A DNA stretch of 64,000 nucleotides. It comes from an uncultured Candidatus Saccharibacteria bacterium. Its GTDB lineage: Bacteria; Patescibacteriota; Minisyncoccia; Phycocordibacterales; UBA918. Below, piece after piece: positions 1 through 64,000 of the stretch. The stretch covers positions 10,410 to 74,409 of the forward strand of contig CAZUWG010000002.1 of the NCBI GenBank assembly GCA_964624165.1, given 5' to 3'. The position numbers and the translations under genes were made by a program. The notes under the pieces were generated by a model. It saw nothing but the letters and a program-made list of their open reading frames with translations, ran no database searches and was not told the origin of the DNA. Within the stretch, counting starts at the first letter, position 1. The number at the start of each line of letters is the position of its first letter.

Positions 1-365
1 GGTGTGCGAATCGGGCTCGGGCCGCGATAATGTGGAAGTAGTGAAGGATGCAGGTTGATTGTCTGGTGCGCCGGAAGAGCAATAAACTCAGCAGGTAAAA
101 TCTTGTTAAATGCCACAACGACAAAAAGTTCTGCGCCAGTGATCGCTTCCAGAAAAGTTGGTTCGGTGAGGGACGTTGGTTGTAATACTGGAATACCTTC
201 AGCAGCAGCGAATAGTTTTGTTGGTGGTGGCGTGAGCACACGTCCGCGCCCACTTTTTCTATCTTCGCTCGTAACGACCGCTCGCGGGCGGAGATTGTGT
301 TGTAATAACGTTTCCAATACCGGAACCCCGAGCGGTTCGCCGCCAAAATAAATAAAATCAATCAT
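1..365 (-). CDS. fmt: methionyl-tRNA formyltransferase, N-terminal part (3' end cut by window edge)
   Basis: Minus-strand translation from ATG at 365 reads MIDFIYFGGEPLGVPVLETLL...INLHPSLLPHYRGPSPI, matching the formyltransferase catalytic motif (HPSLLPxxRG); it lies immediately downstream of def in the conserved def-fmt operon. Absent from the ORF track because it is truncated. Confidence 0.8.
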   Translation of the reverse strand, partial: MIDFIYFGGEPLGVPVLETLLQHNLRPRAVVTSEDRKSGRGRVLTPPPTKLFAAAEGIPVLQPTSLTEPTFLEAITGAELFVVVAFNKILPAEFIALPAHQTINLHPSLLPHYRGPSPIRT

Positions 366-368
366 GTG

Positions 369-872
369 TTAGTTAGCTTCATCTTTATGCCAGACTTTTT
401 CTGCTCGGTCGGTAAACAAAATGCCGTCAAGATGGTCGACTTCATGTTGTAGGATTTGAGCTAGGAGCTGTTCTGCTTCTATGACGTACTCTTGGCCGTG
501 CTCATCGAGGGCTCGCATGGTAGCTTTTTTGTGGCGACGAACTAGACCGTAGTATTCAGGGATAGAGAGACAGCCTTCACCGACCAGGCTAGTTTTTTTT
601 GAAACTTTTACTATGGTTGGATTGATTGCCACAAATGACTCAAGTGAATCGCGATCAGTGCTCTGATCTTCTACCAAAAAGATGCGCTTACTGATGCCTA
701 TTTGTGGTGCAGCGATAGCGACTGCTACAAAGCCATCTACTGAGTAGGTTTTTAGTGCGGCTTTCATATCCTTTATGATTTTTGTTACCGTCCCAGTTTT
801 GAACTCTTCGTCCGTCACTGCGTCTGCAATGCGATGGAGGGCTGGGTGGTTTTCGGGTACTAATTTGGCCAT
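369..872 (-). CDS. def: peptide deformylase
   Basis: 167 aa carrying the three PDF motifs GIGISAPQ-like (IAAPQIG), EGCLS and HEVDHLDG. Confidence 0.9.
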   Translation of the reverse strand: MAKLVPENHPALHRIADAVTDEEFKTGTVTKIIKDMKAALKTYSVDGFVAVAIAAPQIGISKRIFLVEDQSTDRDSLESFVAINPTIVKVSKKTSLVGEGCLSIPEYYGLVRRHKKATMRALDEHGQEYVIEAEQLLAQILQHEVDHLDGILFTDRAEKVWHKDEAN

Positions 873-912
873 ATGATACTGCTACTATAGCGCAACAGAG
901 CTAAAAAATAAA

Positions 913-2799
913 CTATACCAAACGTTCTGGATTGATCTCGACCCGCACATATGGCGGTAGAGTGCGTAGGAGAGCAAGGAGCTGCGTGTCTGGCCAGGCG
1001 GAGCGTTCGACGCGTAATAAACCACAACGGACGGTGCGGTCTTTTGTGCTTTGAGGGTTTGAATAAAAACGCATTTCATAGGAAGAAAGTATGCCTTTTA
1101 GCATGATTTCAATCTCCTGAACTTTTTCTTTTTTACCAACAAACATAACATGTACAAATATTACAAACGGTGGGTAGTGAAGCTTTTCTCGTAAGGCAAT
1201 TTCTTCGCTGTAAAATTTTTCTACCTGTCCACTTTTCGTAAATTGGACTAAGCTTTCATCAGCTTCATGTTTGGTTTGTAAGTAGAGCATGTCAGTGGTC
1301 TTGTCGCGCAACGTCAGAAGTAACGCCAGCGCGTCCTCTTCAGAGCGCCAGCTTGGGTGGGCACGTATCGCCTCAAGAGACGTAACTATGGTACTGTCGA
1401 CTGGTTCTGTTAAAGAGGGAAGTGTCATGGCGGTGCCAAGGAGTAGCGCTTGTTTGGCTTCTCTAAATTCCGCCATGAGCTGTAAGCGTTTACGTGGTGT
1501 GGTGGCGGTGGTGTGATCAAAGACTATGAGTGGAGTATCAGGAAAAGCATTCGCGAGCTGCTCTTTTATACGCTGTACCCCCACACCAAGCTCTTGTAGT
1601 TTCCATGAGCCACATTCAGTACAAACATCAAGGGCACGAATACGAGTACCTGTGACCGATACAAACCATCTTTGTTCCTCACCATTTTTCTCTGTTCTAA
1701 AAAGGCTATAAGGCGCTCCGGAATGAGGGCAACAAAAAATATGCCCGCAATCGCTGCATACGATAAGCGGCGCCAAACCACGCCTGGCGGCATAGATAAA
1801 GACGTGCTGCTTTTCCTTAAGAGCGTCCTTGATGGTGGAGATAGTTTTGTCGTAGAGAGGGAGAAAAGGCTTACGAGCTTTTTTGGGTGCGATGATGAGC
1901 TTCACGGAGCTGCTAAAAGCCAGTCGCTGCGCCGGCTCGTCTGTAGGCTCAATAAAGCCTTCTCTGCGGAGCCATTCGTCTTCTGTGTGAGGTAAGATGT
2001 CTGCGATGGTGAGCGAAATACGTTCGACCAAGGCGCGCGCCTGGGCGGCATCTTTGAAGTTGAGGTATGGTCGTTGTTTTTGCAAGTAATGTGAAGAGCG
2101 ACTATGTTCGACAATAATCTGTAGCACATCCGCTCGTGCAACCGTCAGATGAGAAGGAGTGACCACGATTAATTTTGTGTGTGAGTAATCATCAAGCGAA
2201 GCGTACGCTGCAGCAAGCTGGCGCTTGGTTGAGCGGTGTGTTAAAAGCAGGGTCCGTTTCTCGATGCCATGTTTTAAGGCTTCAAAAAGAAATTCCGCAT
2301 CAGCGTGCGTTGGCGCCATAACCAATACCGATCCTCGGCGAGCGAAAGTTTCTCGAATCGTTAGCTTGTGAGATTGTAGTCTCGTTGTAAAGGTGTCTTG
2401 TAATAAAGTCGCTCGGTAGGCGCTGTCTTCGTGAGGAATAGTGGTGCTGGATTGAGTATGCACGCCGGACAATATCTCAGCCGGGAGGAGGGCGGTATAG
2501 AGTGCACCCAATGGGTAAGGGTTACGTTTAGTAAGGGTTCTAGCTAGCTCGATGGTAGTGGGAGAAATACTTTGGGTGGCTTCTTGTGGTGGAAGTCGGC
2601 GCAGTCCAAACGAGGCTGCTTTGAGAGTCAGTTTTGAGAGAGGGACTTCATTTTGATCTACCACTAAAGCGCGCACGCTTTTCTTGCGAAGTGGAAGCGT
2701 GACTACTGATCCAAGTGCGAGACGCTGACTTGTGTAGTAGGAGAGAGGTTCGACGGGGGCGTTTTTTACTAAGGGAATTACTTCAGTGACAAACATCAT
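913..2799 (-). CDS. priA: primosomal protein N' (PriA)-like, ATPase motifs degenerate
   Basis: The region VLVMAPT...LLLTHRS...IVVTPS...IIVEHSRSSHY aligns block-for-block with E. coli PriA helicase motifs Ia-II. The C-terminus keeps the PriA Cys cluster (CSDCGHIFCCPHSG...CTECGS) and the HYPPF motif. Walker A (GSGKT) reads TFTTR and Walker B (DEEH) reads VEHS. Confidence 0.65.
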   Translation of the reverse strand: MMFVTEVIPLVKNAPVEPLSYYTSQRLALGSVVTLPLRKKSVRALVVDQNEVPLSKLTLKAASFGLRRLPPQEATQSISPTTIELARTLTKRNPYPLGALYTALLPAEILSGVHTQSSTTIPHEDSAYRATLLQDTFTTRLQSHKLTIRETFARRGSVLVMAPTHADAEFLFEALKHGIEKRTLLLTHRSTKRQLAAAYASLDDYSHTKLIVVTPSHLTVARADVLQIIVEHSRSSHYLQKQRPYLNFKDAAQARALVERISLTIADILPHTEDEWLRREGFIEPTDEPAQRLAFSSSVKLIIAPKKARKPFLPLYDKTISTIKDALKEKQHVFIYAARRGLAPLIVCSDCGHIFCCPHSGAPYSLFRTEKNGEEQRWFVSVTGTRIRALDVCTECGSWKLQELGVGVQRIKEQLANAFPDTPLIVFDHTTATTPRKRLQLMAEFREAKQALLLGTAMTLPSLTEPVDSTIVTSLEAIRAHPSWRSEEDALALLLTLRDKTTDMLYLQTKHEADESLVQFTKSGQVEKFYSEEIALREKLHYPPFVIFVHVMFVGKKEKVQEIEIMLKGILSSYEMRFYSNPQSTKDRTVRCGLLRVERSAWPDTQLLALLRTLPPYVRVEINPERLV

Positions 2800-2838
2800 C
2801 GTATTCTAACAAAGTTTGTAGAAAGCGAAAAACTTGCA

Positions 2839-2864
2839 TAGATATAGCATATATGCTATATCTA
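2839..2864. promoter_or_regulatory. perfect 26-bp palindrome (putative operator) in divergent intergenic region
   Basis: TAGATATAGCATATATGCTATATCTA equals its own reverse complement. It sits between the priA-like start (2799, minus strand) and the transporter gene on the plus strand. Confidence 0.5.
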
Positions 2865-3144
2865 AGGTAGAGTCCAATACATAGTGCGGCCTGATAATTT
2901 CATCACCAGATACAGTCGATATCTGGAACCGCAATACACCTATGTATGTTTAAAGCAATTGGACAAGTTATTTTATTATTTGCGCTACTACATGTGTTCC
3001 AAAACGCCTTCATCGCTTTTGAAAACGCAGTTGTCGCAACCTTTGAAGCGGTGGAGCGAAACGTCAATCGCACACCATAGCCGCCGAAAGCTGTATCATC
3101 TGGTACGGCTTTCTTGTGTTGTAAAGCATGCTACACTATCAGTA

Positions 3145-4176
3145 ATGACACAGCAAAAAATCTTAGAGTATGGCTTCTTCTTTGGATTGTTAGCCGGGGT
3201 AGTGTATTTAGTAGGATCTATGTTGCTGCCGTTTGTGACATCACTTTCGCTGGCGCTGATTATTGCGACTATCTTTTTCCCGGTACATCGTCGGGTTGTA
3301 GCGCGAATGCCAAAAGAAAATGAGACCATCGGAGCGCTTATGTCCACATTGATTATTCTTTTGGTAGCAATTTTGCCATTGATATTACTTAGTGTCGCAC
3401 TGTTTAATGAAGCACTTAGTGTGTACCAAGATTTACAGCGTGATTCATCATCGATCGCACAGCGGATTGCGGATGGTGAAGCACTTTTGCAGCAATACGT
3501 ACCGACTCTTGAGCTCAATCTTGATACTTATCTACGACAAGGATTTGGTTGGGTGACAGCGCATGTCGGCAGTCTCTTTGCAGGTACCGCTTCAGCATTT
3601 TTTACTCTTTTTATTACGCTCGTGAGCGTCTTCTATTTCTTGCGAGATGGAGAAAAATTGCGGCGTTATTTGATCAAAGTAATGCCCTTGAAAGAAAAAG
3701 ACGAACTTTTCATTTTTGCTCGTTTAGCACAGGCTATCCGTTCTGTGACTAATGGCATCGTATTGGTCGCGCTTATTCAAGGAGGGCTTACTGGCTTTGG
3801 ACTCTGGCTCTTTGGGTTTGATAACACCTTTATTTGGGGAGTTGTAGCCGCTTTTGGCGCCTTAATTCCAAGCGTTGGTACTGCGCTAGTCTTTGTGCCG
3901 GCGGTGGCGTATCTTTTCTTCACTGGTGACACTGCACTAGCTTTTGGACTCGCTGCTTGGGGGACGATAGCGGTAGGGGCAATCGATAATGTGCTTGGTC
4001 CTTACCTGATGGGGCGCGGTAACGCGATTCATCCGTTTCTGATCCTACTTTCTGTCTTGGGAGGAATTAGCGTCTTTGGGTTTATTGGTTTCTTGGTTGG
4101 GCCGATTGTAGTCAGTCTCATGTTTGTATTGCTTGAGCTTTACTCTCAACATCTTGACGTGTCGGAAGGGGAGTAA
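3145..4176 (+). CDS. AI-2E family transporter (PerM/YdiK-like, UPF0118)
   Basis: Multi-TM protein with the conserved AI-2E C-terminal block (NGIVLVALIQGGLTGFGLWLFG...LIPSVGTALVFVPAVAYL...GPIVVSLMFVLLE). Start chosen at ATG 3145 (MTQQKILEYGFFFGLL) just before TM1. The track ORF starts at GTG 2884, but that 87-codon extension has no membrane or domain character. Confidence 0.7.
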   Translation: MTQQKILEYGFFFGLLAGVVYLVGSMLLPFVTSLSLALIIATIFFPVHRRVVARMPKENETIGALMSTLIILLVAILPLILLSVALFNEALSVYQDLQRDSSSIAQRIADGEALLQQYVPTLELNLDTYLRQGFGWVTAHVGSLFAGTASAFFTLFITLVSVFYFLRDGEKLRRYLIKVMPLKEKDELFIFARLAQAIRSVTNGIVLVALIQGGLTGFGLWLFGFDNTFIWGVVAAFGALIPSVGTALVFVPAVAYLFFTGDTALAFGLAAWGTIAVGAIDNVLGPYLMGRGNAIHPFLILLSVLGGISVFGFIGFLVGPIVVSLMFVLLELYSQHLDVSEGE

Positions 4177-4194
4177 GTAGTTTATACTGAAAGT

Positions 4195-4617
4195 ATGCAT
4201 GTTGATAAAGGTTTGATTGAAAGTATCTTAAAAGCCAACAATGTATCGATGGAATCCGATGATGATGAAATAAAGTCATTACTTTTTAGCGCTCGCTGGC
4301 ATGAAGATGATGTAGATACTGCACTATTTGTATTACGAAATGACAAAGTGCAAAACAAACAACGAATTGATGCGGTGTATGACGAAGACTTTCGTCTACA
4401 AGACAGGATGCGCCCGGAGACTATTTCTGCACTGCTTGGCATTGATGTGAGCGATTATGATTTAGATCGTAAAGAATTCGGACGAGGTGAAAACGTAGGC
4501 ACTATGGGCTTGATGGGTATGGTGTTTGTGATGAGCGCAGCGATTATTTTTTCGGGGTTGGTGTTGCTGTTATTTATGTTTGTCTTCAAGATTGGCATTT
4601 TTAGTTCAGCCTTGTAA
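4195..4617 (+). CDS. hypothetical protein with acidic N-terminal part and C-terminal TM anchor
   Basis: 140-aa ORF with a hydrophobic C-terminus (GLMGMVFVMSAAIIFSGLVLLLFMFVF); no recognisable domain. Confidence 0.4.
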   Translation: MHVDKGLIESILKANNVSMESDDDEIKSLLFSARWHEDDVDTALFVLRNDKVQNKQRIDAVYDEDFRLQDRMRPETISALLGIDVSDYDLDRKEFGRGENVGTMGLMGMVFVMSAAIIFSGLVLLLFMFVFKIGIFSSAL

Positions 4618-4623
4618 TATAAA

Positions 4624-5634
4624 GTGATGATTTCAGGCCTGCGTACATGCCTCATGGCGGTGACGATGGTGTGTTCAAGCGCCTTTTTGGCGTTTACTGT
4701 TACGAATTATGAAACACTCAAAAGTAAGTGGCAAGGGCCTGTCGAGGCTAAGACGATCATTTTTGCAGGTGATGTGTTTTTAGGTCGACAGACTGAGGAG
4801 AGGATTTTGCAGTATGGGGAATCATTTCCGTTTTTAGATATTGAAGCGGTCATCAAAAATTCCACATTTGCCGTCATGAATTTTGAAAGTGCGATTGCCG
4901 TCCCCCACAAAAAGACTCCCTACTATACGTTTCAATTTTCAACAAGTGAAAAAATTTTACCCTCACTGGCAGACGTAGGTTTTACTCATTTTGGACTTGC
5001 CAATAACCATGCCTATGACTATGGAAGCGAAGGGTATGAGAAGGCTCGGGAGGTGCTTGCTGATGCAGGTGTGGTATTTGGAGCTCCGCATGAACTCTCC
5101 ACAACGTCGGTAGCAATTATCGAAGCAAATGGCGTTTCACTTGGACTCATTGGGATCTATGCGGTCGCGCGTATACCGTCAGAAGAGCAAATAGAAACCT
5201 TGCTCACTTCCGTCGCCACTTCGACTGATATGCAAGTGATTTTTGTGCATTGGGGAGACGAGTACGAATTAATTCATTCGGCTACTCAGGAGCGTCTCGC
5301 TCGGCTGTTTATAAAACATGGCGCCGATCTGATTGTGGGACATCATCCTCATGTTGTACAAGACATCGCTCTCTATGACGGTGTTCCTGTGGTTTACTCA
5401 CTTGGAAATCTTGTATTTGACCAGTACTTTTCAAAGGAGGTGCAAGAAGGTCTGCTGGTGCGGCTGCAGCCAGGGAGGGCTGTGTTGGAGCTTGTGCCGG
5501 TGACCACGCTCGGACAACCAATGCAGCCAAGAGAAATGACAGAGACTGAGCGAGCTCGTTTTTTAGAGCAGCTGGCAGCTCGCAGTCAGGAAGCATTAAG
5601 AGAAGGGATATTAGCAGGGAAAATTACGTGGTAG
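4624..5634 (+). CDS. CapA/PgsA-family metallophosphoesterase (poly-gamma-glutamate synthesis protein-like)
   Basis: N-terminal anchor followed by metallophosphatase motifs: GDVFLGR, GLANNHAYDYG, IFVHWGDEY, LIVGHHPHVVQ. Confidence 0.7.
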   Translation: MMISGLRTCLMAVTMVCSSAFLAFTVTNYETLKSKWQGPVEAKTIIFAGDVFLGRQTEERILQYGESFPFLDIEAVIKNSTFAVMNFESAIAVPHKKTPYYTFQFSTSEKILPSLADVGFTHFGLANNHAYDYGSEGYEKAREVLADAGVVFGAPHELSTTSVAIIEANGVSLGLIGIYAVARIPSEEQIETLLTSVATSTDMQVIFVHWGDEYELIHSATQERLARLFIKHGADLIVGHHPHVVQDIALYDGVPVVYSLGNLVFDQYFSKEVQEGLLVRLQPGRAVLELVPVTTLGQPMQPREMTETERARFLEQLAARSQEALREGILAGKITW

Positions 5635-5687
5635 CTTGCTATTTCGACATTAATATTTTAGTATGTCCATACTAATTTACGTATACT

Positions 5688-6221
5688 ATGAAATTTAATC
5701 GTTTTGAAATTATTGGAGGAGCCGTCAGTATTGCTTGTATGGTACTGGCTCTTTGGTTGATTCGCGTCGAGACTACTAACACGCTTCTTTCTCAGAATGC
5801 TCTTGATTCACAAACTGCAGCTGTGTATGTGACTGGTGATGATCAGGCGGCACTTAGGGAAGCTTTTGACTCGGCTTCTAGTAGTGACGGCAGTCTTTCT
5901 CGGATGATTGTAAACGACGTCACAGTTGGCGAAGGGGAAGAGGTAAGTGATGGCGATGTGATTACTGTCCATTACAAAGGCATGCTGCAAAACGGACAAG
6001 AGTTTGATGACTCATACAATCGTGGAGAACCGATTACTTTTGAAGTTGGTGCCGGGCGAGTGATTGAAGGATGGGAAATGGGAGTGATTGGTATGAAGGT
6101 TGGTGGAGAGCGTATTCTCGTTATTCCATCTAGACTCGCATACGGTGCAGATGGGTACGGTCCGATCCCGGGTAACGCAACCCTTGTCTTCACTATTGAA
6201 TTACTTTCAATTGCACAGTAG
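5688..6221 (+). CDS. FKBP-type peptidyl-prolyl cis-trans isomerase with N-terminal membrane anchor
   Basis: FKBP domain signature GDVITVHYKGMLQNGQEFDDSYNRGEPITFEVGAGRVIEGWEMGVIGMKVGGER...YGADGYGPIPGNATLVFTIELL. Confidence 0.85.
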   Translation: MKFNRFEIIGGAVSIACMVLALWLIRVETTNTLLSQNALDSQTAAVYVTGDDQAALREAFDSASSSDGSLSRMIVNDVTVGEGEEVSDGDVITVHYKGMLQNGQEFDDSYNRGEPITFEVGAGRVIEGWEMGVIGMKVGGERILVIPSRLAYGADGYGPIPGNATLVFTIELLSIAQ

Positions 6222-6231
6222 TAGCCTAGTA

Positions 6232-7449
6232 ATGTCAAAGCCAATTTCTTTTGAAATCATCAAGCGCGGGCGAGCGAAGCTCGCCCGCGCTGGTGTTATA
6301 CATACTCCATCTGGTGATATAGAAACCCCTGCTTTTGTAGTGGTCGGTACAAAAGGTACGGTAAAGTCTTTGAAGCCCGATGATCTAGAGCGATATGTTG
6401 GCAACCAGATTACACTCGCCAATACCTACCATCTATTCCTGCAGCCAGGAGATGATGTGATTAGCGCTGCGGGAGGTCTGCAAGCATTTTCAAATATAAC
6501 CATGCCGACCATGACTGACAGTGGCGGTTTTCAAGTCTTTAGTCTTGGTGCCGCCTTTGGTAAAGGAGTGACGAAGTTTGCCAAAGGCGAAGTTGATGAG
6601 ACGAAGGCGGGACTCAATGTGTACAGTAAGGAGGTGGCAAGTGAACATGGAAAACTTTGTGTCATAGACGAAGAAGGTGTGACCTTCACCTCTCACCTTG
6701 ATGGCTCGATGCATCGCTTTACTCCAGAGCGTTCAATTGATATTCAGCATAACATCGGCGCAGACATCATTGTGGCTTTTGATGAATGTACCAGTCCAAC
6801 AGCAGATTATGAATATCAAAAAGAAGCAATGGAACGTACACATCGTTGGGCTAAGCGAAGCATTATGGCGCACAAACATAATTATGAAGCCTTAAAGAAA
6901 CAAGGAATATACGGCGTTGTGCAAGGTGGTCGTCATCTTGATTTAAGGCAAGAGAGTGCTCGTACTTTAGCGGCAATGGACTTTGATGGTTTTGGTATTG
7001 GAGGTTCATTTTCAAAAGAAGACCTCGGCGCTTCTTTGCGAGTAGTAAATGAAATTTTACCTGAAGAGAAACCCCGTCACTTGTTGGGAATTGGTGAGCC
7101 TGAAGATATTCTCTCTGGCGTACAGATGGGATGTGATACGTTTGATTGTGTGGCGCCCACACGAATCGCTCGCACGGGTACAATTTATCATGCTACAGAA
7201 GAAACAGACGAATATGGTCTGCCAAAAATTATAAAGCTCAATCTACTCAATCAAAAATTTATTTCTGATTTTTCCCCTCTCGATTTTAGTGAGAGTCCAA
7301 TCGGTAGTCAGTATACGAAGGCTTACCTGGCACATTTATTTCGGGCGAAAGAAATACTTGGTCCGCATCTGGCGTCGCTTCATAACTTGTGGACGATTGT
7401 GAATTATACAAAGCAAGTGCGTACAAAGTTACTTGAAGGGGATTTGTAA
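6232..7449 (+). CDS. tgt: queuine tRNA-ribosyltransferase (tRNA-guanine transglycosylase)
   Basis: MSKPISFEI...GDIETPAFVVVGTKGTVK...LANTYHLFLQPG, the DEC catalytic motif (IIVAFDECTSP), and MGCDTFDCVAPTRIARTG. Start reassigned to ATG 6232; the track's 6100 start would overlap the FKBP gene. The three canonical Zn-ligand Cys positions read S-E-S-P-I-G-S instead. Confidence 0.85.
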   Translation: MSKPISFEIIKRGRAKLARAGVIHTPSGDIETPAFVVVGTKGTVKSLKPDDLERYVGNQITLANTYHLFLQPGDDVISAAGGLQAFSNITMPTMTDSGGFQVFSLGAAFGKGVTKFAKGEVDETKAGLNVYSKEVASEHGKLCVIDEEGVTFTSHLDGSMHRFTPERSIDIQHNIGADIIVAFDECTSPTADYEYQKEAMERTHRWAKRSIMAHKHNYEALKKQGIYGVVQGGRHLDLRQESARTLAAMDFDGFGIGGSFSKEDLGASLRVVNEILPEEKPRHLLGIGEPEDILSGVQMGCDTFDCVAPTRIARTGTIYHATEETDEYGLPKIIKLNLLNQKFISDFSPLDFSESPIGSQYTKAYLAHLFRAKEILGPHLASLHNLWTIVNYTKQVRTKLLEGDL

Positions 7450-7450
7450 C

Positions 7451-7482
7451 AAAAAGGCGCGAGCGCAGCTCGCGCCTTTTTG
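7451..7482. terminator. bidirectional intrinsic terminator between convergent tgt and the FAD-oxidase gene
   Basis: AAAAAGGCGCGAGC-GCA-GCTCGCGCCTTTTTG: 9-bp GC stem and triloop, with an A-tract and a T-tract on either side. Confidence 0.7.
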
Positions 7483-9369
7483 TTAATTTGTATGTCGAAT
7501 ATTTTCTTTAAGGTTAAAGCGGGGGCGCACTTTTTTGCCTGGGTTAAAGATATCATCTGGGTCAAAAAGATGTTCAAGATTTTCAAAAACTTCAATCATT
7601 TTTTTGCTAAACACTTTATCAAGATGTGGTGTTCTGATGATGCCGTCATTGTGCTCGCCACAAATATTACCGCCATGCTCTACCGCCAGAGTGAAAAACT
7701 CTTCAGACATTTTTTCGATCAAAGTAGCGACTCCTTGTTTCGTAAAATCAATAAGCGGATAAAAGTGAAAATGTCCATTTCCTCCATGTCCGTGTATCGC
7801 GGCGGTCACATGATACGTACGTAGAAGCTTTTGGATACCTGACAAAAATGACGAGAGTGCTGCTGGTGGCACCGTCATATCTTCAAGAAAAGCCGCGGGT
7901 CGTTTACTCTCATCTTGAAACTTTGAAAGGGTATAACTAGCACGACGCACTTGCCACAACATCTCGACTTCGTAAGGATTGATAACAGATCTAGCCATCG
8001 TCCCTCCGGCTTGGCGAATTGCCCCAAGTACATTACTTGTGTTGGCAGCAGAATCCTCATCCAAAGTAATAAGAAAGGTAAATGCCGGAATCTTGCGTTT
8101 GTAGCGTACATGGTACGTAGTGTACATAGAAAACATAACGCGATAATACTCGAGCTTGCCGAGCCGGTCTTTAAAGAAAGCAGGGTTTTGTAAAGCAAGA
8201 TCAAAGCTGAGTGCGTCAAAGACTTCGATATTAATCGGATTGTATTTAAGTGCTTCAGAGATCACTCTACTCGCAGTCGATAAGTCAAAAACCGGCACGA
8301 CGATAAGAGATTGATGTTTTTCTATTGGCGTTGTCTTGAGAGAAATTTTTGTGATGATACCGATTGTGCCCTGACTTCCCGAAAATAGACGAGTCATATC
8401 GAGCTTGGCTTTTCCTTTCTTGAAGTCGGTGATACTTCCGTCAATCACATCCCAAAGCGCATAGCCGGCAGAGTTCTTTTTTGTTTTGGGCGTATTGGCA
8501 CTGATTGTACGGCCGTGCGCACTAAGGAGTGATACGACCTCCTTTAGAATGTGAGCGTAAGCATTATCTTTTTTAATCAGGCGTTTGTATTCACTGTAGC
8601 TTAAGGGAGCGATATGGTAAGTGTTGCCATCGCTGAGTACTACTTCGAGTGATTCAACCCAGCTTGCCATATGTCCGTAGCGTAGAGAGTTTGGACCGGC
8701 GGCATTGTTGGCAATAGATCCTCCGACAGTACAGATATCTTTTGACGCAGGCAAAGAAGGTATGTAGACGTCATAACGCTTAAGGGCTTTTTCTACCGTT
8801 TGCCAGTATGTGCCTGGTAAGACTGTAATGGACACACCATGGCGGGAGGTCTCGATGGCTTCAATGCCATGAAGGTGTCTGGCAGTATCAATGACCACAG
8901 AGTCTGTCAGCGAACCTCCTGATAGACCTGTACCAGCTGAGCGTGGTGTGAGCGAGATGTGAGAAAAAAACTTGGTGTGCTCTTTAAATACCTGCACAGC
9001 AGTGGCGACATCTTTTTGTCGTTTGGGCGAAATAATAATTTGCGGAGTGATAGAAAAAATACTTTCATCAGTGCTGTATGAGGCGAGGGTTGAGGGATCA
9101 TTTTCAATTTCACCAACAAAACCTGCTTCCCTGAGCTTTTGTTCAAGGAGAAGATGACCGAGGGGTTGTCTTATGGCTTGGCGACTAATTTCTTTGTGTG
9201 TCAGAACACGACTGGTTTTTTTTGCAGTGTGCTTATTTTTCGCTTGAGAAGCGTTCTTTTTAGCAGGAGTAACTTTACGAGCCGGAGCTTTTTTTGATGT
9301 TACTTTTTTTGATCGTGCGATCGGTTTTTTTTGCGCCGCACGTTTTTTTGGTGCTGTGGTGGTTGCCAT
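7483..9369 (-). CDS. FAD-linked oxidase (GlcD / D-lactate dehydrogenase family) with lysine-rich N-terminal extension
   Basis: FAD_binding_4-type motifs (PRSAGTGLSGGS...; GGSIANNAAGPNSLRYGHM) and a C-terminal oxidase domain. The N-terminal 55 aa are ATTTAPKKRAAQKKPIARSKKVTSKKAPARKVTPAKKNASQAKNKHTAKK. Start taken as ATG 9369 (MATTT); the track's 9486 start would overlap the divergent helicase gene. Confidence 0.75.
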   Translation of the reverse strand: MATTTAPKKRAAQKKPIARSKKVTSKKAPARKVTPAKKNASQAKNKHTAKKTSRVLTHKEISRQAIRQPLGHLLLEQKLREAGFVGEIENDPSTLASYSTDESIFSITPQIIISPKRQKDVATAVQVFKEHTKFFSHISLTPRSAGTGLSGGSLTDSVVIDTARHLHGIEAIETSRHGVSITVLPGTYWQTVEKALKRYDVYIPSLPASKDICTVGGSIANNAAGPNSLRYGHMASWVESLEVVLSDGNTYHIAPLSYSEYKRLIKKDNAYAHILKEVVSLLSAHGRTISANTPKTKKNSAGYALWDVIDGSITDFKKGKAKLDMTRLFSGSQGTIGIITKISLKTTPIEKHQSLIVVPVFDLSTASRVISEALKYNPINIEVFDALSFDLALQNPAFFKDRLGKLEYYRVMFSMYTTYHVRYKRKIPAFTFLITLDEDSAANTSNVLGAIRQAGGTMARSVINPYEVEMLWQVRRASYTLSKFQDESKRPAAFLEDMTVPPAALSSFLSGIQKLLRTYHVTAAIHGHGGNGHFHFYPLIDFTKQGVATLIEKMSEEFFTLAVEHGGNICGEHNDGIIRTPHLDKVFSKKMIEVFENLEHLFDPDDIFNPGKKVRPRFNLKENIRHTN

Positions 9370-9477
9370 AAAAGATCGTTTAATAATTACATTGTAACGT
9401 GTAAAGAAAGGTAGAGCTTGCTTTGTCCACACTAAAGCAAAAATTTTGAGGCGTCTTACTTGTGGTAGAATGCCCGT

Positions 9478-11175
9478 ATGACTCAACCCGAAGCACTCTC
9501 TATTTTACAAACGGGCGGCAATGCTTTCCTCACTGGTGAACCTGGCGCCGGCAAAACATATGTCATCAACCAATACATTTCTTGGCTTGAGGCAGCCGGA
9601 CTTAAAGTAGCTGTTACCGCCTCAACCGGGATCGCTGCGACGCATATAGGTGGTATGACTATTCACTCATGGAGCCGATTAGGACCTAGAGACTCACTCT
9701 CACCACAAGATCTGGATTACATTTTGCAACATGAAAAAACCGTTAAACGTATTCAAAATACGCACGTACTTATTATTGATGAAATTTCAATGCTGTCCGC
9801 TGAGTTACTAAATATGGTAGATCGCGTCTGCCGAGGAGCGCGCCATTCAACGGAATCATTTGGTGGTTTGCAGGTAGTGTTTGTCGGGGATTTTTTTCAA
9901 TTACCACCCATTGTACCGCGCGGTGAGGAGCTTCATTACGCTTTTCAATCTCAGTCTTGGCGTGAAGCCGCGCCGCTGATTTGTTATCTTACCGATCAAT
10001 ACCGCCAAGAAGACGAACAGCTTCTTTCGCTTCTCCAGTCAATCAGAAAGAACGATGTTGATGATGATGCTTTTACATTACTGAGCGAACAAACTGATAT
10101 CTCATATGTAGACATTGAGCCGACCAGACTCTACACACACAACCTTGATGTAGATAGTGTGAATGGAGCTGAGCTAGAAAAACTCTCAGGCACTTCGCGT
10201 ACGTTCAAAATGGCCGGTAGTGGAAATAAAACTATGCAGCAGTCTTTGGTAAAAAATTGCCTCTCACCTGAGATACTTTACTTAAAGGAAGATGCTATGG
10301 TGATGTGTACTAAAAATAATTTTGAGGCGGGGTACGTCAATGGTACGCTCGGACGGGTGGTTGGTTTTTCTGGTATTGGTTGGCCTGAGATCGAGACGGC
10401 TGAAGGCAAACGCATTACTATTGAGCCGGCCACATGGGAGGTCATCGAAGACAAAAAGTCTCTCGCGGCGGTGGAGCAGGTTCCGCTTCGTCTGGCGTGG
10501 GCGATCACGATTCATAAGAGTCAGGGGATGTCGCTTGATGCAGCAGAGATAGATCTCTCAAAGGCGTTTGTGTTTGGGCAGGGGTATGTGGCGCTCTCAA
10601 GGGTGCGTTCTCTCGCTGGTCTTAAGATGATCGGAATGAGCCCAACTGCGCTTAGAGTAGATCCGAAAGTAGTGCAACGCGACGAAGAGTTTAGAATAAA
10701 AAGTGAAGAAGCCATAAGTACGTTCAGAGAACTTTCAGATGAAGAATTGGAAAAAATGCATAGATCCTTCATTCTTACTTGCGGCGGAACTTTTCCGACT
10801 GAGATACCAAAAGGTAGAGCCACCAGTTATGAAAGAATTAAAAAAGAGAGCACTTACGCGCAGACCAAATCTCTCCTTGCTGAAAAACATACCATCTCTG
10901 AGATTGCTAAGTTGCGCGGTATGAACACCACCACGATCTGGGCACATCTTGAAAAGCTTGCAAGCGACGGCGAGCTTAGTGTATCAATGCTGACACACTT
11001 AACTTCAGCGGTGTCGGATAATTACAAAGAGCAAGAAGAGCGCGTTTTTAAGGCGATTGAGGCATGTGGCGAGGAAAAACTAAAACCACTTTTTGAATAT
11101 TGTAATGAAGAAATTGATTACGAGGTGATCCGTTTGGTGAGACTTCTGCACACACTTGAGTCTGGGGATAAGTAG
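9478..11175 (+). CDS. Pif1/RecD-family ATP-dependent DNA helicase with C-terminal HTH extension
   Basis: Walker A GEPGAGKTYV, Walker B LIIDEISML, and the Pif1-family motif GYVALSRVRSLAGLKM. An extra ~150-aa C-terminal region contains a helix-turn-helix-like segment (HTISEIAKLRGMNTTTIWAHLEKL). Confidence 0.75.
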   Translation: MTQPEALSILQTGGNAFLTGEPGAGKTYVINQYISWLEAAGLKVAVTASTGIAATHIGGMTIHSWSRLGPRDSLSPQDLDYILQHEKTVKRIQNTHVLIIDEISMLSAELLNMVDRVCRGARHSTESFGGLQVVFVGDFFQLPPIVPRGEELHYAFQSQSWREAAPLICYLTDQYRQEDEQLLSLLQSIRKNDVDDDAFTLLSEQTDISYVDIEPTRLYTHNLDVDSVNGAELEKLSGTSRTFKMAGSGNKTMQQSLVKNCLSPEILYLKEDAMVMCTKNNFEAGYVNGTLGRVVGFSGIGWPEIETAEGKRITIEPATWEVIEDKKSLAAVEQVPLRLAWAITIHKSQGMSLDAAEIDLSKAFVFGQGYVALSRVRSLAGLKMIGMSPTALRVDPKVVQRDEEFRIKSEEAISTFRELSDEELEKMHRSFILTCGGTFPTEIPKGRATSYERIKKESTYAQTKSLLAEKHTISEIAKLRGMNTTTIWAHLEKLASDGELSVSMLTHLTSAVSDNYKEQEERVFKAIEACGEEKLKPLFEYCNEEIDYEVIRLVRLLHTLESGDK

Positions 11176-11273
11176 TTTTCTTAAAAGCGGTAGTGCGTAT
11201 AATTGAAGAAATGGGAACGTGTGCGCCTTGCGTGTGCGTTCTTTATTTTTAACAGTAAAAAAGTACTAGTAGT

Positions 11274-11918
11274 ATGAAACAAACATTTGCTGGGGTAGTA
11301 TTTGCTCTCCTTTTTATGACAGCGGTACCTGCTTCTGCACAAGAGACAACACCTGTGGTGATTGATCGTGAAGCCCTTATTGCGCGCATTAAAGAGCTGA
11401 TTATCGAGCTTCAGACATTACAAGGTGAGGTAAAAAAGGTGCAGGAAGAAATCCGTGCAACATTGTCGGATTCTCTTCAAGAAGGCATGAAGCACGAGGA
11501 CGTGCGTGAGATTCAGCGATTACTGGCGACTGACCCAGAGATCTATCCTGAAGGATTAACGACCGGATATTATGGACCTCTTACCAAAGAAGCTCTTAAG
11601 CGTTTTCAGATGAAGCATAAGCTTGAGGTGACTGGTGAAATCAATGAAGATACCAAACATCTACTTGAGGAATATCTGTCTGAAAAGTTTGGTGACAATA
11701 TTCCAGCTGGATTATTGCGTGCTCCCGGCATCCAAAAAAAGGTGGAAATGAGATTTAAGGAAGGGTGTGAAAGTAAAAAAGGTATGGGACCATTGTGTGT
11801 CAAACTTAAACTTAAATACGAAGTAGAGGAAGATGAGAAAGACGATGATGATGAAGATGACGAAGATGAAGACGAGGATGAAGATGAAGATGACGAAGAT
11901 GAGCAGGAAGATAACTAG
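11274..11918 (+). CDS. secreted protein with peptidoglycan-binding-like domain and poly-acidic C-terminal tail
   Basis: Signal peptide (MKQTFAGVVFALLFMTAVPASAQ). PG_binding_1-like segment (DVREIQRLLATDPEIYPEGLTTGYYGPLTKEALKRFQMKHKLEVTGEIN). The last ~34 aa are almost pure D/E (EEDEKDDDDEDDEDEDEDEDEDDEDEQEDN). Confidence 0.6.
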   Translation: MKQTFAGVVFALLFMTAVPASAQETTPVVIDREALIARIKELIIELQTLQGEVKKVQEEIRATLSDSLQEGMKHEDVREIQRLLATDPEIYPEGLTTGYYGPLTKEALKRFQMKHKLEVTGEINEDTKHLLEEYLSEKFGDNIPAGLLRAPGIQKKVEMRFKEGCESKKGMGPLCVKLKLKYEVEEDEKDDDDEDDEDEDEDEDEDDEDEQEDN

Positions 11919-11930
11919 TATTTAGACAAC

Positions 11931-11964
11931 AAAGCACCCTCGGGATACCCGAGGGTGCTTTGTT
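11931..11964. terminator. intrinsic terminator
   Basis: AAAGCACCCTCGGG-ATA-CCCGAGGGTGCTTTGTT hairpin followed by a T-rich tract, directly after the stop at 11918. Confidence 0.65.
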
Positions 11965-12099
11965 GCTAGACAGTTATTATAAGACTAAAAAGAGTGATAA
12001 AAAGAGGCATTGCTGGTTTGAAAAAAGTAAAGTCTTCCCAAGGGCATCATGATTGAGATTTTGGTATACTAAAGTCTTAGCAGTAATTTTTCACCATTT

Positions 12100-12546
12100 A
12101 TGTGGCACACATACCAAAAGCCGAGCGAGAAAGAGCTGGCAGAAACACTCGACCCTTTGGTGTATCAAGTGACGCAAGAAAATGTTACCGAACAACCGCA
12201 TTCGAGTGCACTTAATAAAAATACAGCGCCCGGCATTTATGTCGACGCACTTTCTGGCGCGCCGTTATTTTCTTCAGCAGATAAGTATGACAGCGGCAGC
12301 GGCTGGCCTTCTTTTACGAAGCCCATTTTAAGTGACGAGATAGCTGAGAGAACTGACATAACGCTACATCGACCGCGCATCGAAGTGCGCGCGAAAACAT
12401 CTGATAGTCATCTAGGGCACGTCTTTACAGATGGCCCGCAAAAAGAGGGTGGTATGCGGTATTGTATCAACGGCGCCTCGCTTAAGTTTATACCAAAAGA
12501 AGAGATGGAGGCGAAAGGATACGGTGATTTTCTATCGAAAGTATAA
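12100..12546 (+). CDS. msrB: peptide-methionine (R)-S-oxide reductase MsrB, zinc-less form
   Basis: SGWPSF, HLGHVFTDGP and catalytic RYCINGASLKF motifs. Neither CxxC pair of the zinc-containing forms is present. Confidence 0.8.
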   Translation: MWHTYQKPSEKELAETLDPLVYQVTQENVTEQPHSSALNKNTAPGIYVDALSGAPLFSSADKYDSGSGWPSFTKPILSDEIAERTDITLHRPRIEVRAKTSDSHLGHVFTDGPQKEGGMRYCINGASLKFIPKEEMEAKGYGDFLSKV

Positions 12547-12558
12547 TACAATGTCTGT

Positions 12559-13080
12559 ATGTTACTTTCAGAAATTATTTTCTCTATCTTTACTTTGTGG
12601 TACACCAGCGCCATTGCACTTGGAGTTGGATCTTCCTCACTCGCGATTGCGGGTTTTTTGACGGCCATTGCAGACGGCAGTTTTGATGAAGGTGAACGTC
12701 GCATCATGGGAGTGATTTACGTATCGCTTCGGATTGCAATGGTAATGATTCTTTTCACTCTCAGTATTTTTTGGTGGTGGTATCCGAGTGCGCTTAGTAC
12801 TGTCGATAAACAGGCTATCACAGTCTTTTTTCTGTTTGTGAATGCATTTTTAATGACCAAACATTACATAAGTGCGAAGTATGGTCCGGCGTTTCAGGCG
12901 GCAACTTGGTACACACTCGGGTTTGTGTTTACTATTGATGCTTTCGCACTCTTTTCAGTCACGATGCCGTTGTTTCTCATTTTGTACGCGGTCGATGTTA
13001 TTTTGGCGGTCGTTATCGTAAATGGTTTTATGCGGTACTACGAAGAAAAGCGCCGTCGCAACAGGGAAGAAAGAGTGTAG
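12559..13080 (+). CDS. hypothetical polytopic membrane protein
   Basis: 173 aa with about 5 hydrophobic segments; no recognised domain. Confidence 0.45.
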   Translation: MLLSEIIFSIFTLWYTSAIALGVGSSSLAIAGFLTAIADGSFDEGERRIMGVIYVSLRIAMVMILFTLSIFWWWYPSALSTVDKQAITVFFLFVNAFLMTKHYISAKYGPAFQAATWYTLGFVFTIDAFALFSVTMPLFLILYAVDVILAVVIVNGFMRYYEEKRRRNREERV

Positions 13081-13086
13081 TGTTGC

Positions 13087-13118
13087 AAAAGGCCAAAGTG
13101 TTCCACTTTGGCCTTTTT
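13087..13118. terminator. bidirectional terminator between convergent genes
   Basis: AAAAGGCCAAAGTG-TTC-CACTTTGGCCTTTTT. Confidence 0.65.
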
Positions 13119-13124
13119 CGGAGG

Positions 13125-16100
13125 TTAGCGCAAGACCTCGCCTGGTTTTCTGTAGTACACGATTGGTATTAATACGAGTGTAATCACAACTGAAAAGATC
13201 AGCCCAAACATCACAGCAAATGCCAGAGGTGCCCAGACGGGATCAGCGTATGTAAGCGGAATCATGCCCAGTACCGTGGTAATAGTGGTGAGAAGAATCG
13301 GACGTAAACGATTGGTGGCGCCATCAAGCACAATATCAATATGCGCTGCTTCGGGCCGCTCTTTTCGCATTTGGTTCATGGTGTCGATAAGGAGGATTGA
13401 GTTATTTACTACAATTCCTGAAAGCGCAATAAATCCCATCAGCGAAGGGAACGAGAGAGCATTTCCTGTCAACGCAAGCCCAACCATAATACCGATAAGT
13501 GAATACGGCAAGATAGAAAGTACGTATCGAGTGTGGAGGTAAGAGTTGAATTGCAGTACTAAAACACAGACCATAAGAAGTACGCCCGCCACTAGCGCGG
13601 CAAACATTTCCATAAAAGCTTTATTGGTTTCATCAGCTTCACCACCAGTACTGACGGTAATGTTGTCAGAAAGATTTAGTTCATTTTCAATCTTATCAAG
13701 TAGGGTTGCTGTTATCTCAAGGGCGTTGCCGTCCTCGGTCACTTCGCCTTGTAGAGCAATGACGCGTTTGCCACCTTCGTGAGTGATGACTTCATTTGAA
13801 GACTGAAGATAGATGGTCGTGATCGAGGACAGCGGTACCACGCCATTTGGGGTGGCTATTTCCGTCCTAAGTACATTGTCAATCGTCGTCTCGTTGGTAC
13901 GTGATGGATCAGTATTGCCAGGAATGTTTCGCTTCACTACGACAGTGACGTCGTCACTTAGTGAAGTCAGTGAGGTAGCTTCAGTGCCAAAAGTAGCGGC
14001 GCGAAGGGCGCTTGAGACGGCGATCGCGTTTAGGCCCAGGCTTGACGCTTTAAGATTTTCGAGGGTAACTAAATATTCGACCGCACTATTATTGGTATCG
14101 CTGGTGACGTTTTTTGTACCAGGGATTTGGCGCAAGAGCTCGCCAGCCTTAGTAGCAGCATTCGTGAGTTCGGAAATATCATTACCGATAAACTTTACCA
14201 AGATCGGCGCGCCTGTCGGTGGTCCACTGTCTGGCTGACTGATATCAATTTGTGCATTAGGAATAGTAGAAACCTTTGTCTGGAGTTGGTCTGCAAGGAC
14301 GAGGCTGGTTGCGTCTCGGTCTTCTTTAAGTAGGATAAAAAAGTTGGCAAGTTTTTCTCCATCACCACCACCGGTGTATTCGTTGCCGCTACCTACCGTC
14401 GTGCGGAAAGAGGAGATATTTGATTCTGTGTAAAGAATATCCTCTACTTGGCGTGCAACAATGTCAGTGCGTTCTTTAGTAGTGCCAGCTGCCATTTCGA
14501 CATCTATAAAAAGGTAGGGCATATCACTACTTTCAAAAAACACTACTTTCACCACCCCAAATACAGGAAGCAGAAGCGCTGCCACTAGCAGTAAGCGAAT
14601 GCTCCACAAAAAGCGTTTTTCTTTTTTTCTGTTACCAAGAATGGTGCTTAGTTTGTTGCGATACCATATCTCGAGCGCGTGCGCGTAGGCCACCTGTTTA
14701 GCTTCAAAGTTGGTAGTATTGCGACGGCGAAGAAAGTTGGAGGCAAAAAGCGGTACAATAAAAAGCGATACAAAAAGTGATGCACTCAAGAGGAAAATAA
14801 GAGTAAAGGGAATACTCTCAATAAACTGACCTGTAATACCAGACACAATAAAGAGTCCGACAAACATCGCAATCGTGGTGAGTGTCCCTGAAGTTAATGG
14901 AGCAGCAAAATCCGCAACAGTTTTACGGGCGGCTTCTTTTTTATCAATAGTAAGGTCTTTCTTCATGCGTCGGTTGATGCCTTCCACCATCACAATGGCC
15001 GAGTCGACCAAAATACCAATACCAAGAATCAGTGAAAAAAGTGAGAGGAAATTGATGGTGTTGCCAGAGTAGTAGAGTCCAATAAACCCGATCAAAAATG
15101 AGAGCGGGATCGCCGTTCCAGCGATCAGTCCTTCTCGCCAGCCGATAGCAAGTACTAGTGCAATAAAAACCAATATCACAGTTTGTAACCCAGAAGTTGC
15201 CAGTTGCACTAGGTCATCATTGATATCCTTACCCATGTCAATAAGCACCTCTACGGTACTCTCCTCAAGCAGCTCACCCTCAGCTTGTAGCTCTGTAATG
15301 CGCGCGCGTACGGCTGAAGCTATGCGCGTAATATCGCCACTACTTTGTTTATAGATACTTACGGACATCGATTGTACAGAAGGTGATCCATCAACAGAAA
15401 GACGAGATAGGGTTGTTTGTTTGCTGAGTCCATCAATTACGACGGCGACGTCTCGCACGAGCACTGATTGTCCGCCGCGCGTCGTGATTGCGATGTTTTC
15501 AATATCAGCTGCGTTTTTTGGTTTGCCTTCGAAGGCGATGTTGTAGCTTGTGCTATCGTGCTCGATGCTGCCGATAGGTAGTGCGATGTTGGCGTTTTGG
15601 ATTGCGTTGGTAACATCTTGAATCGAGATAGAAAATTGTGTTAAGGCAGCATTATCTACAAGGACAGTGATTTCAGGTTTCTGCACCCCCACAATAACGA
15701 CATCCGAAACTCCAGACACTTTTTCAAGCTCATCCTCAAGCAAAGAAGCGAGGTCAGAAAAGGCGCGGTCGTTGGTATCATTGGCAATGGCGACGGTGAG
15801 TATGGGTTGATTCACAAAGTCAATCTGCGTCACCTGCGGCTCAGTGGCATCGCTAGGAAGATCGCTTTTCGCCCGGTCTACCGCATCTTTTAAGTCTTGG
15901 ATTGAATCATCGATATCGGCGCTGGCTTCGAATTCTACTGTGATAGAGGAGACGCCGTTACGTGACGTTGAGGTAACTTTTTTTACATTTTCAATATTTT
16001 GAACAGCAGTCTCAAGTTCGTTTGTGACCAGTGCTTCAATGTCGGTTGCGGGGGCGCCAGGAAGAGCGGTGATGACAACTCCCACTGGTATCTCTACTTC

Positions 16101-16208
16101 TGGTGTAGACTCACGAGGAATGGAGAGTAGGGCATACGAACCAACCACGATCAACACCACTACCAAAAGGTACGCAAAACGATTGTTCTTGAGAAAAAAG
16201 TTCCACAT
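13125..16208 (-). CDS. RND-family efflux transporter permease (AcrB/HAE-like)
   Basis: 1027 aa with the 12-TM RND topology and typical motifs (IDNSIVMVEGI, GLALTGN..., large periplasmic loops). Confidence 0.9.
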   Translation of the reverse strand: MWNFFLKNNRFAYLLVVVLIVVGSYALLSIPRESTPEVEIPVGVVITALPGAPATDIEALVTNELETAVQNIENVKKVTSTSRNGVSSITVEFEASADIDDSIQDLKDAVDRAKSDLPSDATEPQVTQIDFVNQPILTVAIANDTNDRAFSDLASLLEDELEKVSGVSDVVIVGVQKPEITVLVDNAALTQFSISIQDVTNAIQNANIALPIGSIEHDSTSYNIAFEGKPKNAADIENIAITTRGGQSVLVRDVAVVIDGLSKQTTLSRLSVDGSPSVQSMSVSIYKQSSGDITRIASAVRARITELQAEGELLEESTVEVLIDMGKDINDDLVQLATSGLQTVILVFIALVLAIGWREGLIAGTAIPLSFLIGFIGLYYSGNTINFLSLFSLILGIGILVDSAIVMVEGINRRMKKDLTIDKKEAARKTVADFAAPLTSGTLTTIAMFVGLFIVSGITGQFIESIPFTLIFLLSASLFVSLFIVPLFASNFLRRRNTTNFEAKQVAYAHALEIWYRNKLSTILGNRKKEKRFLWSIRLLLVAALLLPVFGVVKVVFFESSDMPYLFIDVEMAAGTTKERTDIVARQVEDILYTESNISSFRTTVGSGNEYTGGGDGEKLANFFILLKEDRDATSLVLADQLQTKVSTIPNAQIDISQPDSGPPTGAPILVKFIGNDISELTNAATKAGELLRQIPGTKNVTSDTNNSAVEYLVTLENLKASSLGLNAIAVSSALRAATFGTEATSLTSLSDDVTVVVKRNIPGNTDPSRTNETTIDNVLRTEIATPNGVVPLSSITTIYLQSSNEVITHEGGKRVIALQGEVTEDGNALEITATLLDKIENELNLSDNITVSTGGEADETNKAFMEMFAALVAGVLLMVCVLVLQFNSYLHTRYVLSILPYSLIGIMVGLALTGNALSFPSLMGFIALSGIVVNNSILLIDTMNQMRKERPEAAHIDIVLDGATNRLRPILLTTITTVLGMIPLTYADPVWAPLAFAVMFGLIFSVVITLVLIPIVYYRKPGEVLR

Positions 16209-16211
16209 AAG

Positions 16212-17771
16212 TTAGTTGGTGATAGTTACCTCCTGTCCTTCATATAATCCTCGTGCGTCAAAAATAAAACGAGTCGATACATCGATACCACTTTCAATTT
16301 CTACTTGAGTGCCTTGGATAGTTTTGTAGGTGATAGGGAGTGCGCGGACACGATTGTCTTCTACAGTAAAGATAAAGCTATCGTTACCCACAAACTTGAT
16401 AGCATTAATAGGTACTAAGAGTCGAGCCACTTGTTCTTTAACGATGGTATCGTCAGTAAGACTGATGGCGACACTGCTGCCGTTGGTGAGGGTGGTATCG
16501 TCAGTAGCGATTTTTATTTCTGTCTTTAAAGTATTTGGGTCAATCGCGGGAGAGATGTTGACTACAGTGCCGTCGATACGGCCTTCAATTTTTACTGTTT
16601 GGCCAATCTCAAATGAAGCGAGGTCATTCTCACCAGCAAAAATTGATACTTCTAAAGAACCATTATTTGCAATTTCTGCGATTGGAGCAAAGGCGCTCAC
16701 AAAATCACCAGTGTTTACATGAAGAATGTTGACTGTACCGCTGATGGGGGTACGCATAATGGTTTTAAACAGACGTGATTGTGCGGCGCGTAAACTGCCG
16801 AGAGCTTGTTTTACTTGTGCGTCAGCGGCATTAAGGTCTGGATTGGTGGCGCCGATTTGTGCTTTGCGCAACACATCTTCAGCAGTCGTGATAGATCTGC
16901 CGGTTGCTTCGAGTGATTGGACGGTGTTTTGTAGAGAAGCTCTTGTGGCAATCAGGCCAGGAGCAAAACTGCTTACTGCGACTCCATCAAGGGTTTCGTT
17001 TTTCACGGCACTGCTGGTGTTGGAGATAAAGATATCCAGGAGCTCAATCACTGCTCGGGTATGAGTAATTGCGCGCGAAAGTTCTGTTTCGACAGACTCA
17101 GAGCTAACAGTTTCTATGCTGTTTTCCCAACTCGTAAGATTCGCTTCAAGGGCGATTCGTTTGTCGTTGATACGTGGGGCATTGCCAACGTCAATACGCA
17201 CACCTGGAATCTGTGATCTTGGATTACTAAAAAACCTATCAATATCAAAAATGACGGCAGTGTAGGCAGTGTTATATGCTTGCTTATATACAGTAACCGC
17301 GTTTTGCTTGGCGGCCATGAGGTCGTTTTGTGCGTCTTCAACACTTACGCGACTAGATGCTTGAGCAGCTAAAGCGGCTTCATATGCACCTTGCGCCTGA
17401 AGGACAGCGGCTCTTTCCGCAGAATTTTCAATGCTAGCAATAAGACTGCCAGCTGCAACGGTGTCGCCAGCTTTAACACTCACGCTAGTGATACGGCCAG
17501 CTCCTTCAGACTTGATCGCTGCTTCGCTAACCGCGCGTACTGTGCCTACAAACTCACGACTATCTGTAGCACTTAAATCAGACACCGTACCAACCCTGAC
17601 CACAGGGACAGGAGTGGTAAGAGGCTCCTTTGAGGTGTCGGGGGAAAGAAACTGAGTACCTACAAAAAGAGCCGCGAGTATAAGTAATACTCGGATCGCG
17701 TTGTTGCGCTTTGTGAGGGGCCAGACGTAAAAAGAGAGGTCTTCCCCAACAGCTTTTATAATATTCAGCAT
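16212..17771 (-). CDS. RND efflux periplasmic adaptor (membrane-fusion protein, HlyD family)
   Basis: N-terminal anchor, a long alpha-helical hairpin region and beta-barrel/lipoyl-like segments (ISGTVNILHVNTGDFV...). Directly upstream of and co-oriented with the RND permease, 3-nt gap. Confidence 0.8.
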   Translation of the reverse strand: MLNIIKAVGEDLSFYVWPLTKRNNAIRVLLILAALFVGTQFLSPDTSKEPLTTPVPVVRVGTVSDLSATDSREFVGTVRAVSEAAIKSEGAGRITSVSVKAGDTVAAGSLIASIENSAERAAVLQAQGAYEAALAAQASSRVSVEDAQNDLMAAKQNAVTVYKQAYNTAYTAVIFDIDRFFSNPRSQIPGVRIDVGNAPRINDKRIALEANLTSWENSIETVSSESVETELSRAITHTRAVIELLDIFISNTSSAVKNETLDGVAVSSFAPGLIATRASLQNTVQSLEATGRSITTAEDVLRKAQIGATNPDLNAADAQVKQALGSLRAAQSRLFKTIMRTPISGTVNILHVNTGDFVSAFAPIAEIANNGSLEVSIFAGENDLASFEIGQTVKIEGRIDGTVVNISPAIDPNTLKTEIKIATDDTTLTNGSSVAISLTDDTIVKEQVARLLVPINAIKFVGNDSFIFTVEDNRVRALPITYKTIQGTQVEIESGIDVSTRFIFDARGLYEGQEVTITN

Positions 17772-17826
17772 AGCATGTATTAATTAGTGAACCGCACAAG
17801 GATACTACAAAAAATAGCTTTAGTCA

Positions 17827-18207
17827 ATGCCTAGGGCTCTTTCTGCAGTAGGTATGATTTGGTGTTTTCGTAAACCTTGTTACAATAACCAGTGTATGTT
17901 TGGAAAACTAAAAAACATGGCCATGAAGAAGTTGCTAGATTCGCAACTCAAAAATGTGCCCGAAGATCAAAAAAAGATGATTATGGAATTGGTGGAAAAA
18001 GATCCTGAGCTTTTTAAAAAAATTGCTACGGAGTTACAAGCAGAAATGAAGGCTAATGGCAGTAATCAAATGAATGCAGCCATGAAGGTATTGCCAAAGT
18101 ATCAAAAAGAAATTATGGCGATTATGTCACCTGAAATGAAACAAAAAATGGCGGCAATGGCTGGAGGGGCGCAAGGACGATTTAATCCTGACGGCTCGAT
18201 TCGCTAG
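17827..18207 (+). CDS. hypothetical Met/Lys-rich small protein
   Basis: 126-aa ORF (true start probably MFGKL or MAMKKL); many Met residues (KKMIMELVEKDPELFKK...EIMAIMSPEMKQKMAAMAGG). Divergent from the RND operon. Confidence 0.35.
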   Translation: MPRALSAVGMIWCFRKPCYNNQCMFGKLKNMAMKKLLDSQLKNVPEDQKKMIMELVEKDPELFKKIATELQAEMKANGSNQMNAAMKVLPKYQKEIMAIMSPEMKQKMAAMAGGAQGRFNPDGSIR

Positions 18208-18229
18208 TTGGTATCAAGATATGCACAGC

Positions 18230-18266
18230 AAAAGCGGCGCGGGAGCAAAGCTCCCGCGCCGCTTTG
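18230..18266. terminator. intrinsic terminator
   Basis: AAAGCGGCGCGGGAGC-AAA-GCTCCCGCGCCGCTTTG. Confidence 0.7.
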
Positions 18267-18299
18267 CTATACTAATAAATATATAAATTAACTGTCTTT

Positions 18300-18875
18300 A
18301 TGAAAAACATCCTCGTCCTACTCGGAAATCCAGATAAAGAAACGTACTCCGGCAGTATTGCAGACACTTACGAAACTGCCGCTAGAACAGCTGGACACAT
18401 CGTCTCGCGCGTCAATATAAGCGAACTGGATTTTGATCCTATCCTTCATAAGGGATATCGTGAAATTCAAGCCCTTGAGCCTGATTTGGTCGAACTTCAA
18501 GAAAAATTTCGGGCGGCAGATCATATTGTCATTATCTATCCCAACTGGTGGTGTACGATGCCAGCGATTCTTAAAGGACTATTTGATCGTATGTGGCTTC
18601 CTGGTTTTGCTTTTAATTTTAACAAACAAACCAAGAAAATTGAGCAGCACCTTAAAGGCAAGACTGGTCGTGTCATTATTGTAGCTGGTACACATTCGCC
18701 CTTTAAAACTTGGTGGAAGTTTGGAGATTACACCAATGAAATTCAGCACGGCATACTTGGCTTTGCTGGGATCAAGACCGGAGTAACAGCGTTTGGTCCG
18801 TGCGAAAAAGTTGATGACGCCAGACGTGCAAAATGGCTCCAAAAAGTCGCGCTTTTAGCAGAGGCCGGAAAATAG
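18300..18875 (+). CDS. flavodoxin-like-fold NAD(P)H-dependent oxidoreductase (NQO1/MdaB/YwrO-like)
   Basis: MKNILVLLGNPDKETYSGS...DHIVIIYPNWWCTMPAILKGLFDRMWLPGFAF, characteristic of the Flavodoxin_2 family. Confidence 0.7.
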   Translation: MKNILVLLGNPDKETYSGSIADTYETAARTAGHIVSRVNISELDFDPILHKGYREIQALEPDLVELQEKFRAADHIVIIYPNWWCTMPAILKGLFDRMWLPGFAFNFNKQTKKIEQHLKGKTGRVIIVAGTHSPFKTWWKFGDYTNEIQHGILGFAGIKTGVTAFGPCEKVDDARRAKWLQKVALLAEAGK

Positions 18876-18940
18876 CCTCTGACCGCCTACTTTCAGCTGA
18901 CAGTTTTTATTTTTCTAAAATCTGTTAAGCTAGACCCACT

Positions 18941-20041
18941 ATGTCATTATCGGTCGGAATTGTCGGGTTGCCAAACGTTGGGAAATCAACGCTTTTTAAT
19001 GCTTTAACGAGAAAAGAAGTTTTGATGGCGAATTATCCTTTTGCCACTATTGACCCATCTGTGGGAGTGGTGCAAGTGCCTGATCATCGACTCGCCACAC
19101 TTGCGACGATCTCAAAAAGTGAAAAGACTGTGCCGGCCATTGTGGAGTTTGTGGATATTGCCGGTTTGGTAAAAGGCGCTTCGGCTGGTGAGGGTCTTGG
19201 AAATCAGTTTTTAAGTAATATTCGTGAGGTCAACATGATTGCAGAAGTAGTACGGATTTTTGAAGACGAGGATATTCATCATGTCGCTGGCGCGATTGAT
19301 CCCATGTCTGATATTGAGGTGATCAACCTAGAGCTGATCTTGGCGGATCAAGAAACCGTCGCCAAACGTCTGTCTTCACTTGAACGAGATGTGCGACGAG
19401 GAGACAAGACATCACTTCTTGAAAAAAGTGTACTGGAAGAAGTAGATCGCACACTCGCGAAAGGTCAGATGGCCAACACTCTTTCGCTTACAAAAGAAGA
19501 ACAAAAGATTTTGAAAAGCCTCAACCTTCTGACGGTAAAGAAAATACTTTATGTTTGCAATAAAAAAACGGGTGCGTTTAATATCGACGAACAAAATGAT
19601 GCGCGGTGGCAAGAGCTGGTCTCGTTCTTTGAAACCACTGGTGCAGCCTATGTCGTGGTAGATGCAGGCGTGGAGCATGAGCTCAAAGATATGGAAGAAG
19701 ATGAAAAAATGGAGTTTCGTCGCGAGTATGGCGCGCAAGATAGTGGAATTGACGGCTTGATTCGTGAAAGTTATCGCGCGCTAGGACTTATTAGCTACTT
19801 TACCACCGGAGAAAAAGAGACGCGCGCGTGGACTATTAAGGAGGGAAGTACAGCGCCTGAGGCGGCTGGCGTCATTCATACTGATTTTCAAAACAAGTTT
19901 ATTAGAGCGCAGGTGGTCAATTTTGAGGACCTAGTAAACGCTGGCTCGCTTGCCGCTGCGCGTGAGGCAGGGAAGGTGAAGACGGAAGGGAAAGAGTACG
20001 TTGTCAAAAATGGTGATGTGATGGAGTTTTTGCACTCATAA
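18941..20041 (+). CDS. ychF: ribosome-binding ATPase YchF
   Basis: GIVGLPNVGKSTLFNALT P-loop, the Obg-like GTPase domain, and the C-terminal TGS domain (TGEKETRAWTIKEGSTAPEAAGVIHTDFQNKFIRAQVV). Confidence 0.9.
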   Translation: MSLSVGIVGLPNVGKSTLFNALTRKEVLMANYPFATIDPSVGVVQVPDHRLATLATISKSEKTVPAIVEFVDIAGLVKGASAGEGLGNQFLSNIREVNMIAEVVRIFEDEDIHHVAGAIDPMSDIEVINLELILADQETVAKRLSSLERDVRRGDKTSLLEKSVLEEVDRTLAKGQMANTLSLTKEEQKILKSLNLLTVKKILYVCNKKTGAFNIDEQNDARWQELVSFFETTGAAYVVVDAGVEHELKDMEEDEKMEFRREYGAQDSGIDGLIRESYRALGLISYFTTGEKETRAWTIKEGSTAPEAAGVIHTDFQNKFIRAQVVNFEDLVNAGSLAAAREAGKVKTEGKEYVVKNGDVMEFLHS

Positions 20042-20080
20042 CACAAAGGGGCGGGAGCGAAGCTCCCGCCCCTTTGTGTT
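20042..20080. terminator. intrinsic terminator
   Basis: CACAAAGGGGCGGGAGC-GAA-GCTCCCGCCCCTTTGTGTT, a perfect palindrome with an A-tract and T-tract on either side. Confidence 0.75.
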
Positions 20081-20091
20081 AGAATTACCAC

Positions 20092-20634
20092 ATGCATCAT
20101 CTACTGCGAGTGATAAAACGTGCGCCACAAACACTTCTCCTATTGCCGTTTATCACAGCTTTTATTCTCACTGTCGTGCTTTGGTTGCAAAATCCGGGGC
20201 TTTATTTTTCATTACTTTTTTCTTCAAGTCTTTCGTTTAATGAACGACTGCATTTTTTAGGAGGTATCTACACCTCACTTCTTACTAATTTTTCAGTTTT
20301 TGGCGCAGTAGCAACGGTGATGCTGGCGGCGCTTTTTGCTCTTTATCTGCTCTTGTTTATACTGTACGTCAAGCGAAGCAAAGGAGCTAATGGTGTAAAA
20401 AGTGGAGCGATTGGAATGATGGGTTTTATAGCCGGGCTTTTTGGAGTGGGCTGTGCGGCATGCGGAGTGGTAATTTTTTCTAGCCTGCTTGGGCTTTTTG
20501 GAGGCGTCGCTCTTCTTGCTGTACTGCCGTTTGAAGGGGCGGAGTTTGCACTGCTCGGGTCATTTATTATGGTTATCGGCATTTTCTATCTCCTACGAAG
20601 ACTGGACGATCCGCTGGTATGTCCTATTGAGTAG
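20092..20634 (+). CDS. hypothetical polytopic membrane protein
   Basis: 180 aa with 4-5 hydrophobic helices and Gly-rich TMs (GFIAGLFGVGCAACGVVIFSSLLGLFGG). Confidence 0.45.
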   Translation: MHHLLRVIKRAPQTLLLLPFITAFILTVVLWLQNPGLYFSLLFSSSLSFNERLHFLGGIYTSLLTNFSVFGAVATVMLAALFALYLLLFILYVKRSKGANGVKSGAIGMMGFIAGLFGVGCAACGVVIFSSLLGLFGGVALLAVLPFEGAEFALLGSFIMVIGIFYLLRRLDDPLVCPIE

Positions 20635-20651
20635 CGTTATACTATAGGTAT

Positions 20652-21530
20652 ATGAAAACACATACACCAAAACACGTCGCGTTGCAGCTGGCGTCTCTTA
20701 TTACACTCTATGTTTCCCTCACCGCATTTTTAGTGGTGGCCTTTGGAGTCATAGACTTGACCTTCAAGGATGTGATTGATAGCTGGGAGTATACCAGCAC
20801 CCAAGGAAGTGTCCGCTTTTCAATTGCACTGTTGGTGGTATTTTTTCCTGCCTATCTCTTTTTGACACGAAAGACCAATCAGGTGAAACGAAGTGAGGAC
20901 TCCACCTACGCTACGCTCACAAAATGGCTCGTCTACCTTTCCTTAGTGGTAGGGGGATTGGTTTTCTTGGGTAACTTAGTGGCGGTTTTGTATGCCTTTC
21001 TTGAAGGAGAGATTACGACTCGTTTTATTCTCAAGTCTGGCTCTTTGGCACTAATGATCGGTTTTGCTGGCTTTTATTATATTAAGGATGCGCAAGAGTA
21101 TTGGCAAACACACGAGCGACAATCTCTATTTGCCGGCGCAGTGGCGAGTATTCTGGTCGCTGTAGTGCTTGTATTTGGCTTTGTCTCTCTTGATACTCCT
21201 GCCGAAGTGCGAGAGCAGCGTATAGATGATATTCAGGTGAATGATTTACAAAATATACAATACAGCATTGAAGAGTATTATCGCCTCAATGAAGTGCTGC
21301 CATCTGATTTGAAGGCAGTTGGTGAGTACCAACCACCAGAAGGACGAGCTGCATATACGTATCACGTAGTAGATGCTACGAGCTATGAATTGTGCGCCAC
21401 CTTTACTACCGATAATACGGCACAACGAGGCATGAGCACTCGGCCAGTACCAGTATTTGATATGTATTCTTGGGAACACGGGGTGGGTGAGGAGTGCTTT
21501 ACTCGGCGGATCGAGAGATTGAAAATGTAA
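20652..21530 (+). CDS. hypothetical membrane protein with Cys-containing C-terminal extracytoplasmic domain
   Basis: 292 aa with about 6 TM segments, followed by a soluble C-terminal region (QNIQYSIEEYYRLNEVLPSDL...YELCATF...GEECF). Confidence 0.45.
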   Translation: MKTHTPKHVALQLASLITLYVSLTAFLVVAFGVIDLTFKDVIDSWEYTSTQGSVRFSIALLVVFFPAYLFLTRKTNQVKRSEDSTYATLTKWLVYLSLVVGGLVFLGNLVAVLYAFLEGEITTRFILKSGSLALMIGFAGFYYIKDAQEYWQTHERQSLFAGAVASILVAVVLVFGFVSLDTPAEVREQRIDDIQVNDLQNIQYSIEEYYRLNEVLPSDLKAVGEYQPPEGRAAYTYHVVDATSYELCATFTTDNTAQRGMSTRPVPVFDMYSWEHGVGEECFTRRIERLKM

Positions 21531-21532
21531 TT

Positions 21533-21901
21533 ATGAATGAAAAAAGTTTGCGTACACCTTCTACCGACACAGCGTATCAACATATAAAAGCTAAGCGAAT
21601 CAACGAAGGGTACAACGGATGTCCTTTATGCGAAGAGGTAACTCTTCAAGAGTTTGAGCACTGGCGCTTGGTGGCAAATGAATATCCTTACGATCGAATT
21701 GCTGAGATACACCATATGCTCATTCCCAAAGCTCATGTTGATCAAGTTGGTGTTTCTTCGCTTGCCTGGCAAGAGTACGCAGCACTGAAGGAAACATTTA
21801 TCAGCGAAAATTACGGGTACATTTTAGAAACAACACATAAAAATAAATCCGTACCAAGACATTTTCATGTGCATTTGATTGTGGTGAAGGAGGAGGTGTA
21901 G
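21533..21901 (+). CDS. HIT-family (histidine triad) nucleotide hydrolase
   Basis: Histidine triad HFHVHLI (HxHxHxx) near the C-terminus and a CPLC pair at the N-terminus. Start reassigned to ATG 21533, just after the upstream stop at 21530. Confidence 0.75.
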   Translation: MNEKSLRTPSTDTAYQHIKAKRINEGYNGCPLCEEVTLQEFEHWRLVANEYPYDRIAEIHHMLIPKAHVDQVGVSSLAWQEYAALKETFISENYGYILETTHKNKSVPRHFHVHLIVVKEEV

Positions 21902-21940
21902 AAAAACAGGCGGCGAGGCTTTGCCTCGCCGCCTGTTTTC
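21902..21940. terminator. intrinsic terminator
   Basis: AAAAACAGGCGGCGAGGC-TTT-GCCTCGCCGCCTGTTTTC. Confidence 0.7.
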
Positions 21941-21974
21941 CATTCTCACTAAACTGTGGCACAATGATTTCACT

Positions 21975-24830
21975 ATGCACAAAAAATTTGATCACAAAGC
22001 GCTTGAGCAAAAATGGCAAAATGACTGGTCGGAATCAAAGGTGTACCGCACTGATTCTGCTTCAAAAAAGCCGAAAGTCTTTGTACTTGATATGTTCCCT
22101 TATCCCTCTGGAGAAGGGCTGCATGTCGGTCATCCGAAAGGGTTTATCGCGACTGATATTTATTCGCGAATGAAGCGAATGAATGGATTTGAAGTGCTTC
22201 ACCCAATGGGGTGGGACGCGTTTGGCTTGCCGGCTGAAAACTATGCCCTCAAGAATAAAGTGCATCCAAGAGTGGCGGTTGATAAAAATATCGCCAACTT
22301 CAAATCTCAGCTTTCAAAACTCGGTCTCGATTATGATTGGTCACGAGAAATTAATACGACGGATCCCCATTTTTATAAGTGGACACAATGGATTTTTATT
22401 CAGTTGTTTAAAAAAGGTTTAGCCTATGAGAGTCATGAGCCGATCAACTGGTGTCCAGGGTGTCAGACCGGCCTCGCCAATGAAGACCTCGAGAGCGATG
22501 GCACCTGCGAACGGTGCGGCAGTGTGGTTGAAAAACGACCAATGCGGCAGTGGGTTTTGAAGATTCGTGAGTATGCGGATCGGATGCTTGAAGATCTTGA
22601 TACGCTTGAGTGGCCAGAACATATTAAAGAAGCCCAACGCAACTGGATTGGACGCTCAGAAGGCGCTGAAATCGATTTTGCACTCTCGTCAGGAGATATT
22701 GTCACTGTCTTTACCACTAGACCAGACACGCTGTTTGGCGCTACCTATATGGTATTAGCGCCAGAGCACGAGCTAGTACAAAAAAATAAAGACACCGTCA
22801 GCAATTGGGAAGAAGTGTCCGCCTACATTACAAAAGCTGCCAACAAAAAAGAGATGGATCGTCTTGATGACACCAGGGAAAAAACCGGCGTAAAGCTTGA
22901 AGGCATTACTGCCACCAATCCAGCCAGCGGAGAAGAAATACCCGTCTATATAGCTGACTACGTACTAGCTAGCTACGGAACTGGGGCAATCATGGCCGTC
23001 CCCGCGCATGATGAACGCGACTATGCATTTGCAAATAAGTTTGGAATTGAAATACGTCCAGTAATACGAAAAGTATTTGGAGAACCACTTTCCAATCCAG
23101 TACCGCGTACAGCTGTAGGTGCAATCGTACACGACACTAAGACAGATAAGTATTTAATACAGTACTCGCACGAGTTTGAAAAGCATTCCTTTATTTTTGG
23201 TGGTTTAGAAGCAGGTGAAACCTATGCTGAAGCAGCTGTGCGGGAAACTTTAGAAGAGACTGGTTATCATACCCAATTTGTGCGTTATATCACCGAAGAA
23301 ACTGAATCGCATTTCTACCACCCGGGCAAAAAAATTAACAGAGCGCTTGTGAGTCGTCGAGTATTGCTTGAGTTAACTAATGATGTACCAGAGTCAGTGT
23401 CTCAAGAAGAGCTCGCAAAGCAAAAGCCAGTCTGGTTAACGGTCGATGAACTACGCACAAAATTAGTCGACATTTTAGAAGAGAAATACGCCATCGAGCA
23501 ATTGTTTAACCCTCATCCATACACCAGCGACGGCACTCTGTGCCATTCTGGTGAGTTCGATGGCCTGGATTCCGAACAAGCCAAGCAGGCTATTGTTGAA
23601 AAAGTTGGCGGACGGATTACTAAGACGTACAAAATTAAAGATTGGGTCTTTTCACGTCAGCGCTATTGGGGTGAACCTTTCCCGATAGTACACGCAGAAG
23701 ATGGGAAGGCGTATCCGGTCGCGTTTGAGCAGCTCCCCGTGGAGTTACCAGAAGTGGAGCACTATGAGCCAGCGGGAGATGGGCAGTCGCCTTTAGCGAC
23801 CATCCCGGACTGGGTAAATGTCACTGGCTACCTCAATGAAGCAGGTGATTTTGTGGTAGCAAATGAAGCACCTGCTGGCAAAACTCTCATGAAGGGTAAG
23901 CGAGAGACCAACACCATGCCACAATGGGCAGGCAGTAGCTGGTATTACCTGCGTTATATCGATCCTCAAAACGAAGACGTGTTGGTTGACTCAGTAAAAG
24001 AAAAAGACTGGCAACCGGTTGATGTGTATGTTGGTGGTGATCACGCAGTGCGTCACCTTATTTACGCGCGTTTTTGGCACAAGTTTCTCTACGATATTAA
24101 TGTCGTCTCGACACTTGAGCCGTTCCAGCGACTTGAATTCCTTGGATTTATTTTGGCCGAAGATGGTCGAAAAATGAGCAAACGGTGGGGGAATGTAATC
24201 AACCCTGACGATATTGTGGCTTTGGTAGGAGCCGATACGCTTCGTATCTACGAGATGTTTATGGGACCATTTGAAAATACGATTGCTTGGAGCCAAAATG
24301 GTGTAGTAGGAGCGCGGCGCTTTTTGGAGCGCGTCAATGGACTTTCAGAGCACATAAAAGATGAAGAAACGAAAAGCATCACGGCGTTACTTCATAAAAC
24401 TATCAAGAAAATACGAGATGATATTGAAGGCTTTAAATTTAATACCGCCGTGAGCGCTATGATGGTGTACCTAAACGAGGCGGAAAAAGCTGGCATCACA
24501 AAAGAAAATTATCTATCATTCCTCAAACTTTTGGCCCCGTTTGCGCCCCACCTTACCGAAGAGCTCTGGCGTCAGGCTGGTGAGAAAAATAGTATTCACA
24601 CAGCCTCTTTCCCGGTGTACGAAGAAACACTTGCTAAAGATGAAACTGTTACTATTGGGGTACAGGTCAATGGAAAAGTGCGAGGCGATATTGTAATTGC
24701 GCCTGATGCGACAGAAGAAGAAGCACTTAAAGAAGCCCGAGCGCACGAGAATGTGGAAAAGTGGCTTAAAGGAGCTGCGTTGAAAAAGGTTATTTACCGA
24801 CCAGGAAAGATTTTAAATGTGATTGTATAA
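21975..24830 (+). CDS. leuS: leucyl-tRNA synthetase carrying an inserted Nudix hydrolase domain
   Basis: HIGH (HVGHPKG), the CP1 editing domain (TTRPDTLFGATYMVLAPEH...GTGAIMAVPAHDERDYAFA) and KMSKS (KMSKRWGN). Between the end of the editing domain and the conserved SGEFDGL...DWVFSRQRYWGEPFP block lies a ~135-aa insertion with a textbook Nudix box GGLEAGETYAEAAVRETLEETGY (Gx5Ex7REUxEExGU). Start set to ATG 21975 (MHKKFDHKALEQKWQNDW), because the track start at 21921 lies inside the upstream terminator hairpin. Confidence 0.9.
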   Translation: MHKKFDHKALEQKWQNDWSESKVYRTDSASKKPKVFVLDMFPYPSGEGLHVGHPKGFIATDIYSRMKRMNGFEVLHPMGWDAFGLPAENYALKNKVHPRVAVDKNIANFKSQLSKLGLDYDWSREINTTDPHFYKWTQWIFIQLFKKGLAYESHEPINWCPGCQTGLANEDLESDGTCERCGSVVEKRPMRQWVLKIREYADRMLEDLDTLEWPEHIKEAQRNWIGRSEGAEIDFALSSGDIVTVFTTRPDTLFGATYMVLAPEHELVQKNKDTVSNWEEVSAYITKAANKKEMDRLDDTREKTGVKLEGITATNPASGEEIPVYIADYVLASYGTGAIMAVPAHDERDYAFANKFGIEIRPVIRKVFGEPLSNPVPRTAVGAIVHDTKTDKYLIQYSHEFEKHSFIFGGLEAGETYAEAAVRETLEETGYHTQFVRYITEETESHFYHPGKKINRALVSRRVLLELTNDVPESVSQEELAKQKPVWLTVDELRTKLVDILEEKYAIEQLFNPHPYTSDGTLCHSGEFDGLDSEQAKQAIVEKVGGRITKTYKIKDWVFSRQRYWGEPFPIVHAEDGKAYPVAFEQLPVELPEVEHYEPAGDGQSPLATIPDWVNVTGYLNEAGDFVVANEAPAGKTLMKGKRETNTMPQWAGSSWYYLRYIDPQNEDVLVDSVKEKDWQPVDVYVGGDHAVRHLIYARFWHKFLYDINVVSTLEPFQRLEFLGFILAEDGRKMSKRWGNVINPDDIVALVGADTLRIYEMFMGPFENTIAWSQNGVVGARRFLERVNGLSEHIKDEETKSITALLHKTIKKIRDDIEGFKFNTAVSAMMVYLNEAEKAGITKENYLSFLKLLAPFAPHLTEELWRQAGEKNSIHTASFPVYEETLAKDETVTIGVQVNGKVRGDIVIAPDATEEEALKEARAHENVEKWLKGAALKKVIYRPGKILNVIV

Positions 24831-24835
24831 GGGTA

Positions 24836-24879
24836 AAACCATAAAGGCGAGGAAGCGAAGCTTCCCCGCCTTTATGGTT
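24836..24879. terminator. intrinsic terminator
   Basis: AACCATAAAGGCGAGGAAGC-GAA-GCTTCCCCGCCTTTATGGTT. Confidence 0.7.
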
Positions 24880-24981
24880 GCTCTACACTGTTGACCAGCA
24901 GTCAACCCTATGTTATAAATAAGCCTAACGCATAGAGAGCAACGCAAGTTGCTTTGAACAAAATAGCAAATTAATGAAGTT

Positions 24982-26007
24982 ATGATCACTTTTAAACCTA
25001 AGCAAGTCACAAAAAAGTTGCTCTCAGTCCTGCCGGAGCGAGCAAGAGATGTGCTCGAAAAACGGTACGGCCTTGGCGCAGATAATGCCAAGCATACCCT
25101 CGAAAGCATCGGTCAGACGTACGGCATTACGCGAGAGCGAGTGCGTCAGATTGAAAATTACGCAATTGCCGCCATTCAAAAGTCGGAAGTCTTTTCAGAG
25201 TTCCAGGCAATTTTTGATGAACTAAATGAATCACTCGAAGAGCTCGGTGGCGGTCTTTTGGCTGAACACACACTCCTTGAAGAGATTACGAAAGATGCTA
25301 TTTTGCAGAATCATCTGTTTTTCTTGCTTGTACTTGGAAATCCATTTTCACGTAAAAAAGAAAATCCGTCATATGCCCATCGTTGGTACACCAACAAAGA
25401 TATGGCTGACGTAGTGGAGAAGGCTTTGCGAGCTGTCTACAAAACACTCGACAAAGATGAGCTCGTCACCGAAGAAGAAATTCTCTCACGCTTTAAAAGC
25501 GAGTTGGCCGAAGTGGCTGACACGCGAGATGAATCTGTCTTACGGCGCTGGCTTTTGATCTCAAAAGAGATCGACAAAAATCCGCTCGGTGAATGGGGAC
25601 CTTCCGCCTCTCCAAACGTTCGTGTAAAAGGCGTGCGCGACTACGCCTATCTAGTGGTCAAGCGCCATGGTTCTCCGATGCACTTTAGAGAAGTCGCTTC
25701 ATCTATTGAAGAGCTGTTTGCAAAAAAGGCCCATACAGCAACGACACACAACGAGCTCATTAAGGACGAGCGATTTGTACTGGTCGGACGAGGCCTCTAC
25801 GCTTTGACTGAGTGGGGATACTCTGCCGGAGTGGTAAAGGACGTGTTGCGCGAATTACTCGAAAAACACGGCCCACTGACAAAAGACGAACTCATCGATA
25901 AGGTGCGCAAAGAGCGTTATGTGAAGGACAATACTATCGTTGTAAACCTTCAAGACGCAAATCTCTTTAAAAAACTACCAAACGGAGCGTACACTTTATC
26001 GGTCTAA
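24982..26007 (+). CDS. sigma-70 region-4-like HTH protein with uncharacterised C-terminal domain
   Basis: N-terminal 65 aa (RARDVLEKRYGLGADNAKHTLESIGQTYGITRERVRQIENYAIAAIQ) match sigma-70 region 4 (the -35-binding HTH). No region 2 or 3; about 270 aa of unknown domain follow. Confidence 0.6.
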   Translation: MITFKPKQVTKKLLSVLPERARDVLEKRYGLGADNAKHTLESIGQTYGITRERVRQIENYAIAAIQKSEVFSEFQAIFDELNESLEELGGGLLAEHTLLEEITKDAILQNHLFFLLVLGNPFSRKKENPSYAHRWYTNKDMADVVEKALRAVYKTLDKDELVTEEEILSRFKSELAEVADTRDESVLRRWLLISKEIDKNPLGEWGPSASPNVRVKGVRDYAYLVVKRHGSPMHFREVASSIEELFAKKAHTATTHNELIKDERFVLVGRGLYALTEWGYSAGVVKDVLRELLEKHGPLTKDELIDKVRKERYVKDNTIVVNLQDANLFKKLPNGAYTLSV

Positions 26008-26015
26008 CTTATCCA

Positions 26016-26054
26016 GAAAACGCGCGGCAGAGCAAAGCTCTGCCGCGCGTTTTC
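26016..26054. terminator. intrinsic terminator
   Basis: GAAAACGCGCGGCAGAGC-AAA-GCTCTGCCGCGCGTTTTC. Confidence 0.75.
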
Positions 26055-26071
26055 GTGTACAATACTAGAAA

Positions 26072-27439
26072 ATGGACTATCAAGAACTTATCAAAAAAAT
26101 CCCCATTCTCGGCGGCATTGTAAAATGGCTTTCGGGTAATGACGCTGATTATGGGATGGTCCTTCTCCTGACGGCAGCGATGATGCTGTTTTGGGGTTTG
26201 GCTGACAGTGACATCTCCAACAAGCAGATCTTTGTCATTACAGTCGCGCTTGCTCCAGTGTGGATACCATTCTTGCTCTTTAAGCTTTGGTTCAACAAGT
26301 GGATGGATGCAGTCGGCAAAAAATATGAGCTTGATAATGGTCGAACCACTCTACTCATTCGTTTGCCAGAGGACGTATTTAAGTCCCCCGAAGCCATGGA
26401 ATTTGTTTTGGGTCAAATTCACAACATTGCCAACTCAGATACACTGATGCAAACCTATCTAGACGGGAAACGACCTCTCACCAATTCACTGGAGCTAGTC
26501 TCTATTGGCGGCGATGTACGATTGTACGTCAACCTGCCCATAAAAAAACAAAAAGCGATTTTTGAAGCCAATATCTACGCGCAGTATCCAAATATTGAAA
26601 TTACTGAAGTGGAGGATTATACCGCCGAGATTCCGGTTGGCACCAAAGATTGGGAGATGATGTCATTTCATATGGGTAAAAAGAAGGACCAAGAGTTTCC
26701 AATTAAAACTTACATTGATTACAAAATGGATCAATTGCCCAAAGAAGAATTTAAAATTGATCCGATGACACCGATGCTAGAAGTCTTAGGGAGTATTGGT
26801 CCGGATGAACGTTTGTGGATACAGATTTTGATCAAGCCTTTTCGTAAGGAAAGCTTTAAAAATGGTAAGCTAATGTTCGGTGAGACGCAAGATTGGACTG
26901 TTGAAGTTAATACCAAAATCAGCCAGCTGCTCAATCGCGACCCTGCGACGCGCAAGCCGGTGGTTGAGGGAGATGTGACAGAGGAGATGGCGCGTTTGAC
27001 GCCAGGTGAACGCGATAAGATTGAGGCCATGGAACGTAACTCATCAAAGTATGCCTACTATACGGGCATTCGTTGGATATATTTGGCTAAAAAGGGTAAG
27101 TTTGACGGCGATACCATCAGTAAGACTATCCGCAGCTTTAGTCAGTATGATATGATTGGACGCAACGAAATCGGTATTCGTTGGCGTACAGACGCCTTTT
27201 ATAAAGATTACATCCCTGGGCAAAAAAAGAAAATTTTAGCCTTAAAAGAAATCGAGCACTATCTATATAAAACCCGCACTTATGTACCGTGGGCCAGCAG
27301 TGATAGTCCAAAAATCTTTACAACCGAAGAACTAGCAACGATGTTTCATATTCCCGGCAAGGTGGCCTTTACGCCAACTATCGGTCGCGTTGGTTCATCT
27401 CGTAAAGAAGCACCATCTAACCTTCCAACAGGTTTATAG
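26072..27439 (+). CDS. hypothetical membrane protein (2-3 N-terminal TM helices plus ~380-aa soluble domain), translationally coupled to mltG
   Basis: 455-aa ORF with a 3-nt gap to the downstream mltG; no recognised motif. Confidence 0.5.
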   Translation: MDYQELIKKIPILGGIVKWLSGNDADYGMVLLLTAAMMLFWGLADSDISNKQIFVITVALAPVWIPFLLFKLWFNKWMDAVGKKYELDNGRTTLLIRLPEDVFKSPEAMEFVLGQIHNIANSDTLMQTYLDGKRPLTNSLELVSIGGDVRLYVNLPIKKQKAIFEANIYAQYPNIEITEVEDYTAEIPVGTKDWEMMSFHMGKKKDQEFPIKTYIDYKMDQLPKEEFKIDPMTPMLEVLGSIGPDERLWIQILIKPFRKESFKNGKLMFGETQDWTVEVNTKISQLLNRDPATRKPVVEGDVTEEMARLTPGERDKIEAMERNSSKYAYYTGIRWIYLAKKGKFDGDTISKTIRSFSQYDMIGRNEIGIRWRTDAFYKDYIPGQKKKILALKEIEHYLYKTRTYVPWASSDSPKIFTTEELATMFHIPGKVAFTPTIGRVGSSRKEAPSNLPTGL

Positions 27440-27441
27440 TT

Positions 27442-28464
27442 ATGGATTCTCAAGAACAGTTTTTACAACCCACAGACAACGAAGCAACCATCCGCATCAA
27501 ACGGCGTCAGGGGTTGCTGTTTAAGGTTAGACGACTACTAGTAGTAGCGGTCTTATGTATGGCGGTTGCTCTATGGTTCTTTAATAGCAATAATGGCTAC
27601 GACAGTACGGTTTTGATCGTTGAAAAGGGTTCTACAGCTGCGTCTGTGGCCGCTATGGCTAAAGAAGCGGGTGTGGTACGTTCTGAGACGCTATTTTATG
27701 CTGCGCTCGTTATGGCTGGTGATCCAAGCAATATTAAGGCCGGCAGCTATGTATTAGAGACAGGCTTGAGTACATTTGATATCGCCACTATGATTTATCA
27801 AAACACTCCTCAGGATCCTCTGGTGAGCGTCACATTACCAGAAGGAATTACTGCAAAAGAAATGGCTGTTATTTTTTCTGCCAAACTCCCTTTGTTTGAT
27901 ACCGAAACATTTTTACAACTCGTAGGAACAAAGGAAGGTTATTTGTGGCCCGAGACATATTTTGTGACTGAAGACTTTACCGCTAAAGATGCCTATGAGC
28001 TTTTGTATAAGACCGCCGACACAGAACGCGAGCGAATTTTCCAAGACAGTAAAACTGCCTTTAGCAAGGAAGAGGTCATTATCTTGGCTTCTATCGTAGA
28101 GCGAGAGGCAAATACGCCAGAGAGCATGCGCATGGTGGCTGGTATTTTGCGTAATCGCTTGGAGATTGCTATGCCGCTTCAAGCAGACGCGACTATAGAG
28201 TATATTCTTGAAGATAAGATTGGCCAATTGCCACCAGGACAACTGGCTGAATATCTTGAGACACTCGATTCTCCTTATAATTCTTACCTTTATTCTGGAC
28301 TACCACCAACACCGATCGGAAATCCGGGCGAAGATGCGATCCGAGCTGTCCTTTCTCCGGCAGAGACTTCTGATTTATATTACATTACTGATGATGAGGG
28401 AGTGTTTCATTACGCCGCCACATACGATCAACATTTGGAAAATGTAGCGCGATACTTGCGGTAG
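27442..28464 (+). CDS. mltG: endolytic murein transglycosylase MltG (YceG family)
   Basis: N-terminal TM anchor followed by a YceG-like domain with the conserved block ILASIVEREANTPESMRMVAGILRNRL...MPLQADATIEY. Confidence 0.8.
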   Translation: MDSQEQFLQPTDNEATIRIKRRQGLLFKVRRLLVVAVLCMAVALWFFNSNNGYDSTVLIVEKGSTAASVAAMAKEAGVVRSETLFYAALVMAGDPSNIKAGSYVLETGLSTFDIATMIYQNTPQDPLVSVTLPEGITAKEMAVIFSAKLPLFDTETFLQLVGTKEGYLWPETYFVTEDFTAKDAYELLYKTADTERERIFQDSKTAFSKEEVIILASIVEREANTPESMRMVAGILRNRLEIAMPLQADATIEYILEDKIGQLPPGQLAEYLETLDSPYNSYLYSGLPPTPIGNPGEDAIRAVLSPAETSDLYYITDDEGVFHYAATYDQHLENVARYLR

Positions 28465-28467
28465 GGA

Positions 28468-28497
28468 AAGGCGCGGGCTTCGCCCGCGCCTGTTTTA
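28468..28497. terminator. intrinsic terminator
   Basis: AAAGGCGCGGGC-TTC-GCCCGCGCCTGTTTT. Confidence 0.7.
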
Positions 28498-28536
28498 AAG
28501 CTTTCAAATTACCACCACACGTACTATGATAAGAAT

Positions 28537-29598
28537 ATGAAAAGAAAGCAGACCGTTTTTGTCGGACTTTCAGGCGGTGTCGACTCATCAGTGGCGGCAC
28601 TGCGACTTTTGCGTGCGGGTTACAATGTAGTTGGAGTGTTTATTAAAGTCTGGCAGCCTGAGTTTCTTGACTGCAATTGGGAAGCGGAGCGGCTTGATGC
28701 AATGCGCGTGGCAGCAGCACTCAAGATTCCTTTTCGTACTTTTGATGCAGAAACAGCCTACAAGGAAGAGGTTGCTCACTATTTTATTGAAGAATATAAA
28801 GCGGGTCGTACACCAAATCCCGACGTAATGTGTAACAGGCATGTAAAGTTTGGCGCATTTCTAGAGTATGCATTAAAAGAAGGTGCCGATTTTATCGCAA
28901 CTGGGCATTACGCCAGAAACGAATATGACTCGCAAAATGGTATCTACAAACTGCTCCGTGGCGTAGACTCAAATAAAGATCAAACCTACTTTCTGTGGAC
29001 ACTCACACAAGAGCAACTAAAGTACGTGCTGCTGCCAGTGGGGGACACGGTAAAAGAAGATATCCGAAAAGAAGCCGAAAAAGCTCAACTGCCAACAGCG
29101 AAAAAAAATGATAGTCAGGGGGTATGTTTCTTGGGTCATGTTGATATTAAGGAATTTTTAAGTCACTTTACCGAACTTAAGACCGGTCAGGTATTAAGCG
29201 CCGACCAAGAGGTGATCGGCAGTCACGATGGTGCCCTTATTTATACACTCGGACAGCGTCATGGTTTTACATTAACCAACCACAATACGGGGCGTGAAGC
29301 GCTTTATGTAATTGACAGAAATATTAAAAACAACACCATCACAGTCGCAGAGCAAAAGCCACTCCTAAAAAAGAGCGAAGAGCTGGTATTAAATGAAGTA
29401 ATGCTGACAGGAAATGAAACATCTGACCTGTCCGCACAGTTTCGTTATCGACAGCAGCCTTTCCCCGTTTCCCTTATCAAGAAGGATGAGGTTTATACGC
29501 TCGCCCTTAAGGCTGACGTCGAACGTCCAGCAGTTGGTCAATCCTGTGTATTTTATCAAGGACAATGGTGTGTCGGAGGTGGTATCATTGCGTCATGA
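28537..29598 (+). CDS. mnmA: tRNA-specific 2-thiouridylase MnmA
   Basis: PP-loop VFVGLSGGVDSSVAA, and catalytic Cys in NPDVMCNRHVKFGAF and GVCFLG. Confidence 0.85.
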   Translation: MKRKQTVFVGLSGGVDSSVAALRLLRAGYNVVGVFIKVWQPEFLDCNWEAERLDAMRVAAALKIPFRTFDAETAYKEEVAHYFIEEYKAGRTPNPDVMCNRHVKFGAFLEYALKEGADFIATGHYARNEYDSQNGIYKLLRGVDSNKDQTYFLWTLTQEQLKYVLLPVGDTVKEDIRKEAEKAQLPTAKKNDSQGVCFLGHVDIKEFLSHFTELKTGQVLSADQEVIGSHDGALIYTLGQRHGFTLTNHNTGREALYVIDRNIKNNTITVAEQKPLLKKSEELVLNEVMLTGNETSDLSAQFRYRQQPFPVSLIKKDEVYTLALKADVERPAVGQSCVFYQGQWCVGGGIIAS

Positions 29599-30428
29599 GT
29601 ATTCAAGTAATCAAAGCAGACGGAGTAAAAGAACCATTTTTAGTTGAAAAGCTTGAACGTTCACTAAGAAGGTCTGGAGCATCACATACTGAGGTGACAC
29701 AAGTAATTGAAAAAATCACCCCAACACTTTTTGACGGCATTTCAACAGAGCAGATTTATCGTGAGGCGTTTGAATACCTCAATGAGCTTGGTGCAACTTC
29801 AGCCATTACTCGCTACTCTTTGCGGCGAGCGTTGTTTGGCTTAGGACCTACGGGGTTTCCATTTGAAGATTTTTTGGTGCGATTATTTGCCGCCGAAGGC
29901 TATGAAACGAAAGCTAGGATCGTTTTACAAGGTAAGTGTGTTGCTCATGAAATTGACCTGGCGGCGTACAATGGCGAGGACGCTTTTGTGGCTGAGGCTA
30001 AGTTTCACTCTAGACCAGGCGTAAAGTCAGACCTCAAAGTAACACTCTACTGCAAAGCCAGACAAGATGATCTTCAGGCCGTAAAGATCTGTGCGGAGGA
30101 TCATTGCGGCATTAAACGCTTGCGTGTTATTACCAATACTAAGTTCACTCATACTGCAGAACACTACGCCGAATGTACAGGACTTGAGCTTTTAAGCTGG
30201 GATTACCCAAAAAAGAACAACCTTCATGATATTATCCAGCGCAACGAGCTGTATCCAGTGACCGTCCTTCAGTCACTTTCAACGGCTGAAAAAGCACAGC
30301 TTTTATCCTCGGATATTATTGTTTGTAGCGATATTATGAGTAAACCACACTCACTGACCCCGTTGCGTCTTTCAAATGAAAAAACTGAGGCTGTATTTTC
30401 TGAAATTCGTCAACTCTGCACAAAATAG
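29595..30428 (+). CDS. ATP-cone domain fused to Mrr-like (PD-(D/E)xK) restriction-endonuclease domain
   Basis: N-terminus MSIQVIKADGVKEPFLVEKLERSLRRSG...EQIYREAFEYL has the ATP-cone pattern (as in NrdR/RNR). The C-terminus FEDFLVRLFAAEGYETKARIV...HEIDLAAYNGEDAFVAEAKFHS...RLRVITNTKFTHTAEHYA matches the Mrr catalytic core (D...E-x-K). Its ATG overlaps the mnmA stop (ATGA). Confidence 0.7.
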   Translation: MSIQVIKADGVKEPFLVEKLERSLRRSGASHTEVTQVIEKITPTLFDGISTEQIYREAFEYLNELGATSAITRYSLRRALFGLGPTGFPFEDFLVRLFAAEGYETKARIVLQGKCVAHEIDLAAYNGEDAFVAEAKFHSRPGVKSDLKVTLYCKARQDDLQAVKICAEDHCGIKRLRVITNTKFTHTAEHYAECTGLELLSWDYPKKNNLHDIIQRNELYPVTVLQSLSTAEKAQLLSSDIIVCSDIMSKPHSLTPLRLSNEKTEAVFSEIRQLCTK

Positions 30429-30478
30429 CGTAAGTTGTTATACTATCAAGCATATTACTAATTACAGTTATTTTACGT

Positions 30479-31024
30479 ATGTCAGAAGAAGTTAAAGATA
30501 GTCAGAAAACCGTAGTTGCCTTTATCGCAGGTCTACTCGTGGGAGGTTTATTGGTGTGGATGTTTGGCGGCCCCGCTGCGGACACTGTGCCAGAGACAGA
30601 GGATGAGGCAGTTGATTCAGAAATACTTAATGAATCAGAAATGGATTTTTCAAGTAAAATTGAAGAAGTAAGTAGTGAAAGTACTACTGCAAATGAAAGC
30701 GGGCTGTCAGTAGGTGCTGCAAATGCTCGGGTTGCAGGTGCAAGCACACGATCAATGATCGCGCTTGAATCGGCAACATTTCCAACAGATGCTGGATGGG
30801 TTGCGGTACGCTCATACAATGATGGCGCCCTTGGAAACGTACTCGGTGCTTCACGCTACAGTAAGGAACAAGGTCTGATACCAGATACAGTCAACCTACT
30901 CACTCCAACTGTGGCTGGCAATGAATACGCAATCGTTTTCTTCAGTGAAAATGGAGATCGTCAATTCAATATGCGATCTGACTTTCAGCTCGATGTAGAG
31001 CCGATTGTCTTTACCGCAAAGTAA
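30479..31024 (+). CDS. hypothetical membrane-anchored acidic protein
   Basis: 181 aa with an N-terminal TM (VVAFIAGLLVGGLLVWMFGG) and an acidic, low-complexity linker. Confidence 0.45.
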   Translation: MSEEVKDSQKTVVAFIAGLLVGGLLVWMFGGPAADTVPETEDEAVDSEILNESEMDFSSKIEEVSSESTTANESGLSVGAANARVAGASTRSMIALESATFPTDAGWVAVRSYNDGALGNVLGASRYSKEQGLIPDTVNLLTPTVAGNEYAIVFFSENGDRQFNMRSDFQLDVEPIVFTAK

Positions 31025-31033
31025 GGAGAAGAA

Positions 31034-31074
31034 GGACACAAAAAAAGCTGCCTAAGGCAGCTTTTTTTGTGTCC
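31034..31074. terminator. intrinsic terminator
   Basis: GGACACAAAAAAAGCTGCC-TAA-GGCAGCTTTTTTTGTGTCC. Confidence 0.75.
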
Positions 31075-31098
31075 GTACGTCCATGGTACAATGAACAA

Positions 31099-31887
31099 AT
31101 GGCAACTTTTGTGAAAAAATACAATCCGCACCGCAGTGCAGAATGGAATTATGGTGGAGAAAAATGGAAATTATCACGTTCTAAAATTGATCTTTTTATC
31201 GAGTGCCCACGCTGCTTTTACCTTGATAATAAGCTTGGGACTAAACGTCCAAGCTTTCCGTCGTTCAACCTCAACATTGCCGTAGACGAGCTCTTTAAGA
31301 AAGAATTTGATCACTATAGAGTGGAAGGGAAACCGCACCCTTTAATGGAAGAGTATCAGCTTAAAATGGTACCGTTTGTTCATAAAGATTTAGATCTGTG
31401 GCGAGATAATTTTGAAGGGGTGGTGGTCACTGATGAAGCTAGTGGGCTGGTGGTGAGTGGAGCAGTCGATGATATTTGGGTCAAACCAGACGGCACACTT
31501 GTCGTTGCAGATTACAAAGCCACTTCAAAAGAGGGTAGTATCAAGGCGCTTAGCGATAGCCCGTGGGATCAGCAGTACACGCGTCAGCTTGGCGTTTATC
31601 GCTGGCTTCTCGAGCAGAAGGGCTTTACAGTCGACGAAACTGCCTATCTTGTCTATGCCAACGCAAGTAAGGACGAGGCAGATTTTACCAATACGCTTAT
31701 GTTTGAAACCACCGTCATTCCGGTTGTGACCGAAGTGAGCTGGCTTCCAGAGACCCTTATGGCCATTAAAAACACACTTGAAAGCGACCTCATTCCACCA
31801 GTTGGCGCTGCCTGTGAACATTGTCCATATCGAGATGCGTGCGGGAAGTCGCTCCTTAAAATGCACAATGCCAACAAAACAAAATAA
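31099..31887 (+). CDS. Cas4-like PD-(D/E)xK nuclease with 4Fe-4S cysteine cluster (DUF83-type)
   Basis: N-terminal Cys (IECPRCFYL). PD-(D/E)xK core GAVDDIWVKPDGTLVVADYKAT. QxxxY motif (QLGVYRWLL). C-terminal CxxCxxxxxC (CEHCPYRDAC). No CRISPR array in the window. Confidence 0.7.
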   Translation: MATFVKKYNPHRSAEWNYGGEKWKLSRSKIDLFIECPRCFYLDNKLGTKRPSFPSFNLNIAVDELFKKEFDHYRVEGKPHPLMEEYQLKMVPFVHKDLDLWRDNFEGVVVTDEASGLVVSGAVDDIWVKPDGTLVVADYKATSKEGSIKALSDSPWDQQYTRQLGVYRWLLEQKGFTVDETAYLVYANASKDEADFTNTLMFETTVIPVVTEVSWLPETLMAIKNTLESDLIPPVGAACEHCPYRDACGKSLLKMHNANKTK

Positions 31888-32137
31888 TTTTAGCGAAAAC
31901 GTGCGTGAGGTAGTACGCTCGATTAAAAGAGGTCAAACCATGACCTATGAAGCGGTAGCGATTAAAGCCGGCAACAAAGGCGCTGCTCGGGCGGTTGCCA
32001 ACTGTATGGCGAAAAATTACGATCCGACCGTACCGTGTCACCGAGTGGTGAGAAAAGATGGTACAATTGGCGGGTATAATAGAGGTGGCAGCGAGTGCAA
32101 AAAAACACTATTACGTAACGAGGGATTAAATATATGA
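31868..32137 (+). CDS. minimal O6-alkylguanine-DNA alkyltransferase (MGMT) C-terminal domain protein
   Basis: FSENVREVVRSIKRGQTMTYEAVAIKAGNKGAARAVANCMAKN...PCHRVV...GGYNRGGSECKKTLLRNEG. The PCHRV active-site motif keeps its Cys. The gene overlaps the upstream nuclease gene by 20 nt. Confidence 0.7.
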   Translation: MPTKQNNFSENVREVVRSIKRGQTMTYEAVAIKAGNKGAARAVANCMAKNYDPTVPCHRVVRKDGTIGGYNRGGSECKKTLLRNEGLNI

Positions 32138-32532
32138 CAGATTTACAAAATATTGAGAAAAAAATTGACAAAATTATCGCCTCAGGAAATTCGAGAATTC
32201 AGACTGACACACTTACGGCCTTACTTACTCAGGTGCGTGAATACGCCAGAACTGCCGGTGAGGCGCGGGCACTTGCAAATGATGTGAATACCCTTAAAAC
32301 ACAAATTGATAAAAATGAGCAAAAAATCAAAGATTTAAGACGAAAATCAGAAAAAAGTGATGACGAGGCCGCTAAAGAAGCCTTCGCGCTTGAACAAGAA
32401 ACTCAATTTATGGAACAGATGCTACTTAAGGGTGAGCAAGCACAAAATATTTGGAGCTCACAACGCCCAGTACTGCAAAAAATTAGAGGTGAAGTTGAAA
32501 ATTTACGATCTGAAATAAATAAACTGCTCTAA
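32134..32532 (+). CDS. hypothetical coiled-coil protein
   Basis: 132 aa, predominantly heptad-like and charged (…NTLKTQIDKNEQKIKDLRRKSEKSDDEAAKEAF…); its start overlaps the MGMT stop (ATGA). Confidence 0.5.
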   Translation: MTDLQNIEKKIDKIIASGNSRIQTDTLTALLTQVREYARTAGEARALANDVNTLKTQIDKNEQKIKDLRRKSEKSDDEAAKEAFALEQETQFMEQMLLKGEQAQNIWSSQRPVLQKIRGEVENLRSEINKLL

Positions 32533-32534
32533 GC

Positions 32535-33080
32535 ATGAGTTTGTACGAACGAGCATTAAAGAAAGCCGCCGTACTTCATGATGGTCAATACAGAAAAGGG
32601 GTTCATGAAGTGCCCTATATCACGCATGTCGTGAGTGTGGCACATTTTACCGCCCGCTACACCGACGATGATTACGTCATCGCCGCCGCTCTTTTGCACG
32701 ATACTATAGAAGACACAGCGTATACCGAAGCCGAGTTACAAATGACGTTTGGTGCACGAGTGGCTTCTTTTGTAAAAGCAGTTACCGAAGATAAATCACT
32801 GCCACGCGCTCAAAGAAAGGCTGGCTATGTAGCAGGACTCGCGGCAGGTCCGGTTGAAGCCGTACTTATTTCTGCTTGTGATATGTTACATAATCTTTCC
32901 TCGCTCATTGACGAGCGAGATCATGCAGAAACAGAGTTTCTGCGCCATTCGTTCCATCGCGATCGCGTATTAGAATATGAGGCGCGCTTGAAGGTAATCA
33001 GAGAAAGACTAGGTGAGACCCATGAGGTCGTGCCATTACTTATTAAAACATTTACTACCTATAAATCCTTTATACAATAG
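32535..33080 (+). CDS. HD-domain protein of the RelA/SpoT (p)ppGpp-hydrolase type (small alarmone hydrolase-like)
   Basis: HDGQYRKGVHEVPYITHVVSVA and AALLHDTIEDT motifs, diagnostic of the SpoT/Mesh1 hydrolase HD fold. No synthetase domain. Confidence 0.7.
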   Translation: MSLYERALKKAAVLHDGQYRKGVHEVPYITHVVSVAHFTARYTDDDYVIAAALLHDTIEDTAYTEAELQMTFGARVASFVKAVTEDKSLPRAQRKAGYVAGLAAGPVEAVLISACDMLHNLSSLIDERDHAETEFLRHSFHRDRVLEYEARLKVIRERLGETHEVVPLLIKTFTTYKSFIQ

Positions 33081-33085
33081 CCAGT

Positions 33086-34897
33086 ATGTCAAAAAAATAC
33101 TTTAACTACACCTTAAAAAATGAACTCCCGACCCTTAAAAAAATTCACGATACCTGGGATCTAACGCGGTTGTACTACGCCAGTGAAAATGATCCTCAAT
33201 TTGAGCGCGATATAAAAATTACCGAGGCTGCATACACAGCTTTTGTTAAGAAATGGAGTAAAAAAGATTTTACTAAAGATGCCAAAACGCTGCTCAAGGC
33301 TTTGAAAGAAAATGAAGACCTGGCTGGCCTACCAGAGGCCTCCAAGCCGGGACGTTACTTGTGGCTACGTTTGGCAATCGATGTAAACGACAAAACTGCC
33401 GAGGAAACCTCCGCACGACTCAGTCGACGCCTGCGCAAGCTTGCTGATTCGATCCTGTTTTTCAACCTTCGTTTAGGAAAAATTGATAAAAAACAACAAC
33501 GAGCTTTTCTGAAAGATGAATCCCTAAAAGCTTATCATTACTATTTGTCTGATGTTTTTACAGCCGCCCGGCACAACCTGACTGAGGATCAAGAGAAAAT
33601 CATCAATCTTAAAAGCGCGCAGGCGTATGGCCGCTGGGTGGATATGACTGAAAAGCTTTTAAGTAACACTACTATCATCTGGAAAAAAAAGGAGGTAGCT
33701 CTTCCAGAAGCAATGGAAAGTATAGATGTTGTTCCGTTTAAGGAAAAAGAAAAGCTTTGGCAGCTCATTCGCGGCGAGCTCATTCGCCTTTCGTCTGTGG
33801 TTGAGCATGAGTTCAATGCCATCATCACAGATGTGCGTACCGAAGACGAGCTACGAGAGTACAAAAAACCTTATTCAGCCACAGCGCTTGCCTATGAGGA
33901 TACAGAAGAAAATATCGAACGACTTGTGTCTGTAGTTACTAAAAAAGGGTTTCCGCTAAGCAAAAAGTTCTATCGCCTCAAGGCTAGATTACATAAAAAA
34001 GAAGCCCTTTCTTATGCAGAACGAAATGCTTCATATGGAAAGATGGCCGACATTCCATTTTCTGAAGCTGTAGAAATCTGTCGAGAAGTTTTTTACGAAC
34101 TTAAACACGAATACGGCGTCATCTTTGACACCATGCTCAGTAATGGACAGATTGATGTCTTTCCACGAAAAGGTAAGCAGGGCGGCGCTTTTATGTCGGG
34201 ACAAGTAGGACAGCCGACGGCAGTCTTCCTCAATCACACTAGTACTTTTTCTTCACTTTTGACATTGGCTCACGAAATGGGGCACGCTATCCATACTGAA
34301 CGAAGTAAAGTACAATCCCCATTTTATCAAGGATATTCTACCGTCTGCGCCGAAACCGCTAGCACACTCTTTGAAAATATCGTATTCGATGCTGTCTTAG
34401 AGCAGGCGACTGATGCACAAAAAATTACTCTCCTGCACGACCGCAACTTGCGAGATATCAGCACTATAGAGCGGCAAGTAGCGTTTTTTAACACCGAGCT
34501 TGATATTCACAACACCATCGACAAGAAAGGTGCCATGAGCAAAGAAGAGCTGGCTGACACCATGAATCGCCACATGAAGTCTTATCTTGGAGATGGAATA
34601 GATTTAAAGCCAGAGGACGGATATTTAGTAGTCGCGGTGCCACATCTTCGATTTGGATTTTACGTCTACTCATATGCCTTTGGCCTGATGATGAGTACGG
34701 TGATGTCGAGCCGATACAAAGAAGATAAATCATATATTGAGCAGATTGATGCATTCCTCTCAAGCGGCAGCACGAACACTGTTGCTAAACTCTTTAGGCA
34801 GCATGCCGATATAGACATTACAGACCCGCAAGTGTATGAAAAAGCACTTCGTACACAGGCAGCCAATATCAAAGCTTTAGAAAAAATGCTTAAATAA
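33086..34897 (+). CDS. pepF: oligoendopeptidase F (M3B metallopeptidase)
   Basis: HEMGHAIH zinc motif (HExxH) in a ~600-aa M3-family architecture. Confidence 0.8.
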   Translation: MSKKYFNYTLKNELPTLKKIHDTWDLTRLYYASENDPQFERDIKITEAAYTAFVKKWSKKDFTKDAKTLLKALKENEDLAGLPEASKPGRYLWLRLAIDVNDKTAEETSARLSRRLRKLADSILFFNLRLGKIDKKQQRAFLKDESLKAYHYYLSDVFTAARHNLTEDQEKIINLKSAQAYGRWVDMTEKLLSNTTIIWKKKEVALPEAMESIDVVPFKEKEKLWQLIRGELIRLSSVVEHEFNAIITDVRTEDELREYKKPYSATALAYEDTEENIERLVSVVTKKGFPLSKKFYRLKARLHKKEALSYAERNASYGKMADIPFSEAVEICREVFYELKHEYGVIFDTMLSNGQIDVFPRKGKQGGAFMSGQVGQPTAVFLNHTSTFSSLLTLAHEMGHAIHTERSKVQSPFYQGYSTVCAETASTLFENIVFDAVLEQATDAQKITLLHDRNLRDISTIERQVAFFNTELDIHNTIDKKGAMSKEELADTMNRHMKSYLGDGIDLKPEDGYLVVAVPHLRFGFYVYSYAFGLMMSTVMSSRYKEDKSYIEQIDAFLSSGSTNTVAKLFRQHADIDITDPQVYEKALRTQAANIKALEKMLK

Positions 34898-34903
34898 AGC
34901 TAT

Positions 34904-35182
34904 ATGGATTTTTTCTTTATCGGAACTACAGTCGGGGTCGTCGGTGAGCTTTGCCTGGCGTATGCTGTGCTAAGTGCCCATTCAACCATCGAGCGACAGC
35001 ATTCTATAGACAAAGCTGTCCTGGTGAGCTTGCGAAGAGAAAAACTTGTGGCCCTTTTTGCGGTGTCATTGATTGTACTCGGGTATCTTTTTGAGGTGCA
35101 TTTCTTTGGCGGCTTTGATGCGTTTGTGGCTTGCGAAGAGGGCACTGGGTGTCTTTTGCTGAATAGTAACTCAGCAGTTTAG
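34904..35182 (+). CDS. hypothetical small membrane protein
   Basis: 92-aa ORF with two hydrophobic segments; weak support. Confidence 0.3.
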   Translation: MDFFFIGTTVGVVGELCLAYAVLSAHSTIERQHSIDKAVLVSLRREKLVALFAVSLIVLGYLFEVHFFGGFDAFVACEEGTGCLLLNSNSAV

Positions 35183-35214
35183 TAAGTAAGTGTTTTGTGG
35201 TAGAGTAGAAAAAT

Positions 35215-37158
35215 ATGATTTCGGGAAATGAAATTCGCGAGCAGTATCTTGCGTTTATGGAAAAGCGTGGACACGCGGTTATTCCAAGTGATCGCTTGGT
35301 GCCAGAAAACGACCCGACGACCCTTTTTACAGGGAGCGGTATGCAGCCACTGGTCCCCTACCTGCTTGGGCAAGCGCATCCAAAAGGGACTCGTCTGACG
35401 GATAGTCAAAAATGCTTTCGAGCAGAAGATATTGAAGAAGTGGGCGACAATCGCCACACAACATTTTTCGAGATGCTAGGCAATTGGTCGCTTGGTGACT
35501 ATTTTAAAGACGAGCAGTTGCCATGGATCTATGAATTTTTGATCGATGAAGTAGGACTCGACCCAGAACGTATTTACATCACCACGTTTATTGGCGACGA
35601 AGGAAATGGTGTACCTAAAGACACTCGTTCGGCAGAGCTTTGGCAAAAACTTTTTGCCCAGAAAAACGTCAGTCACGAGGTGGCTGAAATAGGCAGTGAA
35701 GCAGCAGGCGGGGAGCGAGGTATGAAGAAAGGGGAGCGTATTTTCTATTACGACGCCGCCAAAAATTGGTGGAGTCGCGCCGGCAAGCCAGAAAATATGC
35801 CTGCCGGTGAAATTGGCGGTCCTGACAGCGAAATTTTCTATGATTTTAAGACAGAGCACGACACTCGCTTTGGCAAACATTGTCATCCCAACTGTGACTG
35901 TGGGCGTTTTCTTGAAATAGGAAACAGCGTTTTTATTCAATACATTAAAAACGAGGACGGCACTTTTTCACAACTGCCAAAACAAAATGTTGACTTCGGC
36001 GGAGGGCTTGAGCGAGTTACAGCAGCAGCAAATGGCGACGGAGATATTTTTAAGATCGACCTTCTCGCGGGTGTGATACGACAAGTGCAAACTCTCTCCG
36101 GAAAAAGCTATCGTGATAATCAAGAAGCTTTTCGGATTATTGCTGACCATGTGCGCGGGGCGACGTTTATGATCGGTGACGGCATTTTGCCAGGAAATAG
36201 CGAGCAGGGGTATTTTGTACGCCGTCTTCTTCGTAGAGCAGTACGCTACGCAGACAAGCTGGGCGTGCCAAGCGGCGAGCTTAAACAGCTAGCAAAAGGG
36301 GTGATTGATACCTATAAAGCTCACTACACAACACTAGCCGAACAAGAAAAATTGATTAAGTCGACCATTGCAGGGGAAGAGGCTCAATTTCGCGCTACCC
36401 TCGAAAAAGGGTTAAAGCAGTTTAATAAAATATCGCTTCAAGTGCATCTTACGAGTAAAGAGGTGGACGGAAAGCGGGTCATTGATAAATCGGTGCCGCC
36501 AACTGCCGTAAAAGCTATTAGTGCGAAAAACGCTTTTGAACTTTTCACTACCTATGGTTTCCCAATAGAATTAACTGAGGAAATCGCAGCCGAGAAGGGA
36601 ATGATCGTTGATAAAAAAGGTTTTACTCAGCTGATGGATGCACACCGCGAACAATCGAGAGCTGGGGCAGAACAAAAATTTAAAGGTGGTCTAGCTGATC
36701 ATTCAGAAAAAGTGGTCGAATACCATACCACAACACACCTTATGCTTGCGGCTTTGCGTCATTTCCTTGGCGATCATATCCATCAGGCGGGGAGTAATAT
36801 TACCGGTGAAAGATTGCGCTTTGATTTTACTCATGGTGAAAAAATCGAGCGTCCTGTACTCGATCAAGTTGAAGAGTGGGTAAATAACGCACTTAAAACA
36901 GGCGGTACTGTTTCTATGAGTACCATGAAGAAAGCCGACGCCGAATCCGACCCAACAATTGAAGGCAGCTTCTGGGATCGTTATCCTGATGAGGTGAAGG
37001 TGTATACCATTGCCGGCAATGACGGCAGTGTTTTCTCGCGCGAGCTCTGCGGGGGACCACATGTAGAAACACTTGAAGCTATTAAAGGCACTTTCCGGAT
37101 CAAGAAAGAGGAGTCTTCATCAGCTGGAGTACGACGCATCAAAGCGGTGCTTGAATAG
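35215..37158 (+). CDS. alaS: alanyl-tRNA synthetase, short form lacking the C-Ala domain
   Basis: AlaRS N-terminal catalytic motifs (FLAFMEKRGHAVIPSDRLVPENDPTTLFTGSGMQP) and the editing-domain HxxxH and CxxxH motifs (TTHLMLAALRHFLGDHIH...CGGPHV). It ends right after the editing domain, at 647 aa. Confidence 0.85.
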   Translation: MISGNEIREQYLAFMEKRGHAVIPSDRLVPENDPTTLFTGSGMQPLVPYLLGQAHPKGTRLTDSQKCFRAEDIEEVGDNRHTTFFEMLGNWSLGDYFKDEQLPWIYEFLIDEVGLDPERIYITTFIGDEGNGVPKDTRSAELWQKLFAQKNVSHEVAEIGSEAAGGERGMKKGERIFYYDAAKNWWSRAGKPENMPAGEIGGPDSEIFYDFKTEHDTRFGKHCHPNCDCGRFLEIGNSVFIQYIKNEDGTFSQLPKQNVDFGGGLERVTAAANGDGDIFKIDLLAGVIRQVQTLSGKSYRDNQEAFRIIADHVRGATFMIGDGILPGNSEQGYFVRRLLRRAVRYADKLGVPSGELKQLAKGVIDTYKAHYTTLAEQEKLIKSTIAGEEAQFRATLEKGLKQFNKISLQVHLTSKEVDGKRVIDKSVPPTAVKAISAKNAFELFTTYGFPIELTEEIAAEKGMIVDKKGFTQLMDAHREQSRAGAEQKFKGGLADHSEKVVEYHTTTHLMLAALRHFLGDHIHQAGSNITGERLRFDFTHGEKIERPVLDQVEEWVNNALKTGGTVSMSTMKKADAESDPTIEGSFWDRYPDEVKVYTIAGNDGSVFSRELCGGPHVETLEAIKGTFRIKKEESSSAGVRRIKAVLE

Positions 37159-37199
37159 TCTCTCTTACGCAATCCCCCGACACTTCGTTTGATTGCGAT

Positions 37200-38369
37200 G
37201 TGTTTTGTTATACTGTAGGAGTGTTTGCAGCCAAAAATGAATTCCGTTTGTTTATCGACATTAGCTCCTCGAGCGCAACTTTTGCGTTGGTAGAAATTAG
37301 CGCTGATGACTACACGACCCTCTGGCATCATCGTGAAAGATTTGTCGTGATTGAAGATACTTCTGACGTAGCGTACTTTAAGAAAATTATTTCTACGCTC
37401 GTCCTGTCTTTCAAAAAACTTGAAGCGGAAGGGTTTAGTAAAATGCCTTCTGGTAAAGGGAAAGCTGTAAAGGCTCTACACGTAAGCATCGGCGCCCCGT
37501 GGTCATATACAATCGTACGTAAAAATACCCTCAAACGTGAGGAGCCCTTTATTGTGTCTGAAAAACTGCTACGAAAATTTGAAAAAGAGACCGATCAGCG
37601 AGTGCTTGAAGATCTTAAAAACGGCGTCTTTGAGCTTGGTGCAGGACTAGAACTTAAAAACGCCGAGACAGTAGCCTCCTCTATAAACGGATATCCGGTC
37701 AAAGACATCCTTGATAAAGAGGCTCGGTCGATTGAGTTGGTGCGTCTGATTGGTTTGTATGATAAACAAATTCTCATCCAGCTAGAAGAATTGGCCGAAA
37801 AGTACGTGCCGAGTGCCGAAATACACACCGAGACCAATATGCAGGTGCTCTATGAGTTTATTGCCGGCACTCTCTTCCTAAACCAACTGACTGTTTTTGA
37901 TGTTTCAGGCGAAGTGATCGAGACAGCAGTGATTGAAGATGGTCTTCTTCATAATGTGAGCTACATCATTAGCGGCCTACACGCCCTAGTGCGAGACATC
38001 ACCAGTAAGACAAAAAAAGACAGCGAGCATATCCTCGCCGCACTTAAAGGTGGTCTTGAAGGCGTTTGTACACAGTTTCCAGAGCATCGAAAGGTCATCG
38101 AGTCTGTTTTTGATGCACATGTAGAAATAATGACAGCCACCCTCAGAAAGATTTTGGCTGAGGTGCAGCATCCCGAGCATTTATTTATTCGAGCCACGCC
38201 AGGATACGAGTCACTTTTTACGGCCATGATTGAAAAAGCACTCGATGGACTAGACGATAAAGACTACGCACTTCACGTCTTTTCACCAAAATTACTCAAT
38301 AAAGCAAACGTCACAGAAGCAAAAACCAACGTGGCTGCCTTTGTTTTCCACAATTACAAAAAGAAATAA
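37200..38369 (+). CDS. hypothetical ASKHA (actin-like ATPase fold) protein with degenerate phosphate-binding motifs
   Basis: LFIDISSSSATFALVEIS resembles the phosphate-1 motif of FtsA/PilM/Ppx (DIGxxxxKxxV) with Gly replaced by Ser. VFDVSGEVIETAVIEDG resembles the phosphate-2 motif. Confidence 0.35.
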   Translation: MFCYTVGVFAAKNEFRLFIDISSSSATFALVEISADDYTTLWHHRERFVVIEDTSDVAYFKKIISTLVLSFKKLEAEGFSKMPSGKGKAVKALHVSIGAPWSYTIVRKNTLKREEPFIVSEKLLRKFEKETDQRVLEDLKNGVFELGAGLELKNAETVASSINGYPVKDILDKEARSIELVRLIGLYDKQILIQLEELAEKYVPSAEIHTETNMQVLYEFIAGTLFLNQLTVFDVSGEVIETAVIEDGLLHNVSYIISGLHALVRDITSKTKKDSEHILAALKGGLEGVCTQFPEHRKVIESVFDAHVEIMTATLRKILAEVQHPEHLFIRATPGYESLFTAMIEKALDGLDDKDYALHVFSPKLLNKANVTEAKTNVAAFVFHNYKKK

Positions 38370-38408
38370 TTTCTGCTAACGCATAAAAAAGGCTATACTA
38401 CTATTTAT

Positions 38409-39770
38409 ATGGATAAAAAATGGAACCTACAAGACATTAAAACAGTGGGCAATAAAACGCGTCCCACAACACCCCCTTTGACTACACCAGCTCCCAGCGC
38501 AACAAATACAGCAGAAGAACACCCACAAGGCGCAAACGACATGCGTACACGACCTGATACGGCAGCTTCAGTACAAACTGAGCAATCACGTCCAAACTCA
38601 CGACCAACCTTCGCCCAAAAGAAACGCCGCCTTCCTTGGAAGTGGGCAGTGGTCGGGTTGGCGCTACTTTTGGTAATCGTATTTGTGGCAGGGCAGTTTA
38701 CCTCTAAAACAGACCTCATGGTAGAACCCCGAACCGAAACCCCCAACCTAAATAGCGATTTTGTCGCTTTCACCAATCCTCAAAGCGGACAGCTCGGTTA
38801 TGAACTCCTAACCATTGAAGCGGAAGGTGAGCGACAGGTCACTTCTTCTGGCGAAACTGAGGAAGTATCGCTTAAAGCTGAAGGAGTGATAACTATCAAC
38901 AAAACTACTGCCGGCACGCAGACTCTGGTCGCCACAACTCGATTTGAAGATCCAAACGGTGCCATCTTTCGTATTACTGAAGGAGTGACGGTGCCCGGCG
39001 GTACGAGCGAAGCGCCAGGGAGTGTAACTGTCTCTGTGCGAGCTGACACGGCCGGAGTAGCCGGGAATGTCCCAGCGGGTACTCGATTCACTGTACCAGG
39101 CTTAGAAAGCGACGCAGCCCTCTTTAAGGCTATATTTGCCACCAATGCTGAACCTTTCAAAGGAGGTTTTGAAGGTGTACGTGTTGTAGTTAATGAAGAA
39201 GAGCTCGCGACTGCACAAACTAGTATCCGCAGCGAACTAGAAACAGCTTTGAAAGACCGACTTCCGTCAGAGCAGCCGGCGGATTTTGTCTCATTTAACG
39301 GCGCGGAAAAGTTTGCGTATGAATCCTTACCAGCTACAGAAAGTGCCGCGGGAGCAGCCACTGTAAAAGAAAAAGTGAAGCTTGAAATCCCCATCTTCAA
39401 AAAAGACACCTTTGCTAGCTTCCTAGCCAGCTCACTTGTCCCAGGCTATGAGGGTGGTCCGGTGCGCGTCCAAGACTACAGTGCTATCAGCTTTGCCTAC
39501 ACCGCTTCCACAAGCGAGGCCTCAATCCTTAGTGATAAAGACAGTATTTCTTTCTCTCTGACCGGTCGTCCGCTCTTAGTGTGGGAGTATGACGAAACCA
39601 CCTTAAAGACAGACCTACTTGGAGCCTCACAAAATTCACTCACCAATATCCTAGGCGCCTACCCTGCGATTGAAGGTGCGCGTGCTACATTTGCTCCATT
39701 TTGGAAGAAATCATTCCCCGATAGCGCCGCCAAAATCTCTATCACTGAAGTGTTTGAGCTCCCTGAGTAG
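38409..39770 (+). CDS. hypothetical secreted/membrane-anchored protein with Pro/Thr-rich N-terminal region
   Basis: 453-aa ORF: a cytoplasmic P/T-rich segment, a TM (WAVVGLALLLVIVFVAG), then a large extracytoplasmic domain. Preferred over the 203-aa antisense ORF on the minus strand. Confidence 0.5.
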   Translation: MDKKWNLQDIKTVGNKTRPTTPPLTTPAPSATNTAEEHPQGANDMRTRPDTAASVQTEQSRPNSRPTFAQKKRRLPWKWAVVGLALLLVIVFVAGQFTSKTDLMVEPRTETPNLNSDFVAFTNPQSGQLGYELLTIEAEGERQVTSSGETEEVSLKAEGVITINKTTAGTQTLVATTRFEDPNGAIFRITEGVTVPGGTSEAPGSVTVSVRADTAGVAGNVPAGTRFTVPGLESDAALFKAIFATNAEPFKGGFEGVRVVVNEEELATAQTSIRSELETALKDRLPSEQPADFVSFNGAEKFAYESLPATESAAGAATVKEKVKLEIPIFKKDTFASFLASSLVPGYEGGPVRVQDYSAISFAYTASTSEASILSDKDSISFSLTGRPLLVWEYDETTLKTDLLGASQNSLTNILGAYPAIEGARATFAPFWKKSFPDSAAKISITEVFELPE

Positions 39771-39828
39771 AGTTGTACACAATTTTATTTGACGTTTACT
39801 CATTTATTTGCTAAACTCTTGCCGTTTG

Positions 39829-40050
39829 ATGTCAGAACAGAAGTCAGAAGAAGGAATAGTATTTGGAGTCGTGGAAGAGGCGTTGCCTAACACGCTCTTT
39901 CGTGTTATTTTAGACGACACTGGTGAGGAAATGCTTGCGTATTTGGCTGGCAAAATGCGCCGTTTCCGCATCCGCGTTCTGGTCGGAGATAAAGTGGAGA
40001 TCAAAACCGACCCGTATGGCGGTAAAGGAAGAATTACAAAAAGACTCTAG
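39829..40050 (+). CDS. infA: translation initiation factor IF-1
   Basis: S1-like IF-1 sequence (EGIVFGVVEEALPNTLFRVILDDTGEEMLAYLAGKMRRFRIRVLVGDKVEIKTDPYGGKGRITKR). ATG at 39829 preferred over the upstream TTG. Confidence 0.85.
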   Translation: MSEQKSEEGIVFGVVEEALPNTLFRVILDDTGEEMLAYLAGKMRRFRIRVLVGDKVEIKTDPYGGKGRITKRL

Positions 40051-40059
40051 GTAGTTTGT

Positions 40060-40176
40060 ATGAAAGTTAAATCATCAATCAAGAAGCGAAGCGCTGACGA
40101 CATTATTGTTCGTCGTCGTGGTCGTGTCTACGTTATTAATAAGAAAAAACCTCGTCACAAGCAGCGACAGGGGTAA
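40060..40176 (+). CDS. rpmJ: 50S ribosomal protein L36, zinc-less (C-minus) form
   Basis: [38 protein letters not shown]: canonical L36 frame and HKQRQG end, but the three Zn-ribbon Cys are replaced. Not in the ORF track because it is under 60 aa. Confidence 0.8.
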
Positions 40177-40188
40177 TGTACAGTCAGT

Positions 40189-40566
40189 ATGCGTATTTTA
40201 GGTATCACTATTCCAGATGAGAAGCAGCTCGGATACGGCCTCACGGCAGTGTACGGTGTTGGGCGCCCACGGGCACTTGAACTTCTTGCTGAACTAAAAA
40301 TCGAGGACACTCGTAAGCCAGGCGATCTTTCTGTAGAGGAGGAAAATGCTATTCGTGAAAAACTAGAGTCTTTCACACTTGAAGGAGAGCTAAAGCGCCA
40401 GGTTTCTGGTGATATCAAGCGCCTTAAAGACATCGGTTCATACCGAGGTAGTCGCCACGCCAAGCGACTTCCGGCCCGCGGACAGCGCACCAAGACAAAT
40501 GCTCGCACACTCAAGGGTGTGAAGAAAACAATGGGCAGCGGGCGTCGTAAGCTTGAAAAGACTTAA
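40189..40566 (+). CDS. rpsM: 30S ribosomal protein S13
   Basis: MRILGITIPDEKQ...YRGSRHAKRLPARGQRTKTNART. Confidence 0.9.
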   Translation: MRILGITIPDEKQLGYGLTAVYGVGRPRALELLAELKIEDTRKPGDLSVEEENAIREKLESFTLEGELKRQVSGDIKRLKDIGSYRGSRHAKRLPARGQRTKTNARTLKGVKKTMGSGRRKLEKT

Positions 40567-40604
40567 ACTCAAGCGTGTATTTATTATCAATCTGTTAACG
40601 ATCT

Positions 40605-41036
40605 ATGGGTAAGAAACGAATTATCAAAAAAGGTGGTGGCTCTGATGTAGCGGGGACTTCCCGCGCACTCGCTCGCATTCCTAAGAAAAAGGTTGCGTCT
40701 GGCGTTTTGAATATCGCTGCCACGTTCAATAATACGCTTGTCACACTAAGCGATAGCAAAGGCAACAGCCTGATTGCCGCTTCTTCTGGTGCGCTTGGTT
40801 TCAAGGGTGCACGAAAGAGTACGCCATTTGCAGCTGCCAAGGTGGGTGAGATTCTTGGAGAGAAAGCTCAACAGATGGGTATGAAAGATGTGGCGGTGGT
40901 GATCAAGGGGGTGGGCGCTGGACGTGAGTCTGCACTTCGTGGTTTTGCTGGAAAAGGCATCACTGTGACCACCATTACCGACATGACCCCCGTCCCACAC
41001 AACGGTACTCGCCCTAAGAAAGCACGTCGCGTGTAA
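40605..41036 (+). CDS. rpsK: 30S ribosomal protein S11
   Basis: VLNIAATFNNTLVTLSD..GN.L...SSGALGFKGARKSTPFAA... Confidence 0.9.
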   Translation: MGKKRIIKKGGGSDVAGTSRALARIPKKKVASGVLNIAATFNNTLVTLSDSKGNSLIAASSGALGFKGARKSTPFAAAKVGEILGEKAQQMGMKDVAVVIKGVGAGRESALRGFAGKGITVTTITDMTPVPHNGTRPKKARRV

Positions 41037-41060
41037 TCTTTAGTAGTAATTTTATTTAGT

Positions 41061-41669
41061 ATGAAAATTGGTCCAAAATTCAAAATTGCCAAGCGCCTCG
41101 GAGCTCCTATTTTCGAGAAAACGCAAACCCAAAAGTTTGCTCTTTCTGAAGCGCGTGGTGGTCGCATGAAAAAGCGTCGTCCGGGTGCAATGAGCGACTA
41201 CAAACGTCAGCTCATTGAAAAGCAAAAAATGCGTTTTACATATGGCATTTCTGAAAAACAACTTCGTCGTTACGTCACCGAGGCGATGAGTAAGAGTCAT
41301 CAGCCGATCGCACTCTTATTTGCGCGTCTGGAAAATCGTCTTGACAACGTAGTGTATCGTGCCGGTCTCGCAAAGACACGCCAAATGGCTCGCCAGATGG
41401 TAGCTCATGGCCACATCACCGTGAATGGTCGTAAACTTACGATTCCTTCGCACAAGATGAAAGTTAATGATGAGTTTTCTGTCCGTGAGGGCAGCAAAAA
41501 AGCGGTTCTCTTTCTCAACTTTGCAGAAACACATGAAGCAGCTGGCGTCCCTTCTTGGATGACATTTGATGCTAAGAAACTTACCGGCACTGTTACCGGC
41601 GTTCCTACCTACGAACCTTCTCAGACTTTGTTCGACCCAGAGCAAGTACTTGAGTACTACAGCCGATAG
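41061..41669 (+). CDS. rpsD: 30S ribosomal protein S4
   Basis: S4 N-terminus and S4 RNA-binding domain (LENRLDNVVYRAGLAKTRQMARQMVAHGHITVNGRKLTIPS). Confidence 0.9.
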   Translation: MKIGPKFKIAKRLGAPIFEKTQTQKFALSEARGGRMKKRRPGAMSDYKRQLIEKQKMRFTYGISEKQLRRYVTEAMSKSHQPIALLFARLENRLDNVVYRAGLAKTRQMARQMVAHGHITVNGRKLTIPSHKMKVNDEFSVREGSKKAVLFLNFAETHEAAGVPSWMTFDAKKLTGTVTGVPTYEPSQTLFDPEQVLEYYSR

Positions 41670-41725
41670 TCCGTCATGAGCGTGCGTTCGCTCACTATTA
41701 CACACACTAAACTTAGATATACACT

Positions 41726-42682
41726 ATGTTAGAAACAAATGTCGCACTCCCAAGCAAGCCACGAATTGTAAGTGAAAAGGAATTTCACGGTATCTATGAA
41801 ATAGACGGACTTTTCCCAGGATACGGACACACACTCGGCAACTCGCTTCGCCGCATCGTACTATCTTCTCTTCCTGGAGCAGCCATTACGCATGTTAAGA
41901 TTGAAGGAGCAAAACATGAATTTGATACACTAAATGGTATTAAAGAAGATGTTGTGACGATCATCCTCAACCTCAAGCGAGTTCGTCTCTCACTCCATTC
42001 TGATGAACCAGTAAAGATTTCACTTAAGAAAAATACCCCAGGTGTAGTGACTGCAGGCGACCTAGTGGTACCTTCACAGATAGAAATCCTTAATCCAGAG
42101 CAGCACATTGCAGAGATCACCGACAAAAAAGGTGTCCTTGAAATGGAGATTACTGTGGAGCGCGGTCTTGGCTATGTTGCGCGTGAAGTTCATGCCAAGG
42201 AGAAAGTAGAGATTGGCACTATTGCACTTGATGCAGTATTTACCCCAATTCGTCGTGCTAACTACGAAGTAGAAAATATGCGCGTCGGAGATCGTACCGA
42301 CTACAACCGACTTCGTATGGTCATCGAAACAGACGGCACACTGACGCCACGCGAGGCCTTGGAGCAATCTATCGAGATTATGATCCACCAACTTAAATCA
42401 GTGATTGGTTTCCAAGATCAATCTCATAAAGAGGACGCTCCAGAAGAAGCGGTAGCAGATACTACCGACAACGCTGATCCGGAAGTTCTAAAGACACGTA
42501 TCGAAACTCTTGAACTTTCTTCGCGTACTCTTACCGCACTAGAAGAAGCAAGCATCCGCACTATAGGCGGGCTTGTGCGAAAGAAAAAAGATGATATTCT
42601 AGCGCTTGACGGAATCGGCCCTAAGGGTGTCGAAGAGATTGAGGAAATGCTTAAAGGCATGCACCTCGGATTTAATGAGTAA
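41726..42682 (+). CDS. rpoA: DNA-directed RNA polymerase subunit alpha
   Basis: 318 aa; N-terminal dimerisation domain (GYGHTLGNSLRRIVLSSLPGAAIT) and C-terminal alpha-CTD (LELSSRTLTALEEASIRTIGGLV). Confidence 0.9.
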   Translation: MLETNVALPSKPRIVSEKEFHGIYEIDGLFPGYGHTLGNSLRRIVLSSLPGAAITHVKIEGAKHEFDTLNGIKEDVVTIILNLKRVRLSLHSDEPVKISLKKNTPGVVTAGDLVVPSQIEILNPEQHIAEITDKKGVLEMEITVERGLGYVAREVHAKEKVEIGTIALDAVFTPIRRANYEVENMRVGDRTDYNRLRMVIETDGTLTPREALEQSIEIMIHQLKSVIGFQDQSHKEDAPEEAVADTTDNADPEVLKTRIETLELSSRTLTALEEASIRTIGGLVRKKKDDILALDGIGPKGVEEIEEMLKGMHLGFNE

Positions 42683-42704
42683 TTAATAAGAAAATAGCAA
42701 GCTT

Positions 42705-43055
42705 ATGCAACACAGTAAAAACAAACGAACCCTCGGACGGACCCGCTCGCAGCGTACAGCTTTGATGCGTGGGCTTGCCATTTCACTTTTCGAAAACGGT
42801 AAGATCGTTACCTCCGATGCCAAAGCACGCGAACTGCGTCCTTTTGCAGAAAAGCTTATTACGTCTGCAAAGACGGATTCGATCGCCGCTCGTCGCCAGG
42901 TGGCGAGTGTGCTTGGTGAACCGACGACAGATATTGTGAAAGTACTCTTCACTGATATCGCTCCAAAGTACCAAGAACGAGCAGGTGGGTACACTCGTAT
43001 TATTAAAATGGGACAAAACGCTGGCCGCACTGAAGCTGTCATCGAGCTTGTGTAA
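42705..43055 (+). CDS. rplQ: 50S ribosomal protein L17
   Basis: GRTRSQRTALMRGLAISLFENGKI.T...A..LRPFAEKLIT. Confidence 0.9.
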   Translation: MQHSKNKRTLGRTRSQRTALMRGLAISLFENGKIVTSDAKARELRPFAEKLITSAKTDSIAARRQVASVLGEPTTDIVKVLFTDIAPKYQERAGGYTRIIKMGQNAGRTEAVIELV

Positions 43056-43066
43056 TCTTTTTTCGT

Positions 43067-43426
43067 ATGACAAATACAACACACAACGTATACACTATCG
43101 ACGCTAAAGGAAAGCGTCTTGGACGTATCGCTACAGAAGCGGCAGATATTTTGATGGGTAAGAATGAGCCTGATTTTGCTAAACATTTAGTAAAAGATGT
43201 AAAAGTAGTCATCGAAAACGCCAGCAAGCTCGATATCCCTGAAAAGAAGAAAGGAGAAATTTACCAAAGCTATTCTGGTTATCCAGGTGGTCGAAAGGAG
43301 GAAACTCTCGAGCACCTTGGTACTCGACTCGGCTACGCTGAGGTAGTACGACGCACTATTAATGGCATGCTCCCGAAGAATAAGCTTCAGGCACGCATGA
43401 TGAAAAATCTAGAAGTAACTGAGTAA
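43067..43426 (+). CDS. rplM: 50S ribosomal protein L13
   Basis: YTIDAKGKRLGRIATEAADILMGK...YSGYPGG. Confidence 0.9.
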   Translation: MTNTTHNVYTIDAKGKRLGRIATEAADILMGKNEPDFAKHLVKDVKVVIENASKLDIPEKKKGEIYQSYSGYPGGRKEETLEHLGTRLGYAEVVRRTINGMLPKNKLQARMMKNLEVTE

Positions 43427-43439
43427 TTGTATTTTATTT

Positions 43440-43844
43440 ATGGCAAAACAAGCACCCTACATTGAAGGTATCGGCCGTCGCAAGACAGCCTCAGCTCGTG
43501 TGCGACTTACACCGGCTGACAAAACTACTTTCATCGTCAACGAAAAAACTCTCGAAGCATATTTCCCATACGAGTCACTACAAAAAGAAGTAATGTCAGT
43601 ACTACAAGCGGAAGATGCTGGTATTGAAAATTACACAGTATCGGTACACGTGAAGGGAAGTGGTATCTCAGCGCAAGCAGATGCAATCAAGCTCGGTATT
43701 GCGCGCGCCCTCGTTAAAGAGAAGCAAAGTCGTCGTACCGTCTTGAAGCCACTGGGCTTTTTGAAACGAGACCCACGTTCAGTGGAACGAAAAAAGTTTG
43801 GTCTTCGCAAAGCCCGCCGTCGCCCACAATTCTCAAAGCGATAA
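43440..43844 (+). CDS. rpsI: 30S ribosomal protein S9
   Basis: GIGRRKTASARVRL...GLRKARRRPQFSKR C-terminus. Confidence 0.9.
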   Translation: MAKQAPYIEGIGRRKTASARVRLTPADKTTFIVNEKTLEAYFPYESLQKEVMSVLQAEDAGIENYTVSVHVKGSGISAQADAIKLGIARALVKEKQSRRTVLKPLGFLKRDPRSVERKKFGLRKARRRPQFSKR

Positions 43845-43864
43845 CCAACACAACTACTCAGTTT

Positions 43865-43899
43865 ACAACACCCCCGCAGCAAAGCTGCGGGGGTGTTGT
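43865..43899. terminator. hairpin terminator after rpsI
   Basis: ACAACACCCCCGCAGC-AAA-GCTGCGGGGGTGTTGT; the downstream U-tract is weak. Confidence 0.5.
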
Positions 43900-43963
43900 G
43901 TAAGCAACATCAGAACTCAGAGTAAGCGCACCCTTATTTTGGCGTCTTGGCTTTGGCATAATT

Positions 43964-43991
43964 TTGACACAGACGTTTTTCGCAGTATAAT
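43964..43991 (+). promoter_or_regulatory. consensus sigma-70 promoter upstream of grpE-dnaK
   Basis: TTGACA (43964-43969), 16-nt spacer, TATAAT (43986-43991), about 95 nt upstream of the grpE ATG. Confidence 0.55.
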
Positions 43992-44085
43992 AGTATTTGA
44001 AACGTGTGGGAATACGAAAGAAACTACCAATACGCTATACGAAAGCCACAGGTTTTGATTTTGACAGATTGCATAAATATTTGAT

Positions 44086-44640
44086 ATGGCAACACACCAA
44101 CCTGACGAACATATCGAAGAGGACGAAGTAACCATTGAAGACACTGAGCAGATAGAGACAGAAGAGCGGCTTGAGAGCAAGCTAAAGACACTCAGAGAAA
44201 AACTAAAGGTGTGCGAGGCAGAGAAGATGACTGCCCTTGAGGACTTACAGCGAGCACGCGCAGACTTCCTTAATACTAAAAGAAGACTCGAGGAGCAAAA
44301 GCAAGCAGACATCACACGGGTCGCCGATAAATTTGTCGCGTCTCTTTTACCACTGACCGATAGTTTTTCTATGGCCATGGCTGACAAAGCCGCCTGGGAA
44401 GAGATAGATGCGTCGTGGCGCACGGGAGTAGAAGGCATTAAAAGCCAACTCGATCGTATCCTAGCAACGCACAATGTCACTAAAATTGAGGCCCTTGGTA
44501 CACATTTTAATCACGACGAACATGAAGCAGTCGGTACTAAGGAAGGGGAGGAGGCTGACATTGTATTAGAAGTTGTACAAGAAGGATATAAAAAAGACGG
44601 AGCGGTACTTCGTCCAGCAAAAGTAATTATCAGTGCATAA
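44086..44640 (+). CDS. grpE: nucleotide exchange factor GrpE
   Basis: Coiled-coil N-terminus and GrpE C-terminal beta domain; located immediately upstream of dnaK. Confidence 0.85.
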
Positions 44641-44654
44641 ATAATATTTACACT

Positions 44655-46553
44655 ATGGCAAAAATTTTAGGAATTGACTTAGGAACCACCAACAGCGCAA
44701 TGGCGATCATCGAAGCTGGTGAGCCGACTATTATTGAAAACGCGGAAGGAAACCGCACCACACCGTCTATCGTCGCTATCTCAAAAAAAGGCGAAAGGCT
44801 GGTAGGTCAGATTGCTAAGCGACAAGCAGTCACCAATCCCCAAAACACCATCTACGGGATTAAGCGTTTTATGGGGCATGACTATGAGGACAAGGCAGTA
44901 CAAAAAGATAAGGCGATTGTACCTTACGACATCCAAAAAGGCAGTGACGGCGGCGCAGTCGTGAAGATGGGTGATAAAGAATACCGCCCAGAAGAACTCT
45001 CGGCGATGATCCTTTCAAAACTCAAAGCTGACGCAGAGGCAAAAATTGGAGAAAAAATTACCGAAGCCGTAATTACGGTACCGGCCTACTTTAATGATGC
45101 TCAGCGTAAAGCAACACAGGACGCAGGTAAAATTGCCGGCCTTGAGGTAAAGCGTATCATTAATGAGCCGACTGCAGCTGCTCTTGCTTACGGCTTCAAT
45201 CGTAAAAAGGACGAAAAGATTGTGGTCTTTGACTTTGGTGGAGGAACGTTTGACGTGACAGTCCTTGAAGTAGGCGATGACGTGGTGGAAGTACAATCTA
45301 CCGATGGAGATGCTCACATGGGCGGACGAGATATTGACCAGGAGATTGTTCGCTGGCTTATTTCAGAGTTTAAGAAAGAAGAAGGAGTAGATCTTTCAAA
45401 AGACCCACTCGCGCTACAGCGACTTGATGACGAGGCAGAAAAAGCCAAGAAGGAGCTTTCGTCTTCACAAGAATCAGAAATCAATATTCCTTTTATTGCC
45501 AATAATGATGGCGCCCCGAAAAATCTTCTCATTACTCTCACTAGAAGCAAACTCAACGAACTAGCTGAAGAATACATTGACCGTTCGATCGAGATCACTA
45601 AGCGTGCCATCGAAGCTTCTTCATTCTCGAAAGAAGAGATTGACGAAATAATTCTTGTCGGAGGGCAGACGCGCATGCCTCGAGTGGCTGAACGAGTAAA
45701 AGAGCTTTTTGGTAAAGAACCAAACAAAACCATCAACCCAGATGAAGTAGTGGCTCTCGGAGCAGCCATTCAGGCTGGTATTTTCCAGGGAGATGTACAG
45801 GACATTACGCTCGTTGATGTAATTCCACTTTCACTCGGTATTGAAACAATGGGAGGAGTTGCAACAAAACTAATTGAGAAAAACTCTCATATTCCGACGA
45901 AAAAAGAGCAGGTTTTTTCAACTGCCGCTGACAACCAAACCAGTACTGAGATTCATGTGGTGCAGGGTGAGCGACCAATGGCGCAAGACAATAAATCACT
46001 TGGTCGCTTCGTGCTCGATGGTATTCCACCAGCACCACGCGGAGTACCACAAATTGAAGTCATGTTTGATGTCGACAGTAACGGTGTCTTGAATGTCACC
46101 GCAAAGGACAAATCAACCGGCAAAGAACAATCGATCAAAATAGAAGCTAATTCAGGTTTGTCTGAAGACGACATCGAAAAGATGAAAAAAGACGCCGAAA
46201 CACACGCGGAAGAAGATAAGAAAAAACAGGAACTTGTCGAAGCCCGCAATACCGCCGAGCAGATGACCTACACAGCAGAAAAATCTATTAAGGATTACGG
46301 CGAGAAAGCTGGTGAAGCGGTAGTAAAAGAAGTAGAAGAGAAAATTACTGCTCTACGCGAGGTAAAAGACAAAGACGACAAGACCGCGATTACCAACGCT
46401 ACAGAAGCTCTCTCGGCTGCTATGCAAAAAATAGGTGAAGCAATGCAAGCAAGCGAAGCAGGTCAAAAGGGCGCGAGCGAAGCGAGCGCCTCACCAGAAG
46501 ATACGGTGCGGGAAGCAGAAGAAGTAAAAGATGATGAGAAAAAAAGCGAGTAA
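44655..46553 (+). CDS. dnaK: molecular chaperone DnaK (Hsp70)
   Basis: [29 protein letters not shown] and a 632-aa Hsp70 architecture. Confidence 0.95.
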
Positions 46554-46624
46554 GTTTTTAGTGGAGGGAAACGCATGCGTTTCCCTCCATCATAAAGCTC
46601 ACTCGAGCTAATGGTAAAACACAT

Positions 46625-47695
46625 ATGGCAAAAGACTATTACAACATTCTCGGAGTTGAAAAAAACGCGTCAAAAGACGAAATCAAAAAGGCTTTTCGAA
46701 AACTCGCCGGCAAATACCATCCAGACAAAAAAACGGGTGACGAGTCGAAGTTTAAAGAGGTAAGTGAGGCTTATTCGATCCTTAGTAATGAAAAGAAGCG
46801 CGCTGAGTACGATACGTACGGCCAATCATTTGCTGGCGCAAGCGGCGGACAAGGCGGTTTTGGCGGGTTTGATTTTTCTCAATTTCAGCAAGGAGGCGGG
46901 TTTTCATTTGATATTAATGACATTTTTGAAAACTTTGGTGATATGTTTGGAGGAGGGAATGGCAGATCTCGACGCGGACGTGATATTTCAATTGACATCA
47001 ACCTCACCTTCAAAGAAGCCATCTTTGGCGTGAAGCGTAGCGTCCTTTTGACCAAGACCAGCACGTGCGAACACTGCGAAGGTACTGGAGCTAAAGATAA
47101 AAGTAAACTCAAAACCTGTGCCACTTGTAATGGACAGGGCAAGGTTCGTGAAGTGCGCCAAAGCATCATGGGTCAGTTTCAAACGGCTCGTATTTGTGAT
47201 ACCTGCCACGGGAGTGGTAAAGTGCCTGAAGAAAAGTGTACGCACTGCAATGGCGCAGGCGTACGAAAAAGAGAAGAAGAGATTGCCATCGCTATTCCTG
47301 CGGGGGTGCAAGACGGGGAAGTAGTGCGCATGACCGGACGTGGCGAAGCAATTCCCCACGGGCAATCCGGCGATCTCTACATAAAACTCCATGTTGAAAC
47401 CAACAAAAATATAGTTCGTGAAGGATGGAACCTAACATCCACTCTCGAAGTGAAGCTCACCGATGCGCTACTTGGCGGCGAGTATGTTGTACATACACTT
47501 GACGGAGAAACTAAAGTGAAGATACCAGCAGGTGTTAGCCATGGCGAAAAGTTGCGCCTTAAAGGCAAGGGTGTGCCAACTGGACGCGGCACGGAGCGGG
47601 GTGACTTCTTGGTACGTATTTCCATTAAAAATCCCACTAAACTTTCTAAAACCGCCAAAGCCCTCATTGAACAACTTCGAGAAGAAGGTGTGTAG
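46625..47695 (+). CDS. dnaJ: co-chaperone DnaJ
   Basis: J-domain with HPD (KYHPDK), a G/F region and four CxxCxGxG zinc-finger repeats. Confidence 0.9.
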
Positions 47696-47716
47696 CAGCA
47701 TGTTACACATAAAGGA

Positions 47717-47744
47717 AAAGGGCGAGTCTTGCTCGCCCTTTCTC
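47717..47744. terminator. intrinsic terminator after dnaJ
   Basis: AAAAGGGCGAG-TCTTG-CTCGCCCTTTCT. Confidence 0.6.
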
Positions 47745-47847
47745 GCTGCAAAGCTGCTATCGCGCAAGTCTTTGTGCCGCTATCTCTAGAAGATATAGCC
47801 CATGGAGACTAAAAGCCAGAGCCACCAGCGACAGAAGTCCTGCTACG

Positions 47848-48450
47848 ATGCAGCAGTTCACAACTAAATCCGCAACTTTATCCGCCCGCCGCTTCCTCAT
47901 AAAATACCTCCCTAATTACACCTTTCTCTATCATGGCATGGAATTGGCTTTTAGCAAGCTGGGGGAGGGCAGCAAAACTTCTCTCAACCCTGACGTGTGC
48001 TACCATTACTTTATGTCGCTCCACCCGCTAAGTTTCGATTTTGGTGATAACGATGAACCGAGCGAACCATTTACTTTATTTGAATCAATCATTGAAGATC
48101 GCGGCAGTAGATATACTGTCAGCATTGGGTGTGTGAAAAATCGCGAGGAAATTGCGCACTTTCTTTCTACACTAAAACAAAAGAAAAAATACCAAAAAGC
48201 TACCCATCACTCTTATGCAGCTATCATAGAAAGAGACGGCGTCAGCTATGAAACAAAAAATGACGACGGTGAGACCGGTGCCGGCATGGTAATTCTTCGT
48301 ATGATTAAAAAACATAAAATGCATAACACTATCGTGTGCGTCACTAGATGGTTTGGCGGTGTAAAGCTCATGGGTGATCGTTTCCGCCATATACAAAACG
48401 CGGCAGAGTACGCTTTAACGCACATAAAGAGACACCCGCCAACGTCATAG
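47848..48450 (+). CDS. IMPACT/YigZ-family protein (UPF0029)
   Basis: NDDGETGAGMVILRMI...NTIVCVTRWFGGVKLMGDRFRHIQNAAEYAL matches the conserved DDGE…VVVTRYFGGxKLG core. The N-terminal boundary is uncertain; the true start may be an internal Met. Confidence 0.6.
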   Translation: MQQFTTKSATLSARRFLIKYLPNYTFLYHGMELAFSKLGEGSKTSLNPDVCYHYFMSLHPLSFDFGDNDEPSEPFTLFESIIEDRGSRYTVSIGCVKNREEIAHFLSTLKQKKKYQKATHHSYAAIIERDGVSYETKNDDGETGAGMVILRMIKKHKMHNTIVCVTRWFGGVKLMGDRFRHIQNAAEYALTHIKRHPPTS

Positions 48451-48742
48451 GCGGGTGCTAGTCCTTCATCATATGGAGCCAGGACAACGCTAAGCCCGGC
48501 AACGCTTCGATGGGCACTTCGGTAGGAAGCGTCTTGAAAAGGAGCGTTTTCTTTGGCGCTCTGTTATTCAGAGCGAAGTAAAAATGCAACGCTAAAATAA
48601 AAATACAGAGCATGCCTGCCACCATTCCTAACTTACGCATACTGTCCTCCCCTTATTCTCAAACTATTATACGCCATAAGATAGAAAAGCAAACTGTCTA
48701 CAACTTCGCTTTTCTTATGTCATCTTTTGTTATACTGAAGCT

Positions 48743-49213
48743 ATGGATATTTTGGCGTTAGTGAGCGAGTTTGCGTTTGTGCTTGTCGTTTTTTTCAGCT
48801 TCCTTTTCTACACTATGTGGCGGGGGAGGCAAGCCACGATAAATCTCATACTTGGTCTTTACTTCGCACTTCTAATCTCGTACACCTTTCCTTACTATGA
48901 AGTGTTGCTGGGCGACGCTTCTGCAGAAGCGCGCTCGGTCGTACGTCTACTACTCTTTGTTTTATTTACTATAGGATCTACGCTACTCTTTCGCAGACTT
49001 TCATACGAAGGAAGCCGGGAAGGATTTTTTGCTGGATTTCCACGTAAGCTGGCGTATGCCCTGGCTGCCACTGTGCTTGTTTTAAATTTTAGCTTTAACA
49101 CGCTACCTATTACAGAGTTTATAGACCCGGGTCCTATCCAAGGTATATTCAACTCAGCTCAAGCCTTCTTCTGGTGGCTCTTTATCCCAGTTATAGTGTT
49201 ATTCTTGTTATAG
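48743..49213 (+). CDS. hypothetical polytopic membrane protein (first gene of membrane-SET-kinase operon)
   Basis: 156 aa with 4 hydrophobic helices; 6-nt gap to the next gene. Confidence 0.5.
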   Translation: MDILALVSEFAFVLVVFFSFLFYTMWRGRQATINLILGLYFALLISYTFPYYEVLLGDASAEARSVVRLLLFVLFTIGSTLLFRRLSYEGSREGFFAGFPRKLAYALAATVLVLNFSFNTLPITEFIDPGPIQGIFNSAQAFFWWLFIPVIVLFLL

Positions 49214-49219
49214 GTTTTT

Positions 49220-50347
49220 ATGTCAGGCTTACTCATACTCGGACTCTTGGCGGGAATAGTACAAGTCTTCGGGTATGTGCTCTACATAAAAAAAGCCCAA
49301 AAGCATGATATTGATCCGCACCCAATCACATGGCTCATTTTTGCTTTTGATACTGCACTGCTTACTTTTCTAGAGTTTGCGGCGGGAGCCTCACTGGCAC
49401 TACTTTTTTTGCCAGTTCTATGTTCGATAGGTGCCTGCTATGTTGCTCTACTTATTTATAAAGACGGAAAAATTTCTTGGCCAAGCGATCGACTTGATAA
49501 GTATATTCTTAGTGTTGGTATTTTTATTGCCGTAAGCTACTGTTCACTTTTTGTGCTTGAACAAGCTGGTTTTATACCCGCTTCATACACACTTTTCGCG
49601 GCGTATCTTTTCCTTATTCTTTCAAATCTCAATACGTTCGTGGCGTTTGTACCTATCCTTAAAGAAGTACGAGCTTTCCCAGAGACCGAGCACGCCGGTC
49701 CATGGATGGTGTGGGCGGGTGCATATTTTCTTTTGCTGCTCGCTACATTTATTGAGGTGGGTGTTCGTGTCGAAGGATTTTTGCTTTACCTCTACCCAGT
49801 TAGCTCAATGTTTCTCCATGGGGCAGTGGGGGTATTAGCACTTGATCGAAAGTCATATTTAGAATTCCTTTACCCTAAAAATAGCGCAATTAGCGGTACT
49901 GGTGTTTACACTAGGGTACCTTTTGTAAAAGGGCAGGTCATTAGCAAAATTATAGGTACGGAAAAATATTTTCGTGCCACTAATCAGACTGAGGCCCTCT
50001 CCATCGAAACATGGTATGGCATCGGAGAAGATTTGTGGATAGACCCAGGAGACTCAATCTTTCGTTATCTCAATCACTCATGCGATCCAAATTGTGCAGT
50101 AGTAGGCACCAAAACACTCGTGGCTCGGCGACCAATTTTGCAAGATGAAGAACTTACTATTGATTACAGCATGACTGACGCCGACCCACATTGGCAGCTC
50201 ACCTGCTTATGTAAATCCACACAATGCCGGAAAACAATCTCCGCCATCCAAACCCTGCCTCCGAAAGTAGTAGAAGAACATTTGCCGTATGTTCCAGACT
50301 ATTTCTTATCAATTTACCAGACAAAATACCCCCAGCTTAAAAATTAA
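49220..50347 (+). CDS. 6-TM membrane domain fused to C-terminal SET-domain protein-lysine methyltransferase
   Basis: Residues 1-215 form six hydrophobic helices. Residues ~222-340 carry a GxG SAM motif (ISGTGVYT), the canonical NHSCDPN and EELTIDY SET motifs, and a post-SET Cys cluster (CLCKSTQC). Confidence 0.8.
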   Translation: MSGLLILGLLAGIVQVFGYVLYIKKAQKHDIDPHPITWLIFAFDTALLTFLEFAAGASLALLFLPVLCSIGACYVALLIYKDGKISWPSDRLDKYILSVGIFIAVSYCSLFVLEQAGFIPASYTLFAAYLFLILSNLNTFVAFVPILKEVRAFPETEHAGPWMVWAGAYFLLLLATFIEVGVRVEGFLLYLYPVSSMFLHGAVGVLALDRKSYLEFLYPKNSAISGTGVYTRVPFVKGQVISKIIGTEKYFRATNQTEALSIETWYGIGEDLWIDPGDSIFRYLNHSCDPNCAVVGTKTLVARRPILQDEELTIDYSMTDADPHWQLTCLCKSTQCRKTISAIQTLPPKVVEEHLPYVPDYFLSIYQTKYPQLKN

Positions 50348-50349
50348 TT

Positions 50350-52140
50350 ATGAGATATCGAGAAAAATTCTTACTTGTTGTTACAGTCGCAATAACTTTT
50401 GCAGCCACCCTATCTGCTGCTCATACGTTTTATAATCTCAAAAACTATACACAGTTTACGGCTGCAGAGCTTGGTTATCAGACTGACAGCTACGAGGCAT
50501 GTGAGTGGGGTGAATCAAGTTTTTTAATTTTCTCCAACAACGTCGGCAACCTGATCTACTACACACACGTTTTTCCACTTGTCATCTCTTTATTTATTGG
50601 TATTTTTGTCCTTGCCAATAATTATCGCGACCGTAGAAATGTCGTCTTTTCTGTGTTGACAGTGCTTTTTGCACTATGGGCATACTTTGATCTTGTGCTC
50701 TGGGCTTCGCCAAGCCAAGCAGACGTGATGTTTTTCTGGTCGGCTATAGTACCCGTCGAGATGTTTTTATATCTCCTTTCTGCTTATTTAATATATCTTT
50801 TCACTCGTGGCAAAGACGCCCCTTTCTACGGCAAAGTTGTAGGGCTTATTCTTGCCCTCCCGACTATCGTACTCATGCCCACCGCGCTCAATGTGATAGG
50901 ACTTTCGCCTGATTGCGACGAAGGTGCGTTTGAAGGGCCTTTGATTCACTACATGTATATTTTGGAGATTTTTATCATTATCTTTATTTGCTATCTCACA
51001 CTTACTACAAAAAAGTTTTTCAACAATGTAATTGAGCGCAAAAAAGCTTACACCATTGGCATTGCGACAATTATCTTCTTGACCTTTTTCACTATGGGCA
51101 ATCTCACACTGATGTTTGAGCTTGGTCCAAATTATGAACAATACAAACTCTTTGGGATGCCGATCTTTGCGGCCCTCGTCACATATGCCCTGGTGAAATT
51201 TCGTGCATTTGGCGTAAAAGTACTTTTGACACAAGTACTGGTAGCGGTCATTTGGGTATTATTGTTTTCAGTCACTCTGCTGGAATCTATGGAGCGAGCC
51301 AGAGCAATTATCATCCTCACTCTAGTAGTTTTCTCCGTTATTGCTCTCCAGCTTGTACGTTCAGTCAAAAAAGAAGTCGAACAGCGAGAAGAGCTAGAAA
51401 AACTAGCCTATACACTTGAGCATGCCAACGAGCGATTGAAAGAGCTCGATAAGCTGAAGTCTGAGTTTGTTTCTATAGCCTCCCACCAGCTACGCAGCCC
51501 GCTTACCGCTATTCGTGGTTATGCCTCAATGCTCGAAGAAGGGAGCTTTGGTTCACTAAGCGAAAAAGCTCGTACGGCAGTGCATAAGATCAATGAATCC
51601 AGCCGGCTTATGGCGCTTTCGGTCGAAGATTACCTTAATGTCTCACGCATCCAAGCCGGGCGAATGCGCTACGAGCTAAGCGATAGCAATATCTGTGATT
51701 TGGTTGAAAGCGCGGTAGATGGTCTTCGAGGCCAAGCGCAGCGCAAAGGAATTCTTCTTACCCTGAAAAAACAAGCCGGCCGCACTTGCCTTGTGCGAGC
51801 TGATGTAGGGAAAGGGAATCAGATCATTCACAACCTCATCGACAATGCTCTCAAGTACACCGACGAAGGCTTTGTGGACGTCTCCATAAAAAACGTTGGC
51901 GATACAGTGGAAATAGCAGTCAGCGATACCGGCACCGGCCTCGGCAAGGATGAGCTGGCAAGCATTTTTGAAAAGTTTGAGCGCACCAAAGACGCTAACA
52001 CTATCAATCCCAACGGCACTGGTCTTGGTCTCTACCTGGCCCAAAAGATGGCTCGCGACATGGGCGGCGATGTGACGGCAAGCTCACCAGGGAAAAATCT
52101 TGGCTCTACCTTTACCCTTATTCTGCCGTTGGCAAAATAG
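50350..52140 (+). CDS. multi-TM sensor histidine kinase (no cognate response regulator in window)
   Basis: A ~340-aa N-terminal domain with 7-8 TM helices. Then HisKA (LDKLKSEFVSIASHQLRSPLTAIRGYASML) and HATPase_c (HNLIDNALKYT...DTGTGLGKDE...GTGLGLYLAQKMARDMGG). 2-nt gap to the SET gene. Confidence 0.85.
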   Translation: MRYREKFLLVVTVAITFAATLSAAHTFYNLKNYTQFTAAELGYQTDSYEACEWGESSFLIFSNNVGNLIYYTHVFPLVISLFIGIFVLANNYRDRRNVVFSVLTVLFALWAYFDLVLWASPSQADVMFFWSAIVPVEMFLYLLSAYLIYLFTRGKDAPFYGKVVGLILALPTIVLMPTALNVIGLSPDCDEGAFEGPLIHYMYILEIFIIIFICYLTLTTKKFFNNVIERKKAYTIGIATIIFLTFFTMGNLTLMFELGPNYEQYKLFGMPIFAALVTYALVKFRAFGVKVLLTQVLVAVIWVLLFSVTLLESMERARAIIILTLVVFSVIALQLVRSVKKEVEQREELEKLAYTLEHANERLKELDKLKSEFVSIASHQLRSPLTAIRGYASMLEEGSFGSLSEKARTAVHKINESSRLMALSVEDYLNVSRIQAGRMRYELSDSNICDLVESAVDGLRGQAQRKGILLTLKKQAGRTCLVRADVGKGNQIIHNLIDNALKYTDEGFVDVSIKNVGDTVEIAVSDTGTGLGKDELASIFEKFERTKDANTINPNGTGLGLYLAQKMARDMGGDVTASSPGKNLGSTFTLILPLAK

Positions 52141-52176
52141 TTTGGCAAATAGCCGTAATTTGCTACTATACGTGAT

Positions 52177-53115
52177 ATGAAACCACGACTCTTAACCGGA
52201 CTCCAGTCTTCTGGCACACTTCATATCGGCAATTACTTTGGGGCACTTAAGCCATTTGTTGATATGTACGAGGAATATGACAGCTATCTTATGGTGGCAG
52301 ACTATCATGCCCTCACCAGCCTTCGAAGCCCCGAGGAAATGCACGACAACATCATCAACGTCGTAAAGGATTATCTTGCCGTAGGCGTGGATCCAAAAAA
52401 ATGCGTAATCTTTCGTCAATCAGACAACCAGGACCATATGGAGCTGGCGTGGATCTTCAACTGCATGGTGAATGTCTCATTTCTTGAACTCGCCCACGCG
52501 TATAAAGATAAGGTCGCCAAAGGCATGGACGCCAACGCCGGACTCTTTACCTACCCAATGTTGCAGGCAGCTGATATCACCCTCTACGACATAGACGTCG
52601 TGCCAGTCGGGGAGGATCAGCGCCAACATCTCGAGTACACACGCGAGGCGGTCGGCAAACTCAATCGCGCCTATGGAGAACTCCTAAAACCCCCTAAAGA
52701 GCTTATTTTAGATCAGGTCGGCGTTGTGCCTGGTACCGACGGAGAAAAAATGAGCAAAAGCAAGGGCAACATCATTCCACTATTTGGCAGCGCAAAAGAG
52801 ATTGAAAAAGCTGTCATGAGCATCAAGACCGACAGTCAGGGCGACCGCCCAGAGCACGTGTACGGCATACACCGCCTTATCAAAAGCGAGGAAGCCTTAC
52901 TACCTGTCTATGAAGCACATAAAGGTCGTTATGGAGACCTTAAAAAGATTCTTGTTCATGACCTCACCACACACCTGAAACCACTTCGTGAAGCGAGAGC
53001 AAAGATCAGTGACGAAGACGTAAAGCAAGTACTGGCAAAGGGAAGTGCCAAAGCAAAGACCGTCTCTAATGAGACACTAAAGAGAGTCCGCGACGCAATC
53101 GGAATTACAATTTAA
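52177..53115 (+). CDS. trpS: tryptophanyl-tRNA synthetase
   Basis: HIGH (TLHIGNY), KMSKS (KMSKSKGN) and a class I Trp/Tyr-type fold in a ~312-aa protein. Confidence 0.85.
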   Translation: MKPRLLTGLQSSGTLHIGNYFGALKPFVDMYEEYDSYLMVADYHALTSLRSPEEMHDNIINVVKDYLAVGVDPKKCVIFRQSDNQDHMELAWIFNCMVNVSFLELAHAYKDKVAKGMDANAGLFTYPMLQAADITLYDIDVVPVGEDQRQHLEYTREAVGKLNRAYGELLKPPKELILDQVGVVPGTDGEKMSKSKGNIIPLFGSAKEIEKAVMSIKTDSQGDRPEHVYGIHRLIKSEEALLPVYEAHKGRYGDLKKILVHDLTTHLKPLREARAKISDEDVKQVLAKGSAKAKTVSNETLKRVRDAIGITI

Positions 53116-53126
53116 ATCAAAACTTT

Positions 53127-54479
53127 ATGGAACGAACACTCATTTCAGCACTGCAATCACATATCGGTAGCACAGTTACAATTGCCGGCGTTGCCTCGGT
53201 GGTGCGCCAGCAAGGCAAGATGGTTTTTTTTGATTTTCGTGATCGCAGCGGTATCGTGCAAGGAGTGGTTTTTGGAAAGCCAGACGTCCTAGCAATTGCC
53301 AGCGACGTTTCTCCGGAGAGCTCACTTTATGTGACCGGCATTGTTAATAAACGCCCCGACAAAATGGTCAATGACAAAGTCGACAATGGTGACATTGAAC
53401 TTGAAATTACCGAGATTCAGATCTTGAACAAAGCTGACTCATTACCTTTTGCGCTTGATGGAGAGTTTACACTCGAGACCTTGCTTGATAATCGACCTCT
53501 TACCTTAAGACGCAAAGAAGACCGAGCGTTATTTTCTATTCAAGCTGCTATTACTGAAGCCTACGGTACGTTTTTGCGCCAAGAAGGATTCACTGAGTTT
53601 CAAGCACCGAAGCTAGTCGGTGGAGACGCTGAAGGCGGCGCGGAAGTATTTAAGGTTGATTATTTTAATGACAAAACAGCCTATCTCGCTACGAGCCCAC
53701 AACTCTATAAGCAAATGATGGTGGGGGTATTTGAGCGCGTCTTTTCATTTGCTACTGCTTTTCGAGCGGAAAAAAGCGCCACCACACGTCACTTAAGTGA
53801 ATACACCTCTCTTGATATGGAGATGGGGTTTATTGAGAGCCATCTTGACGTAATGAAGGTAGAGACCGCACTTATGAGCCATATCACTGAGTATTTGAAA
53901 ACACACAATCAAGCCGAACTTGATACTCTCAAAGTCTCGCCACCACTCATTCCTGAAGGAGAAGTATTTCCTTATATGAAACTTAGAGAAGCGCAAGCAC
54001 TCATTAAAGAGCGTACCGGGCAAGACAAAACTTCAGAGCCAGACCTAGAGCCAGAAGATGAACGGTGGCTTTGCGAGTATGCGCGTGAAGAGCTGGGGAG
54101 CGATTTTATTTTTATTACGCATTACCCTGTCTCAAAGCGACCGTTTTATACTATGGAAGATTCAGAAGATCCTGGTTTTACAAAGAGCTTCGACTTACTT
54201 TTCCGCGGAGTTGAAATCACCACCGGCGGCCAACGTGTGCATGATTTAGAAGTACTCAAAGAAAAGGCGAAATCAAAAGGACTCGACCCCGATAAGTTTT
54301 TATTTTATTTGCAAGCATTCCAGTATGGTATTCCGCCGCATGGCGGTTGGGGGATGGGTCTCGAGCGTCTCACGGCAAAATTCTGCGGCGTTAAAAACGT
54401 GAAAGAAGCAACACTGTTCCCGCGAGACATCAACCGTATTGATACCTTGCTTTCAAAACCCAATCCGGGCGACGAATAG
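53127..54479 (+). CDS. aspS: aspartyl-tRNA synthetase, archaeal/eukaryotic-type short form (possibly non-discriminating; AsnRS not excluded)
   Basis: Class IIb: N-terminal OB anticodon-binding domain, YLATSPQLYKQ, motif 2 FRAEKSATTRHLSEYTSLDMEM and motif 3 GGWGMGLERL in a 450-aa protein. Confidence 0.65.
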   Translation: MERTLISALQSHIGSTVTIAGVASVVRQQGKMVFFDFRDRSGIVQGVVFGKPDVLAIASDVSPESSLYVTGIVNKRPDKMVNDKVDNGDIELEITEIQILNKADSLPFALDGEFTLETLLDNRPLTLRRKEDRALFSIQAAITEAYGTFLRQEGFTEFQAPKLVGGDAEGGAEVFKVDYFNDKTAYLATSPQLYKQMMVGVFERVFSFATAFRAEKSATTRHLSEYTSLDMEMGFIESHLDVMKVETALMSHITEYLKTHNQAELDTLKVSPPLIPEGEVFPYMKLREAQALIKERTGQDKTSEPDLEPEDERWLCEYAREELGSDFIFITHYPVSKRPFYTMEDSEDPGFTKSFDLLFRGVEITTGGQRVHDLEVLKEKAKSKGLDPDKFLFYLQAFQYGIPPHGGWGMGLERLTAKFCGVKNVKEATLFPRDINRIDTLLSKPNPGDE

Positions 54480-54480
54480 C

Positions 54481-54515
54481 AAAATGAAGGCGCGAGCTTC
54501 GCTCGCGCCTTCATT
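54481..54515. terminator. intrinsic terminator
   Basis: AAAATGAAGGCGCGAGC-TTC-GCTCGCGCCTTCATT, a perfect palindrome. Confidence 0.7.
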
Positions 54516-54541
54516 CCTAACATATACCACACCGTACCCTT

Positions 54542-55768
54542 ATGCGCACTTCATACACACCACCCACAGAAATCTTAGAAAAATACGCTGAACTAATTGT
54601 TCAGTTTGGCCTCCAGCGCCAAGACGGCACTCTACTTCCGAAGGGGAGTGTGGTCGAGTTTACTGTGCCGGAAGCAGCCAAACCACTCTACTTTTATCTC
54701 CAACGCGCAATTTTGAAAAACGGTTACCATCCACATGGAAAATTTATTCCCAGCAGCGATGCTCATTTTCATTTTTCAAAAGATTTTTTTACTTTTGCAA
54801 AAAAATCTCAGTTGGAGCATTTTGATAAAAAATACCACACCGCTTATGTAGATATGATTGATGCTCAAATTTTTATCATTGCAGAAACGGAACTTTCAGA
54901 ATTAAATGAGACTAGTGGAATGAAAATTATGCAGCAACAAAATGCGCAAAAACCCCTCAAAGACATGCGGCTAAAAAAAATTGACCAAGGAAAATTATCT
55001 TGGACGCTTGCAGTTTACGGCACTAAAGACATGGCCAAGGAAGCCGATATGAGCGAGCGAGCGTACTGGAAGCAAATCATCGAAGCTTGTTATCTTGATA
55101 CAGATAATCCCATTAAAGAATGGCGGCGCATCACAAAAACAGCCCAAGCTGCCGCAGCAAAACTCACCAACATGAATATAAAAACGCTTCATTGGAAAGG
55201 CGAGGATATGGACATCACGGTGGGTATTGGCGCCGACCGCGTATGGCGCGTAGGAGGTGGCAACAACATTCCTTCATATGAAGTCTTCACGTCTCCAAAT
55301 ATGCACCAAGCGGAAGGGTGGATTCGCTTTAATCAGCCACACTTTCGTTATGGTAAAAAAATCGAAGGTATTGAGCTACGGTTTAAAAATGGGGAAGTTA
55401 TAAAGGCTAAAGCTACTAAAAATGAATCCCTCCTAAAACAAATGCTCAAAGCACCAGGCGGGAGCAGGCTCGGAGAAGTATCACTCACCGACCGTAGACT
55501 TTCTCGCATCTTAAAGCCGACCGGTGAAATCATCTACGACGAAAACATAGGCGGCACGTATGGCAATACGCACATAGCCATCGGCTCAAGTTTTCATGAT
55601 TGCTATAATGGTAAACAAAACAAATCAGCAAAACAGTGGGCGAAGCTCGGCTTCAATGAGTCGGTGGTGCATTCGGATTTTGTTTCAACAAGTGACCGCA
55701 CCGTCACCGCCATCCTCAAAGACGGCAGTAGCATTGTGATTTATAAAGACGGGATGTTTACTCTCTAA
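54542..55768 (+). CDS. M29-family aminopeptidase (AmpS/PepS-like)
   Basis: N-terminal LEKYAELIVQFGLQRQDG…, and C-terminal conserved His/Asp positions (GNTHIAIGSSF, VHSDFVS) typical of M29. Confidence 0.6.
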   Translation: MRTSYTPPTEILEKYAELIVQFGLQRQDGTLLPKGSVVEFTVPEAAKPLYFYLQRAILKNGYHPHGKFIPSSDAHFHFSKDFFTFAKKSQLEHFDKKYHTAYVDMIDAQIFIIAETELSELNETSGMKIMQQQNAQKPLKDMRLKKIDQGKLSWTLAVYGTKDMAKEADMSERAYWKQIIEACYLDTDNPIKEWRRITKTAQAAAAKLTNMNIKTLHWKGEDMDITVGIGADRVWRVGGGNNIPSYEVFTSPNMHQAEGWIRFNQPHFRYGKKIEGIELRFKNGEVIKAKATKNESLLKQMLKAPGGSRLGEVSLTDRRLSRILKPTGEIIYDENIGGTYGNTHIAIGSSFHDCYNGKQNKSAKQWAKLGFNESVVHSDFVSTSDRTVTAILKDGSSIVIYKDGMFTL

Positions 55769-55777
55769 CACACATAT

Positions 55778-56407
55778 ATGACCATCGAGCAAATTAGGGA
55801 AGAACTAATGACCAACGAGAACTTCTTGGCGGCTGAAATGGACATGCTCTGTACGTACTACAAGCTGAAACACACGCCACGCTGGGCACATATTCGTACG
55901 CAGGATGAAGTGGAGTCAGTGGCTGAGCATATTTACGGTATGCATATTCTAGCTGACTACTTTATCCCCTTACTGGACGAAACCTTTGACTTAGAAAAAG
56001 TACGACACATAATTACCTGGCACGATATGGCGGAAGCAATAGTCGGTGATATGACCAGCCGTTCAAAAACTGATGAGCACAAACAAGCAGAAAAAAGAGC
56101 TGAACAAGACCTCATAGTAACTGCACCCAGTCATCTTAAAGAACGTTTACAATTTGTTTATGAAACCTTTGATACAAAAACAGCAGCAGAAGCAAAGCTG
56201 GTAAAAGCTTTGGATAAGATTGAGCCAATGTTCCATCTCTATTTTCTCTCTAAAAACGTAAAAAATATTCATAAGAAGTTTGACTTAGTATGGACATCGG
56301 AAGTCTATCGCGAGTATCGTTCGTCTCATATAAATGCGTTTCCGCTTTTGAAGCACGTTGATGATTATTTAGTGAAACAAACAAAGCAGTTCCATCCCAC
56401 TTACTGA
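55778..56407 (+). CDS. HD-domain phosphohydrolase (YfbR-like 5'-deoxynucleotidase type)
   Basis: SVAEHIYGMHILADYF and WHDMAEAIVGD (HDxxExxxGD) motifs. Confidence 0.65.
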   Translation: MTIEQIREELMTNENFLAAEMDMLCTYYKLKHTPRWAHIRTQDEVESVAEHIYGMHILADYFIPLLDETFDLEKVRHIITWHDMAEAIVGDMTSRSKTDEHKQAEKRAEQDLIVTAPSHLKERLQFVYETFDTKTAAEAKLVKALDKIEPMFHLYFLSKNVKNIHKKFDLVWTSEVYREYRSSHINAFPLLKHVDDYLVKQTKQFHPTY

Positions 56408-56426
56408 GGCATGATACAATTTACCC

Positions 56427-57158
56427 ATGAGTCACGCCGCACTTGCGATTAAGACACAGGTGTTTGAAGGGCCTTTAGAGTTGTTGATTGAGCTAGTGGA
56501 GAAGCGCAAGCTTCTCATAAACGACATCAGTCTAGCCAAAGTCACTGACGAGTATATGGCCAAAGTGTCGTCGATGCAGGAAGAAAGTCTTCCCAACACC
56601 GCCCAGTTTGTACAACTGGCAGCAACACTTCTTTTAATAAAAAGCAAGTCGCTTTTACCGGTCTTGGAGCTTTCAAGCGAGGAAGAGGAGAGTATTGAAG
56701 CCCTTGAAGACCGCCTCAAGCGTTACCAATTTTACCGCGATCTCGCGAAAGACATTGAGCTGCAGTTTGGACGTAAGGTAGCCCACGAAAGAAAGTTTGT
56801 TCCCACCGTTACCCGTGAATTTACTCCGGACAACTTCACGACGCTGGCTGCCCTCCACACCGCTATGCGCGAGCTCCTGACCGAGCTGCCAATCGCTACA
56901 CCCACCGTCAAGGCCAGAGTGAAGCCACTGGTCTCGCTTGAGGAGATGATTGTCCGTCTTGAAGAGCGTATTGCCAAAGCTTCAAAGACCACTCTCCGGG
57001 AGCTAACGGGACACACGGCCGAGCAAAAGGAAGTGATCGTGGGCTTTTTAGCGATCTTGGAAAGCGTTAAGCAAGGGCAAGTATTGGTCGCTCAGCTTCA
57101 TTGCTTTACCGATATTGAAGTTACGAAAGAACGTCTCGCCACACCAAAATACTACTAA
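56427..57158 (+). CDS. scpA: segregation and condensation protein A
   Basis: FEGPLELLIELVEKRKLLINDISLAKVTDEYM kleisin N-terminus; located upstream of scpB. Confidence 0.8.
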   Translation: MSHAALAIKTQVFEGPLELLIELVEKRKLLINDISLAKVTDEYMAKVSSMQEESLPNTAQFVQLAATLLLIKSKSLLPVLELSSEEEESIEALEDRLKRYQFYRDLAKDIELQFGRKVAHERKFVPTVTREFTPDNFTTLAALHTAMRELLTELPIATPTVKARVKPLVSLEEMIVRLEERIAKASKTTLRELTGHTAEQKEVIVGFLAILESVKQGQVLVAQLHCFTDIEVTKERLATPKYY

Positions 57159-57202
57159 ACACCAAAGCAGCCTGCTCTAGCTAGACATGATATACTTTCT
57201 CT

Positions 57203-57736
57203 ATGCAGGGAATGTCACTTACCGCACAGCTTGAAGGTATGCTATTTCATACTGGAAAGCCAGTTTCAAAGTCTGATATCATGACGATTTGTGGCTTGAA
57301 GGAGTATGCGCTTCGGGCCGCGTGTAAAAAGCTCCGGGTGGAGCTTTTGAACCGCGGCCTTATCCTAATCGACAATGAAAGCACCCTCGAACTCGCTACC
57401 AATCCACTCCTTGATCCTCTAATCGACTCCCTTCGAAAAGACGATGTGGCTCGCGACATTGGAAAAGCAGGAGCCGAGACATTGGCAATTATTCTCTATC
57501 GCGGGCCGATTAGCCGCACAGAGATAGAGCAAATTCGCGGTGTCAATTGCCAACACATCATCAGAAATCTCCTGATCCGCGATTTGATTGAGAAAGACCA
57601 AAAGAGTCGTACACCGCGCTACATAGGGAGCACCGCGCTACTTCGCCATCTCGGCATCGGGAAGCGGGAAGACTTACCAAATTTTTCTGCTACTATGGAG
57701 AGACTTGAAGCCTTTGAGGCTTCACTGACCGAATAA
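57203..57736 (+). CDS. scpB: segregation and condensation protein B
   Basis: Tandem winged-helix domains (LEGMLFHTGKPVS...; ILYRGPISRTEIEQIRGVNCQHIIRNLLIRDLIE). Confidence 0.8.
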   Translation: MQGMSLTAQLEGMLFHTGKPVSKSDIMTICGLKEYALRAACKKLRVELLNRGLILIDNESTLELATNPLLDPLIDSLRKDDVARDIGKAGAETLAIILYRGPISRTEIEQIRGVNCQHIIRNLLIRDLIEKDQKSRTPRYIGSTALLRHLGIGKREDLPNFSATMERLEAFEASLTE

Positions 57737-57738
57737 AT

Positions 57739-58698
57739 ATGTTTACCACTTTTACCGAATACTCCACAAAAACCATACTTTTTCTTTTCCTTGGACTAGG
57801 CATTTTTCTCTGTGCAGTTTTATTTTTGATCTACAATGACAGCCAGCAGAGCTCAAAGGCACGTGAATATATAAGCAAACCAACCCAAAGCGCCGCCGTC
57901 GCCGAAAGCAGCCAAAAGCAAGATCCTTTTGCAGGCATAGCACTTTCTGGCGCAGCAGCTTTTGTACTTGATGCCAAAACACAAAAAGTGCTTTACACCA
58001 AAAATCCCGACGAACAGCTGCCGCTCGCCTCAATCACCAAGCTGATGACTGCCGCGCTCGCCAATGAAATCCTGCCTGCCGAAAGTCGCATCACCATCTC
58101 CAGTGCTGCCATGGCCCAAGATGGCACGAGCGCAATACTAGAAGGGGAGGTATACACAATGCAAGCGCTATCAGACTTAACGCTCGTCACCTCTTCAAAC
58201 GACGGCGCTTACGCGCTCGCAGAAGCAGCGGGCGCCCTCTTTGAAAACGGCGGCCCTTCAACCTTTGTACAGGCTATGAATATTAAAAGTGACGAACTTG
58301 GTCTCACCAAAACTTATTTCCGCAATCCAACCGGTCTCGACGTTGCTGAAGGGAAGTCCGGTGCATACAGCACCGCGAGAGACGTCGCCTTTTTAATGCA
58401 ACATATACTATTTACTCAGCCAGGCATCCTAGAAAGAACAACCGCAAGCAGGGTACAGATACCGGTCGTCAACGCAGGCAATAAACAGATTTACAACACA
58501 AACTACAACGCCGATGATATAATCGGTCTCATCGGCTCAAAGACAGGCTACACGGAGCTCGCGGGCGGCAATCTAGTGATTGCATTTGAGGTTGAGCCCA
58601 ACCACCCGATTATCGCCGTGGTTCTTGGCTCCACAAGAGAAGGTCGTTTTAGTGACATCGACAGTTTAGTAAAAGCCGCCAATTCATTGTTTGAATAA
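57739..58698 (+). CDS. D-alanyl-D-alanine carboxypeptidase (S11 penicillin-binding protein)
   Basis: N-terminal anchor, the SxxK active site (LASITKLMTA), SxN (TSSNDGA) and KTG (GSKTGYT) motifs. Confidence 0.8.
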   Translation: MFTTFTEYSTKTILFLFLGLGIFLCAVLFLIYNDSQQSSKAREYISKPTQSAAVAESSQKQDPFAGIALSGAAAFVLDAKTQKVLYTKNPDEQLPLASITKLMTAALANEILPAESRITISSAAMAQDGTSAILEGEVYTMQALSDLTLVTSSNDGAYALAEAAGALFENGGPSTFVQAMNIKSDELGLTKTYFRNPTGLDVAEGKSGAYSTARDVAFLMQHILFTQPGILERTTASRVQIPVVNAGNKQIYNTNYNADDIIGLIGSKTGYTELAGGNLVIAFEVEPNHPIIAVVLGSTREGRFSDIDSLVKAANSLFE

Positions 58699-58700
58699 AT

Positions 58701-59759
58701 ATGGACATTACCTTAATAAAAATTCTTCTACCAGCCGCTCTGGCATTTATTATCGGCATTTCGATCACGCCTGTGGTAACGCATTACTTGTTTAAGTATA
58801 AAATTTGGAAAAAAACCGGTGGCAAAACCGCCCTCAATGGACGCGAGGCAACCGAATTTAATCGCATTAAAGGGGCAGACGAGACAAAGACGCCACGTAT
58901 GGGTGGGATTATTATCTGGGCGAGCGTGTTACTCACAGTACTCCTTATCGCGCTTTTGGGAGTGATATTTCCTGAGACCGTACTCGCTGACCTGGATTAT
59001 TTTAGTCGCTCACAAACCTGGATTCCACTCTCTGTTCTACTCATCGCGGCGCTGTTTGGCTTGGTCAACGATATCTACGATGTGCAACATAGCGGAAAGG
59101 GAGTGCGACTACGTACCCGCATTATTGCAATTTCAATTTTTTCAGGGCTAATTGGATGGTGGTTTTATGACAAGCTAGACGTCTCTACAGTCAGTATTCC
59201 ATTTGATGGCTACGTGGAGCTTGGTTGGCTTATTATTCCATTCTTTATTTTTCTCACCAACGCACTCTACGCTAGCGGCGTCATTGATGGTATCGATGGT
59301 CTATCCGGAGGTGTGTTTGCCTCAATTTTCATCGCCTATGGTGGAGTAGCGGTCTTCCAATCGCAATACGACCTGGCCGCTTTTTGCGCCACCATCGCCG
59401 GCGGCATTCTCGCTTTCTTATGGTTCAACATTCCTCCGGCCCGTTTTTGGATGACTGAAACTGGCAGCATGGCCCTCACACTCACGCTAGCGATAGTAGT
59501 ATTTATGACCGACGCTCTCGGCGGAGGAAACGGAGTCTCGCTACTTTTCATTATTGGGTTACCGCTGGTAGCCACCGTCGCTTCAAATGTACTACAGATC
59601 TCATACCGCAAAGCAACTGGCAAAAAACTCTTCCGCATCGCTCCGCTTCATCACCATTTTGAGGCCATCGGGTGGCCATCATACAAAGTGACTATGCGGT
59701 ATTGGATTATTAGTATCGTGTGTGCAATTATTGGTATTATGATTGCAGCAGTTGCATAA
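58701..59759 (+). CDS. mraY: phospho-N-acetylmuramoyl-pentapeptide transferase MraY
   Basis: 10-TM protein with PRMGG (TPRMGGIII), NALYASGVIDGIDGLSGG and a C-terminal HHHFE motif (APLHHHFEAIGW). Confidence 0.8.
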   Translation: MDITLIKILLPAALAFIIGISITPVVTHYLFKYKIWKKTGGKTALNGREATEFNRIKGADETKTPRMGGIIIWASVLLTVLLIALLGVIFPETVLADLDYFSRSQTWIPLSVLLIAALFGLVNDIYDVQHSGKGVRLRTRIIAISIFSGLIGWWFYDKLDVSTVSIPFDGYVELGWLIIPFFIFLTNALYASGVIDGIDGLSGGVFASIFIAYGGVAVFQSQYDLAAFCATIAGGILAFLWFNIPPARFWMTETGSMALTLTLAIVVFMTDALGGGNGVSLLFIIGLPLVATVASNVLQISYRKATGKKLFRIAPLHHHFEAIGWPSYKVTMRYWIISIVCAIIGIMIAAVA

Positions 59760-59761
59760 AT

Positions 59762-60880
59762 ATGAGTTTCAAACACGTTGACAAAATCTTTTTGTTCGTG
59801 GTCATGATACTCACCATTGGCGGATTTTTTGTATTTTCTTCTGCTTCACTTGGCTTACTTACTCGCAGTACAGAGATCACTTCAGCGACGTCATTTTTAT
59901 CTTCTGTCGCATTTTCACAATTCTTTTTTGGTATTGTGGGCGGCACTATCGCTCTCCTTATCACGAGTCATATCCATTATCGATTTTGGCGTAAATACGC
60001 TTTTTACATTTTTCTTGTCGCATCGATACTTACACTCTTAGTCTTCACTCCACTTGGGTTTGAGTACGGCGGCGCAAAACGTTGGCTTCATCTGGGCGGC
60101 TTTTCTTTTCAGCCAGCCGAGCTGTTGAAAATTGCCTTTGTTATCTATATCGCTACCTGGCTTTCTGGAATGAAGGATGTCATAAAAGACACCAAGGCGG
60201 GTACGCTGCCATTTTTCGCAATTGTAGGAGTAGTCGGTGCAGTAATGCTTGCCCAGCCAGATACTGACACTTTTTTAATTATGGCTTTTGCAGCGACCGC
60301 CATGTTTTTGGTAGCGGGCGGACGCTGGCGTGATGTGGGTTTGGTGATGGTAGCCGTGAGCCTACTTGCTCTTATTCTTATCTTTACACGACCGTATATT
60401 AAAGACCGTATTACCACGTTTTTTAACCCTGAGCTGGACGCCCAGGGTGCCGGCTGGCAGATAAACCAATCACTCATTGCTATTGGTTCTGGCGGCTTTT
60501 GGGGTAACGGATACGGACAGAGTGTGCAAAAATTTGGCTATTTACCCGAGCCAATTAGCGACTCGATTTTTGCTGTCTATGGTGAAGAGTTTGGATTTTT
60601 TGGAAGCTTTATCCTCTTGTTATTATTTTCTGCTTTTACTTTTCGTGGGCTGCGGATTGCTTCTCACGCCAAAGACCAGTTTGGCATGCTCCTGGTTGTA
60701 GGTCTCGTGGGTGTCATCGCCGGACAAGCCTTCCTTAATATTGCCGCCATGGCCGGACTTTTACCGCTGGGTGGTTTGCCGCTGCCTTTTATCAGCCACG
60801 GGGGGACGGCACTTTTAATGACTCTGGCTGCGGTGGGCGTGATTTTAAATGTGTCTAAACACCAAACTAGGAAAGCTTAG
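59762..60880 (+). CDS. ftsW: SEDS-family peptidoglycan polymerase FtsW/RodA
   Basis: 10-TM SEDS topology; QPAELLKIAF, QPDTDTF..., GGLPLPFISHGGTALL motifs. Start reset to ATG 59762, just after the mraY stop. Confidence 0.8.
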   Translation: MSFKHVDKIFLFVVMILTIGGFFVFSSASLGLLTRSTEITSATSFLSSVAFSQFFFGIVGGTIALLITSHIHYRFWRKYAFYIFLVASILTLLVFTPLGFEYGGAKRWLHLGGFSFQPAELLKIAFVIYIATWLSGMKDVIKDTKAGTLPFFAIVGVVGAVMLAQPDTDTFLIMAFAATAMFLVAGGRWRDVGLVMVAVSLLALILIFTRPYIKDRITTFFNPELDAQGAGWQINQSLIAIGSGGFWGNGYGQSVQKFGYLPEPISDSIFAVYGEEFGFFGSFILLLLFSAFTFRGLRIASHAKDQFGMLLVVGLVGVIAGQAFLNIAAMAGLLPLGGLPLPFISHGGTALLMTLAAVGVILNVSKHQTRKA

Positions 60881-60896
60881 CTGGTATACTATCGTT

Positions 60897-62015
60897 ATGA
60901 GAATTGGACTCGTAGGTGGAGGAACAGGAGGGCATTTTTATCCGCTAATCGCAATTGCGGAGGCGCTTCGTGATCAAGAATCAACACTGGGCATAGAGAT
61001 AGACCTTCGTTATTTTGGCCCGGAACCGTATTCACAAACCTCACTTGATGCATTAGAAATTGCATTCTCAAAAATTCCGGCAGGGAAGCGGCGGCGGTAT
61101 TTTTCGCTTTTGAATATTCTTGATTTCTTTGTCATGCTTTATGGAGTGGTAGTGGCATTCTTCAAGCTCTTATTTCTTTATCCGGACGTCATTATGAGTA
61201 AGGGAGGTTTTACAAGTGTGCCGGTAGTGTTGGCGGCGAGAGTGCTCCGCATTCCGGTGGTGGTGCATGAGTCTGATACCAAAGTCGGCAGTGCCAATAA
61301 ACTAGCCGCGAAATCTGCAAGGTATATTGCAGTGGCATATCCTGAAGCAGCGCAGTTTTTTCCGGAGGAAAAAACTGCGCTTGTCGGCATCCCGATCCGC
61401 AAATCTTTCTTTACTCCTCACAAAAATCCTCATCAGGTACTTGGCATTCCGAGTGATCGACCGGTAATTTTTGTAACTGGGGGATCCAGTGGTGCTGAAA
61501 GAATCAACACTTTGATCCTTGATAGCATTGATGAGTTACTCCCTCACTACACCATTATTCACCAAGTTGGAGATGCGAATATTTTTGCCGTTAGAGAAAC
61601 AGCCCTCGCAAGGAAACTCCCGCAAGACCAGCTCTCTCGTTACTTTATCTTAGGACACCTTGATAACACCAGCATGACTGCTGCCCTTGACGCCGCTGCG
61701 CTTATCATCGCCCGAGCGGGGAGTACGACGTTGTTTGAAATTGCGCTCAAAGGTAAACCATCGATCATTATTCCAATTCCCGAAAGCATAAGCCACGATC
61801 AAAAAACCAACGCTTACACATACGCCAATACTGGCGCCGCCACCGTGCTCGAAGAAGCCAATATGACCGACAGTCTACTTGTGTCGGCAATAACGAGTAT
61901 TATGGAAAACGAACTTACGTACCAGACCATGCAAAACGCTGCCTTGAACTTTACAAATAAAACAGCAGCCGCTACACTCGCTACAACCCTTATCAATATC
62001 GCACAAGAACACTAG
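60897..62015 (+). CDS. murG: UDP-GlcNAc:lipid I N-acetylglucosaminyltransferase MurG
   Basis: MRIGLVGGGTGGHFYPLIAIAEAL N-terminus and a GT28 C-terminal domain (VFVTGGSSGAERIN). Start at ATG 60897. Confidence 0.85.
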   Translation: MRIGLVGGGTGGHFYPLIAIAEALRDQESTLGIEIDLRYFGPEPYSQTSLDALEIAFSKIPAGKRRRYFSLLNILDFFVMLYGVVVAFFKLLFLYPDVIMSKGGFTSVPVVLAARVLRIPVVVHESDTKVGSANKLAAKSARYIAVAYPEAAQFFPEEKTALVGIPIRKSFFTPHKNPHQVLGIPSDRPVIFVTGGSSGAERINTLILDSIDELLPHYTIIHQVGDANIFAVRETALARKLPQDQLSRYFILGHLDNTSMTAALDAAALIIARAGSTTLFEIALKGKPSIIIPIPESISHDQKTNAYTYANTGAATVLEEANMTDSLLVSAITSIMENELTYQTMQNAALNFTNKTAAATLATTLINIAQEH

Positions 62016-62017
62016 TC

Positions 62018-63370
62018 ATGAGCAACATCATTACCCGCATGCCACCAAGTCCGACCGGGCATCTACATATCGGAACCGCCCGTACGGCGCTTTTTAACTA
62101 TTTATTTGCAAAAAAACACGGCGGCAAAATGATACTGCGCAGTGAAGATACCGACAAAGCCAGAAGTACCAAAGCCTACGAGACCGAGATCGTGGAAGGT
62201 CTGAAATGGCTCGGTATTACTTGGGATAATGAAGAGATCTTTCGCCAGTCTGAACGAACTCCACTTTATAGAGGCTACCTTGAAAAAATGATCGCAGCTG
62301 GTACTGCTTATCTTTCCAAGGAGCCTAAAAAAGACGACCCTACGACTCTTATCGAAGTAGTGCGACTCAAAAACCCAAACAAAACCATCACTTTCACTGA
62401 CTTAGTGCGCGGTGAAATCACCTTTGACACCACTGAACTTGGCGACATTGTCATAGCGCGTACGATTGATGATCCTTTATATCACCTGACGGTGGTGGTG
62501 GATGATTTTGAGATGGGCGTGACGCATGTCATCCGTGGCGAAGACCATATAGCCAATACGCCACGGCAAATCTTGATCCAAGAAGCGATCAAAGCTCCCT
62601 TACCCGCCTATGCACATCTGCCACTGATTCTTGCCTCAGACCGTTCAAAAATGTCGAAGCGTCATGGGGCCGTGGCTTTATTAGAATATCAAAACGCTGG
62701 CTTTCTCCCGGCTGCGATCACAAACTATCTGGCACTCTTAGGCTGGAATCCGGGTACCGAACAAGAAATTTTTACGCCTGAGGCACTGGTAGAGGCCTTT
62801 TCACTTGAGGGCGTACAAAAGGGCGGGGCAGTCTTTGATCTGCATAAATTTACTTGGGTCAACAAACAACATTTAGCCCTGCTTTCAGATGCCGAGTTTA
62901 CTCAATATGTGATGGAGCATGGTGGCAATTCGCTTCGCGAATTGCCACAGTTTACAGACGCCGCTTGGCAACGTTTGCTCCCGACGATACGCGAACGGAT
63001 TAGTCTAGGAAAAGAATTTGCCGATGCTGTAGCAGCAGGGGAGTATGATTTTGCCTTCTCGAAGGTGCAACCAAGTCGCGAGCTTCTTAAGTGGAAAAAC
63101 GACAATAAGCCAGAAGACGCGGTGCCTCGCCTCCTTGAAGTAGCGTCTCTGCTTGAGGCTGCCGACTTTTCTTCACCTGACACCATCAAAGCAGCCCTCT
63201 GGGATTATGCGGAAAAGGTAGGGAAGGGGGAAGTGCTGTGGCCACTTCGCGTTTCTGTGACAGCACTGGAACGCTCACCAGATCCATTTACGGCGCTCTT
63301 TATTGTAGGCAAAGAGGAAGGTCTTTTACGCATACACAACACCGTCGATATCTTGAAAAGCCACTCATAA
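62018..63370 (+). CDS. gltX: glutamyl-tRNA synthetase
   Basis: HIGH (PSPTGHLHIGTARTALFNY), KMSKS (KMSKRHG), and a 450-aa class I Glx fold. Confidence 0.85.
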   Translation: MSNIITRMPPSPTGHLHIGTARTALFNYLFAKKHGGKMILRSEDTDKARSTKAYETEIVEGLKWLGITWDNEEIFRQSERTPLYRGYLEKMIAAGTAYLSKEPKKDDPTTLIEVVRLKNPNKTITFTDLVRGEITFDTTELGDIVIARTIDDPLYHLTVVVDDFEMGVTHVIRGEDHIANTPRQILIQEAIKAPLPAYAHLPLILASDRSKMSKRHGAVALLEYQNAGFLPAAITNYLALLGWNPGTEQEIFTPEALVEAFSLEGVQKGGAVFDLHKFTWVNKQHLALLSDAEFTQYVMEHGGNSLRELPQFTDAAWQRLLPTIRERISLGKEFADAVAAGEYDFAFSKVQPSRELLKWKNDNKPEDAVPRLLEVASLLEAADFSSPDTIKAALWDYAEKVGKGEVLWPLRVSVTALERSPDPFTALFIVGKEEGLLRIHNTVDILKSHS

Positions 63371-63392
63371 ATACATGGTATTATAGTGAAGT

Positions 63393-64000
63393 ATGTCGTA
63401 CCGCATCGCTATAAGTTTCTTTTTTGGAATCGTGCTCTCCGTTTGTGTGGGGGCGCTCTTACCTCTTTTTCCTTATGCGGATGCACAATCAGTCGATGAT
63501 CTAAAACAACAAATTGCCGACCGTAACGAACGACTCAAAAGCATTGAAAAAGAAATCGCTGAATACGAAGCTGCTCTCAAGGAGGTGGGGGCAGAACGCT
63601 CCACACTCGAAAAAGCCATCCGCGGGCTGGAGCTTGAACGCGGCAAAATCAACGCTGACATCCGTTACACAGAAAATCTCATCGGCAACACCGATATGGA
63701 GATTGATAAACTATCACTAGAAATTCGCAAAACACAGCTCGATATCAACCAAAATATGTCTGCTATCGGCGAAACCCTCCGCGCTTTACAGACCACCGAC
63801 GACATCACACTCCTTGAAGCTTTGCTTCGCTATGAAAACATCTCAGAATTCTGGGGCTACATCGCAGACCTTTCAACCGTACGCACCAGCATGGGTGACC
63901 AAGTGACTCTGCTCTCAGGTCTCCAAGAAGAGCTGCAGGATCGAAAGTTTGAAGAGACAGGTAAGCGAGAAGATTTAGTCAGTCTCAAAGAGCAGTACGC
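63393..64000 (+). CDS. coiled-coil protein, N-terminal part (EnvC-like murein-hydrolase-activator / M23-peptidase-family N-terminus; 3' end beyond window)
   Basis: Translation from ATG 63393 reads MSYRIAISFFFGIVLSVCVGALLPLFPYADAQSVDDLKQQIADRNERLKSIEKEIAEYEAALKEVG…, an anchor/signal followed by a long heptad coiled coil. It remains open to the window end and is absent from the ORF track because it is truncated. Confidence 0.55.
   Translation, partial: MSYRIAISFFFGIVLSVCVGALLPLFPYADAQSVDDLKQQIADRNERLKSIEKEIAEYEAALKEVGAERSTLEKAIRGLELERGKINADIRYTENLIGNTDMEIDKLSLEIRKTQLDINQNMSAIGETLRALQTTDDITLLEALLRYENISEFWGYIADLSTVRTSMGDQVTLLSGLQEELQDRKFEETGKREDLVSLKEQY

What the first reader, a model, noticed from the sequence alone, without database searches (positions are those of the whole stretch)
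2100..2410. PriA homologue with both Walker motifs degenerated (helicase-dead primosomal protein)
The 628-aa minus-strand protein aligns to PriA through helicase motifs Ia-II and retains the PriA Zn-binding Cys cluster and the C-terminal HYPPF. Where PriA has Walker A GVTGSGKTEVY it has LQDTFTTRLQS: no GKT, the Lys is lost. Where PriA has Walker B IDEEHD it has IVEHSR, with the acidic pair lost. From established knowledge, E. coli priA K230R (helicase-dead) still supports primosome assembly, so a scaffold-only PriA is biologically plausible. A naturally ATPase-dead PriA would still be notable.
Basis: partly seen in the sequence, partly recalled or inferred. Interest (0 to 1): 0.5.

Follow-up and report, generated by a model that had tools for sequence, protein, structure and literature searches.

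The report
Motor-dead PriA replication-restart protein
This gene is the bacterium's own copy of PriA, the protein that restarts broken DNA replication forks, but the sequence motifs it needs to use ATP and unwind DNA are gone; hundreds of related uncultured Patescibacteria share this state, which had been shown experimentally only in Deinococcus.

Summary
The ORF at window 913-2799 (-), 628 aa, is a true PriA by sequence, by predicted fold (TM 0.82 to E. coli PriA, 8FAK) and by its position in a priA-def-fmt operon. It lacks helicase motifs I, III and VI and the catalytic Glu of motif II. Walker A GSGKT is FTTRL, and DEEH is EHSR.

The Walker Lys is replaced by an Arg that is invariant across the family, the same change as E. 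coli priA300. Only one of the two PriA zinc sites survives.

The loss is clade-wide. All 120 close homologues, all 80 species representatives and all 145 distant representatives share it. About 700 clusters at 50% identity belong to the family, with labels such as Kaiserbacteria and Paceibacteria.

Other Patescibacteria (Moranbacteria) keep an intact PriA at the same locus. NJ trees indicate at least two independent losses within the phylum.

Most likely it is an ATP-independent fork-recognition and helicase-recruitment scaffold. This is not unprecedented: D. radiodurans PriA is a proven pseudohelicase (Lopper 2015). I found no paper reporting the Patescibacteria case. It is a new, larger and more degenerate member of a known kind.

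The parts
913..2799 (-). priA pseudohelicase gene (628 aa plus stop)
   Evidence: ORF. TIGR00595 E=3e-40, below the cutoff. PDB PriA hits. AF2 pLDDT 91.6. Foldseek 8fak_H TM 0.82.
2470..2799 (-). 3' DNA-binding domain (aa 1-110)
   Evidence: Weak Pfam PF17764 hit at aa 20-106. 100 of 105 E. coli 3'BD residues align. Pocket Tyr (Ec Y18) is kept in 143/146 and the Ec D17 position is S/T.
2413..2469 (-). Short variable linker replacing the winged-helix domain (aa 111-129)
   Evidence: Only 6 of 73 E. coli WH residues have aligned partners. Lowest information content of any region, 0.67 bits.
1876..2412 (-). RecA-like lobe 1 (aa 130-308), catalytically degenerate but conserved
   Evidence: Aligned to Ec residues 200-400. 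Information content 1.98 bits, similar to the 3'BD and CRR.
2365..2403 (-). Walker A (motif I) remnant LQDTFTTRLQSHK. The Arg140 codon at 2380-2382 sits at the position of E. coli Lys230.
   Evidence: R is found in 146/146 and 80/80. The AF2 model has a 2-residue loop before the helix, against a 6-residue P-loop in the intact relative.
2089..2118 (-). Walker B (motif II) remnant IIVEHSRSSH. EHSR (2098-2109) lies opposite DEEH.
   Evidence: The first position stays acidic in the whole family. The catalytic Glu is R/H/K in most members and Glu in 13/146.
1981..2010 (-). Motif III remnant TIADILPHTE (canonical GSATP)
1768..1785 (-). Motif IV RRGLAP, retained
   Evidence: This is the most conserved 15-aa window of the family.
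1594..1764 (-). Cysteine-rich region (aa 346-402). The outer Zn site is intact (C348, C351, C393, C396). The inner Zn site is lost. A beta-hairpin is retained.
   Evidence: Hairpin strands 365-371 and 374-380 in the AF2 model.
1165..1593 (-). RecA-like lobe 2 and helical linker (aa 403-545). Includes the motif V remnant LLGTAMTLP (1417-1449), the motif VI remnant LLLTLRDKTTD (1291-1323, Arg fingers lost) and YPPF (1165-1176).
916..1164 (-). C-terminal domain (aa 546-628)
   Evidence: 71 of 92 E. coli CTD residues align. Covered by the full-length Foldseek match.
369..872 (-). def (peptide deformylase), next gene in the operon
   Evidence: Pfam PF01327 E=3e-43. def lies downstream of priA in all 80 related loci, and immediately downstream in 72.
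1..365 (-). 5' part of fmt (methionyl-tRNA formyltransferase); runs off the window
   Evidence: Translation contains HPSLLPHYRGPSPI. fmt follows def in 65 related loci. Formyl_trans_N sits in the equivalent position in L082 and L083.

Best explanation
This is the organism's orthologous priA gene, and it has evolved into a pseudohelicase. It keeps the PriA architecture: the 3'-end-binding domain, two RecA-like lobes, the cysteine-rich insertion with one Zn site and its beta-hairpin, and the C-terminal domain. It has lost the ATP-binding and hydrolysis apparatus: the P-loop, the catalytic Glu of DEEH, motif III and the motif VI arginine fingers.

The proposed mechanism is inferred by analogy with E. 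coli K230R/K230A PriA and D. radiodurans PriA. The protein recognises abandoned forks or D-loops without ATP. The 3'BD would bind the nascent leading-strand 3' end, and the lobes, CRR and CTD would clamp the lagging-strand template. It would then act as a docking platform that brings the replicative helicase DnaB, directly or through a loader, back onto the lagging-strand template. Any duplex that must be cleared first would be unwound by another helicase, or the pathway would be limited to forks whose lagging arm is already single-stranded.

Shown here: homology, fold, motif loss, clade-wide conservation, orthologous locus. Inferred: no ATPase activity, fork binding, DnaB recruitment.
For: Identity as PriA: (TM 0.82 over the whole chain; next-best non-PriA hits are Mfd at TM <=0.42).

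Motif loss. K230 is R in 146/146. T231 is hydrophobic. E321 is R/H/K in most members. GSATP becomes GD..L and GRAGR is absent.

P-loop: the AF2 model has a 2-residue turn (135-136) before a helix that already contains R140. The intact Moranbacteria PriA has a 6-residue loop ending in GKT at the helix N-terminus.

Functional constraint: 120 homologues at 39-61% identity, all about 630 aa, mean column identity 55%. 719 clusters at 50% identity score E<=1e-30. Every intact or type-b PriA I recovered scores <97 bits against the query, while family members score >=165 bits. Information content of lobe 1 (1.98 bits) equals that of the 3'BD (2.05) and CRR (2.07). High-confidence fold.

Orthology: priA-def-fmt order in the window and in 80/80 related loci. 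An intact Moranbacteria PriA and a second degenerate type both sit in priA-def-fmt-rhodanese.

DNA-binding elements kept: the 3'BD pocket Tyr, motif IV, the conserved hairpin and the outer Zn site.

Precedent: E. coli K230R/K230A PriA supports restart and DnaB loading in vitro and in vivo (PMC5778457; PMC10175261). D. radiodurans PriA has no ATPase or helicase activity, yet binds forks and DnaB (PMC4504706).
Against: No biochemistry exists for any family member. The Arg at the Lys position is 100% conserved, and the first Walker B position is always acidic, which is stronger conservation than a simply dead site requires. These residues could support residual nucleotide or phosphate binding, or a structural salt bridge. 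I could not inspect model coordinates to tell which.

Partners are unknown: no dnaB, dciA, dnaD, ssb or priB is present in the 64-kb window. The rest of the genome could not be searched, so a second, intact PriA is not excluded.
Confidence: 0.7

Rival explanations
1. The site is not dead but rewired. The invariant Arg140, the always-acidic residue 231 and other conserved residues would form a non-canonical nucleotide- or phosphate-binding switch, so the protein would still bind (and perhaps slowly hydrolyse) ATP, or use it as an allosteric ligand.
For: R140 is found in 146/146 and 80/80 sequences. Position 231 is E or D in 146/146, and position 233 is E in 129/146 of the wider family. Lobe 1 is as conserved as the DNA-binding domains.
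Against: All P-loop glycines and the Ser/Thr are gone, and the loop is predicted to be absorbed into the helix. The motif VI arginine fingers and motif III are absent. E. coli K230R alone abolishes ATPase activity (PMC5778457). In the query's own subfamily the third acidic residue is also lost (S/A in 70/80).
Confidence: 0.1
2. This gene is a specialised non-catalytic copy, and the real restart helicase is encoded elsewhere in the genome. That could be a second, intact PriA, or another helicase that took over the whole role.
For: The genome outside the 64-kb window could not be searched. An intact PIF1-like SF1B helicase (GAGKT, DE) lies 7 kb away. Intact PriAs do exist in other Patescibacteria.
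Against: The gene occupies the canonical priA-def-fmt slot, the same slot used by the intact PriA of Moranbacteria. That indicates orthologous replacement rather than a paralogue. No second PriA-like sequence was found in the window or within +/-10 kb in the 80 related loci. Family members were recovered from contigs up to 1.03 Mb, but the rest of those contigs could not be searched.
Confidence: 0.12
3. The gene is a decaying relic with no function, on its way to loss in a reduced genome.
For: Patescibacteria have reduced genomes. NCBIfam and Pfam models score it below their cutoffs, and some database records call it 'hypothetical protein'.
Against: The ORF is full length and uninterrupted in 80/80 species representatives, with near-constant length (78 of 80 at 630-639 aa). 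There are 43 invariant columns over 120 sequences. The fold is predicted with high confidence. The family persists across sequence divergence down to 26% identity.
Confidence: 0.03

Closest known systems
Deinococcus radiodurans PriA pseudohelicase, and Deinococcus-Thermus PriAs generally (Lopper, Boone & Morrow 2015, PMC4504706)
   Same: A naturally occurring PriA with poor matches to Walker A and B and with Arg in place of the Walker Lys. It is presumed to act as a restart scaffold. No priB or dnaT partners are evident.
   Different: It belongs to a different phylum. The loss here arose inside Patescibacteria, because intact PriAs occur at the same locus in sister lineages. The decay goes further: no P-loop glycines, motifs III and VI gone, no WH domain, and in this subfamily one Zn site lost. 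There is no biochemistry for this family. No Deinococcus sequence was available here for a direct alignment.
E. coli PriA K230R (priA300) and K230A engineered variants
   Same: The same residue change at the Walker Lys position. [quoted passage not shown]
   Different: They are single-site laboratory mutants of an otherwise intact helicase that works with PriB, DnaT and DnaC. Here the whole catalytic apparatus is gone in nature, and the partner proteins are unknown.
Canonical PriA (E. coli / K. pneumoniae; PDB 4NL4, 6DGD, 8FAK)
   Same: Domain order 3'BD, lobe 1, lobe 2 with CRR insertion, CTD. Motif IV RRGxAP, GT.M of motif V, the outer Zn site and the PP motif before the CTD are shared. TM 0.82.
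   Different: 17% identity in the structural alignment, against 28% for an intact Patescibacteria PriA. No WH domain. Motifs I, II, III and VI are degenerate. It scores below the TIGR00595 cutoff (138 vs 230 bits).
Intact Patescibacteria PriA ('type a'; e.g. P0360, Candidatus Moranbacteria, GCA_028711705.1)
   Same: The same short WH-less architecture (about 660-680 aa), the same priA-def-fmt locus and the same wider clade (89% NJ bootstrap).
   Different: It keeps SSGKT, DEE[HQ], SATP and GTQM.KGWD, and it gives Pfam DEAD and Helicase_C hits.
Actinobacterial 'primosome assembly protein PriA' (NCBIfam PRK14873 sub-models)
   Same: The query hits NF011453 at E=1e-21. My recollection, unverified here, is that actinobacterial PriAs also lack canonical Walker motifs.
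   Different: Not tested. No actinobacterial sequence was retrieved, and the one mycobacterial review consulted (PMC5694481) does not mention it. Treat this as a lead only.

Membership tests
PriA (primosomal protein N') | N-terminal 3' DNA-binding domain with a 3'-end pocket | tested here: met
   PF17764 hit is weak (13.4 bits, below cutoff). However, 100/105 E. coli 3'BD residues align, the pocket Tyr is conserved in 143/146, and the domain is covered by the full-length Foldseek match.
PriA (primosomal protein N') | Two RecA-like lobes with a cysteine-rich Zn-binding insertion in lobe 2, followed by a C-terminal domain, in PriA-specific arrangement | tested here: met
   AF2 pLDDT 91.6, pTM 0.90. 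The top nine PDB hits are all PriA, TM 0.62-0.82, and the next family (Mfd) is <=0.42.
PriA (primosomal protein N') | Eight Cys coordinating two Zn ions in the CRR | tested here: not met
   Only the outer site (Ec C436, C439, C476, C479) is kept, in 146/146 and 80/80. The inner-site positions are S/T in the query and in most of its subfamily, though kept in about 120-129/146 of the wider family.
PriA (primosomal protein N') | SF2 helicase motifs I (GxGKT), II (DEEH), III (SAT) and VI (QxxGRxGR) | tested here: not met
   FTTRL, EHSR, ADIL and LTLRDKT occupy those positions. Family members have no Pfam DEAD or Helicase_C hit, unlike canonical PriAs.
PriA (primosomal protein N') | Score above the curated equivalog cutoff (TIGR00595 / PRK05580 models) | tested here: not met
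   138.2 bits against a cutoff of 230.35. All other PriA models score far below their cutoffs.
PriA (primosomal protein N') | Orthologous genomic position (priA-def-fmt, as in B. subtilis by established knowledge) | tested here: met
   Window order priA-def-fmt. Seen in 80/80 related loci. An intact Patescibacteria PriA is at the same locus.
PriA (primosomal protein N') | DNA-dependent ATPase and 3'-5' helicase activity | not testable with these tools
   Requires purified protein. The sequence predicts absence.
PriA pseudohelicase (as defined for Deinococcus-Thermus) | PriA homologue whose Walker A Lys is replaced (K to R) and whose Walker A and B match the consensus poorly | tested here: met
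   R140 lies at the K230 position in every alignment. Walker B is EHSR. The criterion is taken from PMC4504706.
PriA pseudohelicase (as defined for Deinococcus-Thermus) | No ATP hydrolysis and no unwinding, but retained ssDNA and fork binding and a DnaB interaction | not testable with these tools
   These are biochemical properties. None can be measured here.
PriA pseudohelicase (as defined for Deinococcus-Thermus) | Common descent with the Deinococcus-Thermus pseudohelicase lineage | not tested
   No Deinococcus or Thermus PriA sequence could be fetched. Indirect evidence points to an independent origin: the family nests with intact Patescibacteria PriAs (A+B+C clade 89%).

The most novel reading that the evidence does not exclude
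A large part of the Patescibacteria (the Kaiserbacteria / Paceibacteria-type lineages; about 700 clusters at 50% identity) restarts replication with a PriA that is purely a structural adaptor. The PriA motor has been discarded repeatedly, at least twice, within this one phylum. The result is a natural graded series at one locus: intact; Walker A and motif VI lost; all motifs lost; one Zn site also lost. The universally retained Arg140 and acidic residue 231 would then mark a new structural latch that replaces bound nucleotide. The series would define the minimal PriA needed for DnaB reloading in organisms without PriB, DnaT or DnaC.
Probability: 0.35. Interest if true: 0.6.

Novelty: new member of a known kind. 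Interest (0 to 1): 0.42.

Why it matters
[quoted passage not shown] This finding shows a second and much larger exception, in an uncultured radiation that makes up a substantial share of bacterial diversity. In at least two lineages of that phylum the motor has decayed while the scaffold stays under strong constraint.

This supports the idea that fork recognition and helicase recruitment, not unwinding, is PriA's core function. The clade also offers ready-made natural variants (intact, partly decayed, fully decayed) for testing which PriA surfaces are sufficient for restart.

There is a practical point for annotation. These proteins fall below the curated PriA model cutoffs. They are labelled inconsistently as 'primosomal protein N' (superfamily II helicase)' or 'hypothetical protein', and should not be assigned helicase activity.

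Tried and rejected
1. An intact GxGKT elsewhere in the protein. A regex scan found only scattered, non-homologous GK[ST] triplets in some homologues. Rejected.

2. The AF2 model matches fork-bound E. coli PriA (8FAK, TM 0.82) better than apo PriA (0.69), which suggested a constitutively 'pore-closed' conformation. The control model of an intact Moranbacteria PriA shows the same preference (0.82 vs 0.71). The preference is therefore not specific to the pseudohelicase, and I dropped this as evidence.

3. Retrieving the source contig beyond the window with the look-up of encoding contigs on P0001. The protein is not on record.

4. A second PriA. Only the window and +/-10 kb around 80 related loci could be searched, and none was found.

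5. Taxon names for distant family members. The listing of cluster members returned almost no names.

6. The afdb50 fold library is not installed.

7. First NJ attempts: one timed out and one gave NaN distances from the Kimura correction. I redid them with the Poisson correction.

8. Literature on PriA in CPR, Parcubacteria or Patescibacteria: nothing relevant found. Literature on degenerate actinobacterial PriA: not confirmed.

9. Rfam scan of the window: no hits.

10. The promoter and terminator scan around priA found no more sites than the shuffled controls.
Full report
**The object.** The minus-strand ORF at window 913-2799 encodes 628 aa. The finding's span, 2100-2410, corresponds to about aa 131-233. 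That is the first RecA-like lobe, from the Walker A position to the Walker B position. Direct translation confirms the key strings: 2365-2403 = LQDTFTTRLQSHK, 2098-2109 = EHSR, 1165-1176 = YPPF.

**Is it PriA?** Yes.
- NCBIfam's PriA equivalog TIGR00595 matches aa 148-560 at E=3e-40, and a dozen other PriA models follow. All score far below their curated cutoffs (138 vs 230 bits for TIGR00595).
- Pfam finds only a sub-threshold 3'BD hit and no DEAD or Helicase_C domain.
- The best solved-structure relatives by sequence are K. pneumoniae and E. coli PriA at E~1e-17.
- A profile of the family aligns to E. coli PriA with 99.5% probability over query 138-553 and Ec 228-639.
- An AlphaFold2 model built on 120 homologues is confident (pLDDT 91.6, pTM 0.90). 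Its nine best PDB matches are all PriA (TM 0.62-0.82, best 8fak_H). The next family, Mfd, is at TM <=0.42.
- Domain by domain, the 3'BD, both lobes, the CRR and the CTD are present. The winged-helix domain is absent, with 6 of 73 E. coli residues aligned.

**Motif status.** I took E. coli priA from NC_000913 as reference and later added 17 canonical PriAs recovered in a profile search. Every alignment gives the same register:

| Motif | Canonical | Query |
|---|---|---|
| I | GSGKT | FTTRL |
| II | DEEH | EHSR |
| III | GSATP | ADILP |
| V | GTQMxAKG | GTAMTLP |
| VI | QxxGRAGR | LTLRDKT |
| IV | RRGxAP | retained |

- The Walker Lys is replaced by Arg140, which is invariant in 146/146 family sequences.
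- The Walker Thr is hydrophobic.
- The first Walker B position is always acidic (E in 125, D in 21).
- The catalytic Glu is R, H or K in most members.
- In the model the strand-loop-helix that should form the P-loop has a 2-residue turn, and Arg140 sits inside the helix. In the control model of an intact relative, a 6-residue loop ends in GKT at the helix N-terminus.

The outer Zn site (C348, C351, C393, C396) is invariant. The inner site (Ec C445, C448, C463, C466) is Ser or Thr in this subfamily, though most of the wider family keeps it.

**Is it one aberrant gene or a clade?** It is a clade.
- The word-indexed search returned 120 clusters at 39-61% identity, all about 630 aa. Source labels include Candidatus Kaiserbacteria, Candidatus Paceibacterota and Paceibacterota-type MAGs. 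All 120 share the loss.
- A scan of GTDB species representatives found 213 relatives. The 80 retrieved carry labels such as Kaiserbacteria, Paceibacteria, Nomurabacteria, Minisyncoccia and 'Patescibacteria group'. All 80 have Arg at the Lys position and an intact outer Zn site.
- The exhaustive HMMER search of 1.84 billion representatives gave 719 clusters at E<=1e-30. All 145 full-length members of the top 150, down to 26% identity, lack GKT. Their consensus is 'Q-AxxxER.xxYKS' at motif I and '[IV][IV][ED][RHK]E[SN]S..YK' at motif II.
- Every intact or differently degenerate PriA I hold scores <97 bits against the query, whereas family members score >=165 bits. The 719 clusters are therefore essentially all this family.
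- The family is under constraint. There are 43 invariant columns over 120 sequences. Information content in the 'dead' lobe 1 (1.98 bits) equals that of the 3'BD (2.05) and CRR (2.07).

**Orthology and evolution.**
- priA is followed by def (Pfam E=3e-43) and by the 5' end of fmt at the window edge.
- The same order holds in all 80 related loci, immediately adjacent in 72.
- A search seeded with the nearest intact relative (P0314) showed that other Patescibacteria have short, WH-less PriAs with intact SSGKT, DEE[HQ], SATP and GTQM.KGWD. I call these 'type a'. Their labels include Parcubacteria group and Candidatus Moranbacteria.
- A further group ('type b') has lost Walker A and motif VI but keeps '[TL]EEQDESYKQ'.
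- An intact type-a gene (Moranbacteria GCA_028711705.1) and a type-b gene both lie in priA-def-fmt-rhodanese. These are therefore orthologues at one locus, not paralogues.
- In NJ trees with Poisson distances and 100 bootstraps, the query family is monophyletic (100%). Patescibacteria types a, b and c form a clade (89%). The main type-b group clusters with the intact type-a sequences to the exclusion of the query family (93%). One further degenerate sequence (P0323) is sister to the query family (96%).
- This indicates at least two independent losses of the PriA ATPase inside Patescibacteria. By implication the origin is independent of the Deinococcus-Thermus case. These are distance trees on very divergent sequences, and no Deinococcus sequence could be included, so this remains an inference.

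**Mechanism.**
- Shown: the fold, the DNA-binding elements and the partner-docking domain survive, while the ATP site does not.
- Established elsewhere: E. coli PriA K230R and K230A lack ATPase and helicase activity, yet support primosome assembly, DnaB loading in vitro and near-normal growth through the PriA-PriB pathway (PMC5778457; PMC10175261).
- Established elsewhere: fork binding alone drives the CRR rotation that forms a pore around lagging-strand ssDNA and exposes the partner-docking surface.
- Established elsewhere: D. radiodurans PriA, with K to R and poor Walker motifs, has no ATPase or helicase activity but binds ssDNA, forks and DnaB (PMC4504706).
- Inferred: the Patescibacteria protein is an ATP-independent fork or D-loop sensor that recruits the replicative helicase. 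Duplex clearing would be left to other enzymes, or would be unnecessary on its substrates.
- The absolute conservation of Arg140 and of an acidic residue at 231 suggests a structural role, perhaps a salt bridge filling the former nucleotide pocket. I could not examine model coordinates, so this is a hypothesis.

**What could not be settled.** I could not determine whether the genome has a second PriA. None is present in the 64-kb window, and none lies within +/-10 kb of the 80 related genes, but whole genomes were out of reach. An intact PIF1-like helicase lies 7 kb away. No dnaB, ssb or loader gene is in the window.

**Comparison with the known, and novelty.** A natural PriA pseudohelicase is an established concept (Lopper et al. 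2015). The field's review names Deinococcus as the only exception to conservation of PriA helicase activity. Full-text searches for PriA together with Patescibacteria, CPR or Parcubacteria found nothing relevant. I therefore class the finding as a new member of a known kind. It is a second, far larger and more extensively decayed pseudohelicase lineage, with evidence of recurrent loss within one phylum. Interest is moderate (0.42). It revises a stated generalisation and offers a natural dissection series, but the principle is already known and every functional statement here is inferred.

Noticed in passing
window 21921-24830 (+): The leucyl-tRNA synthetase (969 aa) carries a NUDIX domain (aa 395-515, Pfam E=5e-14) inserted just after the editing domain. 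It has an intact Nudix box, GGLEAGETYAEAAVRETLEETGY. A full-text search for LeuRS + Nudix + insertion found no report of such a fusion.
   Followed up: partly
L083:6001-7983, L084:149-2131; proteins P0382, P0387-P0413, P0323, P0437: There is a second kind of degenerate PriA in Patescibacteria (labels include Moranbacteria). Walker A and motif VI are lost, but '[TL]EEQDESYKQ' is kept. It lies at the same priA-def-fmt-rhodanese locus as the intact Moranbacteria PriA (L082). It groups with intact sequences in NJ trees, which implies an independent loss.
   Followed up: partly
window 9478-11175 (+): A PIF1-like SF1B helicase (565 aa) has intact Walker A (GEPGAGKT) and Walker B and a C-terminal HTH_40 domain. 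It lies 7 kb from the motor-dead priA and is a candidate for the missing unwinding activity, but no link was shown.
   Followed up: partly
window 2839-2864: A perfect 26-bp palindrome (TAGATATAGCATA/TATGCTATATCTA) sits in the divergent intergenic region between priA and the AI-2E-family transporter gene. It could be an operator. Conservation in relatives was not checked.
   Followed up: no
window 1-64000: No Rfam family reaches its gathering score anywhere in the 64 kb, so there is no tRNA, rRNA or riboswitch. GC skew is positive from 1 to about 48 kb and turns slightly negative after that, and AT skew flips at the same place.
   Followed up: no
window 29565-30428 (+): A 287-aa protein combines an ATP-cone domain with an Mrr-type restriction-endonuclease fold and an AF1548-like C-terminal domain. 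This looks like an allosterically regulated nuclease.
   Followed up: no
window 13125-17771 (-): A full-length AcrB-type RND transporter (1027 aa, E=1e-174) is paired with a HlyD-type membrane-fusion protein. This is notable in a reduced Patescibacteria genome, which is generally thought to lack an outer membrane.
   Followed up: no
window 49220-50347 (+), 38409-39770 (+), 24982-26007 (+): Three further oddities: a SET-domain protein (E=7e-11); a weak Baseplate_J-like protein (E=2e-5); and a protein joining sigma-70 region 4 to a HARE-HTH domain.
   Followed up: no
window 2884-4176 (+): In the listed 430-aa ORF for the AI-2E transporter, the Pfam domain begins only at aa 105. The GTG start is probably too far upstream, and the true priA-transporter intergenic region is likely longer than 84 bp.
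   Followed up: no

What the first reader, a model, noticed from the sequence alone, without database searches (positions are those of the whole stretch)
23100..23500. Nudix hydrolase domain inserted inside leucyl-tRNA synthetase
The LeuRS ORF (21975-24830) has all the class-I hallmarks (HIGH, the CP1 editing domain with the TTRPDT and GTGAIMAVPAHDERDY blocks, KMSKS). Between the end of the editing domain (…KFGIEI) and the conserved SGEFDGL…DWVFSRQRYWGEPFP block it contains a ~135-aa insertion. That insertion has a complete Nudix box, GGLEAGETYAEAAVRETLEETGY, matching Gx5Ex7REUxEExGU exactly, plus the flanking beta-strand pattern and the downstream conserved Trp (KPVWLTVDEL). E. coli and Thermus LeuRS have only ~25 residues at the equivalent position. 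I do not know of a described aaRS with an embedded Nudix domain. Inference: aaRSs generate aminoacyl-adenylates and Ap4A-type dinucleotides, both classic Nudix substrates, so a covalently tethered pyrophosphohydrolase could clear mis-activated adenylates or Ap4A.
Basis: partly seen in the sequence, partly recalled or inferred. Interest (0 to 1): 0.85.

Follow-up and report, generated by a model that had tools for sequence, protein, structure and literature searches.

The report
Nudix domain nested inside leucyl-tRNA synthetase
An essential translation enzyme (leucyl-tRNA synthetase) of an ultra-small uncultured bacterium carries a complete, apparently active nucleotide-pyrophosphate-cleaving (Nudix) domain inside its proofreading domain; this undescribed arrangement is widespread, and in related organisms the same Nudix type is a separate gene next to the synthetase gene.

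Summary

It is not unique to this genome. Eighty of the 120 nearest LeuRS clusters have an insert of this size at this site, as do LeuRS genes from many Patescibacteria and a few low-GC MAGs labelled Clostridia. Nudix-box catalytic residues are invariant across insert subtypes that share only 20-25% identity; about 20% of inserts are degenerate.

First, all 29 metagenome loci holding close relatives of the nearest free-standing Nudix are LeuRS-linked: 26 embedded, 3 as a separate gene just downstream of a bacterial- or archaeal-type LeuRS. Second, the insert behaves as a swappable cassette: LeuRS genes 96-99% identical in flanking DNA carry unrelated inserts or none.

The substrate is unknown. 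Structural neighbours and a conserved X-loop Tyr weakly favour dinucleoside or other polyphosphates such as Ap4A. No publication describing this was found.

The parts
21975..24830 (+). Leucyl-tRNA synthetase gene (951 aa, bacterial type) with the Nudix insertion
   Evidence: ORF; TIGR00396 947 bits against cutoff 548; Pfam class I aaRS, editing and anticodon-binding domains; start chosen by agreement with homologue N-termini
22122..22133 (+). HIGH-type signature (HVGH, residues 50-53)
   Evidence: Sequence; H50, G52 and H53 invariant in 98 relatives
22638..23081 (+). CP1 editing domain, part before the insertion (residues 222-369; holds TTRPDT 247-252 and the GTGAIMAVPAHDERD block with D346)
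   Evidence: PF13603 best stretch 222-369 = profile 1-145/185; T247, T248, R249, D251, T252, H345 and D346 invariant
23109..23519 (+). Inserted Nudix domain (residues 379-515), nested in CP1
23199..23267 (+). Nudix box GGLEAGETYAEAAVRETLEETGY (residues 409-431; E415, R423, E424, E427, E428)
   Evidence: Regex and HMM scan of the window; these residues are invariant across 27 inserts of 5-6 subtypes sharing 17-30% identity; helix 417-429 in the model
23313..23342 (+). X-loop signature FYHPGKKINR (residues 447-456), 16-25 residues after the box
   Evidence: The motif [FY]x2-3[HS]Kx2N[RQ] is shared by nearly all insert subtypes and by the free-standing relatives; the role of the X-loop in specificity is taken from PMC5389931
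23520..23639 (+). Return to LeuRS: end of CP1 (YTSDGTLCHSGEFDGL...KIKDW, residues 516-555)
   Evidence: Aligns to Thermus LeuRS from residue 377 onward; G520, L522, S525, F528 and G530 nearly invariant
24171..24185 (+). KMSKS-type loop (reads KMSKR, residues 733-737)
   Evidence: Sequence; K733, M734, S735, K736 and R737 invariant

Best explanation
The insert is a catalytically competent Nudix pyrophosphohydrolase module nested in a surface loop of the LeuRS CP1 editing domain. It belongs to a Nudix subfamily that is functionally dedicated to LeuRS: either fused into it, as here, or encoded by a separate gene immediately downstream of it. LeuRS itself remains a working synthetase with an intact editing site.

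Shown: the domain identity and fold, conservation of the metal-binding and catalytic residues, the insertion point, the fused-versus-adjacent distribution, and cassette-like exchange.

Inferred: the module hydrolyses a nucleotide with a polyphosphate chain that is made at, or bound by, LeuRS. The most likely candidates are dinucleoside polyphosphates such as Ap4A or Ap3A, formed when an enzyme-bound aminoacyl-adenylate reacts with ATP or ADP. Tethering would then keep the hydrolase at the source and in 1:1 stoichiometry with the synthetase in a very small genome.

For: Catalytic competence: G409, E415, R423, E424, E427 and E428 are invariant, and E479 nearly so, across subtypes with only about 20-25% identity. 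114 of 146 recognisable inserts keep E..RE..EE.

Host enzyme intact: HIGH, TTRPDT, D346 and KMSKR are invariant.

Functional coupling: all 29 metagenome loci with a Nudix at least 37% identical to the free-standing P0133 are LeuRS-linked. 26 are embedded and 3 are separate genes 38-122 nt downstream of LeuRS. Of those three, two follow an archaeal-type LeuRS (TIGR00395, 895 bits) and one follows a bacterial-type LeuRS with an uninterrupted editing domain. None of the 51 weaker Nudix loci is LeuRS-linked.

Against: Ap4A is diffusible, so tethering is not obviously needed, and to my knowledge LeuRS is not among the strongest Ap4A producers.

The model does not explain several observations: why about 20% of inserts lost the first Glu and the Arg of the box; why Ham1, serine-hydrolase and nucleotidyltransferase-like domains occupy the same or the neighbouring site in relatives; or why the insert is exchanged between near-identical genes.

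Confidence: 0.45

Rival explanations
1. tRNA-end repair or conflict module. CP1 is the domain that receives the tRNA 3' CCA end. A Nudix on its surface would remove an abnormal pyrophosphate-containing group from the acceptor end of tRNA-Leu, for example a 3'-pyrophosphorylated CCA made by toxic RelA/SpoT-homologue enzymes, or a 5'-triphosphate or NAD-type cap. The insert's variability would reflect an arms race.
For: The insert is nested in the tRNA-end-handling domain. Other enzymatic domains occupy the same or the flanking CP1 site: serine hydrolase, Ham1, nucleotidyltransferase-like, and up to 3 Nudix domains. Cassette-like replacement occurs in genes with 96-99% identical flanks, and core and insert relatedness are uncorrelated (r = 0.13). 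RNA-acting Nudix enzymes (RppH, decapping effectors AvrM14, Dcp2) are among the structural matches.
Against: There is no direct evidence. RNA-acting Nudix enzymes are not the top neighbours. A repair activity restricted to tRNA-Leu is hard to rationalise. Free-standing homologues next to archaeal-type LeuRS would have to dock onto a differently built editing domain. No toxin gene was seen next to the gene.
Confidence: 0.2
2. Generic house-cleaning nucleotide pyrophosphatase (MutT/NTP-sanitising type) that merely hitch-hikes in a highly expressed essential gene of a streamlined genome. The LeuRS link would be about co-expression, not about LeuRS chemistry.
For: Ham1 (ITPase-type house-cleaning enzyme) is inserted at the neighbouring CP1 site in some relatives (P0119, P0138). 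MutT1- and MutT-like proteins are among the sequence and structure matches. No other Nudix gene lies in the 64-kb window.
Against: Hitch-hiking does not predict that the same Nudix subfamily also sits as a separate gene directly behind LeuRS of a different evolutionary type (archaeal), nor that all 29 close homologues are LeuRS-linked. Close relatives do without the domain and have no replacement gene within about 4 kb (L084).
Confidence: 0.15
3. Mainly a non-catalytic ligand-binding or structural module that modulates CP1 movement (the aminoacylation-to-editing switch) in response to a nucleotide, as Nudix-like domains do in regulators such as NrtR.
Against: The window's own insert and about 78% of the others keep every catalytic residue, invariant against a 20-25% identity background. 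That is the signature of selection for catalysis.
Confidence: 0.08
4. Artefact: a mis-assembly or chimeric contig that joins a Nudix gene into LeuRS, or an intein- or intron-like element that is removed before the mature protein forms.
For: All data come from metagenome assemblies. Mosaic patterns could in principle arise from chimeric assembly.
Against: The in-frame insert without stops is seen in more than 100 independent assemblies from NCBI, JGI, ENA and Logan, including contigs of 0.2-0.8 Mb. Junctions fall at the insert edges rather than in the longest conserved blocks, and several contigs are MEGAHIT k141 assemblies. There is no intein/Hint Pfam hit, no Cys/Ser/Thr plus His-Asn splice junctions, and no flanking repeats. 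The AF2 model places it as a folded domain continuous with CP1 strands.
Confidence: 0.02

Closest known systems
Free-standing Nudix hydrolases of the polyphosphate-substrate type (T. thermophilus Ndx1 Ap6A hydrolase 1vc8, M. tuberculosis Rv2985 / M. smegmatis MutT1, Aquifex Ap4A hydrolase 3i7u), and the uncharacterised E. faecalis protein 2azw
   Different: Only 19-22% identity. Here the domain is not an independent protein but is nested inside another enzyme's domain. It has its own subfamily signature, [FY]x2-3[HS]Kx2N[RQ]. The substrate has not been determined.
Bacterial leucyl-tRNA synthetase with CP1 editing domain (T. thermophilus 1h3n, E. coli 4aq7/4arc)
   Same: Collinear alignment over the whole length, with HIGH and KMSKS-type motifs and the editing motifs TTRPDT and the universal Asp.
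   Different: 137 extra residues where Thermus has one (between Tth 375 and 377). The leucine-specific domain (Tth 580-637) is absent, and the CxxC knuckle near Tth 485 is replaced by a non-Cys segment.
Aminoacyl-tRNA synthetases carrying an extra catalytic domain, e.g. IleRS with an N-acetyltransferase domain (NCBIfam NF040702)
   Same: A bacterial class Ia synthetase fused to an accessory enzyme. This shows that such architectures are recognised by curators (the model name is listed).
   Different: A different synthetase, a different accessory fold, and an appended rather than nested arrangement (the last point is from my own knowledge, not tested). No curated model exists for a Nudix-containing LeuRS; NCBIfam returns only the generic leuS_bact model.
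Rosetta-stone (fused versus adjacent) gene pairs
   Same: The same two components are found fused in some genomes and as neighbouring co-oriented genes 35-122 nt apart in others.
   Different: The fusion is an internal, doubly nested insertion (Nudix inside CP1 inside the Rossmann fold) rather than end-to-end. The adjacent state also occurs with the non-orthologous archaeal-type LeuRS.

Membership tests
Nudix hydrolase superfamily (Pfam PF00293) | Profile match above the curated threshold | tested here: met
   52.8 bits in the whole protein and 56.7 bits for the insert alone, against a cutoff of 21.1
Nudix hydrolase superfamily (Pfam PF00293) | Nudix box Gx5Ex7REUxEExGU with the metal-binding Glu residues | tested here: met
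   GGLEAGETYAEAAVRETLEETGY at residues 409-431. The U positions are T and Y. E415, R423, E424, E427 and E428 are invariant across subtypes
Nudix hydrolase superfamily (Pfam PF00293) | Alpha/beta/alpha Nudix fold | tested here: met
Nudix hydrolase superfamily (Pfam PF00293) | Divalent-cation-dependent hydrolysis of a nucleoside diphosphate linked to X | not testable with these tools
   Requires an enzyme assay
Dinucleoside polyphosphate (ApnA) hydrolase subgroup of Nudix | Conserved Tyr in the X-loop about 17 residues after the box that stacks on the adenine (Dunn 1999 rule as summarised in PMC5389931) | tested here: inconclusive
   Y448 lies 17 residues after the box. A Tyr at +13 to +21 is present in 99 of 114 canonical inserts. 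The rule is only a correlation, and here a Pro lies two residues further on (P450)
Dinucleoside polyphosphate (ApnA) hydrolase subgroup of Nudix | Closest characterised relatives are ApnA hydrolases | tested here: inconclusive
Bacterial-type leucyl-tRNA synthetase (TIGR00396) | Equivalog model above the cutoff | tested here: met
   947 bits against 548.4
Bacterial-type leucyl-tRNA synthetase (TIGR00396) | Class I signatures and CP1 editing residues (TTRPDT, universal Asp) | tested here: met
   HVGH 50-53, KMSKR 733-737, T247-T252 and D346, all invariant in 98 relatives
Bacterial-type leucyl-tRNA synthetase (TIGR00396) | Leucine-specific domain before the KMSKS loop, as in Thermus and E. coli | tested here: not met
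   Query 728->734 spans Thermus 579->638, so about 58 residues are missing. This feature is not universal in the family, so membership stands
Intein or other self-removing insertion | Hint-domain match, a nucleophile at both junctions, and a terminal His-Asn | tested here: not met
   No Hint/intein Pfam hit. The junctions read ...VPR|TAV... and ...HPY|TSD.... There are no flanking repeats

The most novel reading that the evidence does not exclude
The CP1 editing domain of LeuRS in Patescibacteria and some other lineages is a docking platform for interchangeable accessory enzymes: several Nudix subtypes, Ham1, serine hydrolase, nucleotidyltransferase-like and unknown domains. These are shuffled between lineages by recombination at the insert borders and kept polymorphic by selection. 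That pattern fits a defence or repair role, such as detoxifying a nucleotide-type inhibitor of LeuRS or repairing damaged tRNA-Leu ends, better than a housekeeping role. This would be a previously unrecognised layer of aaRS biology.
Probability: 0.15. Interest if true: 0.9.

Novelty: new variant of a known kind. Interest (0 to 1): 0.72.

Why it matters
Accessory domains on aminoacyl-tRNA synthetases are well known in eukaryotes and are usually non-catalytic. A second, apparently active enzyme nested inside the editing domain of a bacterial synthetase is unusual. Here it is conserved across hundreds of uncultured species and is mirrored by gene adjacency in other lineages, including what looks like an archaeon.

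It gives a concrete, clonable test case for the long-discussed link between synthetases and dinucleoside polyphosphates such as Ap4A. It may equally reveal a new kind of quality control at the tRNA acceptor end.

The cassette-like exchange of the insert in an essential, highly conserved gene is also of interest for understanding recombination and selection in ultra-small symbiotic bacteria. It also matters for annotation, since these proteins are currently named simply 'leucine--tRNA ligase'.

Tried and rejected
1. Substrate assignment by homology. NCBIfam equivalogs (YtkD/RppH, NudC, MutT, NudE, NudB) all score far below their cutoffs. phmmer and profile searches of PDB give only generic or uncharacterised Nudix proteins.

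2. Upstream ORF 21494-21901 as a HIT-family (Hint/Fhit-like) partner, suggested by its HFHVHLIVV motif. There was no Pfam HIT hit even at E<=5 and no PDB match, so I do not use it as evidence.

3. Mobile-element, intein or intron explanations. I found no Hint domain, no splice-junction residues and no flanking direct or inverted repeats beyond 10-17-nt chance matches.

4. A second Nudix gene in the window: none. A compensating free-standing Nudix near the insert-less relative L084: none within about 4 kb. The HMM hit there comes from the LeuRS flanks included in my insert HMM.

5. Vertical inheritance of the insert. The neighbour-joining core tree is star-like with insert types scattered across it, and core-versus-insert identity has r = 0.13.

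6. Assembly chimera as the explanation of the mosaics. I judge this unlikely but could not exclude it formally.

7. AFDB Foldseek search: the library was unavailable.

9. tRNA and Rfam scans of the window found nothing.
Full report
**1. Observation**

The window holds a continuous ORF on the + strand ending at 24830. The ATG at 21975 gives a 951-aa protein whose N-terminus (MHKKFDHK...) matches all close homologues. An identical protein exists in NCBI on an 82.7-kb contig (P0001).

NCBIfam identifies it as bacterial-type LeuRS (TIGR00396, 947 bits against a cutoff of 548). Pfam finds the class I catalytic fold, the LeuRS editing domain PF13603 split into two stretches, the anticodon-binding domain, and NUDIX PF00293 at residues 377-497 (52.8 bits against a cutoff of 21.1). 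Scanned on its own, the insert scores 56.7 bits.

The alignment to T. thermophilus LeuRS (1h3n) is collinear, with one large gap. Query 3-378 aligns to Tth 2-375 and query 516-728 to Tth 377-579. So residues 379-515 (137 aa, nt 23109-23519) are extra.

Small corrections are needed. The U positions of the box are T and Y. The second class I motif reads KMSKR. The stretch GEPLSNPVPR is native linker rather than Nudix. Above all, the insert lies inside CP1, at about position 145 of the 185-position editing-domain profile. A relative without the insert matches positions 1-185 in one piece. The Nudix is therefore doubly nested: inside CP1, which is itself an insertion in the Rossmann fold.

**2. 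Is it a real, folded, active-looking Nudix?**

A full-length AlphaFold2 model built with 98 relatives has mean pLDDT 88.2 and pTM 0.78. Residues 360-520 score 92-97 and show the strand/helix order of a Nudix fold, with the Nudix helix at 417-429. The insert modelled alone has pLDDT 92.7 and pTM 0.86.

In an alignment of 27 inserts from five or six subtypes that are only 17-30% identical to the window's, the invariant columns within the Nudix part are G409, E415, R423, E424, E427 and E428. E479 is nearly invariant. That pattern indicates selection on catalysis. The host enzyme's own motifs (HVGH, TTRPDT, D346, KMSKR) are invariant in 98 relatives.

**3. Distribution**

Of the 120 best-scoring 90%-identity clusters, 80 have a Nudix-sized insert at this site, 38 have only the short loop and 2 have an unrelated insert of about 60-80 aa.

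A scan of one genome per GTDB species returned LeuRS genes with the same architecture from MAGs labelled Paceibacterota, Moraniibacteriota, Falkow-, Magasanik-, Berkel-, Uhr-, Taylor- and Vogelbacteria. It also returned four low-GC MAGs labelled Clostridia (GC 27-34%) whose LeuRS core has Firmicutes-style motifs. The nearest named relatives of the window protein are 'Candidatus Kaiserbacteria' (71-75% identity).

The local gene order DUF5671 - LeuRS - sigma70_r4/HARE-HTH protein - DUF8128 - YceG is shared with relatives.

Among 146 recognisable site-2 Nudix inserts, 114 keep the canonical E..RE..EE. About 30 are degenerate, mostly one coherent subtype with Gln and Ala in place of the first Glu and the Arg.

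Nearly all subtypes, degenerate ones included, share an X-loop signature [FY]x2-3[HS]Kx2N[RQ] 16-19 residues after the box (window: FYHPGKKINR). Together with the reciprocal search results, this defines them as one Nudix subfamily.

**4. The insertion site is a hot spot**

Relatives carry other domains at the same site. These include nucleotidyltransferase-like domains (one above and one below the Pfam cutoff for PF10706, with PF14907 below cutoff in both), three unrecognised domains of about 100-140 aa, and a tandem Nudix.

A second site at the N-terminal edge of CP1, between NWIGRSEGAEIDF and VFTTRPDT, is normally 16-17 aa. In some relatives it holds a serine hydrolase (PF06821), Ham1 (PF01725) or another Nudix. 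Some LeuRS proteins have up to three Nudix domains.

**5. A link to LeuRS that does not depend on fusion**

A phmmer search of the insert against 1.84 billion representative proteins found 277 hits at E<=1e-3. The ten large hits examined among the top fourteen are all LeuRS. Free-standing proteins of about 160 aa appear from E = 7e-17, and the ones examined carry the same X-loop motif.

The best of these, P0133, lies 35 nt downstream of a 965-aa gene in two independent contigs. NCBIfam identifies that gene as archaeal-type LeuRS (TIGR00395, 895 bits against a cutoff of 648). The context includes DHQS-II, which suggests an archaeon.

A metagenome scan with P0133 returned 80 loci. All 29 with at least 37% identity are LeuRS-linked. 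In 26 the Nudix is embedded in a bacterial-type LeuRS. In 3 it is a separate co-oriented gene 38-122 nt downstream of LeuRS: two of archaeal type, and one of bacterial type with an uninterrupted editing domain. None of the 51 weaker, generic Nudix loci has a LeuRS nearby.

This fused-versus-adjacent pattern across two non-orthologous LeuRS types is the strongest evidence that the Nudix works with LeuRS rather than merely riding in it.

**6. Cassette behaviour**

Relatedness of the LeuRS core and of the insert is essentially uncorrelated (Pearson r = 0.13 over 76 proteins). Five of the six pairs with at least 88% core identity have inserts below 27% identity.

- L002 vs L001: flanks 96% and 98% identical, around a block of about 510 nt with no similarity.
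- L083 vs L084: flanks 98.1% and 99.6% identical, including the next gene, around a 480-nt Nudix block in one and an unrelated 151-nt linker in the other.
- L169 is a mosaic: 95% identical to L170 on the left and 98% identical to L168 on the right, with a third cassette type in between.

Junctions are sharp and fall in the short conserved motifs at the insert edges (..GIEI.. and ..INSGEFDG..). In all four genes examined, the window's included, cassette GC is 4-7 points below the rest of the gene (42.3 against 46.2 in the window). There are no flanking repeats.

The simplest reading is homologous recombination between LeuRS alleles, with breakpoints at the cassette borders. Assembly chimeras are unlikely for three reasons: the contigs come from different assemblers, including MEGAHIT k141; the insert-less allele lies on a 224-kb contig; and the breakpoints do not sit in the longest conserved blocks. 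They cannot be formally excluded without reads.

**7. Mechanism**

Established so far: an intact LeuRS carries on its editing domain a Nudix module with all catalytic residues, from a LeuRS-dedicated subfamily.

The X-loop carries a conserved Tyr plus basic residues. An X-loop Tyr is the feature that correlates with ApnA hydrolases according to Srouji et al. 2017 (PMC5389931). Synthetases make Ap4A from enzyme-bound aminoacyl-adenylate and ATP (established knowledge), so in-cis clearance of dinucleoside polyphosphates is the best-supported single hypothesis. I put it at about 0.45.

The main model leaves three things unexplained: the degenerate subtype, the co-occurring Ham1, hydrolase and nucleotidyltransferase inserts, and the cassette exchange. 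Those fit better with a repair or defence role at the tRNA acceptor end, or against nucleotide-type inhibitors (rival, about 0.2). I also keep a generic house-cleaning role (about 0.15) and a regulatory, non-catalytic role (about 0.08) as rivals.

**8. Comparison with what is known, and novelty**

The domain meets the sequence and fold criteria for the Nudix superfamily; enzyme activity could not be tested here. The host meets the criteria for bacterial LeuRS, although it lacks the Thermus/E. coli leucine-specific domain. Membership of the ApnA-hydrolase subgroup is inconclusive.

Five full-text searches found no paper describing a Nudix domain in LeuRS or any other aaRS. The large Nudix-clan review (PMC5389931) does not mention tRNA synthetases. 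The architecture is visible in precomputed Pfam annotations of public proteins that are named only 'leucine--tRNA ligase', so it is undescribed rather than unseen.

I rate it a new variant of a known kind: an accessory-domain aaRS and a Nudix fusion. It has two further unexpected properties, the fused-or-adjacent LeuRS dedication and the cassette exchange.

Noticed in passing
window 24153-24188 (residues about 728-738), compared with Thermus LeuRS 579-638: This LeuRS lacks the roughly 58-residue leucine-specific domain that precedes the KMSKS loop in Thermus and E. coli LeuRS. The alignment jumps from Tth 579 to 638 across only 5 query residues.
   Followed up: partly
window 23817-23900 (residues about 615-642): Where Thermus and many close relatives have a Cys knuckle (TTCPxCGG...), the window protein and a subset of relatives have a longer Cys-free segment (VTGYLNEAGDFVVANEAPAGKTLMKGK). 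This is a second polymorphic segment within the same gene.
   Followed up: no
window 21494-21901 (+), immediately upstream of leuS: A small ORF (122-135 aa) carries a histidine-triad-like motif, HFHVHLIVV, and an HHMLIPKAH segment. However, Pfam gives no HIT hit even at E<=5 and PDB gives no match, so its family is unresolved. The upstream gene differs between close relatives.
   Followed up: partly
L061, L065, L070, L072, L073, L075, L078, L079; P0035, P0119, P0130-P0138 (site between NWIGRSEGAEIDF and VFTTRPDT; window nt about 22650-22710): A second insertion site lies at the N-terminal edge of CP1. It is 16-17 aa in the window protein but holds 180-220-aa serine-hydrolase (PF06821), Ham1 (PF01725) or Nudix domains in relatives. 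Some LeuRS proteins reach 1150-1560 aa with up to three Nudix domains.
   Followed up: partly
L064, L025 (site 2); L022, L028, L058, L054 (site 2): Non-Nudix domains occupy the same site. L064 and L025 carry a nucleotidyltransferase-like domain (PF10706, 27 bits and above its cutoff in L064, 19.4 bits and below it in L025; PF14907 below cutoff in both). Three kinds of 100-140-aa domain have no Pfam match.
   Followed up: partly
L035, L044, L051, L071 (GC 27-34%), L033: MAGs labelled Clostridia or Fimivivens have a LeuRS with a Nudix at the same CP1 site; in the four low-GC ones the LeuRS core has Firmicutes-style motifs. Their Nudix subtype (FYAAHKxVNR) is shared with some Patescibacteria. This suggests either transfer of the cassette or the gene across phyla, or mislabelled bins.
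   Followed up: partly
L002 1-577 vs L001 1-3174: In the pair whose LeuRS flanks are 96-98% identical, the region upstream of leuS also shows no similarity (a 147-aa gene against three small ORFs). Variability is therefore not confined to the cassette.
   Followed up: no
window 24982-26007 (+): The gene downstream of leuS encodes a protein combining sigma-70 region 4 with a HARE-HTH domain. It is conserved in this position in relatives, followed by DUF8128 and YceG.
   Followed up: no
window 1-64000: No tRNA genes and no Rfam family at gathering threshold were found in the whole 64-kb window.
   Followed up: yes

What the first reader, a model, noticed from the sequence alone, without database searches (positions are those of the whole stretch)
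48743..52140. Operon of three polytopic membrane proteins: unknown, 6-TM-SET methyltransferase fusion, and orphan 7-8-TM histidine kinase
The gene at 49220-50347 encodes six N-terminal transmembrane helices fused to an unmistakable SET domain: GxG (ISGTGVYT), NHSCDPN, EELTIDY and a post-SET CxCx4C. SET-domain lysine methyltransferases are chiefly eukaryotic; bacterial examples are rare and mostly soluble. A membrane-integral SET is architecturally unusual. It is flanked with 6-nt and 2-nt gaps by another small polytopic protein and by a sensor histidine kinase with a large multi-TM sensor domain, and no response regulator is nearby. Inference: a membrane-associated signalling or protein-methylation module. 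Candidate targets could be lysine-rich basic tails such as the one on the FAD-oxidase at 9190-9369, or partner proteins of an episymbiotic lifestyle.
Basis: partly seen in the sequence, partly recalled or inferred. Interest (0 to 1): 0.8.

Follow-up and report, generated by a model that had tools for sequence, protein, structure and literature searches.

The report
Membrane SWEET-fold–SET methyltransferase with orphan kinase
A candidate-phyla-radiation bacterium fuses a seven-helix, transporter-like membrane protein to a SET methyltransferase beside a many-helix histidine kinase, and this undescribed gene module recurs in related uncultured bacteria, suggesting methylation at the membrane is tied to signal sensing.

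Summary

In relatives the 7TM protein and SET are separate adjacent genes. The window gene is a Rosetta-stone fusion of a kind that arose or broke at least 9 times; 12 of 150 family representatives are fused. The kinase (50350-52140) has 10 TM helices. Its first helix matches a separate 50-60-aa peptide gene in relatives, so this is a second fusion.

The order 7TM, SET, 1-TM peptide, 9-TM kinase holds in about 12 distinct loci, down to about 31% identity. No response regulator was found in any locus. The upstream small polytopic gene is not module-specific: it persists after dnaJ in a genome that lacks the module. The host is a Paceibacteria-type CPR bacterium.

Best reading: a membrane signalling module in which a transporter-like receptor holds a lysine or amine methyltransferase next to an orphan kinase. 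The substrate is unknown. A small-amine methylation route is a serious rival, because polyamine genes are embedded in the module in two loci. No published description was found. Interest is moderate to high.

The parts
49220..49849 (+). N-terminal 7-TM domain (aa 1-210) of the fusion protein, with the SWEET/PQ-loop (3+1+3) fold. Conserved cytoplasmic-face motifs are DIDPHPITW (49307-49333) and VPILKEV...EHAGPW (49649-49705). The repeat motifs are LFLPVLC (TM3) and LYPVSS (TM7).
49844..49867 (+). Very short linker (aa 209-216, DRKSYLEF) at the fusion junction. It replaces the stop codon, the intergenic bases and the start codon seen in relatives.
   Evidence: Alignment A1. In relatives the two genes are 12 nt apart (L001) or overlap by 23 nt (L003).
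49868..50242 (+). SET plus post-SET methyltransferase domain (aa 217-341). Motifs: GxG at 49892-49912, NHSCDPN at 50072-50092, EELTIDY at 50147-50167 and C-x-C-x4-C at 50204-50227. Predicted to be cytoplasmic.
   Evidence: Pfam SET at 43 bits. A family profile against the PDB gives KMT2A E=1e-20 over the whole domain. Foldseek gives MLL1/3/4 E about 4e-7, TM about 0.65. Invariant N71, H72, C74, Y102, C115, C117 and C122 in 18 orthologues. Positive-inside count is 11 K/R inside against 1 outside.
50243..50344 (+). Conserved C-terminal extension of this prokaryotic SET subfamily (I-x-x-I-Q-x-L-P...L-P-x-(I/V)-P-x-(Y/F)-F).
   Evidence: Alignments A1 and A7. Helices 348-352 and 360-369 in the model.
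50350..50499 (+). First about 50 aa of the kinase: a short basic N-terminus, one TM helix and an outside segment. It is homologous to a separate 50-63-aa (112 aa in L007) 1-TM peptide gene in relatives, so this is a second gene fusion in this genome.
   Evidence: Alignment A3 and ORF comparison. The motif [KQH][DN][FY]xx[LF][TS] after the helix is shared by the window, L002, L003, L005, L006, L007, L008, L010 and L021.
50500..51369 (+). Nine-TM sensor domain of the histidine kinase. It has an invariant outside Cys pair (C51, C189) and invariant polar residues within the membrane (H73, D114, E195, E206, N251, Q264).
   Evidence: Hydropathy. Alignment of 10 orthologues. A sensor HMM recovers the same domain next to SET in L001-L008, L010-L014, L017 and L021. 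No Pfam family.
51457..52134 (+). Kinase core: HisKA (aa 370-437, phospho-acceptor His379 at 51484-51486) and HATPase_c (aa 491-595) with N, G1 and G2 boxes.
   Evidence: Pfam HisKA E=2.6e-16 and HATPase_c E=7.3e-24. H379, N499, D526, G528, G530, G558 and G560 are invariant in 10 orthologues.
48743..49213 (+). Small polytopic protein (156 aa, about 5 hydrophobic helices). It is probably co-transcribed (6-nt gap), but it is a dnaKJ-associated backbone gene and not a specific module component.
   Evidence: No Pfam hit. Orthologues are 47-50% identical. It is present after dnaJ in L022, which lacks 7TM, SET and kinase (E=3.7e-36). It is absent next to the module in L008 and L012.

Best explanation
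This is a membrane signalling module of Paceibacteria-type CPR bacteria. It has four conserved parts:
- a 7-TM protein with the SWEET/PQ-loop transporter or receptor fold;
- a small cytoplasmic SET methyltransferase that binds this 7-TM protein (here covalently fused to its cytoplasmic C-terminus through an 8-residue linker);
- a 1-TM peptide (here fused to the kinase);
- a 9-TM HisKA-type histidine kinase with no adjacent response regulator.

Proposed mechanism: the 7-TM protein binds or conducts a ligand. In doing so it positions or gates the SET active site at the inner face of the membrane, next to the kinase. SET uses S-adenosyl-methionine to methylate a lysine on a component of the pathway. 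Candidates are the cytoplasmic part of the kinase, the basic N-terminus of the 1-TM peptide, or the unknown downstream partner. Methylation tunes the kinase's output, much as CheR methylation tunes chemoreceptors or PhoP.

Shown here: the domain identities, the folds, the topology, intact catalytic motifs in both enzymes, the gene order, and the recurrent fusions. Inferred: physical complex formation (from the fusions), the protein-lysine substrate (from homology to KMT2-type SETs), and the regulatory logic.
For: SET identity and intact catalytic, SAM-binding and Zn motifs. SWEET/PQ-loop fold and internal duplication of the membrane half. Cytoplasmic placement of SET by the positive-inside rule, 11 against 1 K/R.

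The gene order 7TM, SET, (1-TM peptide), kinase with the same 9-TM sensor is seen in about 12 distinct loci, with 7TM identity down to 31-37%. This includes a different neighbourhood (L008: PheRS and EPSP synthase). SET followed by the same-sensor kinase also occurs where the 7TM is missing or replaced (L010, L021); in L009 a SET sits before a kinase with a different sensor.

The 7TM-SET fusion is present in 12 of the top 150 family representatives. These are scattered on the 7TM tree: at least 9 fusion or fission events, and 8 of 11 fused members have an unfused nearest neighbour. pTM of 0.81 for the two-domain model suggests a defined docking of SET on the 7TM. A second fusion (1-TM peptide plus kinase) occurs in the window. 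The kinase's catalytic residues are invariant.

Other members of the 7TM family are fused to a CHASE4 sensory domain, which fits a sensory role. The module SET profile is much closer to KMT2 protein-lysine methyltransferases (E=1e-20, full domain) than to the small-molecule SET BurB (3e-12, half domain). Methylation control of a two-component protein has a precedent (PMC8546571).
Against: No substrate was identified. The only invariant lysine in the kinase's cytoplasmic part is the generic N-box K502, so no distinctive lysine target stands out. No SET-kinase fusion was seen among the SET hits. No demethylase or reader gene appears in the loci. No response regulator was found within 5-10 kb in any locus, so the output is unknown.

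Most loci come from one lineage in which the wider neighbourhood (dnaKJ ... trpS) is also syntenic. Gene order alone is therefore weaker evidence than it looks.

The SWEET/PQ-loop fold is overwhelmingly a transporter fold. Polyamine and arginine genes lie inside or beside the module in three loci, which points toward a small-molecule role. In fold terms BurB matches as well as MLL.
Confidence: 0.4

Rival explanations
1. Transport-coupled methylation of a small amine. The 7-TM protein is a SWEET/PQ-loop-type uniporter for a cationic amine such as lysine, arginine, ornithine, agmatine or a polyamine. SET, sitting at its cytoplasmic exit, N-methylates the substrate. This would either trap it in the cell, as NadR or ThiN-type kinases do for the SWEET-like Pnu transporters, or make a methylated product for export. 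The kinase senses the same compound or the membrane state.
For: The fold is that of cystinosin and SWEET transporters, and PQ-loop proteins carry cystine, lysine and arginine (PMC5972207). An 8-residue linker puts SET directly under the transporter's cytoplasmic face. BurB proves that a small bacterial SET can methylate a free amino acid (PMC12542666), and it matches the model as well as MLL does in fold (E=1.9e-6, TM 0.65).

Polyamine or arginine genes are embedded in or abut the module: spermidine synthase in L017, pyruvoyl arginine decarboxylase plus a deoxyhypusine-synthase-like gene in L021, and an AstE/AspA deacylase in L007. In L021 another polytopic, transporter-like protein replaces the 7TM. 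Distant members of the same SET subfamily sit in metabolic contexts, namely a sarcosine oxidase cluster in L019 and amino-acid or peptide enzymes in L020. Metabolic trapping by Pnu transporters is established (PMC5749112).
Against: By sequence the module SETs, the L021 SET and P0051 all score better against KMT2 lysine methyltransferases than against BurB. This reading does not explain why SET is always followed by the same kinase, even where no 7TM is present (L010). The polyamine genes occur in only 3 of about 20 loci. The most conserved 7TM residues lie on the cytoplasmic loops rather than in an obvious central binding site. No Pfam PQ-loop or MtN3 profile hit and no canonical PQ motif.
Confidence: 0.3
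2. SET is a general protein-lysine methyltransferase for abundant basic proteins, such as nucleoid-associated or K-rich-tailed proteins like the one at 9369-9190, or ribosomal proteins. The 7-TM domain is only a membrane anchor or regulator. The kinase is a neighbour with a separate job.
For: The archaeal and bacterial standalone SETs characterised so far methylate chromatin-like or host histone proteins (PMC3980110). The window does encode a protein with an H1-like K/A/P-rich tail. The SET is closest to histone KMT2 enzymes.
Against: Tethering the enzyme to the membrane through an 8-residue linker would restrict its access to nucleoid or ribosomal targets. The highly specific, recurrent partnership with one 7-TM family and the constant adjacency to one kinase family are not expected for a general methyltransferase. 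No test linked K-rich proteins to the module.
Confidence: 0.12
3. Aminolipid head-group methylation. The 7-TM protein presents the amine of a membrane lipid (phosphatidylethanolamine, lysyl-phosphatidylglycerol or an ornithine lipid) to SET, which methylates it. This would remodel lipids that CPR cells scavenge. The kinase monitors the state of the membrane.
For: SET is held at the membrane surface. From established knowledge, some PQ-loop-clan proteins such as MPDU1 handle lipid-linked substrates. The kinase has nine TM helices and only short outside loops, so it is a plausible intramembrane sensor. CPR bacteria generally lack de novo lipid synthesis (established knowledge).
Against: No lipid-metabolism gene appears in any locus. 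There is no precedent for a SET acting on lipids. The idea is purely inferential.
Confidence: 0.08

Closest known systems
KMT2/SET1 (MLL)-type SET plus post-SET protein-lysine methyltransferases
   Same: Best sequence and fold match over the whole catalytic domain (profile E=1e-20; Foldseek E about 4e-7). It shares the GxG, NHSCxPN and ELTxDY motifs and the post-SET C-x-C-x4-C (CRK) Zn motif.
   Different: The domain is a minimal SET of about 160 aa with no WRAD-type partner proteins. It has Ile where MLL1 has its Phe/Tyr-switch Tyr (TIDY against TYDY; the switch assignment is from memory). It has its own conserved C-terminal extension. It is membrane-tethered and prokaryotic, and no histone substrate is known in this organism.
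Small standalone prokaryotic SET proteins (for example Methanosarcina Go1-SET, Chlamydia/Legionella/Bacillus SET effectors; review PMC3980110)
   Same: Same size class (160-190 aa) and the same family by sequence: 82 hits, including MAGs of Rhizomicrobium, Dehalococcoidia and Promethearchaeota. In most relatives the module SET is also a standalone gene.
   Different: Those proteins are soluble, and no 7-TM or histidine-kinase partner is described in the review read here. Here SET is always next to, or fused with, a specific 7-TM protein and a specific kinase. Distant family members are not kinase-linked.
BurB, a SET-domain methionine S-methyltransferase (PDB 9l4t/9l4v; PMC12542666)
   Same: A small bacterial SET with a comparable fold match (E=1.9e-6, TM 0.65) and a sequence match over the C-terminal half (E=3e-12). 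It shows that SET enzymes can act on free amino acids.
   Different: The sequence match is weaker and partial compared with KMT2. BurB is soluble and tetrameric, and it belongs to a DMSP or malleicyprol-type pathway rather than a kinase module.
SWEET / PQ-loop / KDEL-receptor (MtN3-like clan, 3+1+3 seven-TM fold): cystinosin, PQLC2, SWEETs, SemiSWEET dimers
   Different: No Pfam MtN3_slv or PQ-loop profile hit and no canonical PQ dipeptide. Seven-TM members are documented as rare in prokaryotes (20 in UniProt in 2018, PMC5972207). None is known to be fused to an enzyme. The substrate or ligand is unknown.
Transporter or accessory-protein co-sensing with histidine kinases, and methylation-based tuning of signalling (CheR with chemoreceptors; CheR with PhoP, PMC8546571)
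   Same: A polytopic kinase accompanied by accessory membrane proteins and a SAM-dependent methyltransferase. This suggests tuning of a two-component sensor by methylation.
   Different: The methyltransferase is a SET (beta-clip fold, amine N-methylation) and not a CheR class I enzyme (glutamate O-methylation). No CheB-like demethylating enzyme, MCP domain or response regulator is present in the loci.
Pnu transporters with cytoplasmic trapping kinases (PnuC-NadR, PnuT; PMC5749112)
   Same: A SWEET-related 7-TM facilitator works together with a cytoplasmic enzyme that modifies the substrate.

Membership tests
SET-domain methyltransferase (Pfam PF00856) | Significant match to the SET profile above the curated threshold | tested here: met
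   E=6.8e-11, 43 bits against a 22.4-bit cut-off, aa 226-316 covering profile positions 1-104 of 105.
SET-domain methyltransferase (Pfam PF00856) | SAM-binding and catalytic motifs: GxG, NHSCxPN, and ELxxDY with the catalytic Tyr | tested here: met
   SGTGVYT, NHSCDPN and EELTIDY are present. N71, H72, C74, E97, D101 and Y102 are invariant in 18 orthologues.
SET-domain methyltransferase (Pfam PF00856) | Post-SET Zn cluster (Cys of NHSC plus C-x-C-x4-C) | tested here: met
   CLCKSTQC at aa 329-336. C74, C115, C117 and C122 are invariant. It aligns to CNCGAKKCRK of KMT2.
SET-domain methyltransferase (Pfam PF00856) | SET beta-fold | tested here: met
   The model is confident over the SET half (10-residue block means 83-98, dropping to 75 only in the last five residues). 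Foldseek top hits are MLL1/3/4 SET domains, probability 1.00, TM about 0.65.
SET-domain methyltransferase (Pfam PF00856) | SAM-dependent methyl transfer to a protein lysine | not testable with these tools
   Needs an enzyme assay. A small-molecule substrate, as for BurB, cannot be excluded (PMC12542666).
SWEET / PQ-loop (MtN3-like clan) 7-TM proteins | Seven TM helices in a 3+1+3 arrangement with two homologous triple-helix bundles | tested here: met
   Seven helices in two independent models. hhalign of TM1-3 against TM5-7 gives 93.8% probability, E=1.7e-7.
SWEET / PQ-loop (MtN3-like clan) 7-TM proteins | Structural similarity to solved family members | tested here: met
SWEET / PQ-loop (MtN3-like clan) 7-TM proteins | Match to the Pfam MtN3_slv or PQ-loop sequence profiles, and the PQ dipeptide motif | tested here: not met
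   No such Pfam hit even at E<=1. TM5 carries V-P-I instead of P-Q, and TM1 has no P-Q. The claim is therefore membership of the fold or superfamily, not of the named Pfam families.
SWEET / PQ-loop (MtN3-like clan) 7-TM proteins | Solute transport or ligand binding | not testable with these tools
   Needs transport or binding assays.
HisKA-type sensor histidine kinase (two-component system) | HisKA dimerisation domain with phospho-acceptor His, and HATPase_c with N, G1 and G2 boxes | tested here: met
   HisKA E=2.6e-16 and HATPase_c E=7.3e-24. H379, N499, D526/G528/G530 and G558/G560 are invariant in 10 orthologues.
HisKA-type sensor histidine kinase (two-component system) | Cognate response regulator encoded nearby | tested here: not met
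   No receiver-domain hit in the window or in 22 related loci. No Response_reg appears in the precomputed Pfam lists of the loci. The seeds were four single sequences, so a very divergent receiver could have been missed.
Chemotaxis-type methylation adaptation (CheR/CheB with MCP) | CheR class I methyltransferase, CheB or CheD demethylating enzyme, and an MCP signalling domain | tested here: not met
   The methyltransferase is a SET, not a CheR. No CheB, CheD or MCP families appear in the Pfam annotation of any locus. The resemblance is in logic only.
BurB-like small-molecule SET methyltransferases | Closer relationship to BurB than to protein-lysine SETs | tested here: inconclusive
   By sequence, KMT2A (E=1e-20, full domain) is stronger than BurB (3e-12, C-terminal half), and the order is the same for P0051 and the L021 SET. 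By fold they are equal. The BurB substrate contacts are main-chain, so they cannot be read from the sequence (PMC12542666).

The most novel reading that the evidence does not exclude
The module would be a previously unrecognised kind of bacterial signal transducer. A SWEET-fold seven-helix receptor or transporter would couple ligand occupancy directly to SET-catalysed N-methylation of a lysine on an orphan polytopic histidine kinase or its partner, or of the transported amine itself. Methylation, rather than (or in addition to) phosphotransfer to a response regulator, would then carry the signal. It would also be the first membrane-embedded SET enzyme system and the first enzyme-coupled SWEET/PQ-loop protein.
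Probability: 0.25. Interest if true: 0.85.

Novelty: new variant of a known kind. Interest (0 to 1): 0.66.

Why it matters
SET methyltransferases are textbook chromatin enzymes, and their native roles in free-living prokaryotes are largely unknown. SWEET/PQ-loop proteins are known as plain transporters or, in the KDEL receptor, as a trafficking receptor. They are rare as seven-helix forms in bacteria.

Here one specific 7-TM family partners with SET, repeatedly fuses to it, and sits in a fixed module with an orphan polytopic histidine kinase. This gives a concrete, testable system for three questions:
- what bacterial SET enzymes methylate;
- whether a SWEET-fold protein can act as a sensor or feed an enzyme directly;
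- how response-regulator-less kinases of CPR bacteria signal.

The study also defines three unannotated protein families as targets for annotation: the 7-TM family (656 representative clusters), the 9-TM sensor, and the 1-TM peptide.

Tried and rejected
- Exact look-up of the window's own fusion protein in the contig index found nothing on record.
- The cluster look-up returned no names or accessions for any module protein.
- The scan of GTDB species representatives with the 7TM alignment gave only one locus. The pattern-based method is narrow, so this under-reports the family, which has 656 representatives by exhaustive HMM search.
- A 48-sequence 7TM alignment was too diverse for the metagenome pattern scan. 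A 15-sequence one worked.
- Viral contig scans for the 7TM and for the module SET found no relatives, so a viral origin has no support from these scans.
- The afdb50 fold library was unavailable, so the labelling of the family in UniProt/AFDB was not checked.
- I tested whether the N-terminal extension of the 543-aa fusion P0119, or the extensions of other long members, are the small polytopic protein, the kinase sensor or the kinase core. They are not.
- I asked whether this SET clade is specifically BurB-like. It is not by sequence.
- I looked for a distinctive invariant cytoplasmic lysine in the kinase or the 7TM as a candidate target. None was found beyond the generic N-box Lys.
- Promoter and terminator pattern scans of 47600-53300 were at or near shuffle expectation (7 promoter-like sites against 8.3 expected; 8 terminator-like sites against 5.7 expected), so they were uninformative.
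- Literature searches for SET with a histidine kinase, a transmembrane domain or Patescibacteria returned nothing relevant.
- My first crude gene list miscalled an antisense ORF over grpE. The real grpE is at 44086-44640.
- The first attempt at the 7TM tree timed out and was rerun with a faster method.

Full report
**Observation.** They are separated by 6 and 2 nt. The middle protein matches Pfam SET (PF00856) at E=6.8e-11, 43 bits against a curated cut-off of 22.4, over residues 226-316. The quoted motifs are present: SGTGVYT at 225-231, NHSCDPN at 285-291, EELTIDY at 310-316 and C-L-C-K-S-T-Q-C at 329-336. The third protein has HisKA (370-437) and HATPase_c (491-595). phmmer with CheY, PhoB, OmpR and NarL against every six-frame ORF of the window found no receiver domain.

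Profile-profile comparison of TM1-3 against TM5-7 across 48 family members gives 93.8% probability and E=1.7e-7. The internal triple-helix-bundle duplication that defines this fold is therefore present. Pfam's MtN3_slv and PQ-loop profiles do not hit, and there is no canonical PQ dipeptide. I claim the fold and superfamily, not membership of those Pfam families. The predicted cytoplasmic loops and tail carry 11 K/R against 1 on the outside loops. This gives N-out/C-in, the known SWEET topology, and puts SET in the cytoplasm, 8 residues from the end of TM7.

**The gene is a fusion, and the fusion recurs.** A word-indexed search found only one other full-length protein (P0002, 40% identity) and eight proteins of 213-224 aa that cover only the membrane half at 50-59% identity. 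In their contigs a separate 160-aa SET gene follows immediately, 12 nt downstream in L001 and overlapping by 23 nt in L003. An exhaustive HMM search with the 7TM alignment found 656 representative clusters at E<=1e-3 and 85 at E<=1e-30. Among the best 150, twelve carry a C-terminal SET; one has two SETs and one has a long N-terminal extension. On a crude average-linkage tree of 140 7TM domains, the 11 fused members need at least 9 fusion or fission events. Eight of the 11 have an unfused nearest neighbour. Recurrent Rosetta-stone fusion is good evidence that the 7-TM protein and SET work as a physical pair. The tree is crude and the count is approximate.

**A second fusion and the real composition of the module.** Relatives have a kinase of about 560 aa preceded by a 50-63-aa ORF (112 aa in L007). 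That ORF encodes a short basic N-terminus, one TM helix and a motif [KQH][DN][FY]xx[LF][TS]. The window kinase is 36 aa longer, and its first 50 residues or so align to that peptide. The window kinase therefore has about 10 helices, made of the peptide plus a 9-TM sensor. Across ten orthologues the following are invariant:
- the catalytic His379, N499, D526/G528/G530 and G558/G560;
- an outside Cys pair, C51 and C189;
- intramembrane polar residues H73, D114, E195, E206, N251 and Q264.

**Co-conservation.** Home-made HMMs for the 7TM, SET, kinase sensor, kinase core and small polytopic protein were run over 22 fetched loci. The order 7TM (sometimes in tandem duplicate), SET, kinase with the same sensor is found in the window and in L001/2, L003/4, L005-L008, L011-L014 and L017. 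This holds with 7TM identity down to 31-37%. L015 and L018 end right after SET, and L016 is too short to tell. SET followed by the 1-TM peptide and the same-sensor kinase also occurs without the 7TM in L010. In L021 an unrelated protein of about 10 TM helices sits in the 7TM's place. L009 has a SET followed by a kinase of a different type.

Most loci lie between dnaK-dnaJ and a class Ib aminoacyl-tRNA synthetase gene, so general synteny inflates the signal. However, L008 (PheRS ... EPSP synthase) and L010 (peptidase S9 ... YecM) are different neighbourhoods. In the Kaiserbacteria locus L022 the backbone runs dnaJ, small polytopic protein, trpS, with the 7TM, SET and kinase all absent. The module therefore behaves as an accessory unit. 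The 156-aa gene at 48743-49213 belongs to the backbone, not to the module. No receiver domain was found in any locus.

**Lineage.** The window's DnaK is 80-83% identical to proteins labelled Candidatus Paceibacterota, Parcubacteria and Kaiserbacteria. One related contig comes from a sample whose name indicates a 0.1-um fraction, probably Hainich groundwater (inferred from the contig name). Some 7TM family members (P0111, P0119, P0122) have high-GC-style, Arg/Ala-rich sequences, so the family probably extends beyond CPR.

**What the SET is related to.** The SET half retrieves about 17 close standalone SETs and many more distant prokaryotic ones, from Rhizomicrobium, Dehalococcoidia, Corynebacteriales and Promethearchaeota MAGs. 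A profile of 18 module SETs hits KMT2A at E=1e-20 over the full domain and BurB at 3e-12 over the C-terminal half. Foldseek rates MLL1/3/4 (E about 4e-7) and BurB (1.9e-6) about equally. BurB is a bacterial SET that S-methylates free methionine (PMC12542666), so the fold is not restricted to protein lysines. No viral relatives of the 7TM or the module SET were found by pattern scans of the viral contig collection. Bacterial SET genes are now regarded as native to prokaryotes (PMC3980110). That review does not mention membrane or kinase associations, and full-text searches found no description of a 7TM-SET or SET-kinase system.

**Mechanism.** The best-supported reading is a membrane signalling module. 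A transporter-like or receptor-like 7-TM protein holds SET at the inner membrane face beside an orphan polytopic kinase, and SET methylates a lysine of a pathway component. Support comes from several directions:
- the recurrent fusions;
- the constant SET-kinase adjacency, even without the 7TM;
- the second fusion, of the peptide with the kinase;
- CHASE4 fusions of the 7TM family elsewhere;
- the KMT2-like sequence of the SET.

The weaknesses are that there is no identified target lysine, no response regulator and no demethylase.

The main rival is transport-coupled methylation of a small cationic amine. It is supported by these points:
- the transporter fold itself;
- the BurB precedent;
- metabolic trapping by SWEET-like Pnu transporters (PMC5749112);
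- polyamine and arginine genes inside or beside the module in L017, L021 and L007;
- the metabolic contexts of distant SET relatives.

That rival does not explain the kinase linkage. I rate the readings at 0.40, 0.30, 0.12 and 0.08 (aminolipid methylation), with the remainder for something not considered.

**Novelty and verdict.** All three domain types are known. The following appear to be undescribed:
- the specific partnership and repeated fusion of a SWEET-fold 7-TM family with SET;
- its fixed module with a 1-TM peptide and a 9-TM orphan kinase;
- the three unannotated families involved.

I class this as a new variant of known kinds, with a 0.25 chance that it is a truly new type of transducer. 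Interest is 0.66.

Noticed in passing
window 9190-9369 (minus strand), N-terminus of ORF 7483-9486: An H1-like K/A/P-rich basic tail (MATTTAPKKRAAQKKPIARSKKVTSKKAPARKVTPAKKNASQAKNKHTAKK) precedes a 667-aa ORF.
   Followed up: partly
L017 3516-4911; L021 13823-15362; L007 7584-8462: Polyamine or arginine metabolism genes lie inside or against the module. L017 has spermidine synthase plus DUF2617. L021 has pyruvoyl arginine decarboxylase plus a deoxyhypusine-synthase-like gene. L007 has an AstE/AspA-type deacylase right after the kinase.
   Followed up: partly
L022 13636-14106 (Kaiserbacteria, GCA_019634005.1): The orthologue of the window's small polytopic protein (48743-49213) stays directly after dnaJ in a genome region that lacks the 7TM, SET and kinase. 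It is an unannotated, dnaKJ-associated membrane protein family of Paceibacteria in its own right.
   Followed up: partly
L013 1423-2996; L014 4776-6540: Tandem duplicated copies of the 7-TM gene lie upstream of SET in two metagenomic loci.
   Followed up: no
P0122, P0111 (representative proteins): Members of the 7-TM family from high-GC-looking organisms continue into an eighth TM helix and an extracytoplasmic CHASE4 sensory domain. This suggests the 7-TM domain also serves as the N-terminal module of sensor proteins.
   Followed up: partly
P0011 (313 aa); P0243 (530 aa): A protein made of two tandem module-type SET domains, and a 7-TM protein carrying two SET domains.
   Followed up: no
L021 15423-16463: A 346-aa protein with about 10 TM helices and no Pfam hit occupies the position of the 7-TM protein. 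Here the 1-TM peptide (16539-16730) precedes SET instead of following it.
   Followed up: partly
L019 1-4555: A distant standalone SET of the same prokaryotic subfamily (P0051) sits at the end of a sarcosine oxidase (soxA/B/D-like) gene cluster. This hints at a link to small-molecule methylamine metabolism for some prokaryotic SETs.
   Followed up: no
L009 1-4985: Two very large ORFs (more than 781 aa and 1013 aa) without any Pfam family lie immediately upstream of a SET plus kinase pair. The kinase has a different type of sensor.
   Followed up: no
window 1-64000: No tRNA gene (ARAGORN) and no Rfam family at gathering threshold in the entire 64 kb. Nearly all genes are on the + strand. The backbone S13-S11-S4-RpoA-L17-L13-S9-GrpE-DnaK-DnaJ is collinear with other Paceibacteria (L021, L022).
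   Followed up: partly
window 48451-48742: A 292-nt gap lies upstream of the small polytopic gene. It contains only a 60-aa antisense ORF (48458-48640) with no meaningful Pfam hit. In L003 and L004 a 205-aa minus-strand gene occupies the equivalent position.
   Followed up: no
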